Assembly: GCA_030704615.1 (NCBI GenBank)
Contig: CM060731.1
Coordinates: forward strand, 15,376,001-15,440,000
DNA length: 64,000 nucleotides
Source: Takakia lepidozioides
Lineage: Eukaryota; Plantae; Bryophyta
Direction of reading: 5' to 3'
The position numbers were made by a program, and so were the translations under genes. Within the stretch, counting starts at the first letter, position 1; each line of letters starts with the position of its first letter. The notes beneath the pieces were generated by a model, which saw nothing but the letters and a program-made list of their open reading frames with translations, did not search any database and was not told where the DNA came from. Shown here piece after piece: positions 1 to 64,000 of this stretch.

Positions 1-3000
1 AGTCCCATGGGTAAGGTCCAGAATGCATCTACACAAAGCTTGGCTGGCATGATTATAAGACTTCTGGTAGGATACTCAGGTAAGTTCCAACCGTGCCCAC
101 TGTATCCTACATGTGGAATGTAAAGTCTGAATGTTGATGGTCATTATTGGCTCAAAATTATGAGAATATTAGCATTTTGTTGAGTGATTGTTCCAATCGA
201 CAAAGAGCTTTGTTGGTAACATGTAGTGGTAGTCTGTACAGAATCCCATGGCACTTTTGATGTAAGAAGTTAAAAGAGCAGTAGCTCACATTTTAAATGG
301 AAAACTGTGTGTGTCATGCATTGTTGTGAGGTTCTCAGGGCTAGTATTTCAACAAATCTGGTGGTGACCTGCACACTGAGCACTGCTGCTTGGTGGAAAA
401 CTATGCATCCTGTCAGCCTTTTGTTGTTGTGCAGGGCGTCTTCCGTCCTCCTGCTCAGAACACCAGTTTATATATCTTTTATACTCATAATTGAACAGAA
501 TTACGAATATATCGAGCTTCTTAGTCATCTTGAGTTGAGGTAGTAGTCTTTGTAAATTTGTGAAGCTCCAGGCAGAGAAGTGGTCGTGACCTGGGATGGC
601 CTAGGCTGATGGTGGGAGCCCAGGGCCGTTCGCTGGAGGGGGCCGGAGCCTCTCAACTCCACATTAAGTTCTGCACTCTCTACACTGACAATTCATAATC
701 CTTAGGACCATGCCAGACGCTCCTGAAGGTGGAACAGAGAGTAGGTTGTCAGCCTTTGTATAGTAGGATGAAGCCAGCTGGGAAAAAAGGAACCCGTTTT
801 CCCCATCTGTGGGAATAAAAGTGAGGACACATTTCTGATGGGGTTGAATTGCTACTCTTCTGAATATCTGAGTCAACTCCGCGACGAATGAAAGTCGAAG
901 ATTCAGCCATTGGCACACTTGAAGAGGGCCCTACTGGCACTGAAGAGTAATAGTGCAATCAGATGAGACTGACTACCAACATCAACCTACGTTGGTGGAA
1001 AAAAGATGATTCAATGGGAGGCTCGGCCCAGGAAAATGCACTGTACAATCACATGCCTACCACCTCTGGAGTGCACTTGGTGTGTGCTCTATTTGGCTAT
1101 GATCTACGGACATTTTCGCTAGGGGGATATCATCAGCTCAGTGCAGTATGAGTACAACTGGAGGAAGAAACAGTGTGGGGAAAAGCTTCATGTGACAAAA
1201 GACATTTTCCACATTATGATTTGCAAGTGATTGCAGTTTCCCACCCTTCAGTTGTACTTCTCAACAGCATCAGGTCCAAGCATCATGCCATATCAAGAGC
1301 ATAAAGAGAAATGTATTTACATAGAGCCTCAGAAGTCTGATGCATCCACTGCAGGACAGGTTTTCTCTGCGAGGCCTGAAAATTGAAGGGTTATTTGGCC
1401 GCAGGGGCGTGAAAGGTTGACTAGTGGGCTGGGGAAGGTATATGGGAATTTCCTTGCTGCATGATGTCAAGATGTAATGTATAGGCAGTGAGTGGAGGGC
1501 ATTCCCGGATTTAAGGGCCTGACGCCGAGTGCGGTTGCCCCAGGGGAAGGCCGGAAAATCCGGGAATGCCCCCACACAAGGGGTACCCTGCGTACAGAAA
1601 TGCCAATTTAAAAAACTAATGTCTGGTGCATTCTGCATTACGGAATGCACTCGATGGAGCTGATGGGGTGCAACCCCATGAATTTTGCGTTTTAATGGCA
1701 CGATAAATGCAAACAATTTTTTTTTGCAGTGCTTTACAGCAAGATGTATTTTTACCATTTGTTCATGAAAATTGTGTCATTCATCATGGGCCGTAGGATT
1801 AATGATAATATATGACTTATAATGTTGTATAATTCATGGATTTCTTGGCAGATCACTATTGCTTTGTTGGCGTGCCCAAAGGCAGAGACTATGGGTTCTC
1901 CCTATTGTCATGGGACCAGCTTTTCACGGGACCAATCTTTGTTGGATGAAATACATTATCAATTTATGGGTGAAATACAATTAAAATTGGATGAGTTTTT
2001 GATGGGTTGGTTTTTGATGAGAGGTTGTGGTGACAAGTCAGTGTTTATGTGGAAGTTCACCGAGTGTTTTGGAGAACATGCAAAATGCTAATTCTCTCCA
2101 TGGATGCAACCTAACTGTCTTGACGATCTACAACCATGCTGCCTTCAATCTTGAACACTCCTTATTCTATGTAGACCCATCTTGAGGGGGATACAGGTTG
2201 GAAGTAATTTGCAACCATTCATTTCAATCTACAACCATTGATATGGCGAGGTACACATGGAAGACAACACAAAAGAAGCATCCTTAAGCTGGCAAAGGAA
2301 GGCAGATGCCAATGAGAGACTGCGAAGACTTTTAATGTCCTTTTCTGATATGTTGACAGCAATGACATCATGGCAATCTGAGTGTTTGGGTGGACTAATA
2401 GGTGTATATTTGCTCCATATCGAAGGAAAGAACTTATGCACATGTTCACTGATAGAGATGTGGTCATTTGGCCTGTTGCAAATATGTCTATGTTTTAATT
2501 TCAGAGGATCTCTGGTATTGCCAAATGAGCTTCATTCTACATGCAAAGCAATAACTACATTGGTGCTATGATGTAATGATCAGTGTTCCAGTCAGTTGCT
2601 ATCTGTTCTATCAGCGAGGTGTTCTATATGGTAAGATATTATTTGTTTGTTATTGGGGTCAAGGAATATCCTTTGAAATTACACTTTGGCATATAATGCT
2701 TTAACAAGACAACAGTAGGATCAAAATCTTAGTGGAGAAGACAAATATAGTGTCCATTTAATTTTTGGTTGATGGTGCAACAAAAATTGATCAAATTAGC
2801 AAGAACTCAAAGCAACTACAAGACTTGAAGAATGGACTGGAAAAACTGATAGTTAGTTGGTAATATTTGGACTTTTTTAGTGTTTATATTATTTATTATG
2901 GGATTACAACTTACATTCTTGTTCAATCATTTTTCCCTCTAAGCAACCAAAGAATATCTTTACTGATAACAAAAACACCATTGGGCAATGTCAGTTAGTT

Positions 3001-4622
3001 AGTGTAGGTAAACTGTCCAGCACAATTCTAAGCTTTAAAATTCTGTAATTTAGATGCAGAAGCGAGCGATTAGGTCTCGTCATTGACTTTTCTTGGGAGT
3101 TTCTTGGTGTCTATGTTATGTGGTTTTAATTATGTTTAGGGTCTGAATCTGCTTCCGACAAGCCACTTAGGGATATGGGATATTGGTGTATGTGCATAGT
3201 TAGTTATTTACATTTGTCTTCGTTTGTGGTGAACAAACGAATGATTTTTTTCAGTTTCTATTTGTCTTCTTTATTTTTTCAAGAATGTTTTGTACTGTTA
3301 GGTTTAAATTATTTTGTAATTCATTCTGTAAATTCTTGTTCATTTATATAATATTAAAGTGAACATAGTTTGTTTCAAATTCTGTTTGTTTTGATGTATA
3401 TAGTTATTCCGTATGTTAATGTTTTGGTGGTCATCAAATCGGTTCGTATTTTTATATATTTACCATCAGCCATTTAAGCAATCAGCTATCAGCAATGGTC
3501 ACTTAATATTTGCTGAAGTGACAAAGCATAAAGTTTCATGAGCTCAAAAATGATTACATGTTAAACTTGTTTATTGATATGATCATTTATTGTTCTTGTT
3601 GCAAATTGCTTGACAGAGTATATAACATTGTGACTCAACTCTACAAGACTCCCTAAATAGCCTTATCAAAAAGATATATTAGTACAATGGGAGTTATTTG
3701 CATGTATCTATGTTTCCGAGATACCTTTTTCAAACTTTGGACCGGCTATGACCGGTTAGAGCCCGTCATCCAAGTGTGTAATCAAAATGTCACACATACG
3801 CAGATTCAAAATACATACGTTAAAAATTCATGATCCAACCTTGTATACACACACTTGTCATTAAATTTCAATGGCATTTCATCCTTAAACATTAATCATC
3901 ATGTTTAATGTGTCCAAGAACAGTAAACGAAGCCCAAACCTACAATGACCTTCTACTAAGAGTCTCATTTCCATGTGGGGGGAGCTGACTGCAAATTTAC
4001 TAGGAGTTCATCATGCGCTTGGAAAAAATAGCCTAGTCTCCTCAAGCATGTCCTCAATCCTATGGAGCTCTGCGGCCGGGTCATAATTTTGGATTTTAGT
4101 GTGACATGGTAGAGGAGACCACCTAGTAAGTGCGAAAGAGTTGTAATCAGGTGAGAGAATCCAATCTAGACTGCAATTGTAAATGTGGGTTGCGATGGCT
4201 GAAAAAATACACCTACATAATGATGAGACTGTTAGTGAAACACAAAATTTTGCAGAAGATTGTATATGGTATATAGTATGGAGCGCCACAAGGGTTGGTT
4301 ACATGATGAACTTACAAACATGAATTTCCGTGCCAATACTTATCCCATGATTGAATGAGCGCATCGGTCACAACAGCTTGTCAAGTGAAAAAAATGTAAT
4401 CACAAAGACAAATTTTGCTGACGAAACCCAAATTTATGCTTTGGACAAGAGCTTGAAAGGGAGAAACCAAAAAAAAAAAAAACCCCAAACCCAATTTTGC
4501 TGACGAAACCCAAGTTTGTATTCATGTGAGTTCAACTTTGGACACTCTTAGCTACAATGAGTTAATACTGTCGAATAATGAGATACTGCACATGATGTCC
4601 TATTATTTTGCCTTCATTGCCT

Positions 4623-5085
4623 CTTATGTGGGTGTTTCATGGACTTCCCGCAAGTCTTCTAATCACACAATAAAGTGTTTTTATTTTTATTTATTTAAGA
4701 GATAATATGAGAACTATGGGGTGTTGACGCCCCACATAATTCATGGACCTCCCGCAAGTCCTCCAATGACACAAAAAAAACAAAAACAACACTTATGTGG
4801 GCGTTGATGTCCACATAATTTGTGAACCTTCCACAAGTCCTCCAACGAAAAAAAAAAAAAAAAAAAAAAAAAAAACCAAAATTTCAGAAAATAATAATTA
4901 TATAAAATTTGAGGACTTATGTGGGCGTTGAATCCCACATAATTCATGGACCTCCCGCAAGTCCTCTAATGACCCCGAAAAAAAAAACAAAAAAAACAAT
5001 ATATATATATATATATAAAATGTGAGGACTTATGTGGGTATTGACACCCACATAATTCGTGGACCTCCTACAAGTCCTCCAATGA
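4623..5085. repeat. Array of ~5 copies of a ~58-bp palindromic unit separated by A/T-rich spacers
   Basis: Unit cttatgtgggcgttgacgcccacataattcatggacctcccgcaagtcctccaatgac recurs at ~4623 (partial), 4712, 4790, 4912 and 5024. It contains the hairpin tatgtgggcgt/acgcccacata. Confidence 0.85.
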
Positions 5086-5965
5086 TGTTATAGCTTTTTC
5101 GAACAATTTTGTTGTTATGAAAAAAAACCTTCATGCCAACCATTTGAGGTTTCACAAAATTTACCACGTGTTTTGCAGTCTACAGTTGCTTTGTCCAAAT
5201 TCCAGAGGATGTCTTCGAGGATTGGAAGAAAAAACATTATGCGTTTGCAACTTTATTTGTGTTCAAATGGAGGGGCATCTATGGACTGAACTTTATATGG
5301 TATCCTCACAAGCATAGTGTAGTTGCCTGTCTAAACACCGGCTGCTGATAGAATCCCTAGTGTTGCAGTCATCATTGTAGAAAACAAAAGGGTTTGGCAG
5401 ACTGCTGTAGCCACCCATCAACATACTAGTAGTGTAGGGTCTCACTTGAAGGTCTCACTTGAAGGGTCTTGGGTCTTGGCTCACATGGTTATGTTTGTTC
5501 GGTATGGGAGCACCTAGCATGATCATTTAAGAAGAGCCAGTTGATGGTGTGAAAGGTCATATGATGTTGCTTAAACTTCACTTTCTAGAGGACCACAGAC
5601 CGGACATGAGTAGAAGCTTTGCGTAGGGAGGGGTATTTCTTTCCATGTGGTCCCTTGAAATTAATGGCGGTCGTGGAAGATGGCTCAGATTTAGTTGTCT
5701 GAGTGTGTCAATTGGGTGATGCAGGTGGTTGGTGGCTGAAGTGCCCAAGGTCAGGATCTTCACTTGTGCTTTTGAGATATGACTGGACTCTTCTGCAAAA
5801 TCAATAGAAAAATGAAGGGCCAGATGGAGAAGGGTGGGTTTGAGGATGAGAAGTGGGAGCAACAGTATGTCCAGCCTGTGCATATGGGTTCCCTGCAACA
5901 ATGACAAGGTTCCTCAAAATCGGCAAATGGGAAGGATGTGGCTTGCAAGAACCAAAGCTTTACTC

Positions 5966-7613
5966 TCCCTTAGTCTCTTGCCCTTCGTAGTATTTCCTGC
6001 AACAAAAGAAGGTGAAGTGGCATCACCTGGATGCATCAGAGCCAACCAACAAACCAACAGGTTAGTATCCCTGTGGAACCCCAGGCTTAAACCACTTCAC
6101 ATTTGTTGTCAATGTCATCCTTGCAGCAGGTCATACTAGCAAAGAAAGGAGAGGTAAGAGAGGTCCTTTCAGCCATTCCAGTCAACAATAGGTACACATC
6201 TTAGCAGCACCTATTTCAACCCATGCTCCAGAGGGAAGGGGGGGGGGGGGATGTCATGTCTGTAAGCACCCAATCCCAAAAGGAATGTGTTACTAGAGCC
6301 AAGGACTCAAGCAAGGGGACTCATAGATGCCTTTGGTTTGCAAAAGTATCATAGAGTCAAAGTAGAACTTATTCAAGTCTGTGTAAGTTCCTCGTAGTGT
6401 TGCCATACAAGGAAACCCTTCAAAGTGTTTAAGGAGTCTGAATGGATGCCTAGCTTGTAGCTACAGTTCAGCAGTAAAGGTAGTCAGCTCCTTCAGCTCT
6501 TGCCTGCTCCTCTTCCAAGTGAGAAGAGTGGTCAGGCTTTCTAACTGTACAGGGCAGCACCCTCCCGCACATGGACATATGGTGTGGGTAGTAGGTTCGC
6601 ATCTTAGTAAAAGAGCTTCAATTAAAGAAGCTATAGGGGAAGGTCTCCGTAATTCATGATGTGTTGGGCCCTGTAGCGGCAGCATACTAGAGGATATGTG
6701 TACACCTTCTACATGATTCGGTCAATGTACATTGCTCTCTTTGGCTGGTCTACAGTAGCCAATGCCTTGTGTCTGAATTAGGAAACCCTGAAATTGAGAG
6801 GCTTGAGGATTTCTCTCGCTCTCTCTCTCTTTCCCTGAATGTCAATGGCCACAAGGCTACGGCAAACAACATCTTATGAGTACAATCTCTTTCCCTGAAT
6901 AAGGCAAAGATCTTTGTAACAGCATTCAAGAAATACCTGATTACGTTTTTCTGTTCAGAACTTTTTGCCTAGAACAGAACTGGAAACAGAGAACAGGATG
7001 ACCCATTAGGGTGCTGCCCTGTACAGTTAGAAAGCCTGGCCACTCTTCTCATTTGGAAGAGGAGCAGGCAAGAGCTGAAGGAGCTAACTACCTTTACTGC
7101 TGAACTGTAGCTACAAGTAAGGCATCCATTCAGACTCCTTACACACTTTGAAGGGCTGACTTGCATGGCGACACTACGAGGAAGTTACACAGACTTGAAT
7201 AAGTTCTACTTTGACTCTATGATACTTTTGCAAACCAAAGGCATCTATGAGTCCCCTTGCTTGAGTCCTTGGCTCTAGTAACACCTTCCTTTTGGGATTG
7301 GGTGCTTACAGACATGACATCCCCCCCCCCCCCCCCCCCGGCCTTCCCTCCAGAGCATGGGTTGAAATGGGTGCTGCTAAGATGTGTACCTATTGTTGAC
7401 TGGAATGGCTGAAAGGACCTCTCTTACCTCTCCTCTCTTTGCTAGTATGACCTGTTGCAGGGATGACATTGACAACAAATGTGAAGTGGTTTAAGCCTGA
7501 GGTTCCACAGGGATACTAACCTGTTGGTTTGTTGGTTGGCTCTGATGCATCCAGGTGACGTCATTTCACCTTCTTTTGTTGCAGGAAATACTACGAAGGG
7601 CAAGAGACTAAGG
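5966..7613. repeat. Long inverted repeat (arms ~5966-6561 and ~7010-7613)
   Basis: ctaactgtacagggcagcacc (6541) is the reverse complement of ggtgctgccctgtacagttag (7010). The match continues through the G-run/C-run to cccttcgtagtatttcctgc / gcaggaaatactacgaaggg. Confidence 0.9.
6841..6885 (+). mobile_element. 45-bp, extremely 5'-truncated LINE 3' tail with 15-bp TSD
   Basis: gtcaatggccacaaggctacggcaaacaacatcttatgagtacaa matches the 3' end of the RT-encoding LINE at 32070-33965. It is flanked by tctctttccctgaat at 6826-6840 and 6886-6900. Confidence 0.85.
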
Positions 7614-8684
7614 AGTGACATTTTGCTATGCACCTATTGGCGTCCTTGTGTTGAACTCTCCCAAATGGCAACCTTAGCTCTACCTCTAGGAGCATTACCG
7701 TCTCGTCCTTAGCCACTGTTGTTTCCTTGTTATTGGCTTGGACATAACTTTGGATGCAAGTTGTAACAGTGGCCCATGTCATGACCGGGCTTTTGAAGGA
7801 ACATGCATTTTTCCATATTCAAAACATTGGTGCGAGTAATGTGCCAGAAACCCATGTAATTCTAGTGATTACCAGATTTGCTAGCAACAGCTACAAAGGT
7901 TCTGAGAGGTAAAAAGAGAGTGGAGTAATCTAGTTCTTGGGAAATATGAGAAGTGAGCTCAGCTACTTTCAACAGAGATTTTCACTTTCTGGAGACATTT
8001 CCAGGGACACTTGCACTCTTTACTGCCTTTGGCAAACCACTTTGGTGGTGTTCACAAAATACATTTCTTTCTCTCTCCATTCCTTATTGAGGGACACACA
8101 TGTGTAACTTCAGCACAACCCTCAACAAAAATTTGAAAGGAAATGTGCACTGCATGTCTCAATACTTGACCGCACATCATCCAAAATGCAAGGATGCCTA
8201 GCTGCTGGCAGCCCTGCATATACCAACACACAAACTTAACCTCAGGAGACATTGCACAACATTGTTGGGAAGGATGACCAAACCCCCCAGCCCCAAGATG
8301 CTGCTGGCACTGGCACTTATATCTCCTCTGCACGGTGGAGTGAATGGAAGAGAGCTGCACTAGCACGAATTCCAGAGCGTGCCAACCTGTTAACCACTGC
8401 AGGCATTGTTTGCAGTATGTATCACATGGAGGAGAAGATATGCAGTGACAAATATTTTCCCCGTCGAGGGATCACCAAATGCAATGCAGAAATAGTGGAT
8501 GCCATCACATCCTTATATCCATGAGCATGTTGTGTTAAGCCCCTGGAATGTGTAAGGCATCCCAAAGTGGAGAGTGGGACGGGTTTTACTCAATCAACTA
8601 TCTCATTCAAACTGGCACAGCATATTCTCTTCAGGCTTGCATATGTTTGTGGCTGAGATAGAAGAAAGGACCAAGAGATCCTAC

Positions 8685-10105
8685 CAATGCGAACCACTCC
8701 CTTGGGATCATCTTGTGCAGCTGACATTGCTTGTAAAACCTGCCTAGTCCAGAATATGTCGTGATAAGAATCTACATTACAAACTCATGAATACCAACCA
8801 TATCTAAGGACAACACTTGGAGGGGTTATAAACTTTTCACAATCCTCATACAGAGTGTCTTTCACTTCTATAAATCAGAGAGAACAAGAATGTCATCATA
8901 AAAAGCAGCACCAAATACCCAGCTTAGTTCATCCTTATAACACAGGGTGTAACACTTCTTTAGGCAAATTAGAACTGCGTTGCATAGAGATTTGAGAGAT
9001 GAGAATTGCATAGGAAACTGTTTAATGACAGAAGTCAACTGAAACACCTATCAGGAAACTCCGTCCAGAAGGGAGTCCAGAAAGGCTGTTCCTGACCTCC
9101 AATATGAAATTGACTTAAGATGTGTTTTGATGTACTCAGTATTCATTCGAAATCTTTTAGAGAGAGATTCCCGTCAAGAAAGGAGTGACAAAAGGAGGTA
9201 GAGTACCCGCGAGCATAAGGCAGGCCCACAATGGCTGCCAAACATTGCAGCGATGTCTCCCGTATCACCTACACCAAATGTCGGAATTAGTGGAGTTGAG
9301 ATCTCTGTACCTACCCCTGCTTCCTTGTATCTACATCTCTTATTTGTGCACCTTCAATCGAGAACAGGACTGCATATGTTTCAGACCTCATATAAACAAT
9401 GGAGTCCAATGGTGATGTTGCGGTGTACAAAAGAGGATTCTGGGAGTGCAGCAAATTGGCTTAGTTACATGCCTAGTTTTCAGGAACTGAATCAGCATCT
9501 ATGTCAGTACAGACTAGCAACTCCATACAATTTAAAATGTAGCCAAATGGACGACGCACTAAAAGTTACAACTAAACTAGTGCAACTATAGAGTGCAATC
9601 TTATTGTGCTGCTAGTCACACAATCTCAGACCATCAACTTCACCATGTGTGGCACTGAGAAGCTTCCACCAATTTCCCAACAGACTTCATCTGCTCTTGA
9701 AACTAGGTGTAGATCACATGTCATCCTTGAAATTTGCTAATACTCATGGACATACCATTCTGCCAATCTTTGTACCAAGTTTCTGCCACTATTCTACAAG
9801 CAACAGGAAAGCTCAGCCATGATGTCAGCTAGCACTCAGCTGTTCATGAATTAAATGAAGATCCAACCTTGGTGCTGAGTTAATAAACCTACCCACTCAA
9901 CTACTCTAAAAAGCGTATGTGCAAGAATGCCTTGTAAGCAATGACATGTAAGCAATGACACTCCTTTCTTACTCTTTCAGGGAATACGGCCTTACAGCCT
10001 GATGTTTATGACTAGTAAGAAAATGCTGAGGCAACTTGTACCAATGAGTAGCCATATTGGATCAGTTCACTAAGCTCGATACGTGCTCGCCCACAATTGA
10101 CCTTC
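8685..10105 (-). pseudogene. MMS19/MET18-like C-terminal pseudo-exons
   Basis: AG-preceded segments 10105-10042 (GRSIVGEHVSSLV.., disrupted), 9268-9207 (VIRETSLQCLAAIVGLPYAR) and 8739-~8685 (VLQAMSAAQDDPKGVVR) follow, in order, the recalled plant MMS19 C-terminus (RETAxQCL..LPHAR..VL.A.S.ALDDPKR.VR). Confidence 0.65.
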
Positions 10106-10249
10106 CTGCAGACCTCACAACTGGTAAGACCTCTTGTTCTTACTACTTGCTTATGCTAGATAGTCACATTACCATCCTGAAAGCTTTGATGAATTAACAT
10201 GCAATCAGAAACACAGAGAGGGCATTTTTGCCTCATTCATGAAGTCAAG

Positions 10250-12310
10250 TTCCTGCAAGCCACAGCCTTCCCATTTGCTGATTTTGAGGAACCTTGTCAT
10301 TGTTGCAGGGAACCCATACGCACAGGCTGGACATACTGTTGCTCCCACTTCTCATCCTCAAACCCACCCTTCTCCATCTGGCCCTTCATTTTTCTGTTGA
10401 TTTTGCAGAAGAGTCCAGTCATATCTCAAAAGCACAAGTGAGGATCCTGACCTTGGGCACTTCAGCCACCAACCACCTGCATCACCCAATTGACACACTC
10501 AGACAACTAAATCTGAGCCATCTTCCATGACCGCCATTAATTTCAAGGGACCACATGGAAAGAAATACCCCTCCCTACGCAAACCTTCTAATCATGTCCG
10601 GTCTGTGGTCCTCCAGAAAGTGAAGTTTAAGCAGCATCAGATGACTTTTCACACCATCAAGTGGCTCTTCTTAAATGATCATGCTAGTTGCTCCCATACC
10701 GAACAAACATAACCATGTGAGCCAAGACCCAAGACCCTTCAAGTGAGCCCTTCAAGTGAGACCCTACACTACTGGAGTGAGCCCCTCGCAAAGGTAGTGC
10801 CTGTGTTCCCAAACTGGTTACAAGGTCTATGGCCACAAGGCTACGGCAAACTAAGTCTTATGAGCACATTCTCTCTCTTTGTGTCTCTCTCTGTCTCTCC
10901 TCTCTCATGAGGAGACCGAAGCATCTATTTTTTCTGTTGATAGGGACAAAGGCCCTGATATACTGATAAGAAAGAGAGGAAGGGAGGGAGACAGAGAGAG
11001 AGGATGTACTCATGAGGCTTTTTTGCCGTAGCCTTCTAGCCATAGACCCCCCCGCACATGGACATATGGTGTGGATAGTAGGTTCGCATCTTAGTAAAAG
11101 AGATTCAATTAAAGAAGCTATAAACCAGAAAATGTGAAGGTTTCACAGAACAGGGGAAGGTCTCCGTAATTCATGATGTGCTGGGCCCTGTAGCGGCAGC
11201 ATACTAGAGGATATGTGTACACCTTCTACATGATCACCTATTTGTTGACTGGAATGGCTGAAAGGACCTCTCTTGCCTCTCCTCTCTTTGCTAGTATGAC
11301 CTGCTGCAGGGATGACATTGACAACAAATGTGAAGTGGTTTAAGCCTGGGGTTCCACAGGGATACTAACCTGTTGGTTTGTTGGTTGGCTCTGATGCATC
11401 CAGGTGACGCCACTTCACCTTCTTTTGTTGCAGGAAATACTACGAAGGGCAAGAGACTAAGGGAGAGTAAAGCTTTGGTTCTTGCAAGCCACATCCTTCC
11501 CATTTGCCGATTTTGAGGAACCTTGTCATTGTTGCAGGGAACCCATACGCACAGGCTGGACATACTGTTGCTCCATTTTTCTGTTGATTTTGCAGAAGAG
11601 TCCAGTCATATCTGAAAAGAGCGGTGCACAAGTGAGGATCCTACCTTTGGGCAGGCTATCGCGTACTTCAGCCACCAACCACCTGCATCACCCAATCGAC
11701 ACACTCAGACAACTAAATCTGAACTATCTTCCACCGCCTTTAATTTCAAGGGCCACATGGAAAGAAATACCCCTCCCTACGCAAACCTTTTAATCATGTC
11801 CGGTCTGTGGTCCTCCAGAAAGTGAAGTTTATGCAGCATCTTTTCACACTATCAACTGGCTCTTCTTAAATGATCATGCTAGTTGCTACCATAACGTACA
11901 AACATAACCATGTGAGACAAGACCCAAGACCCTTCAAGTGAGCCCTTCAAGTGAGACCCTACTATATTGGAGTGAGCCCCTCGCAGAGGTAGTGCCTATG
12001 CTCCCAAACTGGGCACAAGGTTTATGGCTACAAGGGTTCGGCAAGCTAAGTCTTATGAACACATTCTCTCTCTTTGTCTCTCTCTCTGTCTCTCCTCTCT
12101 CATGTGGAGACCGAAGCATCTATTTTTCTGTTGATAGGGACAAAGGCCCTGATATTTTGATTTAAGAAAGAGAGAAAGGGAGGGAGAGAGAGAGAAAGAA
12201 CGTAGTCATGAAACTTAATTGCTGAACCCTCTTAACCACAGACCCTCCCCCCAGTTTGGGCGGAAATACAGGGAACAAGCGCTACCTTTGTGAGGGACTT
12301 ACTCCAGTAT
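10250..12310 (+). repeat. Diverged local duplication (~10250-11045 vs ~11478-12250), each copy ending in tail-to-tail LINE 3' ends around (TC)n/(GA)n
   Basis: Near-identical blocks also occur inverted at 5432-5950. 11050-11235 copies 6560-6716, and 11236-11460 copies ~7388-7615. Confidence 0.8.
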
Positions 12311-12712
12311 GCTAGCTCTAGTTGATGTGACAGGATGGTACCAAACAGGATCCTCTCCTCAGTTGTTATCTGCCAGACACTCTACATCCAACTTTGGTGT
12401 TGGAACATCTTTGCAGGGGGCACTGTGTAGTTTGTGGGCTCTAGGACACCTGAAGATTCCAGGAAACATATAGCAAACGGGTTTCCCATTTTGTATGCCA
12501 TATATTCACTGTGATAACTCCTACAGGTTTCTTAAGACCTACACAGTTCCAAAATTGAAAATAAGTCAAACCATCATGCTACAACCTATATTTGAAGTCT
12601 CACATCAATTCAAATCTTGTTTACAGCTTAGTAGATTGAAAAATAGTGACATCACCCTGATTGTAGGAATGATCTTAAGCCTTCTAAGTACACATCAGGA
12701 GAACATGTTTAC

Positions 12713-13050
12713 CTCATGGGGAAGCCGGCCAAGCTCAGCCTTGAAGACATCGCAAACTTGATCATAGGTAGAGACAGGGCATTTGTCCAGCATGGAAGAG
12801 CGCATGATTTGCATATACTCTTGTGGCAGCAAGTAGTCCTACCCAAACACAACCAATCCAAAGAAACTTGCTGGCCAAGCTTGATGTATATACCCCCATT
12901 TTTTAAAAGAAGAGCTTGTGCCAACACATATACCCCCATTTTTGAAGCAAAGAGCTTGTGACCTGTTGGCACACCAGAGATGCACCTCGTGATTTGCCTG
13001 TTCTCTTTCCATGCTCCCAAGTTGTAAGCCATACAGGGAATACTGGTAAT
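12713..13050 (-). pseudogene. ABC1/ADCK1-like atypical kinase (ABC1K15-like) N-terminal pseudo-exons
   Basis: 13050-~12868 reads DYQYSLYGLQLGSMEREQANHEVHL..LCFKNGGI / NGGIYIKLGQ, frameshifted by a ~35-bp tandem duplication. 12838-12713 (AG..GT bounded) reads DYLLPQEYMQIMRSSMLDKCPVSTYDQVCDVFKAELGRLPHE. No later ABC1K exons were found. Confidence 0.8.
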
Positions 13051-13619
13051 CTGGCCAAACATAGAAAGGCACATAAGCTAGATCCACAAACAGAAATCTG
13101 CAGAATAAAGGCAGACTAAAAGGAGAGGGATGCAGCATCATATCCACTACATCCTGTAACCTATCCCTAAGCTTCGAAAAAGTTAGCAGATTTGCGATGC
13201 TTTTCAGTACTTAATGAACTCGCATCCAATTCACTACTTGTCGTGCTAAAATTAGCTGCAATGGCAGCTTGGGAGAGAACCGCCTCGGGGAATTGAGCAC
13301 CGCTTGAAATATTTAAGCTCGTGAGATATTCACGTCAACGGAAAGATAACCAGAAATCTTGGAGATGTTTGCTTGCCGCCAAGTACAAAGACGGTTTACG
13401 TTGAAGAAAAGGTCAAACCTGACAATTTCGACAAGGTATATAATCTTTAAAGCAAGTAAAAGCTAGCGAGTTGCTACACATTCTTCGAATAAACGAAGCC
13501 TGTAAACGAAGCACCTACGAGGGCGGCACCTCAAATCAGTGAATGCCCTCGGTCCAGGGACGTACCCTATACATTTTTCCGTGTGTAGTTTTAGTACGGA
13601 CAAATCGTGGAAGAGTACC

Positions 13620-14770
13620 GTATGTTATATTTTTGGAGGAGTATGTTATATTTGGAGGAGTACGTTATATTTTTGGAGGAGTACGTTATATTTGGAGCAG
13701 TACGTTATATTTGGAGGAGTACGTTATATTTTTGGAGGAGTACGTTATATTTTTGGAGGAGTATGTTATATTTGGAGGAGTACGTTATATTTTTGGAGGA
13801 GTACGTTATATTTTTGGAGGAGTATGTTATATTTGGAGGAGTACGTTATATTTGGAGCAGTACGTTATATTTTTGGAGGAGTATGTTATATTTGGAGGAG
13901 TACGTTATATTTTTGGAGGAGTACGTTATATTTTTGGAGGAGTATGTTATATTTGGAGGAGTACGTTATATTTTTGGAGGAGTACGTTATATTTTTGGAG
14001 GAGTATGTTATATTTGGAGGAGTACGTTATATTTTTGGAGGAGTACGTTATATTTTTGGAGGAGTATGTTATATTTGGAGGCGTACGTTATATATTTGGA
14101 GGCGTACGTTATATTTTTGGAGGAGTATGTTATATTTGGAGGCGTACGTTATATATTTGGAGGAGTACGTTATATTTTTGGAGGAGTATGTTATATTTGG
14201 AGGCGTACGTTATATATTTGGAGGAGTACGTTATATTTTTGGAGGAGTATGTTATATTTGGAGGCGTACGTTATATATTTGGAGGGGTACGTTATATTTT
14301 TGGAGGAGTATGTTATATTTGGAGGCGTACGTTATATTTTTGGAGGAGTATGTTATATTTGGAGGCATACGTTATATATTTGGAGGGGTACGTTATATTT
14401 TTGGAGGAGTATGTTATATTTTTGGAGGAGTATGTTATATTTGGAGGCATACGTTATATATTTGGAGGAGTACGTTATATTTTTGGAGGAGTATGTTATA
14501 TTTGGAGGCGTACGTTATATATTTGGAGGGGTACGTTATATTTTTGGAGGAATATGTTATATTTGGAGGCGTACGTTATATATTTGGAGGGGTACGTTAT
14601 ATTTTTGGAGGAGTATGTTATATTTGGAGGCGTACGTTATATATTTGGAGGGGTACGTTATATTTTTGGAGGAGTATGTTATATTTGGAGGAGTACGTTA
14701 TATATTTGGAGGAGGACGTTATATTTTTGGAGGAGGACGTTCTATATTTGGAGGAGGACGTTATATTTGG
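13620..14770. repeat. Minisatellite, 19/21-bp unit ggaggagtacgttatat(tt)tt
   Basis: More than 50 tandem units. The variants ggaggc and ggaggg appear progressively along the array. Confidence 0.97.
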
Positions 14771-15329
14771 ATAACGTAGTTTCCCAATATAAGGTCATAA
14801 GTCATTACTTAGCTTGTTCCGCAAGCTTTGGTCGACGGATGAGACATGAGACTCTGTGGGGCAAACGCAGGTGTCGCGTGTCGCGCGACTTGAGGGAGAT
14901 AAGCGAATCTTGGTTCTTTGAACGGATGAGAATGTGGGTGGGATGAATGAGCGACATCGTCAATCACGGCAGACGTGGGGTCAAACCCTGGAGTCGGCGT
15001 GTAAATCCTTTGTTTGGGCGAACGGAGTGCAAGTGGTGCGGATGAATGACAATCGTTGGTCACAGTATCAAACCCTGGTGCTAGCAAACATTTCAGGTCG
15101 TTTGCATGAATGAATGGAGTGCAGATGATTCGGATGAATGCAGCAGTTGATCATGGCATCAAAACACCAGCAAGGTGGATGAATTAGGGGACAGATCATG
15201 GATGAACGGTGACACATCCATCCATTTAAGCCACCTGCACTTAGGGGATTGGAGGCTTGATAATTTGTTGTGTAATTGATAATTATAAATTATGGCTCTT
15301 TGACTAAAGGGAAGGAAAGGGGTAAAAAC

Positions 15330-15786
15330 CAATGTTGGACTGGTATCAAGTTTCTTACATACCAGTCTGGTCTACATAACGGTGGATGTGTATTTGTCCA
15401 AATACTGGTATGAGTATGAGTATCATGACCACAATACCAGCTGGTATGAGGTATCAACTCTGGTATCATCCTTTATGTGTATTGTATTTATTTTCACTTG
15501 ATATTTGCTATTTGATAAACTTGTAATTCAAAGATGGCTTTAGAAGTAAATATACATAAATACAAATGTATAGGCAAATGTACACATAAATTAATATGGT
15601 ACACATACCAGAGTAAATGAGGTAGACTGCGGGGGAGTACTGGTATTGTGGCTGGTTTGAAAAAACTGATACCAGCTATATGACCAAGTATTCTCCCAAA
15701 CGATACCAGACTAGTCTGGTATCTAATACCAATGCATATACCAGTACTTTATACCAGTCCTTCACCTATATACCAGTCCAACACTG
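15330..15786. mobile_element. hAT-type MITE (457 bp)
   Basis: TIR caatgttggactggtat / ataccagtccaacactg. 8-bp TSD gtaaaaac at 15322-15329 and 15787-15794. Many taccag/ctggta subterminal motifs. Confidence 0.9.
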
Positions 15787-15824
15787 GTAAAAACCCAACT
15801 GTCCCTTTGTCTTGACTTAATTAA

Positions 15825-16466
15825 CCCTTCAACGCCCAGTAGGCCGTTTCGGGCTTTTGGGTTTAGAAAAATCTGAATAACTTTTTGCATTCTCCATGGA
15901 ATTGTGTGAAAAAAAAATATGCACCTGGCACACCAAGATTCATTGCCTGATTGCCTCGGATCTGCCAAGTCGCAAAGAGGTCTCATCACGCAAGCAGGGG
16001 GGTCACGATTTGATAAAGGTAATTCTCGTTGTTTCATTCTTCACACGTGTTGTGTGAGAGGGAGAGAAACATGGGATTTTTCCAAGTTTGACCAAGTGGC
16101 AACATCACATGCATTGGCCAAATTGGATACTTTTTGGCTTGTTGGATGAGGGATCTCAAGGGGATGAAACCATGCTAATTTCGCCTCAATCCCATTTGAT
16201 CCTGTCACTCAAATCTTTAAAAAATTACCAAAAATGGATATGTTTCTCAAAAGGGCCCCAATAATGGGGCTCACATTCAACGGTGGCATTTTGTGAATCT
16301 GGGGCTGATTGGCCTCAAATTCAGCATGTGGATGCAGGAGGAAGGTACGCACCTAATGTGCGGTCAAGTTCTTTAAAAGGTTAAATTTCTGAAAGTTACA
16401 CCTTTTTTTCACTTAAGGGGTCATGTTTTCCGAAAAAGTCAAACTATGGCACTGGGCGTTTAAGGG
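15825..16466. mobile_element. piggyBac-type non-autonomous element (642 bp)
   Basis: TTAA on both sides (15821-15824, 16467-16470). 16-bp TIR cccttcaacgcccagt / actgggcgtttaaggg (15/16), starting CCC. Confidence 0.85.
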
Positions 16467-17545
16467 TTAAAAGGGCTGCGTAGGTTTTATTTGAGGAGGG
16501 GTAGTCATGGTGAGTGTCACTAAATCAAGTGGAATAAAGGGGACCGATAGTAACACTTGCCTCTATGAACTTCTCTGCACCCTCCGCCGCCTTGTCTTTC
16601 CTTCTTGCAGCCTCCGCCACCTTGTCTTTCCCTCTTGCAGCCACTTTGATCCTACCTGCCATACCTGGCCCGACCCCCATCATAGCAAACAACTACTCAC
16701 GCTGGCTCTGGCTCTCAAACCACTAGTGAGACACGCTACTAGTGCCCGTGCCAGCATGTTGAAGACACAAGTTACAAGCAACTAGTCAGTTGCTTCTCAC
16801 CGGACCGACATATTAGTAGAAGTATCTAGAAACTGGAACTATGTAGGCAGTCAACTAGAACTAGAACTATCTAGAAAGCCCACGCTAGAAAGTCAATTTT
16901 GGACCCTTCATTTCATTAAATAATACAAGTGGCCTTAATACATTGGCCCCCTCTTTTAACTCTTGGACCACGCTAATTCCTAGACCACTCTAGAATTAAC
17001 CGGGCCGAATGAAACTGCTCTACATATTCACATGGTCGCAGCTTTGATTCAGGCATGGCAAGGCTGTAAACTGGATATACGTACCAACCTTGAAAATGAG
17101 GAGGTCCTTCTTGGTTGTGTGAGCAGCAAGTGTGTAAAGGGGTCTCGACTTGATGCATGAGTGGGAACGGTGTTGTTCATGGTGAATGAGGGATTTAGTT
17201 AGTGTGCAAGAGTAGTTTTATAACTGTGCTCATGGCAGTGACAAAGGATTGAGCAAATATGAAATGCACAAATGAGAAGGTCATAAAATAGAATAGCACA
17301 GAGTCTGAATTCCTGAACATAGTCAGCGGATCAGCCCTGTGGGACCCAGCGGATGTTGGGGCGGATATCCGCCCTGACCACGCACATGGGCGGATGAAAT
17401 CCCACGAGTCATCCGCTGGGTAAACTCGGGCAAGAATTTCACCGTAGCCAACTCGGTCGTCTCTCTCCTCTCGACGGCACACACGCCAGTACTCCTAGGA
17501 GGGAAAATACCACATGAGGGTAGCATAAATTTGGTTCCTTGCAAA

Positions 17546-18845
17546 AAATGGAGAGGTTGTTCATTGGCAATGTCATTTTGATATGGATGCTTATGTCTAT
17601 GAGCTTAGGGAATTGTATGATAGTCAAATCAAAGGCGAGACTTATTTTGGGAGAGAAGGAGCAGTCACTGGGATATCGATACTTGCCGGCACTTTGTCGA
17701 AAGAAGAGAAGGCCTCCACGCATGTGGTGGAAGGAGCCTAGACAACACGCACTGGGAGTTGATAGAAGCACAAGTTTGGCATATTACACCTGAGATCAGA
17801 GATATGAAATTTCTACGGAATTATATAATGACATTTGAGGCTTTCAACAATTTGGTTAATGAGCTTACGCCATTTGTTAAGTCCACTACTTTAAATCAAG
17901 TAAGACCATAACTAGAGATCCGAAAGATTGTAGCCGTTCTTCTCTATCGATTCGCACATGGTATTTCCCCAACCATAATGGCGGATTGATTCAATATTGG
18001 TGCGTCAACCATACACAAATATATTGACATAGTTTGTGTTGTTCTTACGACACCCGAGTGTCTCTTTAGCAAGTACCAATACACACCGACAGGAGAACGA
18101 TTAACATAAATTATCCATGTTTTCATGCAGACTACAGGGTTGCCTAACATCGTTGGTGCCATCGATGGAACCCATATTCCTTTTGCAGAAAAACCGAACA
18201 AGAGGGTCACCCTGGCGGCAGCAGATTTCTACAACCGCAAAAAAATCAATAGCTTCGTTTTGCAAACTGTGTGCAATGCAAAAAAGGTGTTTTGGAATGT
18301 TTGTGCTGGCAGCCAGCCTGGGGGTTGTGTGGATGGAGGTCAATTCAAGGTGTCACGGTTGTACAGAGATTTGAAAACTCGAACAATTCTACATGAACCT
18401 GTGGTTACAGTTCAGGGGATAAGAATCACACCATACTTGATTAATGATTCGGCTTATCCAATTCGAACATACTTGATGAGGAACTACAAGCCTCGAAACC
18501 CTGAAGAAATAGACAAGCGGCGTTTTGATTCTAGCATGAATAGTGGGAGAGTTGTCATTGAAAATGCATTTGCATCTTTGAAAAATCGTTGGCACATTTT
18601 GAAATGTTTGAATTCTAGGGTTGTTAGGGCAAGTGCAGTGACAATTGTTTGATGTGTCTAGCACAATTATTGTCAGATGTGGGGCATGCCTAAGCCAAGG
18701 AATGATGGAATTAGAGACAATTTGGCAGGTTTTGGTGGGAGCCAGATTGCTCATCCTAAGAGAAGGTGAAGCGACAAAAGTAGGAGGCGAGAGAATGAGA
18801 GAGAAACTGTACACACAATGGTTGATTGACAACCCACGTGAATAA
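17546..18845 (+). pseudogene. PIF/Harbinger DDE transposase (HARBI1-like), decayed
   Basis: IVGAIDGTHIP, YNRKKINSFVLQTVC, YLINDSAYP and RVVIENAFASLKNRW motifs in ORF 18125-18652. Flanking segments are broken by stops and frameshifts. Confidence 0.9.
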
Positions 18846-19039
18846 AATTGTTTGAATAGTAACTATGAATCTATAGAACAAATGTTAAACACACACAACT
18901 GGCATGAAATCATATTTAGATTCAATGCCCTCGGAGGGCATGTGCTAACTTTTTTTCATTACTCTGAATGGTGTGAAACAATACCACAGAGCTAGGAATC
19001 AAAGATACATTTCCAAAAATGTATTGCATACTGAAGCAA

Positions 19040-20260
19040 CATGCAATCACAAGATCCTACATGTCAAAATGTGATAGAAGGTCACATTTTCAAAGAAAAC
19101 AAAAGCTTCAAAATGGACCTCGGTTCTCTGGCCATAACTTCTTGTGATCTTATTCAATTGAGGTGAAACAAAATCTGAAAGCTGGAGAATCAAGGCACCT
19201 TTTCAATTTGATATTAAAATCTCACACAACATAAATCCACAACATTCTACAAGCCCAAATGTCAGAGGAGGTCACATTTTTAAGAGAAACCTAAGATCAT
19301 CAAGCTGGGCCTCGGTTTTATGGGCATAATTTCTTGTGGTCTTACTCAATTCAGGTGAAACAAAATCCCAAAGGTGGCGAAGCAAGTCAGATTTCCAAAA
19401 TAATATCACAAATCAATTCTTCATAAAATCCCAACATTTTACAAGTCCAAAGGTGAAGGCAGGTCACAACATGAAGAAAAACAAAATACTTCAAGATGGG
19501 CCTCGTTCTTCTGGGCATAACTTCGTGTGGTCTTACTCGATTGATGTGAAACAATATCCCACACCTGGAGAATCAAGCCAGCTTTTCAATGAGATATTTC
19601 ACTTACTTATCCTATAAAATCTAAACATTCTACAAGCGCAAATGTGAATGCATGTCACATTCTGAATGAAAACCATAGAACTTGAAGCTGCACCTCTATT
19701 TTTTGGGCATAACTTCTTGTGTTCTTACTTAATTGGAATGAAACAACAACAGACAGCTGCGGAATCTAGGTATCTTTCCAACAAGCCAACACATTCCCAT
19801 ATTGCATAAATTTTCTACATTGTGCAACCCCAAATGTGAATGTAGATCAAAGTATAAAGCAAAACAAAGTAATTGAAGCTGCACCCATATTTTTGGATAT
19901 AACTTCTTTAGATCTTACTCATTGGCATGAAATAATATCCCACAGCTGGGGAATCCATGTAGCTTTCCAAGAAGCCATCACATATCCTTGTAGCCTAAAT
20001 TCTCTACATGCTACAATCCCAAATGTCAAAGCAAGTCAAATTGTGAAGAAAAACAAAGTAGTTGAAGCTCATCCTCTATTTTTTGGGCATAATAAATTTT
20101 GTACTCACTCAATTGGCATAAAACAACAGCCTATAGCTGGGGAATCTAGGTAGCTTTCCAACAAGCCATCACACATCCTTGTAGCCTAAATTCTCTACAT
20201 GCTACAACCCCAAATGTCAAAGCATGTCACAATATGGAGAACCACAAAGTGCTTCAAGTT
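19040..20260. repeat. Tandem array, ~191-bp period, ~6 diverged copies
   Basis: Motif cctc..tgggcataacttcttgtg.tcttactcaattg at ~19118, 19310, 19501, 19693, 19884 and 20073. Confidence 0.85.
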
Positions 20261-20390
20261 CAATGTATTTTTTTTTTGTTCTAACTTCATGTCTGTGCTC
20301 ATTGTCACTAAACACACTCATGAGCCACAACAAACTAAGGGAATCAAGTGCTATCACCCACGGACGATGCGCCTGAGCCATCGTTTGGCT

Positions 20391-20946
20391 TTAACACATC
20401 TGCAAACAAACAGCCATCTGAAACTGGGTTTGCATTGCCAACTCGCGACTTGTTTGCTCGTTTTGAAGAATTTGCGAGCTGGTGATTCTCTCGGTCATCG
20501 CCATCTTTAGCGTCTCCATCTCTTTGATCCCCTCCCCAAATTCTTTGATGGCACTTGCAATGGCAGTAGATCCCCCAGAGAAACGTCGCTTCTTTGAATT
20601 TGGACGTCCTTGCACACCTGGCAATTTGCAAGCTGCCGTTCTAGGAGTGTAAGGCAGATCCTGCTGAATTGAAGATGCAAATCACTACAACATTTTTTTT
20701 GGGGGGGGGTGTGTTTAGCGACGCCCATAGCTACCCCGTGCCGTACGCGCCGACCCTTCAACATGGATTTTTGGAAATTTTGGGCTTTTTCACTCCTTTC
20801 TCTCTTGAGGACTCATCCGAAGTACAATCAACTGCATGAGTGGTTTCCTCTAAAATCACAAGTTGTTGATCTTGAAAACCTATCCATTGATTCATCGTCA
20901 ATGAGACCATCAAGTAGAGGTACTGCCATCCCAAGCCTAGCTTCAA
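20391..20946 (-). pseudogene. Probable C-terminal remnant of the Harbinger second (DNA-binding) ORF
   Basis: Convergent with the transposase. Reads NSKKRRFSGGSTAIASAIKEFGEGIKEMETLKMAMTERI (basic motif plus coiled coil). No Myb domain was seen. Confidence 0.5.
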
Positions 20947-20974
20947 TTAAACTTCAATTAGCTTCAATTCAACC

Positions 20975-21800
20975 CATCCGTCATGATGTCATTTCTGCAA
21001 GTTTCAAAGCCCATCTATGCTTGCTTGCTTTGAACTTTTTGTTAACTTGTCCAATTTAGATGTGCTATGGCATTATAGAATGCTAAACAACTACTATGAT
21101 GTACTATGAGGGCCTTTTGAGGGTCAAAAGTCTTGGCAGATTCTTAGATAGCACCCATTAGTCGTGATGTCATTTTTGCAAGTTTCAAACCCAACCCATG
21201 TTTGCTTGCTCTCAACGTTTTGTCAACTTGTCCAATTTGGGTGTGCTATGGCACTATAGAATGCTAACAAACATTATAACATAAATATGGGGGCCTTTCT
21301 GGCTTCAGATTTTCTTTTCAGAGTTTTAGATGGCCCCGATCAGAATGATGTCATTTCTACAAGTTTCGAGACCTTCTCCTACTTGAACACCTTCAACTTC
21401 TTCTCAGCTTGTCAGATTCAGGTGTGCCATGGCATTATAGAATGCTAACAAGTAGTATGATGTAGACATGAGGGACTTTCTTCAGATTTTTTTTTTCAAA
21501 GCTTTAGATGGCCTCCATCAAAACTGATGTCATTTTTGTGCATTTCAGGATGAAGGCAAGCATTACAATGTACGTATGAGGACCTTACGTGTTGTCATTT
21601 CTGCAAATTTTGGATCCTTCACTTACTTGAATACCTTCTACTTCTTCTCAACTTGTCCAGTTGAGGTGTGTTATGCATTATAAAAATTCAACAAGCAAAG
21701 TTATAATGTACACATGAGGACCTTTCGAGCTCCAGATGTTTTTTCTCAGTTTTAGATGGCCCCCCTTGGAACTGATGTCATTTCTGCAAGTTTTGGGGCA
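20975..21800. repeat. Tandem array, ~181-bp period, 4-5 diverged copies
   Basis: tgatgtcatttctgcaagttt-like motif at ~20983, 21165, 21346, 21525 and 21774. Confidence 0.8.
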
Positions 21801-21878
21801 TTCACCCAAGGTCTTAGAGGTGTACTGCTCATAAATATACTTGGAATTTTCTGGACTCCTTGTTTCATGTGTTCACCT

Positions 21879-22042
21879 TGTTGTGCGCATACATATCGCT
21901 ACACAACTACATCGCTGTCCAAAACCACACAACACATGTACACACCACACACTAGTATACCACTAGTCCACCACTAGTCCAACCACTAGGCTACAACTAG
22001 TCAGTCACTAGGCTGCCACTATGGCAGTCACTAGTCCACACA
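21879..22042 (-). repeat. Terminal repeat segment A (outer copy)
   Basis: Direct repeat of 22374-22549 with ~5 substitutions and a 12-bp indel. Confidence 0.95.
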
Positions 22043-22043
22043 A

Positions 22044-22549
22044 TGATAAAGAAAGAAGAATACAAGCACAATCTCATGCGAGCTCACAAAGCTGAAGCAT
22101 AAACTCATGCATATATAAACTCATCATTCAAATACAAGTCAAGCCAAGTGCACCCCACACCATGGGGAATCCACACTACGGCGCCATAGCTAGGCGCGGT
22201 GAGGCTCAACTCGAGAAAGATGAGCCTCCCGCGCTTGCCGTGAAGATAACCACTCCAGGGCCTAAATCTGCCTTGACCCCTGGATTGACACTTGGGCCAA
22301 TCCCAAATGTCAATATGTAAAAGCTAGCTATTTCTTAGCTAGTTTCATACTAGTGGTAAAATAACTTGACAGCTGTCGTGCGCATACATATTGCTACACA
22401 ACTACATCGCTGTCCAAAACCACAGAACACATGTGCACACCACACACTAGTATACCACTAGTCCACCACTAGTCCAACCACTAGGCTACAACTAGTCAGT
22501 CACTAGGCTGCCACTATAATGCTCACTACGGCAGTCACTAGTCCACACA
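22044..22549 (-). repeat. Complete canonical 3' LTR (A'-gc-B in sense), preceded by PPT
   Basis: The sense strand reads GGGGGGCGAT|TGTGTGG...GACAGCTGTC...TTTATCA. The purine tract is at 22551-22559. Confidence 0.8.
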
Positions 22550-22559
22550 ATCGCCCCCC

Positions 22560-25500
22560 GCACCATCTCCCAAAACAGACCCGACCTCAAGTCTCGTAAT
22601 CCATTGCCATGCCCGGCTGATGAATGCCCTTGGCAAGGCCAACCTGCCACTACCAGATCAATGGAGCCAACCCGCTCCAAATCCTGCGCCCCCAACAACG
22701 AAATGTTTGCTGGCAAGGCCTGCTGATATCCACGAACTGCAGCCACCGGCAACAACTCAGGGTACCGCTGTACCAACTGAGCAATATGACGAAGTGAAAC
22801 ACGTCGTGCAGTCTCATCCCTCTCCACATACAGGTAACGCCGAACTCGTACACCTGCCTGTAACACAACAGCCAATCTGGTGTTGATCCCGTCAAACAAG
22901 TCTAGAAGACAAATGCCTTCATCCGGATACTGCCACACAATAGATGTGGTGTCCAATGGAGACAACTGAGGTGGTCCTGGTGCAATCCCCGCACTCTCCT
23001 CCTCTCCTGATGGTACAAAAGCCTCCACCCAGGCTTGTTGCACCCGTCGATCAGCAACCCGCTGCAAATCCTTGCTCGTGCCCCACAATGGAGTCTGAGC
23101 AACCATGGCAGGCAACTCCGCCATATCATACATGTTATCATGTTCTCCTCGAGGTATGTCATCCTCTGAATGAGCATTTCCCTCAAGCAACTCTCCAGGC
23201 CAAGTTGCTAGTGTCGGCACCTTGCTCCGCCGGGCAACCGCAACACCTCCTATAAACGTCACAGGGAGCTGCACACGCCGGCCCTCCCCTGACTGCCATC
23301 CAGGCCTATAGGAAGCTGACTCCTCCCAAAAATCCAGGGTGAAGCCCATGGGGTACAACATTGCCCCACTAACCAGGACATCGTACGAGACCGCGTCTGA
23401 CACAATGGCCTTGGCTCGCATCACTAAGCCATCTGTAGAGTGATCCGGCCGTAGTCTGATAGCCAACTCACGCCGTGTCATGCCCCGAGCCTGCTCCGAT
23501 CCTCCCAGAGACGTCTGTATCTGGAAAGGACAAGGCTCCATATCCGCCTCTGTGAGGCCCAAGCCTGCAATAGCAGCTCTGCCCAGCATCAATGGCTGAG
23601 CTCCTGAGTCCAACAAGACCCGCAGTGGCCGGTACCTCTTGCCTGCCGGTCCACTCAAATAGAAAATGTCATCCTGGTTGTCTAACATGACAACTCCAGG
23701 TGTCACCATGGCGCACTCAATGGCTGGCCTAGCTGGCAGTTCCATCAACCTGGCAGCTGCAGCTTGCCATGGCGCCGTCGTGGTAGTCTTGACCCTCAAA
23801 TCTGAGGATCCCTCCGACAGTACACCTCCCACTATCTCCGCAGAAGATGAAGTAACCTCCCCACTCTCACAGAGTGTAGCTGCCAGCCTGAATACCTCAG
23901 CTGGTTTTACCCCCGGCGTCGCAATCATGGTAGCCGAGAACAATGGAGCCTGACACACAGATGTGGCCGCTCCTAGCAGCACACTAGCTGCCGTAGCCTT
24001 GGCAACACTAGGTAGTGGTGTTACCCGTGTAGCTCTCCCCAATGGTGTAGTAACCTCCGCCTTGGTAACAGTCGGGCGAGAACTAGGTGCCATGGATGGC
24101 GTCGACACTGTCTCCGCCAATGTGAATGACTGAGGGAGCCTAGCCCGACGGCTTACCTCCCCACACTGTGGATACAACTCCACCTCTGCACCTCGTGGCT
24201 CAGGAACTCGTGCTGCTCCTCGAGTCACGGCTGCAGCAGACTCCACCTGCACTAGTGGTAGTGCTGCTCCGCACATGAATCCCATGCCTCCCATATCTCC
24301 TCCCTCAGGAGCAGGAGGTGGACCATCCGGCCTTGGAGCCGGTACCACCTGAGCTGTAGCCATGGCAGCGAGCCTCTGCTCTAGCTGCTAAAGCCGGTTG
24401 GCCATGCCTTGGTCAACACCTTGACCTCCGCGTCTTTGGCCATGTTGAGCTTGCCCTTGGCCTATACCCCGTGCCTCGCCACCTCGTCCTCTTTGGGCTG
24501 CTCCCCCTCGCCCCCGGCCACCATTGTTCCCTTGGAACTGGCCTGGGCGCAACTCGGGATGCAAACCATAACACTGGGCCTCTCCATGCCCGTGCTTGCC
24601 ATAATGCCCACACTGCAACTGTGCAGGCTGTGCATGTGCCGGCCCTTTGCCTCCCTCTGGACAATCCTTCTTGACATGGGGTCCTCCACATGTCCAACAC
24701 ACCACATCCGCCCGTTGTTGGCTTGCAAATGAAGGGAGAGACCCCTGCATCTAAGGTCCTCTCTGCCCTTCCCTGAGCTTCACCTGAGCCCCCTTGTTGC
24801 CTTGAGCACGTTGAGGTAGTGGTTGGCTAGGAGCACCACTACCCCGTGGTGTCTCCTTAGCAAATCCCACCATGACCACTCGTTCCTCCACCATGTTGAG
24901 CTCTATTCGCTCTGCCAGCAAAAACACATTTGCTAAGGTGGGTTGGGCCGCTTGTAGGAGAGTTGCATCCCGCACCCTTCTCCTCAGCTCCTTGTCCAAT
25001 ATCCCATACCAGAATTGGACTGCCTGAGCTTCCGTAACCCCTTGGGTTACATTTATCAAGCACATCATGCGAGTGAAAGCCTCCCTCAAGCTCTCAGTAG
25101 GCTTCTGTTGGAACTCTTGCAAGCTCCGCAACTTCTCTGTCTTCACCCCTTGGTAGTTCCTTCTCAACTCTTCGAAGAACTCCACAACAGGGTTGAAGGC
25201 AGGCACGGGTACTGGTGCTGGTGCGGTAGTGGCTTGGGTGGACGTCGTAGCTACGGTACCACCAGTCCTACTAGTCCTACTAGTCCCACTGCTGCTTGTT
25301 GAAGCTGCCGGTGCAGCGGCAGGTGTAGCCACTGCCCTCGTGACTCTAGTGCCCCTAGTGATGGAGACATAGTCGGGTGACCAGTACATCCTCCACTCCT
25401 CGATCTCAACCTCATGCCCCCGCCTGAACTCATGGTAATCATCCATAGGCGGCCTCTCAAGGTGCTGAAACAGCCCCTTCCATGTCATGAAAGGCGTAAA

Positions 25501-25850
25501 TAGTTATGGATTGCGCATTTGCTGCAAATCACACCAACTATCAAACTCTCGGATAAAATCATCCAACTCGATGGTGCCCACCGCCCCAGAGTACCTTCGT
25601 GGCCCCTTGGTAGCTCGATACATCTCCTCCATTGTGTCATACAACAATGGCAAGGAAACAACTTGCACCGCCGGTATGAGTCATCCTGATTCACAATCCG
25701 AATCAGAACCTTCCGTAGAAGACACAGGTGGTGAAGGTGGCCTAAACCGCACACCTCGTCTCGTGTACCCACTAGTATCGCTAGTGCTCGAACCGGCACT
25801 GTCCCCAGCAACTAGTGGCACCTCCGTGTTGACACTCAACCGGTCATAAA
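22560..25850 (-). pseudogene. gag-zinc knuckle-aspartic protease-DNMT polyprotein, truncated
   Basis: ORFs 25488-24751, 24750-24388 and 24363-22492 share one frame, split by single stop codons. Gag: EKLRSLQEFQQKPTESLREAFTRM. Knuckles: CWTCGGPHVKKDC and CGHYGKHGHGEAQC. Protease: VLLDSGAQ (~23594-23619). MTase motif I LLDLFDGI (~22890-22915) and motif IV DLVVAGWPCQ (~22630-22659). The start is approximate. Confidence 0.9.
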
Positions 25851-26569
25851 CATGTCCCTAACCCCCTCTCCACAAGGTAACCGGGTAGAGAACCTGTTGT
25901 GGCTTATGGTTTGGAATACTAAGTTCTTAACATAGCCTACACCTGTACCTGCATCCACCGCAAGCACTCCTATGGTTGGCTGGTCATCACCTCCAACCTC
26001 ACCACAGGAGAAACAATGATGGTCTGGCTGGTTATCACCCCAGCCTCACCATCGACAGCATGCTCTAGGACTGGCCGGTGATCAAATCCGGACCAATCAC
26101 CTATAAAAACAAGCGCTCACACAAAACTAGCATGTCGCACAGTCAAGCATGCAGGTATGGAGGGGATCCAAACACAAGAAATCAGAACGACAACTCCCCC
26201 ACACCAAAAACAACTCCACGGTGTTGCTCCTACAAGGACACCCCAGCCCAAACCCGGACTGACTCTTGCCTCCACCTACGGAAAGGTCTTGGCCTAATGA
26301 GAGGGTGGAAACTACGAGGAAGAGAAGCTAAAGCAATGCCTAACCCCAGCATGCCCTCATCCCAACACTCTTCATCTCCTCTCTTCCCTCACTTGCATGA
26401 CCATGGGAATATCATGAAGATACTCCTCAAACCGCCCTCCACGAGCTTCAAAATTCGGCCTTCAAGACCACATGCCAGTCCTTAGGCAGTCCACTAGTGC
26501 CTCCACGAGTCAGCACAGGCCGTCCACAGGTCAACACGGGCCACCATAGACCAGCACAGGCCCACACAG

Positions 26570-27575
26570 CTCACTGGTCACAACCGTCACAGCCCCACAC
26601 AGGCCACAACCTATCACAGCCCTACACATGTCACAGGGTCACAGCCCCACAGGCCGCAGCCTGTCACAGCCCGTCACAGCCCCAAAGGCCACATGTCATA
26701 GCCTGTCAAAGCCCCCACGGCCACAGGTCACAGCCTGTCACAGCCCCACAGGCCACAGGGCACAGCCTATCCCAGCCCGCCACAGCCCCTCACAGCCCGT
26801 CACAGCCCCACAGGCCACATGGCATAGCCTGTCGCAGCCCTACACAGGTCACAGGGGTCACAGCCCCAAAGGCCACAGCCCGTCACAGCCCCACAGGCCA
26901 CAGAGCACATCCTGTCACACCCCCTCACAGCCCGTCACAGCCCCACAGGCCACATGGCACAGCCTGTCACAGCCCTACACAGGTCATAGGGGTCACAGCC
27001 CCTCATAGCCCGTCACAGCCCCACAGGCCACATGGCACAGCCTGTCACAGCCCCTCATAGTCCATCACAACGTGTCACAGCGTGTCACAACCCCACAGGC
27101 CACAGGGCACAGCCCACCACAGCCTGTCACAGCCCCACAGGCCACAAGGCACAGCCTGTCACAGCCTGTCACAGCCTATCACAGCCCGTCACAGCCCCAC
27201 AGGCCACAGGGCACAGCCTGTCACAGCCCGTCACAGCCCATCACAGCTCGCCACAGCCTGTCACAGCCCGTCATAGCCCCACAGGCCACAGGGCACAGCC
27301 TATCACAGCCCCTCATAGCCCGTCACAGCCCCACAGGCCACATGGCACAGGCTGTCACAGCCCCTCACAGCCCATCACAGCGTGTCACAGCCCGTCACAG
27401 CCCCCGCAGGCCACAAGGCACAGCCTGTCACAGCCCATCACAGCCCCACAGGCCACTGGGCACAGCCCGTCACAGCCCATCACAGCCCTACAGGGCACAG
27501 GGCACAGCCTGTCACAGCCCCTCATAGCCCATCACAGCCCCATAAGCCACAGGGCACATCCTGTCACAGCCCGCA
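26570..27575. repeat. ~1-kb minisatellite (gtcacagcc-based 10-11-mers) in the retroelement 5' leader
   Basis: Dense tandem cacagcc(c/t)gt and ccccacaggcca units. Confidence 0.95.
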
Positions 27576-28059
27576 ACAGACCACTCATGACAGTTTAGCC
27601 ATTTCTCCAAGGGGTTTAGCCACGCTAAGCTAGGGTTTGTGTCTCTTGGACTCTAGACTTCTTTGCACCGAGCTATGGCGGCTGTGAAGAAATCAGCAAG
27701 GTATTCTTGCTCTTTCGGCTCCCACACACCACCAATAGTAGCCCTAAGCCATGAGGAAGATGGTTGCCACAAACCAAGCCTTCTTTCTCACTTAGACTCC
27801 TCAAACACGCCACTAAATTCAATGGCAAACAACCAAGCTTGCTGGTTTCTAGCCCTTGTGAGCACTCATTCAAGCATTTCCCTTGGTCATAGCATCTGTT
27901 TTAGAGCCTATTCCAGCCCCCTACACCTGCCACTTCAAGAGCCATGCTCTATCTAGGCTTGAGGTTGAAACTCCAACTCATGACACGCTCTACAAGTGTC
28001 GGACTGTCACATAAGAGCAGATCAGCTCCTTACCTTCTCTTCTAGTTCTCTAAAGCTTG

Positions 28060-28420
28060 AAAACAAAAGCCCAATGGGCTGAAGGCATGCTCCACACATG
28101 CCCCACTCTCACCACGAGAGAATCAGCACCTTTGCTTTCTTTCTTGCACCCACCAACCTGAAAATACACGCTTCAGCGGGCTGGAAGCATGCTCCACACA
28201 TGCCCTACAGGGAAACCAGCCCCTTCCTTCATTTCTTGCACTCCCAAACCTGAAAGTACAAGCCTTCAACAGGCTGAAAGCATGCTCCACACATGCATTG
28301 CTCTCACATAAGGGAAGTCAGCCCTTCCCTCTTCCTTGCTTGCCCTCCAAGCTTGAAGATGGAAGCTTCAATGAGCTGAATACATGCTCCACACATGCAA
28401 CCTCTTCACACAAGAGGTAT
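28060..28420. repeat. Four ~100-bp tandem units in the retroelement leader
   Basis: ctgaa.gcatgctccacacatgc at ~28079, 28182, 28274 and 28376. Confidence 0.8.
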
Positions 28421-28949
28421 CAGCCCCCTATCTTGGCTCCTTAGCTCCTTGATGCTCTCTAAGACAAGACTAAGCACTCCACAGCCCTTGCCAAGCTCCT
28501 GAAACCCTAATGCTTACATTTCCAGCCACAAGACACTCATTTTGTGGTGTAAGAACTCTTCTTCCAAGCTCTGAAACCCTAGGTGCACATTCCATGGCCT
28601 TGCCGCACCTCTTAGCTCCTGTTCCAGCCCTGCTCATGCCATGACAAGAGCCCTCTTAATGCTGAAGCTCGAGATTGAAACCCAATCTCAACATACTCCA
28701 CAAAGTGCACTGATTTGCCCCAAGCCAAATCAGCCCTTTTGCTTGGTCTTGCAATCCTGCAGCATGGTGCTTTCATCTCTGAAGCTGAAGATCGAATGCC
28801 AAGGTCTACCACCTCGTAACCCACATCGCCTCCGCTTCTAACAACCAAGAGCTCCACGGTGCTCCTTGCATAACAACTTGGTTTCTCTCATTCTCAAGCA
28901 AAAACCACAAGTGCTACAACTAACTCGTATCTGGCACTCACAGATACGA

Positions 28950-28965
28950 GCTCATCTTTCTCGAG
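28950..28965 (-). promoter_or_regulatory. Putative self-priming primer-binding site
   Basis: Sense CTCGAGAAAGATGAGC directly follows the CA of repeat B'. It is complementary to 22210-22225 (16/16) and 29131-29146 (15/16), and lacks the TGG start of a tRNA PBS. Confidence 0.7.
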
Positions 28966-29292
28966 TGATAAAGAAAAAGAATACAAGCACAAGCTCATGC
29001 GAGCTCACAAAGCTGAAGCATAAACTCATGCATATATAAACTCATCACTCAAATACAAGTCAAGCCAAGTGCACCCCACGCCATGGGGAATCCACACTAC
29101 GGCGCCATAGCTAGGCGCGGTGAGGCTCAACTCGAGAAAGATAAGCCTCCCGCGCTTGCCGTGAAGATAACCACTCCAGGGCCTAAATCTGCCTTGACCC
29201 CTGGATTGACACTTGGGCCAATCCCAAATGTCAATATGTAAAAGCTAGCTATTTCCTAGCTAGTTTCACACTAGTGGTAAAATAACTTGACA
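28966..29292 (-). repeat. Terminal repeat segment B' (5' end of element)
   Basis: ~98% identical to 22044-22371 (about 7 differences, mostly transitions). Confidence 0.95.
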
Positions 29293-31036
29293 ACCTAAAT
29301 GGCAAGTCGTGGTGGGAAAGCAACCGACACATGTACGTAAGAGTTCATCACAATCAATTCGCAAGACTTGTCCATTGAGTTCCATCCCATATTATTGGGG
29401 TGCGCTTTATGGGGGTGCGCTACAAGCGCGTTGGCTCGTCGGCGAGGCTTGTCGCCCCATATATAGAAGTGCTACATAGGGCCCAACCTCAAAGGGGGTC
29501 ATTAGCCGTAAGACAAAATGACTCTTAGTTACGCCGGCTTTGATCGGAGTTTTTTTTTTTTTTTTTTCTCTAGAAGTGCTAATTGTACTTGGCCGTTTCT
29601 GTCCGTTTCCTCCCTTAAATGGTAGGCTGGTACATGAAAGGACCATTTTATACTACAATAAAACACAGACTAATTTGAGAGTATCTCTTGTTAGTTTTTT
29701 TTTTTTTTGAGTGAACAAGGGACAGAGCCCTGACTTCATTTTATTGAGTTTATTGCGGGGAAAAAAATTAAAACCCTTGGTTACGCCGTGAGGCCGACAC
29801 ACCATAGTCAGTGAAAGACGATTTAGTTCTAGATCTGGATGTTATGTACTTCATTACATTACAATATAATTATGTTAAACTAATTTATAATTATAATAGG
29901 GCAGGGCTCGCATGTATTCCATGCATTTGTTTTGACGATGATTTTCACAATGCTCGCACTCCTTCAAATAATTTTAATGTCAAGTCTTTTGCATTTTTTC
30001 TTCTTTATGGATCTTTTCCGTGGCTTCACCTCTTCAGTCTTCCTTTTGTTGCCACCGCCCTCCTGGCTCAGAAAGGAACAAAAGAGCGCCGAATTCGCAG
30101 CAGAATTAGAGGCTATTGGTGAATAAGCTATACCGTCGCTTTGTTTGGTTATGTTTTTTTTCTTAAAAAACAAAAGGTAACGGCGCCCCTGTTAATCAAA
30201 TTAAAAACAAGGAATTAATAACCTTGGGAGTGTCGACGATGAAGCACCCATGCAAGATCAATTTCCTTCTTGGATATATTTTCGACGCACCACAAGCTTA
30301 TTTGTGTGGTGATGACAAAACGAAAGATACTAGATACTTATTCCTAAGACGCTCATTCATGGTTGGATTGTGTAAACAGTCCTTCTGTCTGTGCAATCTG
30401 TGACTCATTTTCTTGCTTTGTTTACGGATTGTCTGCAGACACCCACTATCACTCATCCACAATTTCTTAGTGGGGCTGAAGCGCATGTTGCCTAACGGAT
30501 GTTGAAGACATGCTGGTTGGATGTTTGCTTATGTAGAAGAGAGACTAGGCATCATGTTACAAGTCAACGGAGAAACAAAATGTGGTCAAAGGACCTTACA
30601 CCGTGTCAAGGCACTGATTGCTATGCTCACCGCCCCCTTATGTTTTGTCATCATGAGAGCCCATTGCCGTTTGAGGCTTGTTTTAGACTAGAAAAACTGA
30701 AAATGTTGCTCCTAAGTTTGGAAGGGGTTGGAGCGAGAAGATGATCAGCAGTGCAATCTCTGGGGTTGTCTAATTGCTCAGTCGACATGTAAGAGAGTTT
30801 GATCACAGTGTAGGTTCACCACGACTGTCCACCTCCCAAGATATTGGGAGAGAAAGGTAGGAAGGGGGAAGTGTGACGAAGAGAGAGAAAGAGAGAGAGA
30901 GATAGAGAGACTCTGGATATGTTCAAAGAGAGTCATCATCTTCTTCGTCTTGTTGATCACATTGAGACTTTTCTGTGAAGAGTTGGCGTTCTGATCTTCG
31001 TGCCTGGTAGGTGCCTTGTCCTTAATGCCCTAGATC

Positions 31037-34000
31037 ATGGTAGGAATGAAGGCGCGAAGCAGTTCTCAAGTTCCGGGTTGCTCGCCCTTGTCGATCTTCG
31101 CAGGCATTGCACTCGTCCTCGTTACATATGCGTGTAAGTGGTGCTTATCATGCAATTGCCTGGATGTTGTTTGGAAAGATCCTGCGTTGCAACTGTGGAT
31201 CCATTATCTCTTTGCAGGTAGCTGCCCCTTTAGTTGCTTCTCCATACAAATGTGGCGGTTTGCAGGATTTTTTGAGGGTACCTAGTTTAGTTCCAGACCA
31301 AATGAGGACTGTTGATGAGGATTTGGAAGTGAATCTCTGTTTATACTGGCAGGCACGCGGCTACTTGGTGAGGGTCCAGGGGTGCCTTGCGACAATCAGG
31401 AACAGAGCTACGAGGGCCCGCTGCTCCAAAGGAGTGGGCTCTTCAAGTATTATGGGAGCCTAGCCGGTGTGTTTGGGCATTGGACCAAGGGATGGCCACA
31501 GCGAGGTTACGGAACCCATCTCTCACTCCAAATTTATGTGTACGAGGTGGATGAGATTGACGGTCTGAAAGAGCTTCTTGGTGGCCGTGACCACACCATC
31601 AACTTCACGTCTTGTGTGAAGGGGCAGTGGGGAACTCAGGTCCGTCTTTTCTCCCATTTTTGTCTGCTGTGCCCAAGCAAATTGTAGCTTTCAACCCGGA
31701 TCTCGCCTTCAAGGATTTGTGAATGTTTCCTGGACCAGCACTGAGAACTTTCTGGCTCTGCCTAGATACAAGTTAGGCGAGTGATAAACTAGATCCCTTT
31801 CAGCTCAAGACACAAAATTCACATACATCTGGTGTTGTAAATCCACCTCCCTCCCTCTAACCAGGTTCATTTTCCTCTCTTAGTTTTGTGCATCTCTTTC
31901 CGCCTTTGTTCTTTCTGGACTGTCTCTAGCTAGCTGCCCATCTGTGTATTTCTCTGATTCTTCTTTCACACAGAATTTTCTTTGGTTTCTCTCTCTTTTT
32001 CCTCCACGTCATGTCTGGTCTCTGGCTCTAGTTTTCTCTCTGAGGTTTCATGAATTTCCACAATATCCTATAGATTGTACTCATAAGACGTTGTTTGCCG
32101 TAGCCTTGTGGCCATTGACCCCGCGCCCAGTTTGAGCGGGAACAAAAGGGACAGAACCTACCTCTGTCAGGGGCTGACGTTGGTAGTGTGACTTACCATC
32201 ATATATAGAATTAATCCAGGTTTTCCAGATATCCTCTAGAAATCCCTTCACACAAGCATCAATCTGCTGTGTGTGATTTGCCTAAAAACTAGGCCTCAGG
32301 AGGGCCTGGGCTTTTGGCTCAGCCTCGAGACTTTCAAAATTGTTAAACAGGGGAACAGGCACAATTCCCTTGATAGAGTTGAAGAGAGCGTCTCTTTGGT
32401 GAGAGAACCCCGGACAGTGTATCAGAAAGTGAATACTGTCTTCAGATTGCCCACACAGCGGGCAATTGCACTCTCCCTTTCCTCTCTGCTTCTGTTTGCT
32501 GTTCAAAGGTAGGCTTCCTGCCCTGAGTTTAAATTTCAGTCTAGTGCCGAGAGTGGGTAGACCCTTGAGGTCATCCAAGATGTCCTCCCCCATGTCACTG
32601 ACTGGAAACAAGTTCAGGGAAGTTTTCTGCCTAACTTCATTTTCATCAGACAATCTCATGGCAACAGACATGGCTGAGGACACTACAGCCTCTAAGTCAG
32701 ATTTACCCAGCAGGGTCAAGGCTTGCGGATCCAGGTCCAGGTCCTTGAGAATCTCTTCTACTCTCTTCTGCCAGGACTTAGCCTGTTTGACAGGGCGGTC
32801 CTTTTTCCAAGATATAGAGTCGATTAACTTAGGATATCTGGTGTTGGGCATATGTTGCAGCTGACCCCACCATCTGACCTTGAATTCATCTCGTCGGGAG
32901 CTTAAGGACGGAATGCCAAACTCACCCCGAACAGCCACATTGGCTGTTTTGGAGCATGCTGACATACACGCCTTAAGCACCCCCACTTGAATGGATTCTA
33001 GAGACTTAGCCTGGTTGGAGTTATCAACCCATATAGCAGATCCGTACTCCAAGGCAGGTCTAATAACGCGACAAAGCATGGTTTTCTTAACCTCAGAGTT
33101 GACCCCTCTGCAGTGGAAAAATTTAGTGAGCCCCAGAGCTTTGCCCTTGCCAGTTTGAACAACTTTCCGGATGTGCATCCCAATTACAATTGGAGGAAAA
33201 CTCAACGGCCAGGTAAGTGTAGGAAGGGAGGACCGGGATCTCTTGGCTACCCCACTGCCACTTAAGATCACTTCCTCCCTCTCCTCTGTCGTTGAATGCT
33301 ACCACTGCACATTTGCTGACATTAGCCTCTAGCCCCCAAAGATCAAAGTATCTCTTCGCGCAATCAATCAACTCCTGGAGATTGGTTGGAGTCTCCCCTA
33401 TGCCTGCAAAGTCATCCGCAAACATAAGGGCTGGTATGGTGGTATCACCCACCCTTAACCCAAATCCCTCACTTTCCACATCCTCGAGGAGTTGATTGAT
33501 GAAAACATTGAAGAGCAGAGGGGAGAGAGTACATCCTTGAGCTACACCTTGGTCTATGTCAAAGAAGTTGGACTTCTGTCCGTTAACAGTGACACAGCTT
33601 TTGGTGTGAGCATACAAGTTGTGGACAACTCTCCACATCTTTCCCTTGATCCCACAAGACCAGAGGCGGAACCATAGGCCATCTCTCCACACTGTGTCAT
33701 AAGCCTTTTTGACATCCAGGAAAAAAACATAAGTGGGTTTCCCTTCTTTTTTCCTTCCCTGGATAATCTGGCTTAGAGTGAAGATATGATCCACACAGCC
33801 CCTGTTTCGCCGAAAGCCAGCTTGGCCTTCGTGGAAACAACCTCTAGACTCCAGATCAACCTCGAGACGAGTACTTATAACTCTGCAGAATGTCTTGCCA
33901 ACAGCATTGAGGAGCGTGATGCCACGGTAGTTCCCCGGTTCTTCTCTGTCACCCTTCTTGTATAGATTGACAAAGAGAAAGAGCAAGTGGACTTGGTTTG

Positions 34001-34554
34001 TCATAGTTTTGTTTCAGCAGACTTTGGATAAAGACTTTTTCATGGTTGGGACGGTGGGATGCCATGGGAGAGCAGGCTAAAATCTACAATTTATTTCTGG
34101 AGTCAAGCTTTCGCACCCTGGATAAGGAAAAGGCAGACTTCTTTTTTGTGCCCTCGTACGTGAAATGTGTACGGATGAAGGGAGGCCTCACTGACTCTGA
34201 GATCAGTGACACATATTTGAAGGTGAGCTTGAAAATGCTGTTTGCTTGGTTGCACACCATTGGACTGCACACAGTCAGAGAGAAATGTACTCATAAGGCG
34301 TTGTTTTCCATCAAGAATGTACTCATGAGATGTTGTTTACTTTAGCCTTGTGGCCATAGAGGCTCCCAGTTTGGTGGAAGAACAGGGAACAGACACTCAC
34401 TTTGTGAGGGGCTCACTCCAGTAGTGCGGCTTACCCTGGTATAAACAATTGGTTTGGGAGTTGCTCTAGAAAGCTCTTCATCAATCTGCTGTGTGTGAGC
34501 TGCAGAGCAATTACATCCTTAGACATGTTTGCTAGAGAGAGAGATGTACTCATA

Positions 34555-34586
<32 letters not shown>

Positions 34587-37500
34587 CTCATAAGACGTTG
34601 TTTGCCGTAGCCTTGTGGCCATTGACCCCGCGCCCAGTTTGAGCGGGAAAGAGAGAGAGAGAGAGAGAGAGTTAAGTACTGGAAAACCAGGCTTACTTGC
34701 TGCATGAAGAGCAATCGCCTCGTATATGTAGGCTACCAAGCATTTCCGGGCTTCAAATGTGATGTCTCTGCCACGGATTGTCAATTTTTGAAGAGCCAGT
34801 AGTATCTTTCTTGAATATCATAATATGCAGAGACACAGAGAAAGCATAAGTGGGGAGGGCGCTGCATGGGGTTTGGCAAGCCCTTAACTCTAGCATAGTT
34901 TGGTGTAAGCTCCTAGATGGGTGGAAGTGGTTATGGTATCACTGAGGGAGGTCATGGCACATGACATTTTGATACAGGTGGTAAAGCAACTGCCTTATTT
35001 CCGGCGCTCTGGAGGGCGGGATCATATATTTGTCTTCCCGAGGTATCATCCTGCTTAGTTTCACTATGGGCGATAAATCTTTCTTGTCCACCTGTCCAAT
35101 ATGGCCAAGATTATGATCAGTACGGTGTAATAAGTCTAATATATTTTTTTTCTCTGTCCTCCTCAGAAGACTACAGTGAGCATATGAGTACATCTCTCTT
35201 GCTCTCCTCCTGCATACAAATTGAAATTGTGGAATGCCTGAGCAGCTTGGTGGCAGGATTTTAGAGAGAGATAGTAATACTATTAACGCTGTAGAAAACA
35301 TGGTTACTTGTCTCAGTAGTAACTTTGTTTTCTCCAAATTTGTGTCTGAGCTGCAGCCTTGATGGTTGATGGATGGTCGGCATGCAGTGGAGCTGGAGCT
35401 CATTTGGTCAAGGACTGGGCTCTCTACCTTAACCGTTCCATATTCCTCACTCCTGAGGTACAGTCACACTTTTGCGCTGCTCTTCCAAATTAGCCATGTG
35501 AGGCAAGAGACAAATTCAAACCCAGACTTGAACCCAGAATGAATATGGTGAAGCGATAGCTAAATCAAAACTATTTGATTAGGTAGGAGATTTGAAGATG
35601 AGGTAAGAGATTTGACTGATTTGAAGTTTCGACTTACAATTGTGGAGCAGGGAGATCGGACAGACAAGCGGAGTAGCAGCGCATTCAACACATGGAAGGA
35701 TGTTCTCATCCCTGGTAATGTTGACAATGGCATACCTTTTGCAGCATCCATGGTGAACTCAGTTATTAGGCCTATGCCTTTGGGAAAGCGAAAGTTTGTA
35801 GCCAACTTTCTGGGCCGAGCACAGAGCAAACATGGTCGACTCCAGCTTATTGAGCTTGCCAAGCAGTTTCCTGATGAGGTCTGCTCTTTCTCTCACTTAC
35901 TCTGCTAATAACCACCTCCAACACCTGTTCAGGTCCCAAAAGTGGTGTTGTCCATGTATACACGGTCTATTTTGTCCATTGGAGGTTGCATTTTGTATTG
36001 TATGGAATTTAAAGGAGGAGGTTGTTTTTACAGTAAAGAGAGAGGTTACGTGTCCCGATGAGGCCTGCAGCATTGTTTTTTGACATCAATGGAAGCCCCT
36101 TATTGTAGCCATTCTGCCTTTATAGTGACACACATGACTTTCAGAGACCATTAAGCAGATTTCGTCTGTGTGTTTGCATTGCGGTGCAGTTGGAAGCTCC
36201 TGTGTTGGAGTTTCGAGGGCCTGCAAAACTGGATCATAAGGAGTATTGGACACACATGCGGAATGCCAAGTTCTGTTTAGCTCCTCGTGGGGAATCCTCA
36301 TGGACTCTCCGCTTCTACGAGGCTTTCTTTGTGGTTAGTACAAATATTCCAAGCAAGAGAGTTGAGAGTAAACCCTATTTGTGTGTTGCTCCATCCCTGG
36401 GACTAGAAGGAAGAAGAAGGAAGACTCTTGCCGAAGCACTTATGGTGTCATTTCACCCCGAAGGGCTTCTGTTTGGAAGGTGGACACCTTCTAACGGCCG
36501 TAACCGGGGCAACGCAGTTGCCCAACCCTCCCCCAAGGACTTGAAAGTCCCCAGGTACCCACACATTAGTAACCGGTTGACCCAGGTATCCCCTTTCTAT
36601 GGCTGGGTTGACCATAGAACACCGTACAGGAGAAAACTAGTACCTTGGGCCATTTGGCGTCGGCTGGTGTGCACTATTTTCTGGGGCCAATCATGTACCA
36701 CCATGCATCTTTTGCAAGTTGTTACCCACTACGTGCTACCACATGTCCAAAGTGGGCTTCAGAACCGACCATTCCTCTTCTATAATGTGTGCTACTATAC
36801 AAACGAAATCTCGAGACTCTGGAAGTCTCCAAGGCCTTGTGAGCGAATGGCTGACAAGTAGCAGGGCATGAGGATGTTAACCCCCATGTTGAGGAAGTCA
36901 TTCTTGTGGCACAGAGTTTTGGGGTGAGCTGGTGTATTGGGCCTGTGTGTATCACATTGATCATTTGAGGTTCCGGTCTGATCAGCCTCGGACAATATGT
37001 TTGGTACATCCGCTGATCTGGTCTTCACTCCTCCAGGTCCTCTCAAGGCCTATGTGAAGCGAAGCCTTCTGGCTGATCTAGCAGGCCTCGCAGAGCTGTC
37101 CAATACCTATGATACAAGTCGATTGTGATGCACCAATTTGAAAAATCATACCTCTTATCTCTATGTATTCTGGTGCATGAACAGGAGTGTGTACCGGTGA
37201 TATTATCAGATGAAATAGAGTTACCGTTCCAGAATGTGCTGGACTACAGCGAGTTCTCCATAAAATGGCCCACTTCTCGTATTGATGAAGACCTTCTGCA
37301 ATATTTGCGCTCGATCCCTGGTACTCTCGCTCTCTCTACACATGCATGGGCTAATCCAATTCACTTTTTTGTCTCCATAATTACTCATTCTTCTGAGACT
37401 TTTACTGGATTTTGCAACAACAGCTACATGTCTGACATCTATGTAGAGGTAGAGAGCTACATTGTCAGTCATATAATGAATATTAGAACTCCGTGATTTT

Positions 37501-38487
37501 ATTACTCAATGATCAATACTGTTGTGGGCTGTGTTACTGCTATGACAATATAGGTCAGAGTTTGATATCTATTGAATTAAAACTCTTAACCACCTTCAAG
37601 AGGGTTATTAACTCAATGGGACTATGCCCTTAATGTCAAAGGTTATATCCTGGGATCAGTCAATTGTACACATCTCTCCCCCACTTGTACATCTCTCTCT
37701 CATCTAGACGGAAATTTAAACTCAGGGTGGGAATCCTACCTTTGAACAGCAAACAGATGCAGAGAGGAAAGAGGGATTGCAATTGCCCGTTGTGTGGGCA
37801 ACCTGAAGACAATATTCATTCTCCGATTCATTGTCCTGGGTACTCTCATGAGAGAGACACCCTCTTCAAATCCATCAAGGAATTGTGCCTGAACCTCTGT
37901 TTACCAACTTTGAAAGTCTCAAGGCTGAGCCAAAAGTCCAGGCCCTTTTGGAGCCTAGTTATTGGGCAAACCACACACAGCAGATTCATGCTTGTGTGGA
38001 TATCTGGAAAACTCGGATTGATAGTCTGTTCTAAGGTAAGTCGTACTACCGGCATCAGCCCCTGACAAAGGTAGTTTCTGTCCCTTTGTGTTCCGCTCAA
38101 ACTGAGCACGGGTTCAATGGCACAAGGCTATGGCAAACGTCGTCTTATGAGTACAGTTTCTCTCCCTCCACAATATGGCAGAAGCTTTGTGAAATAAATA
38201 CTGTTGATTAATCTACTTATATTCTTCTTTGTCGATGTCTCCTCTTTTTTACTGCAGAATATGATATTGAGAGAATGATAGCGCGAGGCAGATCAGTGCG
38301 GTGTCTGTGGGTATATGCCCCCGAAAATGAAGGATGCACAGCTATGACAGGTATTCTATGGGAGCTCCAACGCAAAGTGCGCGTATTTCATCAGTCCTAT
38401 GAAACTTTCTGGCTGCACAATGAGTCAATCGTTGATCGTAACCTACTCCCTTTTAAGGACTGGAGCCCTCCCTTCCCAGTGCCATAA
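31037..38487 (+). CDS. GT47 exostosin-family glycosyltransferase (At1g21480-like), 9 exons
   Basis: GT-AG exons 31037-31133, 31353-31639, 34076-34222, 34978-35042, 35388-35457, 35651-35878, 36190-36333, 37185-37320 and 38258-38487. Motifs IYVYE, ADFFFVP, SGGRDHIFVFP, KFCLAPRGES and ECVPVILSD..LPF. Confidence 0.93.
32070..33965 (-). mobile_element. 5'-truncated non-LTR retrotransposon (RT plus C-terminal CCHC; RTE/RTEX-like) in GT47 intron 2
   Basis: NYRGITLL, QAGFR, FLDVKKAYD, GVAQGCTLSPLLF, FADD and CPLC..EDSIHFLIHC. One frameshift near 33160. Direct repeat tatagattg at 32069-32077 and 33961-33969. The clade assignment is tentative. Confidence 0.92.
34278..34650 (-). mobile_element. Cluster of LINE 3'-end fragments embedded in (GA)n
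   Basis: Repeated tgtactcata/tgtactcatg tail ends at ~34287, 34318, 34545 and 34583. The last copy is identical to the tail at 32075-32140. Confidence 0.85.
37700..38165 (+). mobile_element. LINE 3' fragment in GT47 intron 8
   Basis: KFKLRVGILPLNSKQMQRGKRDCNCPLCGQPED matches the 32-kb LINE C-terminus and ends in the shared tail. Confidence 0.9.
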
Positions 38488-40170
38488 CCTCGCTGGTGCT
38501 GGACTTAAACCCCTACCTTATTCTCTGAGAGACAGACAGACAGACAGACAGGAAAGGAAGGCTATGCTTACTGTAGCCTTGCAACCACAACCATGGTCCC
38601 AATTTGTATGGAGCAGAGGAATGCGTGAGGGGGAGCAAAACTGGGGAGAGAGTGCACGGAAAGTGCAAGAGATGGATTTCCATGGCTTCCTCATATTAGA
38701 GCCTTCTTCTGCTGCCACTGTCATAAATCCACCTTGCCTCCTACGGTGAGTTAAAGCTGGTGGGTCTACCTGTTGCGTTTGGTTCTGGTTTTCCTGAGAG
38801 AGGAGTTGGGCATGGCGGTGAAAGACATGTTAGAGTGGTCCATTTTCGCCATTTTCTCGGGATAGTATTCATTGCAGAGGTCTCATTGAGTGTGGACCAC
38901 GACATTGTGCTGTTTCATGAGACGTGGAGGTACCGATCTAATCAATGGACAATCCATGTTTCTGGCTTAAAAGGAACTTCTCCCCGAACAAACCCAGTCA
39001 CCGTGCCATCAGCTTTTTTGAGACTGCATTGAATGAATTGTTTCATGAGCCTTAGTGTGCACAGCTGCTCCATCATGTTATGCAGTTCACAAAATTAAAT
39101 CTGGAAATTGTTGAGACAGTTAGCTGCGTATGAGACACTGTTTTGAGATTCTCGGTGGCAGAGTTTGTTCTTCTCAATGAGACGAATCCAGTAGACTTCC
39201 CTTGCCCTATTCTTCTTGGGTAATGTGTTAGAAAGAGAAATGCACCATGTCCTCAACAGGCCCGGAGTTCAGGGTTCAGAGATTGGGAGGATAGAGAGAA
39301 AACATGGGTTTAAGAATGTGAACCAATAGATTGTGGCAGACCTAGTTGAGGGCTTGTTCTCCAGGCTTCTGCCGTTGGCGCAATGAGAGGCCACAGGGTG
39401 AGAGCATTTGCAGAATTTTGAGGTTTTGTACAGCAGTTTTAAATGGAATTTATTCCTGACGAACACTTATTTCAACTGATGTGCTTTTGTTATTACATTG
39501 GCGGTCTCAAATGAATCATGACACCAAATCAATATCAATGGTTATCAAGTCCTTGATGGTTTTGACTAGGTTATGTGTGCTGATGGTGCTTCATCTCCCT
39601 TCGTCTGACACTTGGAGAAAAGAGGGCAATCTACTCTGTGAGGAATTGGAGGAAAGGGCCAACAAGATCCAGGGGCAGGGACATGTACTTCCACCTCTTC
39701 CAATGAAGCAGAACAGGATACATACAACTACTGACACACCAAATCCCCATAATTCCTGGACATAGCTGAGCTGTTCTGGTACTGGCTTCTGCTGTCATTC
39801 ACTTGTTTGATTCAATCAATCGCTCCTTCAACCATCCAGATGTCATCAATACCTCTGGGCATATGGTAAGCGAATAAGCTTGTGGACAGTGGAGCTATAC
39901 CACATCCACTGATAAGCTCCAGTGTCCACAGACAGTTTGATATACACATTTGTACATATTTATGTGCTGTGCTGTAGTAAACAAAAGTGATATGGTTTCG
40001 AATATCCAACAAAGCCATAATCTGTGAGACCAGACCGAGACACTGTGTGACAGACGGAGGAGCAAGACCATTATTGCAGATGCAGGAATGTTTGCAGTAA
40101 GTGCACGAGAGTGACAGTGTGAAGGGATGGAGCTGCAGCCTGCAAGGAACGACAGAAGAGTATCAGAGTA

Positions 40171-41001
40171 CCGTACTTACCTAGCTTATTAGGCAATAAT
40201 TAATTCAAAATCAGGTGCCTAACTATATTTAGAACATTTTTGGAAAATGTGCCTAAAACCTGGAAAAACTCCTGAGAAGTGCCTAATTGCTCAAAAATTG
40301 CGAAAAATTCCAAAATGTCCAAACATGTGGAAAAAATGCCTAAATTATTTTATTTAAAGTTCAAAAAAATGGAAAAAATGCCTACAATTTAGATTTTCAT
40401 GTCCATACAACTTCCAAAGGGCTCTGCAACATCTTCATAAGTCTCATCACCTACCTCATGTGAATCTTCTGATTCGAAGAGAAGGTTAAGGTTAGGAACA
40501 TAAGGATCCTCGATATGCATGTTTGCAAGACATCAGCTAATGCTCTCAATGACACTTCCATCAAGGTAGACATCGGGAACATCCTCCATGGCAAGATCTC
40601 CTTCCACTTGGGTGTTTGGGTTTGAAAACAAAGAAAATGTAAAATTGGCTCTCATTGCCTCACCTTGAAAGGCATCTTCAAATGCTCGTAAAATTCCACA
40701 AAGTCTCCAACTTGACAAAATCATCTCCAGTTGGCACTTCACCTCCAGTTGGCATTTCACCTCCACCCAAGACTCATACAACCAACATTATGTGTTTTTA
40801 AAATAAAATAACCTCAACCATAGTTTTTGAGGGAGGTCAAAAACAATTGTTCATCATTATCCAGGCTCGACTGAAATACATGCCTAATATTTGAAAATTA
40901 CCTAGTTGAGGTGCCTAATAATAAAAACGAATCTGCCTAATAATATTCCATTTTTATTAATTATTAGGCGCGGAAGTGCCTAATAAGCTAGGTAAGTAGG
41001 G
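40171..41001. mobile_element. Tc1/mariner-pogo-type MITE (831 bp)
   Basis: TA on both sides. 25-bp TIR ccgtacttacctagcttattaggca / tgcctaataagctaggtaagtaggg (24/25). Internal tgcctaa repeats. Confidence 0.9.
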
Positions 41002-43810
41002 TAGGTACGAAAGACTGCATGATGTTGGGAATGGGAAGTTCCATGTATGGAAGCCTGAAGGTAACATGTAGGCATCTGCGAGCAGAAAAGACAAGGACAG
41101 GAAGTACTCACTCTGTACCTTGGTGTACAAAAGCCTGAGACTTCTATCAATGTGTCTATCTTCGTACCTCCAATGCAGTTTCGCTCAAAGCTTATGCTTG
41201 CCACTGGTTTTCGTTCTTTTTCCAACCAAATTGTCCTATCTTTTTTCCTGTGTAAGAAGTGATAGCAGCACGAGCACCAGGCTGGCAATAGGGAGCCTGC
41301 AATTATCCTTCAACTCATGAGCCGTGTCCATCAAGTTTGGTCAGATAGAAGTTCCAATCAGGAGTGGAACACGTACCCTTGTTGATAAGAGGCAAGATCT
41401 ATGCAGAAACGACTCCAGGCAAAATCTGCCCACCATAGCTATGATTCCTGGACCAGAAGAAGTAGCAATAGTGGATCTATAAATGGAATGTATCCGAGAT
41501 TCCCTTTGAGAGATGGACATCTTCTACGGAATTTTCTCGCCCAATTCCAGCTTTAGAGAGTTGGAAGACGTTGGGGCCTTGTTGGGTTTTCCTTGGCTTA
41601 AAAGAATATGTGCCTACACTATGAGATTCGTGGGTGAATGTCATCTTGAGCACCTCCCAGGCCCTCCCATGCCATGATGGCTGCAAAGGAACACCAAGTG
41701 AGCCTTATCGGTGGACCTACCTACCCCTGATAATGCAAACTAAAGGGAGGTTGGCCCTGTCGGTCTGCACTAAAAGCTGAACACTCAGTAGCAGGTACTC
41801 AGGCACCCCCTTCGATGCAACGAGGTACCTAGTCTTACCTCCAGCTTTTGGATTTTTCGACTAGGCTAAGCTAAATCAGAGCGAGTTTTCTATCCAAGAT
41901 CCTTTGCATCATTGAGTTCTCAACACAAACAAGCTACCGAGAAACCTCTCTGTGCGCCTGGAAAAGCTAATCTGAGATTTAGAGTATGGAGTTAGCTAAC
42001 TAGACTAGGAATAATGAATTAGCATCCCATGAGCAAAATTCTGGGAGTTGACTTGGAATCATATACCAACAATTAGCTTGAAACACGGTGGAGGTGGTGA
42101 AGTAGAGCCTGGATTGTCGCCCCGCCATACCTACGCCGCGGCCCACCCACCTTTTCTGCTAAACTTTGCTCATTAGTCGGAAGTTTACCCGGCCCGTCCT
42201 TGGCCATGTTTAGGAAGACTCTTATCAAATCCCCCTTCGGTGGTGGTGACGACGACAATGACATGTACACAGTGTGTGGGGCCCTGGATTCTAGCCTACC
42301 TCCAGATTCCCATGCTTTAAATAATGCTTCTAAACTGTATTGGGATGCACCAACTCTTGTCACTCAGCTTGCTGATTTCTTCTCCTGGGTGGCCTAGTGA
42401 TTGTTGACTAGAAGTCTCGCTAGAACTGATAAGTTTCAGGGCCCATTAAGCTTTTGCATGGGGGACCCACCAACCTGGCCTGCCCGAATGGCAACTGGCC
42501 TTGCAATCAGTCGAGAATGCACATGCTGGGTTTCAAAGTGGAACCGTTCTAATTGGGTAAGTTTATGATACCCTTAAAGTAGGGCAAATCACAGATACCA
42601 CGTCTCAGTCACACTTGTAGGCTATAGATTCTGTTTTTCTTTCCTAACAAGCTCAGCATTAGACATGGATACAAGTTGGTCAACGTTGTCTGACAATATC
42701 GATCTGCTTCTCTCAGATAACCAGAGAATTTGGTCGTTCCCAGCTGAAGACCCACCAAGTATCATCTGATACTTGATTTGCTATCACAACAGCGAACTTA
42801 TGCATGGAAAGATGCGGAGAAGTTTAAGTGGGGACGAGGTGGGGACACTAAAACTGGGTGATGTTGATTCGGCAACAACTTTGGGGTTGGCGTTGTTATT
42901 AGCCATCAGTCTTCTGATCTGTCCAACAATGCATACCCAACGAATAACACAGCAAAGGGCCCCCTTTGCCGTTGCAGACCCACAAGCGAGGAAGAGAGAC
43001 AGGTGGCGGTGATGGGGCAGTCAGTTAGGTGGTCGTCTAGGCAGCGGCGGTCCAGAAACAGAGTAATTTAAGCACAGACAGAGAGGGTCAAGAGGCTCGA
43101 AGGGAGGGAGAAACTTTTGCGATTACGGGTCAACACACACATTACAATATCTCAGATAACCCACCTGGCCCTGGGTGGGCGGGGGGCATGCTTTTTGCGC
43201 TGAGCTGAGGACCAGAGAGAAGGGATATGGCGGTGTGTGAGCCGTCGGCGTTCTCGCTGTGAAATCTTTGGAAGGAAAGCTATGTTTCAATGAAGGTCTC
43301 TACTTCCTTCCTTCTTGGTCCCGTCTTGGTTCAAGATTGGCGGTCTGCACTCTCAGTGTTCTTGATTGTGATTACATGCCTGCATTGAAGTCCGAATAGA
43401 GTCGGTCCAATTTCGACCTTCTCCAGATGATCGGTTCCGTATAACTGCCGAGCGTTCTTGGAAGAGTGCTTATCTGTATCGATCGGTGCCAAGTTCTTGA
43501 TAGAGGGATGAGCAAGGGGATCAAAGGGTTACAAGCAGGGAAGGACGGAGTTTCATCTCCCAAAGATTCGTCCGGTAGATTGGAATGATGACGCGATTCT
43601 CTACCTCGAATCCAACCAAACTGTCTCAATTACGACGTGTCACAGTCTCATCTACAGTACATCGTCCCGAGAGCGGTTTTTTCCGGGGATTTCTCGAGCA
43701 TACATAGAGTATGGACGTCGTTGAAGTAGTCATGACATGAGTTAGTCTGCAAGAGGATGCTCTTTTACCCCGCATGATTGAGGACCAGCTCGGAGGTGGC
43801 CGGAGCTGAA

Positions 43811-46762
43811 ATGGGGCTAAAACTTGCACAGAAGAAGCTGGATCCGAAGGGTAGTACTAGTGGCAGGCTCAAATTGGCATCGCAACTGTGTCGGACCTCA
43901 CTGATTTCAACCTTGAGTATTGTAATTCTAGTGCTGTGCTTGGTGTATTTCGACTTCTGGGTGTACATCAACCCCGCCAAGACCATTCTAGTGCGAAGGC
44001 TTGCCTCGAACCAAGCTCTTCCGGAGCTCAATGTGAATGCAGTGCAGGCAAGGCCAGAACTTTTGAAGCCATATTTTGTGAAGGTAGAATTGACTCACGA
44101 GCATGAGGGTTCTAACGTGCCCAAACTGACCGTGGAGATTATTGATCCCAAGGCTTCTCCCCAGGAGCACCCAGGACAGGAACTGTTTATGGATCGTGCC
44201 GACTCCCAACAGAACATTGATGTCATTCAGACTGAGACCCAAGTTTTCAGTAGCAACATTCAGGACGTTGCTGAGACAGAGTTGGTAGAAAAAAAGCGTG
44301 AATCAAACTTTGTTGCAACGCCCAGCTATGTAGGTAACGAATTAGACACTTCATCAAGCTTAGACAATCTCTCGAGCCCTGCCAAGAGACCTTTAGATCA
44401 GATCCAGAACAGAGCAGATCAGCTGAGTCAAAAGCCTGGGCCTTCAAGGAAAGACCGAGCAGGACGAAGGACTAGCAAACGGCAGACTGTTCTCGATGGA
44501 TCTAAGTCTTCGGACTGCAACATCTTTGAGGGGACGTGGGTGTATGATGAAAACTATCCCCTTTACAGATCCATCTCATGCGCTTTCGCTGATCCCGGCT
44601 TCCGCTGTGAAGAAAATGGGCGGCCCGACACTGATTTTGTGAAATATCGATGGCAGCCTCATGACTGCGACTTTCCCAGGTCTGTTCTGCCCGTGCATCT
44701 TTCCAGTTCTTTAGCAGGCCTTATTTTTTTTAAGGCAGTCTAAGTGACAGAGCCTGCACATGCATGTACCGGTCGGACACTTCTGTTACTGTGAATTGAA
44801 TATGCAGCGTTCCTCCAGGGTCCAGGGTTGCACTTAAAGGTCTGGTTGAGTGATTGCTGGTAGCATGGGACTTCCATGATACATGTGGAAGCTTTGAGCT
44901 ACCAACAACATCCAAACACCTGCTGGTTCACGAGATGTTGGTGCGCAAACATTTTCCCCGCAAGAGCAAAACGTGCTTAAGTCTTTGTTTTAGAACTCGG
45001 GGGTCACAGTCTCTCTCAAGCTTCTAAACAAATTCACTATGTACTTGTAATCCCTACAGTAGTAACGAATGACCAGGTGCTAGTGGTCAACTGCAATACT
45101 TCAGTTTTCATGCTCGTCCCGGCTTCATAAGGTCCGTGCATGATTAAATTTATTGAACGTAAACCATGATCTGCCTCAGGAACTTGACGAGTTATATATC
45201 ATGGCAGATTTGATGCAAGGGATATGCTGGAGAGACTGCGGGGTTCTCGCCTGGTCTATGTTGGCGATTCCATAGGGCGCAACCAGTGGGAGTCAATGCT
45301 GTGTATGCTATCTGAAGCAGTCTCTAATAAGAGCAGTATCTATGAGGTGAATGGAGAACCCATCACCAAACACACGGGTTTCTTGTCCTTTCGGTTTGCA
45401 GAATTTAACTGCACCGTCGAGTACTACCGCTCTCCATTCCTCATCCCTCAAGGGAGTCCTCCTCCTAACTCCCCAGTGAACGTCAGCTGTGGACTGAAGG
45501 TCGACACCATGGATTGGGCATCGCCAGCATGGAAGGATGCCGACATTTTAGTCTTCAATGCTGGGCACTGGTGGACTGCAGAGAAGACGACTAAATTGTA
45601 AGCTCTCCTTTCTCATCTTCAAACTGTCACGGGGTCCCGCCATGGAAGCTTGCCATGCTCTTCGGTGACATTGCATTTCCAGGACTGCGTTTGTGCATGT
45701 GTCAGTCCCTCTCCGCTCTTGCTGCAGTAGATCTCTTTGGGCTGCACAAGCAAGCAAGGACTAGGGTCTTGATAAAGCTTCAGCTCTTTGCATGAGCAAG
45801 TTTTTGAGGGCATTACGGGTGTTTACGTGGCAGGGGTTGTTATTTTGAAGAGGGACACGCGATAGACATGGATTTGGACCTTGAGAATGCTTTTGCAAAA
45901 GCATTGCGTACGTGGGGGAGATGGGTGGAAGATAACGTCGACCAAAACAAAACAAGTGTCTTCTTTCGCAGCTACTCTCCAGCTCACTTCGTGTATGTAT
46001 CTTCAGGTTCCTAGCAATGGAAACGACATATTTAATATGTACATGAGATTTAGGAAAAACCGAAGTACCTGTCTAGACAATGTCTGTGGGTCATGAGCGA
46101 CCAGGTGCTACCCTGAAATTTTGGCCTTTTGTTCTATACAAAAGAGCGCTCTGGACATCTTTGCATTCAAGACTGGGGTGCTACAGTGTTCAATTAATTG
46201 ACCTCGGTCTGCACAAGTCAAACAATTTGTAACCTTGTGAATTTGTTGCATGTACAATTTGACAACGAGTATTTTTGAATCAGAACATGCATCAAGTAGG
46301 AGCTCAGGTGCATATTTGCACCTGGGTCGACCTCTATCCTGATCTGATTGCGAAAAGATATTGAAACTGAGCGTTGTTGTGGGATTTTGCACGCGCAGGG
46401 GAGGCACTTGGAAGACAGGCGGCCATTGCGACAAAGAAACTGGACCCCTCTCTAGAGAAGAAGCTGCCGTAATTGTGGAGCGGCCATGGACCAACGACAT
46501 CATCAGCAAAGAGATTAGGCAAAATATGAAGAAGAACGATGCAGTCACATATCTTGATATCACACCATCCACGAACACTCGCGCAGATGGGCATGCCTCC
46601 TTGTACTGGGCAGACAACAATATACAGAAAGTTCCCTCCCATAAACAGGACTGCAGCCATTGGTGCCTCCCAGGAGTACCGGACACATGGAATGAGCTTC
46701 TGTTCGCATCTTTGCGTAGTAGAGGTCAAGGTGTTTGGGGGGAGCCCGTCAGGTACAACTAG
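43811..46762 (+). CDS. TRICHOME BIREFRINGENCE-LIKE polysaccharide O-acetyltransferase, 4 exons
   Basis: Exons 43811-44679, 45208-45597, 45834-45992 and 46399-46762. N-terminal TM segment, [28 protein letters not shown] and [12 protein letters not shown]. Confidence 0.95.
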
Positions 46763-47799
46763 TGATTCTCCACCACCACATGTACTTAATACTTGCAGCA
46801 CTAGGTCAAATTGATAGCTAGGTTTTTATATAGTTGAGTCCGTTGTACGCAGATCAGTGTCAACAGATAGATACAGAATAACTGGAGATCTTTCGCCCTC
46901 CGCAGCCATTAGGTCGGATTGGGGAGGAGGTTGATTGTCCTCAACAAACCCATATCTGGGTGCATAGTGAAGATCTTGAACAATAAACTGTCTATTTGCC
47001 TGAGCTGCGAATCTCTCTAGGAGGTGTGGCACAGTGTGAGGGAGAAAGAAAGAAAGAAAGAAAGAGAAAACCTGATGCAACGACAGGTCGTCAGCATCGT
47101 GAGCATTCGTGAGGCACTGGCAAGGACGTCAGGGCGAGGAGTGCTCTTAGCTGTCGTTTGTCGCCATAGCTGAATCCCTCAGTTCTTGCTGTCAGGACTA
47201 ACTCTTAGGGTAAGTCACGTCATCATTGCCACGGTCATCACTGCCGTGTCATCTAAGCCACATCTAAGCCTTAGGAGAGATTTATTAGTGGCAAGATCTG
47301 TTTTGTTTCTGTATATATGATTCTGATTACTGAAGATATGCGTATCCGGATTTGAACCCACGTCCACAATCCCAGCCGACCAACCGACTGTAGCCAGTCG
47401 GATGGATGTAAACTCCAAAAAGTTTTTGATTTTTTTTCGTTGGCGGCCCTGCCTTCCTAAGGGCAGGATTACGCAAAAGGGTTTAAGTGATAGTTTTTGC
47501 TGCTGGAGGGTCCCAGCGATTTTTCAAGGCTGCATTGTAGTGATTTGGAGGTGACTGCTGAGGTGAGAAGGCCATAACTTGTTGTGGATGTGAGAAAGAC
47601 AAGAGCTCCAGTTTGTACATTTCATTAGTTATTACCATTGTTATATTATAATATATTTACACTATCGTAATATCTTATTAAATTGAAATGTGCTCACCAC
47701 AAAACCAAAAGGGTTGAATTTTTTAGGGTTCCAAAAACTGACAACAAAAGAAAGAAAGAAAGAAATATTAGAGCAGATTTGAAGACAAGGATTTTAAAA

Positions 47800-48255
47800 A
47801 TTCAGTTTTTTTCTTCTTCTTTCGGGCAGCTTAGAAAAATACGACAATGACGTGGCTTAGTTGACATGGAAATGATGACGTGGCTCATGATGATGTGGTA
47901 ATAATGACACGTCACTATGACACCCTATTCTTGATCTAGTCTCCGACCTTCATTCGTCACGAGAATATATATATTTTCAAAATTCAGTTTTTTTCTTCTT
48001 CTTTCGGGCAGCTTAAAAATATACGACAATGACGTGGCTTAGATGATATGGCAATGATGACGTGTCTGATGATGATGTGGTAATAATGACATGTCACTAT
48101 GACACCGTATTCTACACTAAAACTAGTCTCCGACCTTCATTCGTCACTAGAATATTTATATACTACGCATGACAATGACGTGGCAATGACACGTCACTGT
48201 GGGACCCTATTCTTGCTCTATCACTAGAACTAGTCGACCTCGAATCCTCACTAGA
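47800..48255. repeat. ~180-bp tandem repeat (2.5 copies) rich in gacgtggc, each copy ending ctagtctccgaccttcattcgtcac(t/g)ag
   Basis: Copies at ~47800-47965 and 47980-48150, plus a partial copy at 48165-48255. Confidence 0.8.
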
Positions 48256-49498
48256 ATTATATAGAGAGGAGTAAATAACCTCTTTCAAGGTAATCTTACC
48301 TTGAGGTCTCGAGCAAAAGGCTCATGGGACACTGCCCAAAGAACTCAGAAGGGGGGGGAAAAATCATACAAGATCATACTAGTATTATGTGGGTAAATCA
48401 TTCATCCAGATTCATCTGACAGATAAATCAGGATAAAGGTAAATAATTTATCCGGATGTATTATTTCTATCTGCCCTTATTTTTACGGGAAAATATTTTG
48501 ATTTATCTTACCCTTATCCATATGAGGGATGAATCATTTTAAATCCACAAATAAATATATATTAATGGAGGATAAACTTAAAATAAATAAATATGGACTG
48601 ATCGATATGCGCGGATGATGTTATTATAAACACAATATTGATAACGAACATGAGGGATATTTGTGAGATCAACCCGGTTATATAGTAATATTTATCTACT
48701 GATTAATTATCTATTAAAGCATCCTGTGCGGAGATTATATACATATATCTATATACTTATATATAACCTTAATGATAACTAGAGGTTCTTATCATGGTTA
48801 TCATAAAATCAGATACTGATAACCGTTGTGCATAACCCCGGTTTATCATCTAGGAAGAACCTGACTTATTGCTAGCCGGCAAAGGGGTGAAAAGGTTATT
48901 AAATATTGTAAAATTTCAAATACCCAAAACATGAACATACTTCCATATAACCTGCACCTTGGTAGGAGGAAAACCAACACTGGAATTCTCCTCTCGCAGT
49001 AAAGTAAAAAGCGGCACAAGAGGATTTTACTATATTCAGGAAATCTATCATTTGTATATGTAAAATTAAACTGAATTACGGATAACTGATCAGTCTCTCT
49101 CTCTCTCTCTCTCTCTCTCCAGCCGTCTAGGTTGAGATTCATCTGTTGAATATTTCAGATAAAATCTAGAGTTATAAGCTTGAATTTCTTCTACAGTCAG
49201 GACACTCAAGTTGCTGTGCAGGATAGATCAGTGAAGAGTATTTAAACGCCTCTCCATCTCTTTGTAGACCACTCTGATCGCCAGAAACAGTGTCCGAACT
49301 AGCAGCACATCTTGTTGTGTATGCCACACTCAACCTCACTCAGCTTGAGTACAAGGGAGGGACAAACCGTTCAGGGCAGGAGAAGTTGAACATGCAGCAT
49401 TTACATTGTGCCGGGGATTTCCAGTGTTTATAAATGTAGAATATAGGGATTACATGCTGAAATAATTTGTATCAATTGATACTTTAAGCTAAGGTGCC

Positions 49499-52400
49499 AT
49501 GGCCGAGGCACAGTCCAGACGAAATAACATGTTGAAGGAGAAAGTGGTGGTGCTTGAATACAAAATCAATCGCCTGGGTTTGTTCCCTTATCCGTCCTTC
49601 CTTCCGATTCTTCCCACGATATTGTATAGTGAAAATCGTGCATCGCTTGGGCTCTCTGCCATGTATATCACACATGGGCACCACTACATATTGGTTGAAT
49701 TGGAAATTACTAGGCAATCTACGGGTTCGCCACTTTAGGCTGAGCATAAGGTCCGGATGTAGACCTGCCCAGGTCTACCTTGGAACGTAGACCTATCTCT
49801 CAAAGATGAATTGTACTTGCAACATCTAGGAATCATATGCTGGGTCACAATGCACTCCTTCTGCGGTAGTTCATAATTGCTATGCAGGTTCCCTACCAAA
49901 ATTTCAGATCTTCATTTTTCCCAGGCTACTGACGTACTTACAGGACGGACAGGGATCAAATAACTAAAATTTGTTTAGCCATTCTAGATCCATGCATGCT
50001 TGGCCAGCCACAAATTTTGGAGGATCATCCCAGTTGAAGTAGTGGGGGACGGTCGAATTTCAGTCGATCAAGAAGCTCAGCCTGGCCTAAAAGTCACTTG
50101 AATTGCATGAAATTAAGCCCAAGGCCGAGGGCATTTTGAGTCTTGCTTGCTAGAAATAAAATCAAAGTGGTCAGGTAGTAATTCACTTAATAACCACATC
50201 TACATGATGTAAATTCCTGTTTTTCTCTCCATCGGCCCTTGGCATTTCTGGGATCCAATTGATATGTCCACTCTGGAAAACATAGTATAATGTATAATCC
50301 GTTAGCCTGTAAACTAATTTCAGAGCTGATTCTCCAGGGGTGCCAGATTGTTTCTGATAATCCAGATATCTACGTTTGATTATGCAAAGAGAAAAAAAGA
50401 AAGATGACTATCTAGAATCGTGTAGGTGCAGATTAAATGGAATAAAAGAGTAGACACATATTGAATGAGATGTACAGACCTGGCTGCTTCTTTGTACATA
50501 CAAGTTAGATCAGGAATTTAATAAATAATGCACTTAAAGACTAGTCTAAACAACGTCGAAATTCCTTCATAGACAGCCACCATCGCCGGGAGCATTGAAG
50601 AGATCTCGCATACATGATGAACACAAATATTCAATCCAGTCATGCAGAAGGTCTGGTGCCCGTGTGAGGGAGTGTCAAAGCCCGGGATAAAATCTCAATT
50701 TTACTTTAAGGGGCAGTAACTTTGGGCACCCATTGAGACGTAGCCTTTCTCATCTAGCGCTCCTGGCCAGAAACAAGATGAACTTAGGGGCTCCAGGGAA
50801 TGATATGATCCTAGTTGTTTACAGTATGGAGACATTGATCAAAGAAATTTGTGGGGAAATACGGTAAACAGGAGTGGTAGGAAGGGCATACTATGAGGCC
50901 TCACAGATCAAATTGCGGAGAAATCGGTATCTCATTCGAGCGGCACGAACCCAGAACATGCTGCTCCATTCTGCTCTCCAATTACTCCAACAAAAGGAAA
51001 TACAAGCCCGAAGAGAGGCAAGCAATCTGGGGGGGATGCGTAAGCAAGCGATGTCCCTTCGACAAGATTTCGATGAACAAAGAGGGAGGTCCATTGCCAA
51101 GCAACTCCAGGCAAGTGCTCCGGCTGTGCAGGCAGCCGAAGTGTAACTACTCTTGGTCGCTGCACGTAAATTACAAGGTTCAATATGTTAACTAGTCCAA
51201 CTATCTAGACCATGGGTCAACACAAACTGCTATTAGTTCACAGATCTCCTAGATTGCACAAATTCTCTCTCAAAAGAACCCCAAATAGGTCAGCAACATC
51301 TATATCTCAAGCTCTCTCAGGAGAGCTCTCTTAAATTATGATCAGGAATCAAATTCTTGGGGATATCTGATTATCTACACTGCTTTCTATATCATTGTTG
51401 TGACCTCCATAGTTTGTAACTTCCCAACACGTCTAGCTGCATGTAGTTCAAGGAAGGTCTTGACGGGTTGCAGTCTGGGAATTGATGTACGTCACGTATT
51501 TGGGTGAGGTCGACTACAGCTGCAAAAACAACTTACGAATACCAGGTCAGCAGAGATCGAATGTGCGGACCTTCTGGACCCCAATACACCTCAGCTTGTA
51601 CGCATTCGAGCCCTTGATGCTAAACTAGAGGCCCTTTATGCCAAAACCAAAGATACTCAGATCGTTGAGAAGCACTATGAGAGCCTGTTAATACCCATGC
51701 GAGATGAACGCACTCTCTATGCGTACCAGGTAATTACCTCTGAGCTGCCCTTCCGTTTTCTCTGAGTGCGAATCGTTAACGTTAGTATATATATATTTAA
51801 GAATGGTCCGAAGGCAAAGGAACGTGTATCCTACAGGGAGGATCAACCTTCTAGTTTTTTGAAAAACACATGCATCCATGTTGAAAAAATTCTCAATCGA
51901 GTAACGGCCAACAAGAGTTCAGCTGAAGAGGTCGAAAGAATTGAGACTTAATTATAGTTCGTGGATCCACACGGGTCAAAATCCATGAGAATGGAAGAGA
52001 CTTAAATTGTAGCCTTACTTGGGAAGTGAGAGCCCCGCAGAGAGGTCTTCTAAGCCTTCAATCCTTGTCGCCCATTGCAGCTGGACATGGTATCGAACAT
52101 AATAACGATAAAGAAAGGGGAGATCATGCAGCTTCATATGTTACATTTTGATGCGGTTCGCTCCCGCGATGCTGCGAAACGCGAGCTTGAAGATGTAGGT
52201 AAGATCTGTAGCCCAGATTAAATTCTGTTTGTAATGTATATTAAATGCATTCGGGGCATGTTTCGAAGTCCTAAATATTGGTCATTATCATCTATTCTTC
52301 AGCGGCCGTCCTTGTCCATGTCTACAAACTGTCTCAGCAAGTGTCGCCTGCTCTCACGGCCACTCAACACAAGGGCCATCTTTTTCCATGGCACCTGGCT

Positions 52401-55115
52401 GTGGGTTTCCTACTTAAAACGACATTTAGTGGAGATGAGAAATGCGGCCTCTAGGTTGACAGGAGGCCTCTACAGTAAACATCTTTGTTTGAACACCATT
52501 CTTTGCACTGTAAGCATAAAATTTTAGAGATGAGTGATTTCCGACGACGTGCATTACATAGCTTGGGTTAGACTTGGATCTCAGGTCAATAAGCTTTGCC
52601 CAGTGAGCTAGCCGTATGTTGACTACACGGCTTCATAACTTCATTTCGGTATCGGATCACACATTTTTGTACTCGGTGATACTATGAGTGGAATGTTCAA
52701 AGGGTGTGTGAATTGCGGTGGTTAGATAGCTCAGCCAAGCACGCGCGGTACAAAATTATGCATGTTCGAACTTGATATGATCTGAAATAGATGGATGTAG
52801 CGCTGAACTCCTAAGCATGACAAAATCGTCGTTCCGGGATTCGATTGAGAATTGATGTGGTGGTGTGTGCAGCTCTTGGCGAGCCTGTTTGGAGGGAAAA
52901 TGGTATGTCAAACTCCAACCCCACCCACTCGTGCGCAATATTTTTTTCTTAAACTTCGTGCAGAATACTGTAGTACTTAGAATTATGTGTACTCAGTGGT
53001 TTCTGTTAAGCAGCTATACATGGGATCTAGAGATTATAATGAATCGGATGGGTTCTGCACCAGAAGAGTGCCTTGATGTTGCCCAGTCCTGACACAGTCG
53101 ACTCTCGAGGGAGCTGTAGTCGACTTCACTCTAAGAGTCTTGACCCGTGGCCCAAACCATCGAAGCTCGTGGGTATGTTTCAAATGACTGTAATTGTGTC
53201 TCTGAGGGCGCAGGGGGGGATCAGTCCAGAAATGCAGAAAAGAATACTGGCAGCCATCAAAGAGATTAAGTCGGTCATGGGGGTAGGCAGCATGCGTGAG
53301 ATGTACAGCGAGTATGTGTTCCAGGAGAAGCAGTCCACGTACTTGGCCCAGATCTATGAAGAGCTTAAAATAACTCTTGCTCAACTTAAAAACGAAGCTC
53401 CCATTCCGGCAGCCTACAGGGTCAGGGCTCTCTATATCCCTGGATGTCGGTCCATTTCCCAACCAGCTCAATTCCTTGCATGTATTCTTATAACGGATAG
53501 GCCACATTGTGTTGATCAGAGAATTTTCAGGACAGACTGCAGGTCCACCTGGGATAGAATGTGGCCCCGTATGCTTTAGTACATGATATTAGTACCCAAG
53601 GTTTGAAGTTAGTTCCATCTGAAGACTAACACATATGATCACGCTGTGGTCACTGCCAACCGATTTACAATTGAGAGAAAGAGAAGAACCTAAGTTACAG
53701 CAGCTCAAAGAGGTTATGGGACAATGAAGAGCATGTTAGTGCAATCTGGGAAAGAAGCACTTCAAGGGGCCCCCAAAAAGCAGCCCCAAAACTACAATTT
53801 AACTTCAAGAGATTCTCGAAGACCTGTGCAGAAACTCGTAATCTAGCTCTAGAGAGAAGGGGCTCAACGAAATAGTGAGAAGAAAAGAAATTGTAGTCGA
53901 GGACCGCGAGAAAGAAAGATATTACGCCCGCGGGAGGGACCTCTCTGTGACACAGTATCTAACTACAAGAGCATTCGAACCATTTGAACAGAACGCCGAT
54001 CCTCGGATACAATGTTCATATTAAGGTTAGAGATCACCTTGTTGGAAAACAGGATAGAAGAGCTCTGTAAAATGACGGCTTATCAATTGCGGTGTCCCAA
54101 CAGAGGAAGAGCACGGTACGACTCCAGCAAGTGGATGGAATTGTGGAAAACACCAAGGACATTGTTCGCCGAGCATCTGTACAAGGACCGTCTAGCCAGA
54201 GACGGAACTCCTACCCATTGATCCTGATACTGGAAGGTACCAAAAAGCTGGTCGATAAGATCCACGAGGGCACACTCGTCATAGTAAGCACCTCTAGCCT
54301 TTCTGAGCTTAGAAACTATCAGTAGATTCATGAAGCGATCTTATGTCACTAGGTACATGTTCTCATCCTGATCATTCCCTGTGTTCATTTGTCCCGAGTC
54401 AGTTGTTCACTGCATCTTGAGTACTTTTTCAACCGCATCATGCTGCAATCTGTGGATTCGGGGGACATAATAGGAGGATGGAACAGTATCGGAAGAAAAG
54501 GCGGTTCTTGCAGATTGCGAGTCGAAGCTAGTCAGGTTGCTCAAGGTACTCCGAACTTCTCGCATGCATGTGCAACATCTTTTGCTGCTTCCATGGATAT
54601 TTTGTCGAAGTTGTAAACTCATTATAATGTGTCTTCCAAGACACTGAACTTGATAAAGAATGAATCCACTGCGGAAGAAGCTCAAGCCACCCGATCTCAA
54701 CGTCCTTATGTATGTACTTTGGACTTTTCTGTCCAAAGTCTTGAAGCCTCCCACTGTCGTATATATGGGTTTCAAGCGCGCTATTGCCTCATTGTCGACA
54801 CAAGCACTTCAGCTTCAATCTCCTTGAATCTCTTCAACACTGGAAGGTCTAGAAGATTTACTGAAGTTGCCCATCCAGTCTCTTGAGATCTATAAGTGTC
54901 AAATAAACATTTTGTTGGATTCACAGGGACTTGAGAGGAAGATGAAGCATCTCAAGATCTTGGAAGGGATGCAACAAGCGGCGGAGGAGGCCAGAAAGAA
55001 AGAGCAAGAGGAGGAGGCAGCAGAGGACGCTGCAACTCATGAGAAACAACTCAAATATGAGGCGGCTGCAGCAGCAGCAGCAGCTTCAAAGGGAGAAGGC
55101 AAGGCTAAGAAATAG
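49499..55115 (+). CDS. Coiled-coil protein similar to outer dynein arm docking complex DC1/ODAD3 (CCDC151) family
   Basis: Phase-consistent exons 49499-49577, 50872-51110 (GC donor), 51520-51729, 52081-52194, ~53215-53420 and ~54927-55115. Other middle exons are unresolved. IRALDAKLEALYAK..HYESLLIPMRDER and AIKEIKSVMGVGSMREMY resemble recalled family motifs (LENRLDKAMIK..YEQI..L.EER; AF.KIKEATGV.D..E). Confidence 0.6.
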
Positions 55116-56657
55116 TAAATTAATAGGGCTCCCTGCTGTGGCAATAGTAGTGTATTCAATGCAAACATTCCTCTAGAAGGATGGCGTCGAACAGGCCTTC
55201 CAATCAATGTCATGTCTGCATCCACCTTGCACACTGAATTCCAGGCCGGGCAGCTGGCACATTTTGCAATGACAAATGCTTTGGAAAATCAGTCAGCTTT
55301 TGAGCTTTTGGATTGAAGGATCGGTTTTAATCAATGTGCTGAGCTTGTTACTAGAGGTGTGCATGAATTCCAACTCCCTCCGAGTGGCAATCCGTGGCAT
55401 GACATACAGAAAATCTAGTTGCATGTCTGTCTCTTACACTTTTCTGAACATTAAATACCGGCCGCTTTGCCAGAGGGCCATCTATAAAGCCAGAAGGATA
55501 TCCAAGCAGCACCATGGCAGGTGCACTACCGTATGTTTAAAATACAGGTCAGTTCATGATGGCCTTCGAGCTCATCAGCTGTCCTCATAGTTAAAGTGTA
55601 TACCAGTGATATTCTGAGGCAACAGCCTTCTTCAACAAATCTATACATAAACTTTGTCAGCTCATAAATCATGTTTCAGCTAGAAGTCCTGAAAGGTAGA
55701 AAGTGGGTCATCACACAGTCAAGATTTCAATTAAAGGGAAGCAATGACAACATTCCATGGAAACTGTCCAAGCATGTCGGCTGTCTTGACGGAGGCCCCC
55801 AAAACTAACAAAGAGGATCGATTGTCAGTCGTTTGGCAAAGCAATGGTGTGCGGCTGTCTCTCTTGGAGGGTTCCCTTTGCCCTCATCCAGAAACTCGCC
55901 ATGCCCCCCCTGCTCTTAGTACTACTGGAACCTGTGTTTGTGCAGCAACCAGAAAACATCCATCAACGGGGCTCGCAAAAAGGAAAAAATGAAAGATGCT
56001 GGCAAGCCGGTTGACGACAGACAACCGTGTGGAGCTGAAGAAGAGTAAGCAGTACAACAGGCAGCTCAGTAATCAATCTCCTTCAAAATTTTAAAGCTAG
56101 CTAGGCTTGACGCAAACTCTTTGAGGAGTCTGCCATCACGGGTGGAAATGTCATGTTTAGAAGGAAACTAGTGCCCACTCCACCTGCACTGGAATCTGGC
56201 CTGCCCCTCAGTAAACTCAATCATGTATCGGAAGCACAGACAAAACCCAAGCTCAGGCATATCTCAATGTATCGGAAGCTGCAATCGTGCAGCAATCCTT
56301 GTGATTTTATTTTCCAGTGTATAAGAGTAACAATGAGTTTTCCTAGCTGCAAAATTGAGATGTCCCTGTTTCATAGTACAAGTACCCACCAATGTGGCAG
56401 GGGTTTGTCAAGCGGGAAATGTTTCCCGGAAGGAGGGTCCAACTATACTCATGTAAACTGTGTGAGAAGGCCCTGAAACTTTTAAGTTCTAGAGTAATTT
56501 CAGAAGGGCCTACATTGGTGTACGACCAAGTAAACTATGCCTCACTAGACTATAAAAGGACACTCGCAGCCTCATCTCATGAAAAATTGGTGAATCCCTT
56601 CTGAAAAAATGTTCAGCAGGAGCATGAATAGTTGTAGAGTAGGAGAGTTTCCCAATC

Positions 56658-57677
56658 TCAGGGCAAGGTTTGGCAGGCAAGGGTGGTGGGATTCCAGAGG
56701 GCTGGCAGGAGGAATTTCCGGCCATGGATACCATAAGAATTGAAGCTGGCCCCCGCAGTGTCGGTCTGGAGCTGTCCAGGATATCCTGGATAAGATCCTG
56801 CGCCAAACGCACCCTGGCAAGCCGTCGCTGCCTCCAAAGGAAAGCTTGCATCCCCCTGGAAATATGCATTGCCGAACGGATTTGTGGCAGTCCCCGCAAG
56901 CATGGTGGCTATGTTAATAATCATCCCGTCCACACCCACGTCGCCATTTGGGGCCTTCAGCGGGGTTTGCTCTGGCGCTCCGGGGAAGGAAGGTGCAGCA
57001 AATGGCCAAGCACACTGTCCGTGACACTGACCACCTGCATTACCCACCCATGCATATGGCAACGGATGCTCCTGCGTAGCTTTGCTGGCAGCGACGTAAG
57101 CATGGGAGCCACACGCCGACGCGCAGAAGCCTTCCACATACACATTGTCTGCTGTAAGAACCAAGTAAATTGCATTTGGATTAGCAGGGAACAATCGCAA
57201 CGATCGGGTCACCAGCGACTCGATGTCGACCATCTTGAGGTTCAATCCCAACGAGGAGCGTCGATCAGAAACCTGACCCGCAAGCTTCAGTGCCGGCGCC
57301 ACACCTTGCCCTTTCAAATCCTTGTAGTCCCCAGTGATCTTCCACCAGCTGCTCACAGATGGACTCCCTTGGCCACTTTGTTGCACCTTTGTGGGTGCGA
57401 AAGACGCCAGAAAATCGGTGATAGTGGTCTTCTGGGCCTTCGAGAACCGCCCATACCAAGTGATGTAGACAGGGATGCCACTGCTCCCAAGAACCTGTCC
57501 ATTGTGGTAAGGCAACACCAGTGGGGCAGTCTCCACCAACTTCAATATCCTACCTTCCACTTCACCACTACCTCTATGAGGACGCACAATGCCTGCTTTT
57601 ACGTGCACCGTCAGCACTGAGCAGGTCACCAATACTGCCATCCACATTGCAGCAAGATCCCTACGAGACAACGCCAT
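56658..57677 (-). CDS. EXORDIUM / phosphate-induced protein 1 (PHI-1) family secreted protein
   Basis: Single exon with signal peptide. LPYHNG, WYGRF, SVSSWW, VEGFC..CGSH, YAWVGN, CAWPF, PNGDVGVDGM, TNPFGN and PGYPG motifs. Confidence 0.96.
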   Translation of the reverse strand: MALSRRDLAAMWMAVLVTCSVLTVHVKAGIVRPHRGSGEVEGRILKLVETAPLVLPYHNGQVLGSSGIPVYITWYGRFSKAQKTTITDFLASFAPTKVQQSGQGSPSVSSWWKITGDYKDLKGQGVAPALKLAGQVSDRRSSLGLNLKMVDIESLVTRSLRLFPANPNAIYLVLTADNVYVEGFCASACGSHAYVAASKATQEHPLPYAWVGNAGGQCHGQCAWPFAAPSFPGAPEQTPLKAPNGDVGVDGMIINIATMLAGTATNPFGNAYFQGDASFPLEAATACQGAFGAGSYPGYPGQLQTDTAGASFNSYGIHGRKFLLPALWNPTTLACQTLP

Positions 57678-57717
57678 CGCGTAAACACTAGATAAATCAG
57701 ACAAGCTACAAACGTTC

Positions 57718-58022
57718 TCGACACGAAGAGAGAGAAAGAGCTAGCAAGAAACTAAAATGCACTCCACTGGGTCAGCAAGAAGAACCACACTATTTCTACA
57801 GAAAATTGCAAGGTCCGATGCTGGAGGAAGCTGCAAACTGCAAACAAGCTTGTAGATTTCTGAGGATTTCGACACGAAGAGAGAGAAAGAGCTAGCAAGA
57901 AACTAAAATGCACTCCACTGGGGCAGCAAGAAGAACCCCACTATATCTACAGAAAATTGCAAGGTCCGATGCTGGAGGAAGTTGCAAACTGCAAACAAGC
58001 TTGAAAATTTCTGAGGATTTCG
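57718..58022. repeat. ~151-bp tandem duplication just upstream of the EXORDIUM start
   Basis: tcgacacgaagagagagaaagagctagcaagaaactaaaatgcactccactggg begins at 57718 and 57869. Confidence 0.93.
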
Positions 58023-58523
58023 ACAAAAAAAACAAAGCGGAACAGTGCTGGTGAGTGAGAAAGAGTTGGTGTGAGCGAGGACATGAGAATTTGGGAGCGG
58101 GAGGGAGTTCAAGTAGCTGCGGGGCGGCCATCGAGGACGCCTCCGCGTTGGCAGCTTGCAGAGCATGCGCTGGCTTGACCCCTCTGTCACTTCCCCCCAA
58201 CTGCCCTCCGCCTCTTCGAATGTCCTGGCTCTTACCTGGCTTCCATGGGGATGCATGCCCCACCATGGGCCATGCATGCCAGCCCGTTAAAAATATCTCT
58301 TTCCCCAGTAAACAGAGCCATGCTAAACCCCGGTCGATGCATGGGGATATTGCCATGATCCATGCCTGCATACATGATGGGCATGGCCGCATACCTGGCA
58401 TATAGCTGGCCAACTGGCAGAGCCATACGGTACGTATCCCTTAAGTTGATACGCACCGTTTCTTAAAAAGGGTACCTACCTACCTAGGCAGATACCAGTA
58501 TCGTGGTGGTAAATCATTTACTT

Positions 58524-58587
58524 GAGCAGGTAGCCGAGTGGTTGGGTATATGTGCCATAACGTGGGTGATCCTGGGTTCAATCCTTC
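58524..58587 (+). other. tRNA-derived relic / SINE head
   Basis: A-box tagccgagtgg and B-box ggttcaatcc at tRNA-like spacing. No complete cloverleaf. Confidence 0.45.
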
Positions 58588-59200
58588 AATATGTGCCTTC
58601 AACCGTCCATTGGCCCCTTGATGGGCTGTGTGTTGAGCAGTAGGCTCTGTAAATTCACGGGATGTTAAAGAAGCGGAGGTCCCTTGTCCCTTCTTTTTCT
58701 TCAGACCTAGACCTACATACTGCTACATACATGCTCCTATAATCAGCCCTACTACTCCACCCAAAATGACTACCTCAACCCTTAAGGGCCGCCATTAGGC
58801 AAATTTTACCCCCCAAAAAAGTGACATATTACGAGTTAATTGAGGCTACACACCACCGGTACTGCTACACATCCCACCTTGTTACATCCAAAAAAATGAA
58901 CCTTACCGGATTCACGTTGGCTAGCATGTACAGAATTTACAAAAGTCACCACCGGAGTGAGCCCAACTATGGGCCAATTATGTCTTGCCACATAGACAGT
59001 CAACTCTACATGGCCCCTCCTGCATGCTCCAGTTTAGGTTTTAGGATTTACATAGGGTTCATGACCCTTGCGATTTCTAAAGAATCTGACTACCCGGATC
59101 CGTGTTCAAAAGCCCGGTTCCTTAACAAGGCACTACCTGTACAATATTGGTATTGACTTGGGTATTGCAAGTGCCAATACAAGGGGTTCCAGTTCTTAAC

Positions 59201-59504
59201 CACAGTTGGGCGATTATTTGATTTTTTTCATAACCGGCGGTTCCGGTTGCATCAAAATTTTGGAAACTAATAACCAGCGGTTGCTTTTACTAAAAATTTT
59301 ATGGCTACGGTTACTTGCAAAAACCCCAAATAACCGTGGGTGGGCGGTTCTTTAAAAGGTTCTTTGCTCCGGTATTTGAATGAGACCTCCGCCGGTTCCT
59401 AACTGGACCGGTTACTTCATTTTTTCACCTCCACCGGTCATATCTATATATAACCGGATAGGTAACAGCCGGATGTTAGAAATTTAAATAACAGCCCAAC
59501 ATTG
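59201..59504. mobile_element. hAT-type MITE (304 bp)
   Basis: Imperfect TIR cacagttgggcgattattt / aaataacagcccaacattg. TSD ttcttaac/ttcttaat. Multiple accgg/cggtt motifs. Confidence 0.7.
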
Positions 59505-60093
59505 TTCTTAATACTAGTACTACAAAAGTAGATACTTTATACCGCCCCCTGGGTTCTTTAATACCCTGGTTGATAAATGTCCAGAGTCCAGACGTCAGAC
59601 CCTATACCAGGTATCTACAGTACGAATGGAATATACCATACACTTTGGCCTATGGCCTCGATGGAAGCGCTTTCAAATTGATTAGTTTTTTATTCAACAT
59701 CTCAATATTTCCAATCTCATCTTGTGAACTTATGTCTAATGTCAAATATGTCTTATGTCAAATGTTTGCCCTAACGATGTGCGGCATACATTTATCCCCC
59801 ACATCACAAGAAAAATGTCATGTTTTGCGGTCTACTGACAATTCTCTTATATCTACCCTAAAAAGTAGTGTGTCTAATTGTCTAATTGCCCCCATCCTTG
59901 GTTGCATCATAAACAAGGCCATAGCACTGAACAATTTTGACATGTTGCCAGACGTTGAGTTTTTTCAAGGTGATGTGGCCAGTCACTTCTACACCAGTAT
60001 GATTTGTCTTGCCATATGAGCATCTTATTGTAAATTGAAGTCGCCACATGGGCTACCTAGCCCCATTTTTTCGAAAACCTGTGAGACATATAA

Positions 60094-60355
60094 GGGCCGC
60101 ATTACACTAGAGGCTTTTTCTTGGGCTGGCCCAAGAAGTGGGCGCCAAAATTTGTCCCATGTAGGTGCCATGTAGGCAAATGACCCACTTCCATTTTCTT
60201 GGGCTCTCGCCGTAGTGTAAAGCCATTGAGCCCAATTTTCAGGCCTCCGCCAATGGGAACGCTCCATTCTCACTCGGTCATGGGCTTGGGTCCTAATGTA
60301 AAGCGGCCTTACCATTAGCCCCAGAGGAATATTAGTATGTAGTGTAAAGCGGCCC
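60094..60355. mobile_element. PIF/Harbinger (Tourist-like) MITE (262 bp)
   Basis: TAA TSD. TIR gggccgcattacacta / tagtgtaaagcggccc (15/16). Confidence 0.85.
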
Positions 60356-61174
60356 TAAATACTTTACCATTACCCCTAGAGGAATATGTAGAGCAGTTTC
60401 ATTAGGGCTGATTCCAGAGTGGTCCAGGAATCCCCGGGAATTAGAGTGGGGCACTTATGTAGGAAGGCCAAATCCCTATATTAAGGAATGAGATGAGGGG
60501 GTCCAAAAAAAGAAGGGAGGAATTGGCCAAATTTAGAATTGGGAGTCTTTAGGGTTGACATGTGTCCAGGGCCTACTAGAAGGGTCCCACCGTGGCACCC
60601 TCAGGGGGTATATAAGGGAACCCCCCTCTTACTACCTACTAACTTACTACTTACTAAATTAGTAAATAGTGGGCTCTGCAAAGGCAGGGCCACTAAAAAA
60701 ACACAGCAAACATGAATCAATTAATCAATAGAAACCACAATACCCAGAAGGTAGACAAAATCTATTTACCAGAACAATACTGAAGGTTAGTAGGCACTGG
60801 ATGCAAGGGTATTTAAGAAACACAGATAAGTTTCCTTTTTAAAGCAGAGGAGGTGCTGGGCCTTCCACAACCAACAACCCCACAACTGACAATATGCAAT
60901 AGACATTATGGCAGGATTATGAGGCAGCACAGTACACAGTGCAACTAAGTTCACTGGTGATGAACCAGTTACATTTAAGAATGTGAATTCCCAAGCAAAG
61001 ATGTATTAAAATCCCTTACCAAAGCTCATCACTGCAAAAATAAGGCATGTACACTGTGCCATTACAAGAGTCATTCTGGCAGTACACACCACTATAACTA
61101 AAAACAAACTCTTGAATGTAACCGAGGCTTGGAATGACCGTCGGTAGTCTACCACTGACAGAAAAACCATATCC

Positions 61175-62634
61175 TCACTTGAAGCACTTGGCCTCCAAAA
61201 GCTTTTCACCATTGATTTCATCGGGCTCCTCGAAGTAGGCATTCACCAGTGCTTTCTGTGCCTCGTCAGTGATATCCACTTTCTTCCACTCATAGAGCTC
61301 TACATCGTAGCATTCATCTTTCACCATTTGTGGCATCTCCGTTCCCCTGGTCAAGTCTCTTCAAAAATGAGTCCATTGAAAGGATTTAAGATTTTTGTGA
61401 AACAGCACCTGATGCCAGCTACTTAGAGAGCAGCGAGAGAACTTAGAGACAATGTCCTACTGGCAAACAAAACACAGGCAACAAATTACACACCTGAAAA
61501 GCCACACCCCCTTGATCTTGTAAGGGGCAGCGTCACCTAGGATGCACATTTTGCTGAAGGCATGCTTGCGGATAAAATCCATCCGTTGCAAGAATCCACC
61601 AACTTTATTCATCGTCACAAATGTCACTTCATTCTCTTCATTGAATTTGTAATCGCAAAACCACAGAGAGTAGCCTTCAGGATCGTACATCTCCCAAAAG
61701 CCTGCGAATAACCCCAAGACCAATTTTTAGTCCATGACTCTCTTGTCTAGCAACAACAGAAACCCACTATGCCGCATAGTCCGTAACTCAACAAACACAC
61801 CACATCTGGCAAGGGCAATAAACTAAAACAGGCATTCACTCACCACTAATTGCCAAGTGAAAGTCCTTGGCCTTGGTGTTTGAGTAGAGACGCTTCCAAT
61901 TGTCCATAACCATTGGACTAGGAGGTAGCAAATCAAGGGGATTCTTTGATTTCTTCACAGGGGCCTCCTCATCAGCTGGCACATCCACCTCTGCAGGCTT
62001 AGGGGCAGGCTTGGGGCCAGGCTCAGTAGCTTTGGGGGTAACTTTGGCAGCCTTGGGCACATCTTTGGGCACTTTATCATGCTTTTTCTCCTGTTGATAC
62101 AATGCGGGAATGATCTTCTGCCCAGGTGGAGGTGGCGGTCCCAGAGGCTTATCAGTTTGCTTAGCCTCGCCAATAACCTTCTTGAATTGTGGCTGGTTCA
62201 CAAGGGTCCAAAAGTATCTTTCCAAGTGTGGATAGTCTGAAGTGAATTCCTTCGTCATTGCAAGAGCAAATACGGAAATGAGATTGCACACAAGGATAAT
62301 ATCTGCAAGTGTCACTGAATGGCCAACCAGATAGGTCCGACTCAAAAGTACAGTGTCAAGTGTTGCAAGAGCCTTCTTGAAGTTTGTGAGGACATATTCC
62401 TCTGTCTGTGGAATGTAGTCAACCCCCACCACCAAGTTAGTCCCTGCCTCCAGCACTACCATCATTTACGACACCCCAGTCCTCTCCACAAAGGAGATAA
62501 CAAAAGACAAAAGGAAATGGGGGGACATTCACCTCTTCATTGAAGGGAGCAAAACCAAAATGAGGGGTTACCCATCTCGCGGCATTACTGTCAACCTCAA
62601 AGCTTGCAAAGTCAATCCATTGCTCAACCTGTGC
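61175..62634 (-). CDS. eEF1Bgamma: Translation elongation factor 1B-gamma, 3' exons (5' end outside window)
   Basis: Exons 62634-62533, 62405-61844, 61701-61494 and 61346-61175. AQVEQWIDF, TYLVGHSVTLAD, KNPLDLLPPS..DNWKRLYSN, FWEMYDPEGYSLW and LLEAKCFK*. Confidence 0.96.
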
Positions 62635-62659
62635 CTGCAACCCCATGCCATACCATCAA

Positions 62660-62703
<44 letters not shown>

Positions 62704-62829
62704 GAACGCGGCTGAAGTTCTTTGTAACAACACTCAAGAATTGACTGACCCCTCTGGCTTTCTCTCTATCCTGGCTAACTCCCACTCTTGGATTACTTGA
62801 TCCTGCTTTGTATGGCAACACAGAGAGTT

Positions 62830-64000
62830 GACACAATGAATAACATGGACTTCACGAAGCTCTACTCTGAATCTAGGAATACTTTTGCAAACCAAGGGCT
62901 TCTAGGTGTCCCCTTGCTTGAGTACTTGGTCTAGTAACACCTTCCTTTTGGGAATGAGTGCTTACTGTCCTGCGACCACCCACCCTTCCCTGTGGAGCAT
63001 GGGCTGAAATAGGTACTGCTTAGTTGAGTACCTATTGCTGACTGAAATGGCTGGAAGGACCTCCCTCCTCTCTTTGCTAGTATGACCTGCTACAAGGATG
63101 ACGTTGGCTGTGATGGATCCAGGTGAGGACACTTCAAAAGAATAGGAAACGCTACTGATGCCAAAAGACTAAGGGAGTGAGGCTTGGAGCTCTCTCAAAC
63201 CTCAAATCTGTTTGTATGCGTTGATTGTGCAACATACTGCTGCTCTTTAACTATGGGATTGAGGGATCTATGACCTTGTACCTACATGGAAGGAGTTAGG
63301 GAGACATCCCCACTTCTACTGTTGCTTCCTAAGATATGGAAGTGAGGAGGCAGATCCGTTTTTGAGAAGGGCCTACCTAGCGTGCATCTGATTCCCACTT
63401 GGAACACCTCAAAACTGATTTTCCAGTAAGGATTTGTAAAGGCAGGTATGGAGGCAGATCTGGATTGAGACAGTTTGCATGACAGTTTGTTGTTTGTTGT
63501 TATGAAATCACTAAGCTCACCCTCCCATCCTTGTGGTTAAGGTGGCAATGTCAATGGTTGCCAAGTAGGCACCAACAGCTCCAATGTGGTGAGTACATAT
63601 AATCCCCCTCCCTCTTAAGTAAAGTTGCATGTCTTATAAATCTGTTGTTTTGACTACTTTTTCAAGAAGTCAGAAATCTCAAGCCACTCTCTGATGGTGC
63701 CTGAAAAGGCAGTATGGTGATATGCTGTGACTCTCCATGTGTTTTTACGTGATATTACAGTTTGATCACGAACTGTCTTATCTCTCTCTAGCTAAAGACG
63801 TGGCTCATTGGGCTCTAACTTTTGCGCTGCTCACACACAGCAGATTAATGCTTGTGTGAAGGGCTTTCTAGAGGATATCTGGGAAGCCTGAACTAATTGT
63901 TTATACTAAGGTAAGTCACACTGGACTGAGCCCCTCACAGAGGAAGCCATGTTCCCTTGTTTCCGTCCAACTGGGCTCGGGGTCTATGGCCACAAGGCTA
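62830..64000 (+). mobile_element. Diverged LINE-derived sequence in EF1B-gamma intron, ending in the shared tail
   Basis: 62850-63180 resembles 7195-7615. 63830-64000 matches the LINE 3' region (cacacagcagatt..ggtctatggccacaaggcta). Confidence 0.65.

Follow-up and report, generated by a model that had tools for sequence, protein, structure and literature searches.

Circles as precursors of integration are an old question of retrovirology, in which they have been held to be dead ends or a side route. Retroviral integrases are able to cut junction palindromes, and in foamy virus and HIV-1 the DDE integrase cuts the palindrome of the 2-LTR circle into two integrable ends, according to the accessible text of two reports (PMC1180852, PMC4372172). 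In those viruses the palindrome marks the end-to-end junction, and its cutting gives back the normal linear genome; in the family described here it sits within each LTR, no other site is used, and the insert comes out permuted. In Tf1/sushi and Tcn1 elements, as here, the primer-binding site (PBS) complements what are predicted to be the first 11-12 nt of the element RNA and some lineages make 4-bp duplications; in the available portions of these sources they carry one LTR at each end, whereas here a PHD finger, a DNA methyltransferase (DNMT) and ends moved into U3 are found (PMC7175516, PMC6317226). The TGTCA end also matches TGTYANR, the 5' integrase motif of Sushi (PMC3601003, Table 3, the part consulted). 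The repeat order is identical in PAT/Ngaro/VIPER/TATE elements, which encode a tyrosine recombinase (PMC6681497, accessible sections). The closest description is that of KnitGypsy-Dnmt3 of Klebsormidium nitens, for which the legend of Fig. 4c gives DIRS-like repeats (A-coding region-B-A-B) and Gypsy domains (PMC5890265). Both share a Gypsy polyprotein with a Dnmt3-like domain and the DIRS-type repeat order; the available part of that account mentions no target duplication, internal attachment palindrome, priming or mechanism and reports one alga (PMC5890265). The likeness is one of description, as no K. nitens-labelled protein is among the relatives' matches listed, which include proteins of Marchantia, Sphagnum, Closterium, Haematococcus and Monoraphidium. 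The first-pass annotation knew of no such family; this stands for the mechanism, found described nowhere in a literature search that did not reach Repbase, theses, most subscription journals, figures and preprint supplements, and falls for the layout, given that legend (PMC5890265, in the part seen). The consulted text of 10.64898/2026.05.21.726589, PMC12344493, PMC9940879 and PMC9977147 is likewise silent on the mechanism.

In the window (the whole 64-kb stretch of Takakia lepidozioides DNA that was analysed), a minus-strand element at 21879-29292 reads B-PBS-gag-protease-half DNMT-PPT-A-gc-B-A and is flanked at both ends by ACCT (Table 1). This order, the flanks, the palindrome and the loss of GC had been noted by the first-pass annotation, and all were present on re-analysis. 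At the CA-t-TG junction that it placed at 22041-22045, the joint of LTR ends was recovered; the separate 't' is best assigned to A as its opening base because both A copies begin with TTGTGTGG, which makes the B-A joint flush. Alignment of the repeats revealed 6 substitutions and 1 indel between B1 and B2, and 4 substitutions and a 12-bp indel between A1 and A2. The 64-kb window holds no second copy.

Table 1. Positions of the element's features in the window.
Feature	Position	Strand	Remark
Target-site duplication ACCT	21875-21878	+	Downstream side of element
A2, terminal copy of first U3 part	21879-22043	-	CACAACA end is the element's 3' attachment end
B2-A2 joint, TTTATCA / TTGTGTGG	22043-22044	-	Flush join of two reverse-transcription-defined LTR ends
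B2, remaining U3, R and U5 of downstream LTR	22044-22371	-	97.9% to B1
Internal attachment site CACGACA-GC-TGTCA with palindrome GACAGCTGTC (22368-22377)	22367-22380	-	
GC within internal attachment site	22372-22373	-	Absent at both element ends
A1, first U3 part, adjoining PPT	22374-22550	-	
Polypurine tract (PPT) GGGGGGCGA	22551-22559	-	
Linker, aspartic protease (~23479-23631) and 5' half of C5 DNA methyltransferase, deletion-truncated	22560-24387	-	
gag, two zinc-knuckle-like motifs, three in-frame stops	24388-25632	-	Frame shared with protease-DNMT
Degenerate tandem array in long leader	26572-27572	.	10-bp unit, ~87 copies in 26657-27540
Four diverged ~100-bp repeats in leader	28004-28427	.	
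Perfect hairpin, 10-bp stem, directly behind PBS	28924-28950	-	Read from sequence
Primer-binding site CTCGAGAAAGAT	28954-28965	-	Complementary to predicted 5' end of element's own RNA
B1, 5' end of element, TGTCAAG first	28966-29292	-	Promoter, R and U5 predicted inside
Predicted self-primer and start of transcript ATCTTTCTCGAG, within B1	29131-29142	-	
Target-site duplication ACCT	29293-29296	+	Upstream side of element

The window element belongs to a DNMT-carrying Ty3/Gypsy family and has suffered an internal deletion. It lacks RT, RNase H and integrase, owing to a deletion from mid-DNMT to the PPT that ends at ~22557-22559, and other T. lepidozioides copies run through both sides of the break in public contigs. 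Given the missing RT and integrase, it may have moved in trans or been deleted internally after insertion. The PCQ motif is intact in the remaining DNMT half (PF00145, E 2.7e-7). The protease (PF13650, E 0.037) and gag (PF03732, E 5e-4; PF00098, E 0.21) scored under the profiles' cut-offs, and the protease-DNMT region is 50-55% to the best Marchantia polyproteins.

The annotation had asked whether independent copies use the same two ends and the B..A-B-A order, and both the species contigs and two-ended insertions elsewhere bear this out. Among the rows listed (22 of 212 and 16 of 155), loose ends with mixed flanks lie at 21879 in at least 47 contigs of X1 and at least 22 of X3 (X1 and X3 being one sample), at 22371 in at least 18 of X3 and at 22374 in at least 35 of X1. 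Single matching ends occur in four other studies (X5, X6, X7 and X12, the last only guessed to be RNA). The related loci, being repeat sequence on short-read metagenome contigs, may include chimeras. Eleven other two-ended insertions were collected. Seven carry exact 4-bp duplications, all different as the annotation had anticipated, at TGTCA...CACGACA; two duplications are off by one transition, and two insertions (L076, L095) have none. For the seven of 11, as against 0 exact among 132 non-cognate flank pairs, P is ~3e-12 (the end coordinates of the L065 and L095 rows in this control are slightly off). With the window, 8 of 12 insertions show an exact duplication, with eight different 4-mers. 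All 17 distinct 5' ends run from flank into TGTCA-B. A before B was seen in none of the 17, and the arrangement is a family trait. The upstream LTR copy was cut in 13 insertions and the downstream copy in 0. At the 3' side, 14 of 29 ends consist of PPT-A-flank only, and one site was found in both 3' states (L073 and L102). Repeats in L087 and L099 were assigned to another LTR family; a pattern scan of genome contigs gave 20 loci, 1 of them real (L004), and scans of viral contigs yielded a phage methylase (L001) and a locus without match (L002), neither relevant.

The palindrome GACAGCTGTC has its sole match in the window within the LTR. With 0.11 matches expected by chance and at least one in 10 of 100 shuffles, this is weak on its own; conservation gives it weight. 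The palindrome-bearing sequence is CACGACAGCTGTCA, and CRCGACA-GC-TGTCA is kept across five groups, among which integrase similarity is 42-65%. The 14-bp attachment site with a 2-nt spacer was present at 15 of 15 internal A-B junctions, from two subfamilies, and inside the LTR of L004, L050 and L098, where neither layout nor duplication was seen. Spacers other than GC were AC, GT and AT (10, as CAG/CTG deamination would give) and one TC. The reverse-transcription-defined ends are not conserved, one subfamily beginning ATACATG and finishing TTCAAT.

Related full-length elements encode RT-RNaseH-DDE integrase-PHD. The order gag-PR-RT-RNaseH-DDE integrase was met in L004, L083, L100 and P0014, as against gag-PR-half DNMT only in the window copy. 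Both rve and PHD were found in L004, L083 and L100, and PF00665 in 97 of 120 among the relatives listed. No tyrosine recombinase was detected in 37 stop-free frames of at least 110 aa on both strands of those three elements (37 of 61 frames listed, L102 and L027 being outside the scan). The best PDB match of the RT is Ty3 Gag-Pol (E 6.7e-100), and the best 29 PDB matches of the L004 DNMT domain are all DNMT3A/B/C. The suspicion of a Ty3-like family with an rve integrase, and with no tyrosine recombinase in the frames scanned, is supported. As in Ty3/Gypsy elements, the PBS follows and the PPT precedes the reverse-transcription-defined LTR, the ends are TG..CA and the duplication is 4 bp; a complete LTR at each end with integrase acting on the LTR termini was found at 0 of 17 5' ends. 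The Dnmt3-like domain in a Gypsy polyprotein and the DIRS-like A-ORF-B-A-B repeats agree with Gypsy-DNMT3. Split direct repeats are shared with PAT/Ngaro; a recombinase ORF and the absence of variable duplication are not, and PAT/Ngaro-type elements are not known to make a variable target duplication. Split direct repeats are no proof of a tyrosine recombinase.

The PBS is not of the tRNA type: its 12 nt exactly complement 29142-29131 within B. Priming is predicted to be Tf1-type self-priming. Across 18 of 18 elements the best 11-mer complement of the PBS mismatches at 0-2 positions, against averages of 3.3-4.5 for control 11-mers; in L027 this best complement lies elsewhere than at the homologous site. 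Four groups have different pairing sequences. A TATA lies at -29 to -32 of the predicted start in three of four relatives folded (L004, L050, L100) and is absent from that interval in the window copy and L028.

How could such ends arise? Copies of the family start and end at the intra-LTR palindrome, probably because its DDE integrase cuts there, and host repair is predicted to join the original cDNA ends. The RNA would start inside B1, end in B2 and prime itself as Tf1 does. That reverse transcription restores a complete A-gc-B LTR at each end is supported by private alleles common to A1 and A2, and to B1 and B2, of a single element. Fifteen minor alleles are common to both A copies of one element and 5 are shared by position, which supports recopying of both A1 and A2 in every cycle. 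To judge from the end structure, integrase would bind CACGACA-GC-TGTCA of the upstream LTR and make a 2-nt staggered CA^GC cut in both strands, from which two normal CA-3' ends carrying GC overhangs would result. Their insertion 4 bp apart into unrelated targets, with loss of GC, would yield the products observed, and end joining of the unused cDNA ends would place A behind B. Among 13 B-A joints including that of the window, 8 are flush and 5 bear lesions, two of them long. Deletions across the joint are not enriched in T. lepidozioides (6 of 13 versus 4.7 expected, P 0.26). The A-only 3' ends are not directly given by this scheme.

The order of joining and integration divides the readings. 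We lean slightly towards joining first, through a 2-LTR circle whose upstream site integrase already occupies. The annotation had proposed a circular intermediate; the internally cut ends hold, and the circle-first part is not established; joining afterwards fits equally well. Against circle-first, the two palindromes of a free 2-LTR circle would be equivalent, yet in 13 insertions the downstream one was never cut, and the B-A-B..A copies expected of a free circle appear in 0 of 17 5' ends. The alternative, joining after strand transfer, is the less probable order: integrase would cut the upstream LTR of linear cDNA and insert both pieces from one complex, and chromosomal repair would join the free ends. 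Upstream-only use is then more easily explained, and L058, in which B is followed by non-A DNA, and L095, with unmatched flanks, could be failed joins; however, such a route needs a chromosome break per insertion, which sits poorly with flush joining at 8 of 13 joints and matching flanks in 9 of 11 pairs.

It is unlikely that reverse transcriptase makes the B-A joint by an end-to-end template jump, followed by integrase trimming of concatemer-like cDNA at two palindromes. Double cutting of a monomer or 1-LTR circle would directly yield B..A-only copies, four of five A-only copies with two ends carry duplications that are exact or one transition off, and two joints (L069, L090) show microhomology loss. 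No concatemer was seen, however, and L073/L102 represent a single site with and without B, which can therefore disappear afterwards or during assembly. An ordinary tyrosine-recombinase element of the PAT/Ngaro/VIPER kind with a chance ACCT match has the identical order A1-ORFs-B1-A2-B2 (PMC6681497, in its accessible text), but is very improbable and refuted for the families seen, which have an rve integrase, no recombinase in the 37 frames scanned in three elements, an RT nearest Ty3 in the PDB, a PPT and PBS, and variable 4-bp duplications. A single accidental event, whether autointegration or the aberrant insertion of a circle, or a misassembly would suit the single copy in the window, but has next to no probability and is refuted at family level by the same ends in dozens of species contigs, the insertions elsewhere and single-copy-depth contigs that cross the flank and extend 27 bases into A2.

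Returning to circles, we tentatively suggest that a DNMT/PHD Ty3/Gypsy clade in green algae and bryophytes has left the LTR termini and integrates only from circles, 2-LTR and perhaps 1-LTR, opened by the DDE integrase at a single conserved U3 palindrome. The layout of tyrosine-recombinase retrotransposons would then have been reached by convergence, and the integrase, whose second D and E are one residue closer together, would by nature be specialised in cutting palindromes. Integrase cutting inside the LTR would make a working step of transposition out of circular or end-joined DNA, which seldom leads anywhere for such elements. In this natural family, every insertion seen comes from an intra-LTR cut and named relatives exist in Marchantia, so a single palindrome and a single enzyme would suffice to test the question. 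What appears new, at the level of sequence, is the predicted self-priming, the probable recopying of both A copies in each cycle and the upstream LTR copy as the only one ever seen cut. Pipelines requiring two like LTRs, TG..CA and a duplication, as in the accessible methods of PMC6317226, would miss such a family, and an integrase able to open circles at a 14-bp site and insert them could serve as a delivery tool. Summed contig depth, which is not a copy number, is ~1e6 versus 57 on the flank, and the family looks very abundant in the Takakia genome.

The split-repeat element of the window is an internally deleted copy of a methyltransferase (DNMT)-carrying Ty3/Gypsy family, and this family is a real, conserved variant of Ty3/Gypsy integration. 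Here, A denotes the first part of U3 and B the rest of U3 with R and U5, the LTR defined by reverse transcription being A-gc-B. On re-reading the window sequence, all coordinates of the first-pass annotation were borne out. The inner A1/B2 junction reads CACGACA-GC-TGTCAAG. Among named organisms, Marchantia (43-55%) and Sphagnum fallax (38%) have the proteins most closely related to that of the element, the host being a plant.

Features of the element and of the surrounding window
Feature	Position	Size	Strand	Remarks
Element	29292 to 21879		minus	starts TGTCAAG, ends CACAACA; ACCT copy on either flank
B1		327 bp	minus	5' end of element, then PBS
Hairpin	28924-28950			perfect 10-bp stem, directly behind PBS
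Leader		3.3 kb		between PBS and gag; with tandem arrays
Coding part				gag, protease, first half of C5 methyltransferase; then PPT
A1		177 bp		after PPT
GC, then B2		328 bp (B2)		after A1
A2		165 bp		terminal, after B2
Degenerate tandem repeats	20972-21806; 18959-20273			units ~181 bp and ~191 bp; adjoin insertion
Array	13620-14771			period ~61 bp, similarity 85-94%; three plus-strand frames open
Long inverted and direct repeat set	5428-7613; 10249-12249			82-97%
Further pieces of repeat set	32072-32544; 34314-34668; 37704-38168; 62848-64000
Two overlapping ORFs	32282-34013		minus	presumably LINE reverse transcriptase
Exon	36109-36861			presumably host gene, exostosin-type glycosyltransferase
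Exon	43778-44743			presumably host gene, trichome-birefringence-like protein
Exon	56658-57740			presumably host gene, EXORDIUM/PHI-1 protein
Exon	61836-62465			presumably host gene, eEF1B-gamma

Related insertions were collected by a metagenome scan, in which the best 80 of 215 confirmed loci were kept and loci with the same flanks were merged; most belong to two subfamilies, whose similarity to the window protease-DNMT is 47-49% and 29-30%. Among these best 80, all 17 distinct 5' ends pass from flank into TGTCA, B and a PBS-like sequence, and A stands upstream of B in none of them. The 29 3' ends, from which a locus with a deleted site (L045) was excluded, read A-nn-B-A in 12 cases and A followed by flank in 14, while 2 leave the contig within B and 1 (L058) continues from B into unrelated DNA. 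The first group shows the B..A-B-A order proposed for other copies. Among the 11 two-ended insertions, 7 carry exact 4-bp duplications (TACA, CCAC, CCAA, AATT, CATA, CATC, GGTC; P ~3e-12 at a chance rate of 0.0099), compared with 0 of 132 non-cognate flank pairs; 2 differ by one transition (GGTA/AGTA, GCTA/GTTA), and 2 (L076, L095) lack a duplication. The seven 4-mers are all different, as had been predicted, and the targets have no common motif. L076 (5410-5421, 14485-14500) is inserted into another LTR, and its right end is aberrant, with an extra AC followed by a possible 6-bp duplication with one transition.

Copies within the species were assessed by placing public-run contigs on two short window stretches; two contig sets, X1 and X3, represent one sample, possibly the source of the window itself. 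Summed contig depth, which is not a copy number, is 57 over the flank and ~1e6 within A and B. Among the matches listed (22 of 212 and 16 of 155), loose ends of mixed sequence cluster at two places. One is A's outer end, with 47 contigs in X1 (some of which represent the A-gc-B junction), 22 + 7 in X3 and, at position 22374, 35 in X1; the other is where B starts, with 18 in X3. X5, X6, X7 and X12, which come from four other studies, each add single cases. In the same matches, B is followed by the PBS as the single continuation (18 contigs, agreement 0.96), and one common stretch precedes the PPT (16 contigs, agreement 0.91). The mixed flanks at the outer end of A and the start of B agree with the expectation that other copies share both ends. 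The methyltransferase continues past 22557-22558 in 23 X1 contigs and in single contigs of X7 and X8, so RT and integrase were lost by deletion in the window copy or its sublineage.

The LTRs of the window element, both subfamilies, the L004/L050 group and the distant relative L098 all contain the motif CRCGACA-GC-TGTCA internally, always with a 2-nt spacer, and the integrases of these groups are 42-65% alike. Window A-gc-B has no significant match anywhere in L004 or L098, where the site is the one long exact word shared at this position; with L083, its match covers the last 45 bases around the site plus a single 45-base segment of B. The LTR ends that PPT and PBS define vary (TTGTG..TATCA in the window, GTTGT..TTTCA, ATACA..TCAAT). 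As judged from this sequence comparison, selection therefore acts on the inner site rather than on the LTR ends. The site looks like an ancient end-to-end junction that was captured, an origin that is a guess, and its TGTCA fits the Sushi motif TGTYANR in the part of the source available (PMC3601003). L098 (602-7465) has another domain order (RNaseH-DNMT-integrase-PHD) and three extra sense-strand ORFs (267, 378 and 512 aa) ahead of the PPT; the same palindrome follows ~65 bases behind the PPT, so that L098 shows the site and not the repeat layout.

The sequence following B1 is complementary to a site within B in 18/18 elements (0-2 mismatches over 11 bases, against 3.3-4.5 for controls), and the pairing sequences differ among four groups. 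A TATA box lies 29-32 bases upstream of this site in L004, L050 and L100; none was found in L028 or the window element. Within single elements, A1 and A2 have 15 private alleles in common, compared with 5 shared by position (for A, one member of the three-member subfamily lacks the signal and another shows it marginally), and B1 and B2 resemble one another more than they resemble the other elements on average in 6/6. These patterns indicate that both pairs are copied anew from a single template in every cycle, in the manner of LTRs. The cDNA therefore carries A-gc-B at both ends after reverse transcription, and A has to be moved from front to back later. If both strands were cut in a staggered way at CA^GC, this would produce two CA-3' ends carrying 2-nt overhangs, as DDE integrases insert them, and would account for both the 4-bp duplication and the missing GC. 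The B/A joint, where the original cDNA ends meet, is flush in 8/13 insertions and shows losses or changes in 5/13, including ~147 bases of A (L065) and ~215 of B (L090); it may be made by end-joining, which would give such lesions. Joint-spanning deletions are not enriched in Takakia lepidozioides (P 0.26).

The first-pass annotation had proposed insertion from a 2-LTR circle cut at the palindrome. A free circle would offer two equal sites, whereas the upstream site was cut in 13 insertions (window included) and the downstream site in none, so the integrase would need commitment to the upstream LTR, presumably double-stranded first, after second strand transfer. Joining of the cDNA ends may precede or follow insertion. 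Copies ending in A alone may result from later A1-A2 recombination or assembly collapse, and L073 and L102 present one site in both states; they may also be primary products of 1-LTR circles or of a double cut. An internal site could free attachment from the exact cDNA ends, and circles would no longer be a sink.

PAT, Ngaro and VIPER have the same split direct repeats in the text available (PMC6681497), whereas the relatives of the element encode a DDE integrase. De Mendoza et al. note the same combination of layout and enzyme for KnitGypsy-Dnmt3 in one legend sentence of the accessible text (PMC5890265), and the term 'KnitGypsy' appeared in no further paper in the literature searched. The earlier statement that no such family had been described therefore needs qualifying for the layout. 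For the mechanism, the literature searched contained no description of an LTR retrotransposon that attaches through an internal site, Repbase, theses and most subscription journals lying outside the search. In foamy virus and HIV, the integrase cleaves palindromes at circle junctions, which there leads back to the normal linear form, according to the portions available (PMC1180852, PMC4372172). In Chlamydomonas, the active element Gypsy-7a_cRei carries a PHD finger, 'LTR subparts' and a left LTR 8 bp short, as far as the available part (PMC9940879, Fig. 6A) describes it.

An rve integrase is present in 97 of 120 listed relatives of the methyltransferase domain, mostly together with a PHD; the named relatives are from Closterium, Haematococcus and Monoraphidium. 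The domain order among collected proteins is RT-DNMT-IN in 68 and DNMT-RT-IN in 9. L004, L083 and L100 contain DNMT, RT, RNase H, H2C2, rve and PHD; none of their 37 scanned frames encodes a tyrosine recombinase, and in these relatives the choice of enzyme raised by the first reading falls to rve. The closest PDB matches are Ty3 for RT and DNMT3 for DNMT. The catalytic E lies 35 residues past the second D (D-34-E) in 85/87 integrase motifs found (P0013-P0131; L004:5274-6191), a one-residue gap in alignments with Ty3 and foamy virus integrase. Between DNMT and RT, L004 (3489-3497) and L050 (near 5083) each have one in-frame stop, TAG-CAA-TCA and TAG-CAG-TTA respectively, in the leaky UAG-CAR-YYA context; six relatives' proteins end at the same place, so readthrough appears likely. 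L004, a near-complete retrotransposon of the clade that was collapsed to a circle, comes from an assembly with a cyanobacterial label; P0070 also carries a bacterial label, and both are probably contamination.

Follow-up and report, generated by a model that had tools for sequence, protein, structure and literature searches.

KnitGypsy-Dnmt3 of Klebsormidium nitens, as described by de Mendoza 2018 (PMC5890265), combines gypsy domains with a C5 methyltransferase in its polyprotein and with DIRS-like repeats, and the parts of that paper examined here describe no primer-binding site (PBS), polypurine tract (PPT), target duplication or replication route for it. A streptophyte Gypsy-DNMT3 is also mentioned in a 2026 preprint. 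Self-priming has been described for Tf1, in which the 5' end of the RNA pairs with the PBS (PMC4600332; bioRxiv 2022.12.06.519325), and has been predicted for plant Tcn1 and TAR copia elements (PMC6317226). Split repeats are found in Ngaro/PAT elements, which are laid out as A1-ORFs-B1A2B2 (PMC8547959, PMC7192593), and Chlamydomonas carries two gypsy elements that depart from the usual plan: Gypsy-7a_cRei, with a PHD finger and subdivided LTRs (PMC9940879), and REM1, another unusual one (PMC2774666). The integrase of foamy virus, for its part, cuts the palindromic LTR-LTR junctions of 2-LTR circles (PMC1180852). Our literature search found no paper on the priming or integration of split-repeat gypsy elements, on which subscription journals, Repbase reports and supplements may hold more.

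Here, we compare with these systems an element in a 64,000-nucleotide stretch of the genome of Takakia lepidozioides (contig CM060731.1, positions 15,376,001 to 15,440,000), which we call the window. The element's repeats suggest a self-priming gypsy lineage with an unusual order of its terminal sequences, and we use a second, related family to weigh how it may prime and how it may integrate.

Layout and coding content of the window element

The window element derives from a Ty3/gypsy retrotransposon by internal deletion and retains gag, a protease and a truncated C5 DNA methyltransferase. We name its repeats A and B; A is the repeat that an initial annotation of this DNA had called B, and our B is a further repeat. 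The features of the element are as follows:

29292-21879, minus strand: whole element, layout A1-internal-B1-A2-B2
29293..29296, minus: 5' target-site duplication AGGT, read from the sequence
28966..29292, minus: repeat A1 (5' copy), TG...CA, putatively part of U3 plus R plus U5
29115..29155, minus: hairpin across the putative transcription start; its upstream arm, if transcribed, would hide the primer
29131..29146, minus: predicted self-primer and putative RNA 5' end, 15/16 plus G:U to the PBS
28950..28965, minus: PBS, directly 3' of the A1 CA; the homologous site covaries in the second family
28924..28950, minus: 10-bp hairpin following the PBS, with no conservation in the second family
26580..27590, minus: tandem-repeat array found by repeat analysis, in a long 5' leader
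24388..25632, minus: gag with zinc-knuckle-like motifs, interrupted by stop codons
22492..24387, minus: ORF with an aspartic-protease motif (LLDSG) and the first portion of a C5 DNA methyltransferase, truncated near 22559
22551..22559, minus: PPT remnant G6CGA, directly upstream of B1
22374..22550, minus: repeat B1, putatively the 5' part of the LTR U3
22368..22377, no strand assigned: palindrome GACAGCTGTC at the B1/A2 joint (CA-GC-TG), putative integrase site
22044..22371, minus: repeat A2 (3' copy), with a 16/16 primer-like copy at 22210-22225 inside the hairpin 22194-22234
21879..22043, minus: repeat B2, ending ACA; at the A2/B2 joint the PBS-side end is joined to the PPT-side end
21875..21878, minus: 3' target-site duplication AGGT, the same 4 nt as on the 5' side

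A1 and A2 are 97.9% identical, with 7 differences between them, and both run from TG to CA. A plain LTR element with A alone as its LTR was ruled out, given that the target duplication flanks A1 and B2 and that the PPT stands before B1. The window copy lacks reverse transcriptase (RT), RNase H and integrase. In contigs built from public runs, the depth of the element is thousands of times that of its flank and loose ends occur at the deletion break, where other copies continue, so that we regard the locus as a deleted copy of an abundant family.

The C5 methyltransferase sits within the gypsy polyprotein, between the protease and the RT, and is cut short in the window copy. The order RT-RNase H-integrase, with an integrase of the rve type, is seen in relatives only, and in full-length ones this integrase takes up the interval from RNase H to the PPT. 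Named homologues with RT, RNase H, rve integrase and a PHD finger come from Marchantia, Calypogeia, Riccia, Sphagnum, Klebsormidium, Closterium, Haematococcus and Volvox, the nearest being those of liverworts and Sphagnum. None of the seven proteins scanned gave a chromodomain hit, and four of the seven carry the PHD finger. The window protein is 31% identical to its Marchantia relative over 594 aa, and its protease-methyltransferase part shares 30% identity with a K. nitens PR-DNMT-RT-RH-INT protein (E 1e-26). For RT-RH, which the window copy does not have, pairwise identities to K. nitens proteins are 46-55%. The element appears to fit best in the Gypsy-Dnmt3 group, as a relative of KnitGypsy-Dnmt3. 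Scans of prokaryote genomes and viral contigs found no related element, only weak methyltransferase matches (L081-L097) that we did not use. In one protein derived from a eukaryote transcript (P0026), the domain order is different, with the methyltransferase after RNase H and before integrase-PHD.

Further repeats and genes lie elsewhere in the window. An RT of non-LTR type lies in two frames on the minus strand at 32072-34660, flanked by repeats that are scattered through the window, and short repeats related to these recur at 6838, 10822, 12017, 38109 and 63815. Long inverted and direct repeats of up to 525 nt (97%) are nested at 5428-12127, a 61-bp tandem array runs from 13506 to 14946, a DDE_Tnp_4 transposase fragment lies at 18110-18652, and tandem units of 181 and 192 bp occupy 19039-21675. 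Land-plant genes are represented by GT47 (a weak match, 36109-36861), PMR5N (43778-44743), Phi_1 (56658-57740) and EF1-gamma (61836-62465).

Pairing between the primer-binding site and repeat A

The initial annotation had proposed that the element primes without a tRNA, by pairing of its PBS with a hairpin loop in its own LTR, and the complementarity on which it relied is borne out. The 16 nt directly after the A1 CA (28965-28950) have their complement at 22210-22225 in A2 (16/16) and at 29131-29146 in A1 (15/16), with no further site anywhere in the window at up to 3 mismatches. The mismatched position in A1, which is one C-to-T change, can still form G:U, and the pairing extends over 16 nt by Watson-Crick rules or 17 with G:U pairs. 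At its 3' end the complementary stretch directly meets the A1 CA, the geometry that had been pointed out as right for a primer, and both of the hairpins named earlier exist, one at 29115-29155 with its counterpart at 22194-22234 and one at 28924-28950, which shares one base with the PBS. A chance origin of the pairing was rejected: by composition, the expectation for such an anchored match is 1e-7, and among 2000 dinucleotide shuffles of A2 the best anchored run was 9 nt, exceeded by none. Rfam gave no match at 28700-29400.

The second family was gathered by gag alignment from metagenome contigs, using the best 80 of 90 confirmed loci. We took the 41 of these 80 that hold A1 and downstream sequence, leaving aside L053, L074 and L023, with partial A, and the loci that lack A; removal of 2 exact duplicates, of 7 further records of insertions already counted and of 1 copy without the primer region left 31 independent copies. 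The best 11-nt complement of the PBS falls at the homologous site in 21 of the 31, and 18 of 31 pair at no fewer than 10 of the 11 positions, G:U counted. In the 10 misses, the primer is deleted (5 copies), the PBS is altered (3) or another site scores best (2). The three best-preserved copies pair at 14 of 14 positions, 8 of which are changed on both sides relative to the window. This fits the covariation between PBS and LTR that the initial annotation had suggested looking for, pairing being kept while both partners change, although with only two families compared the 8 changed pairs could stem from a handful of events, and one indel could cover several of them.

Both families end the paired stretch in GAG before TTGAGCC and begin the PBS with CTC directly after CA. 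Their A repeats can be aligned only in short blocks, one of which lies at the 3' end of the primer. One cross-family control is unclean, since 10 of the 11 nt with which the window PBS begins find a match near the 3' end of the second-family A (L002, ~320-330), with 8/11 in the reverse comparison. The PBS is kept in a subfamily (L009, L029, L077) where the sequence behind it has been replaced. As a separate observation, deletions cluster in the hairpin that covers the primer, marking it as a hotspot, and several distinct ones occur in the A1 of L005, L007, L012, L018, L031, L043, L066 and L070.

TATA spacing and RNA folding bear on which copy of A would prime. TATAAA is present in 12 of the 31 second-family copies and missing from 19, and of the 9 copies where its distance from the 11-nt paired core is measurable, 8 have it 31 nt ahead of that core; plant promoters typically place the TATA box ~30 nt from the start. 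No TATA box stands at the corresponding place in the window copy. When folding of the window RNA begins at successive positions 10 to 22 nt ahead of the primer 3' end, the PBS duplex forms with P 0.93-0.97, and once 23 nt or more upstream of that end are included, a local hairpin forms and P drops below 0.1. Folding from 29146 yields the PBS duplex and flanking stems in a multi-stem structure (z -7.5), and folding from the start of A, a repeat rich in hairpins (z -9.7), loses the duplex. Second-family RNA folded from the primer start gives P of 0.89, 0.88, 0.88 and 0.95 in the four copies folded, and with a 40-nt start the duplex survives in three of them, so that a hairpin switch is not general. 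In these predicted folds the switch is clear in the window family and seen in only one of four copies of the second.

We consider it likely that the element primes in the manner of Tf1, with the 5' end of its own RNA, which is predicted to start at the primer. Of the original proposal, independence from tRNA is supported, the PBS beginning with CTC rather than TGG and its pairing being kept through two-sided changes, whereas pairing within a hairpin loop and priming from the 3' copy are disfavoured because the local hairpin is predicted to outcompete the duplex.

Three other readings of the pairing have to be set against self-priming by the RNA 5' end. The pairing could be real and yet have a structural role, at the RNA or the DNA level, in packaging, strand transfer or the joining of ends, comparable to that of the internal complementary region in DIRS elements, with priming elsewhere. 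The repeat layout, which is that of Ngaro/PAT (PMC8547959), and the many hairpins of repeat A would suit such a role, which we nevertheless think unlikely, in that the paired stretch has its 3' end exactly at the CA in both families, no other PBS candidate was found, and the standard PPT and rve integrase of full-length relatives lead one to expect a standard PBS at the usual place. It is more improbable still that the RNA ends or is cut in A2 at 22210 and folds its 3' end back onto the PBS. The perfect 16/16 match does belong to A2, but the A1 difference is one C-to-T among the 7 between the copies, as expected from ageing after insertion. Transcripts of A2, moreover, take in the upstream arm, and in them the local hairpin (-29.5 kcal/mol) is predicted to be more stable than the duplex (-27.1), hiding the primer stretch; the TATAAA spacing of the second family indicates an RNA start, not an end. 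Priming by a host tRNA, through its 3' end or a half molecule, or by another host RNA, would make the LTR match a by-product. Half-tRNA priming exists in plant copia lineages (PMC6317226), but the site here starts with CTC instead of TGG and differs at 8 of 14 positions between the families, each time tracking its own LTR, and we regard this origin as very improbable.

Split repeats and the route of integration

Among the best 80 of 90 loci, the A-B-A-B layout is complete in L005, L012 and L036 and partial in others, with the 3' half in L067 and L072 and B-A up to the contig end in L003. A PPT precedes the first B in 15 of 18 second-family copies; with the PPT before B1 and the PBS after A, B plus A has the marks of one ordinary LTR. 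Insertions begin at A and end at B, and the 4-bp target duplication matches at 4/4 positions in 8 of 11 loci and at 3/4 in the other 3. At the B1/A2 joint, a 2-nt spacer separates CA from TG in all 7 joints, which are palindromic apart from decay. These two spacer nucleotides of CA-NN-TG are missing at the inserted ends, and loss of 2 terminal nt is the usual result of processing by integrase. In L005, L036 and L072 the spacer is AT instead of GC and still palindromic, which may reflect double deamination of a methylated CHG.

The A/B joint, in both families, fuses the PBS-side end to the PPT-side end. It is clean in 5 of 7 cases, the window included, and carries extra letters in L005 and in L021, a rearranged copy with a PBS remnant. 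Across four elements compared for A and five for B, element-specific variants are common to A1 and A2 in 8 columns and to B1 and B2 in 4, with 0 position-specific columns, and the distance between A repeats is 0.07-0.08 within an element as against 0.10-0.11 between elements (4 elements). Such sharing of variants up to the joint is what one would expect if both copies were remade from one template. Ends that derive from an internal palindrome, together with an A2/B2 joint that resembles joined cDNA ends, would imply, on the simplest reading, integration from end-joined or circular cDNA, and on these sequence patterns we put that route at close to, if slightly under, an even chance. For retroviruses, end-joined circles are usually dead ends.

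Combined with self-priming by the RNA 5' end, this route would run as follows:

(i) Transcription would start at or just before 29146.

(ii) The first 11-16 nt of the RNA would fold onto the PBS and then be cut off, as in Tf1, where the primer is released by RNase H.

(iii) Strong-stop DNA would jump from A1 to A2, and the hairpin over the primer would keep this 3' copy from pairing.

(iv) The plus strand would start at the tract before B1, yielding a linear B-A-internal-B-A cDNA.

(v) The cDNA ends would be joined and the integrase would cut the internal CA-NN-TG palindrome, giving A-internal-B-A-B.

A symmetric circle should also give the mirror product A-B-A-internal(-B), which occurs at 0 of 30 independent 5' ends, with no B before A1 in 35 of 35 listed, and some asymmetry therefore remains unexplained. 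One speculative thought is that, of the two identical sites, both of which contain CHG on each strand, one might be protected by the element's methyltransferase. The same absence of mirror products favours an account of the layout in which no ligated circle takes part and A-B-A-B is passed on through RNA running into B2, or through run-on of the reverse transcriptase across cDNA ends; the clean junctions at five of the seven A/B joints, that of the window among them, point the same way. Against this account stand the element-specific variants that A1/A2 and B1/B2 share up to the joint, the make-up of the joint from a PBS-defined and a PPT-defined end in both families, with extra letters in two of seven (L005 and the rearranged L021), and the fact that the ends would still require internal cutting at CA-NN-TG. 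We see in it a real possibility, while leaning against it.

Single-B forms (A-internal-B) make up 8 of the 11 loci examined for duplications. L009 and L072 represent the same insertion site, yet one has B and the other B-A-B, which means that recombination or assembly can make single-B forms and that these lend no support to double cutting.

Several loci are rearranged in other ways. In L030 (8472-8710) and L059 (6342-6580), A1 is replaced by an inverted 3' end of the element (3' UTR, PPT and B), joined a few bases before the PBS, which could be a product of autointegration or template switching. L021 (15040-15940; also L062) has inverted pieces of A and gag followed by the end of A, 10 nt of PBS, 4 filler bases and B, with an intact 4-bp duplication. 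L013 and L032 are one insertion, in which an internal deletion joins RT to the start of B, without the PPT.

Relation to known systems

With Tf1/sushi, Tcn1 and TAR, the window element has in common a PBS that follows the LTR CA, its complementarity to a stretch of the element's own 5' LTR, and a predicted multi-stem fold. It differs from Tf1/sushi and Tcn1 in its split and permuted LTR, in its methyltransferase and in relatives with a PHD finger and no chromodomain after the integrase; the duplex is 16 nt long here and 11-14 nt in the second family. Of the Tf1 pretzel, the central duplex and the LTR-end stem are predicted for the window element, whereas the third duplex, between the sequence behind the PBS and the LTR, is not seen, this sequence folding on itself. 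The two full flanking LTRs of Tf1/sushi have no counterpart either, the 35 listed 5' ends (30 of them independent) being without a B before A1. Membership in Tf1/sushi or Tcn1 was accordingly rejected, despite the probable Tf1-like priming, for want of a chromodomain and of paired flanking LTRs.

Ngaro/PAT elements, retrotransposons of the DIRS order that use a tyrosine recombinase, resemble the window element in their split direct repeats, which stand in the same A1-ORFs-B1A2B2 order. They differ from it in that its relatives have an rve integrase, a protease, a PPT, a PBS and 4-bp target duplications, and assignment to Ngaro/PAT was rejected on the integrase, the PPT and the target duplication. 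The likeness to foamy virus is that an integrase would act on a palindrome and free processed ends. In foamy virus that palindrome is formed where the cDNA ends meet, whereas in the window element it lies inside the LTR, so that cutting it would permute the element.

Drawing these comparisons together, we tentatively propose, at somewhat less than an even chance, a gypsy clade of the green lineage that would prime with its own RNA, make an ordinary two-LTR cDNA and integrate only after its ends are joined. A cut at the palindrome inside the LTR would then permute every insertion, and the likeness to the DIRS layout would be convergent. To the elements known for self-priming, Tf1/sushi, Tcn1 and TAR, the window element would add a lineage without a chromodomain, directly supported by paired changes. 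If circles are the integration substrate, the element would bear, as a natural example, on the long-standing question of whether two-LTR circles integrate, with circles as a required intermediate. Tools that expect two flanking LTRs would misread elements of this kind, and in its host the family seems to be very abundant.

The layout further lends itself to a testable explanation of DIRS-like split repeats in an integrase-bearing gypsy element, which in the text examined on Klebsormidium are noted without a mechanism. It is to KnitGypsy-Dnmt3 that the window element bears the double likeness of a methyltransferase within a gypsy polyprotein and of DIRS-like repeats, and the two differ in their hosts, KnitGypsy-Dnmt3 belonging to Klebsormidium and the window copy to a land plant.
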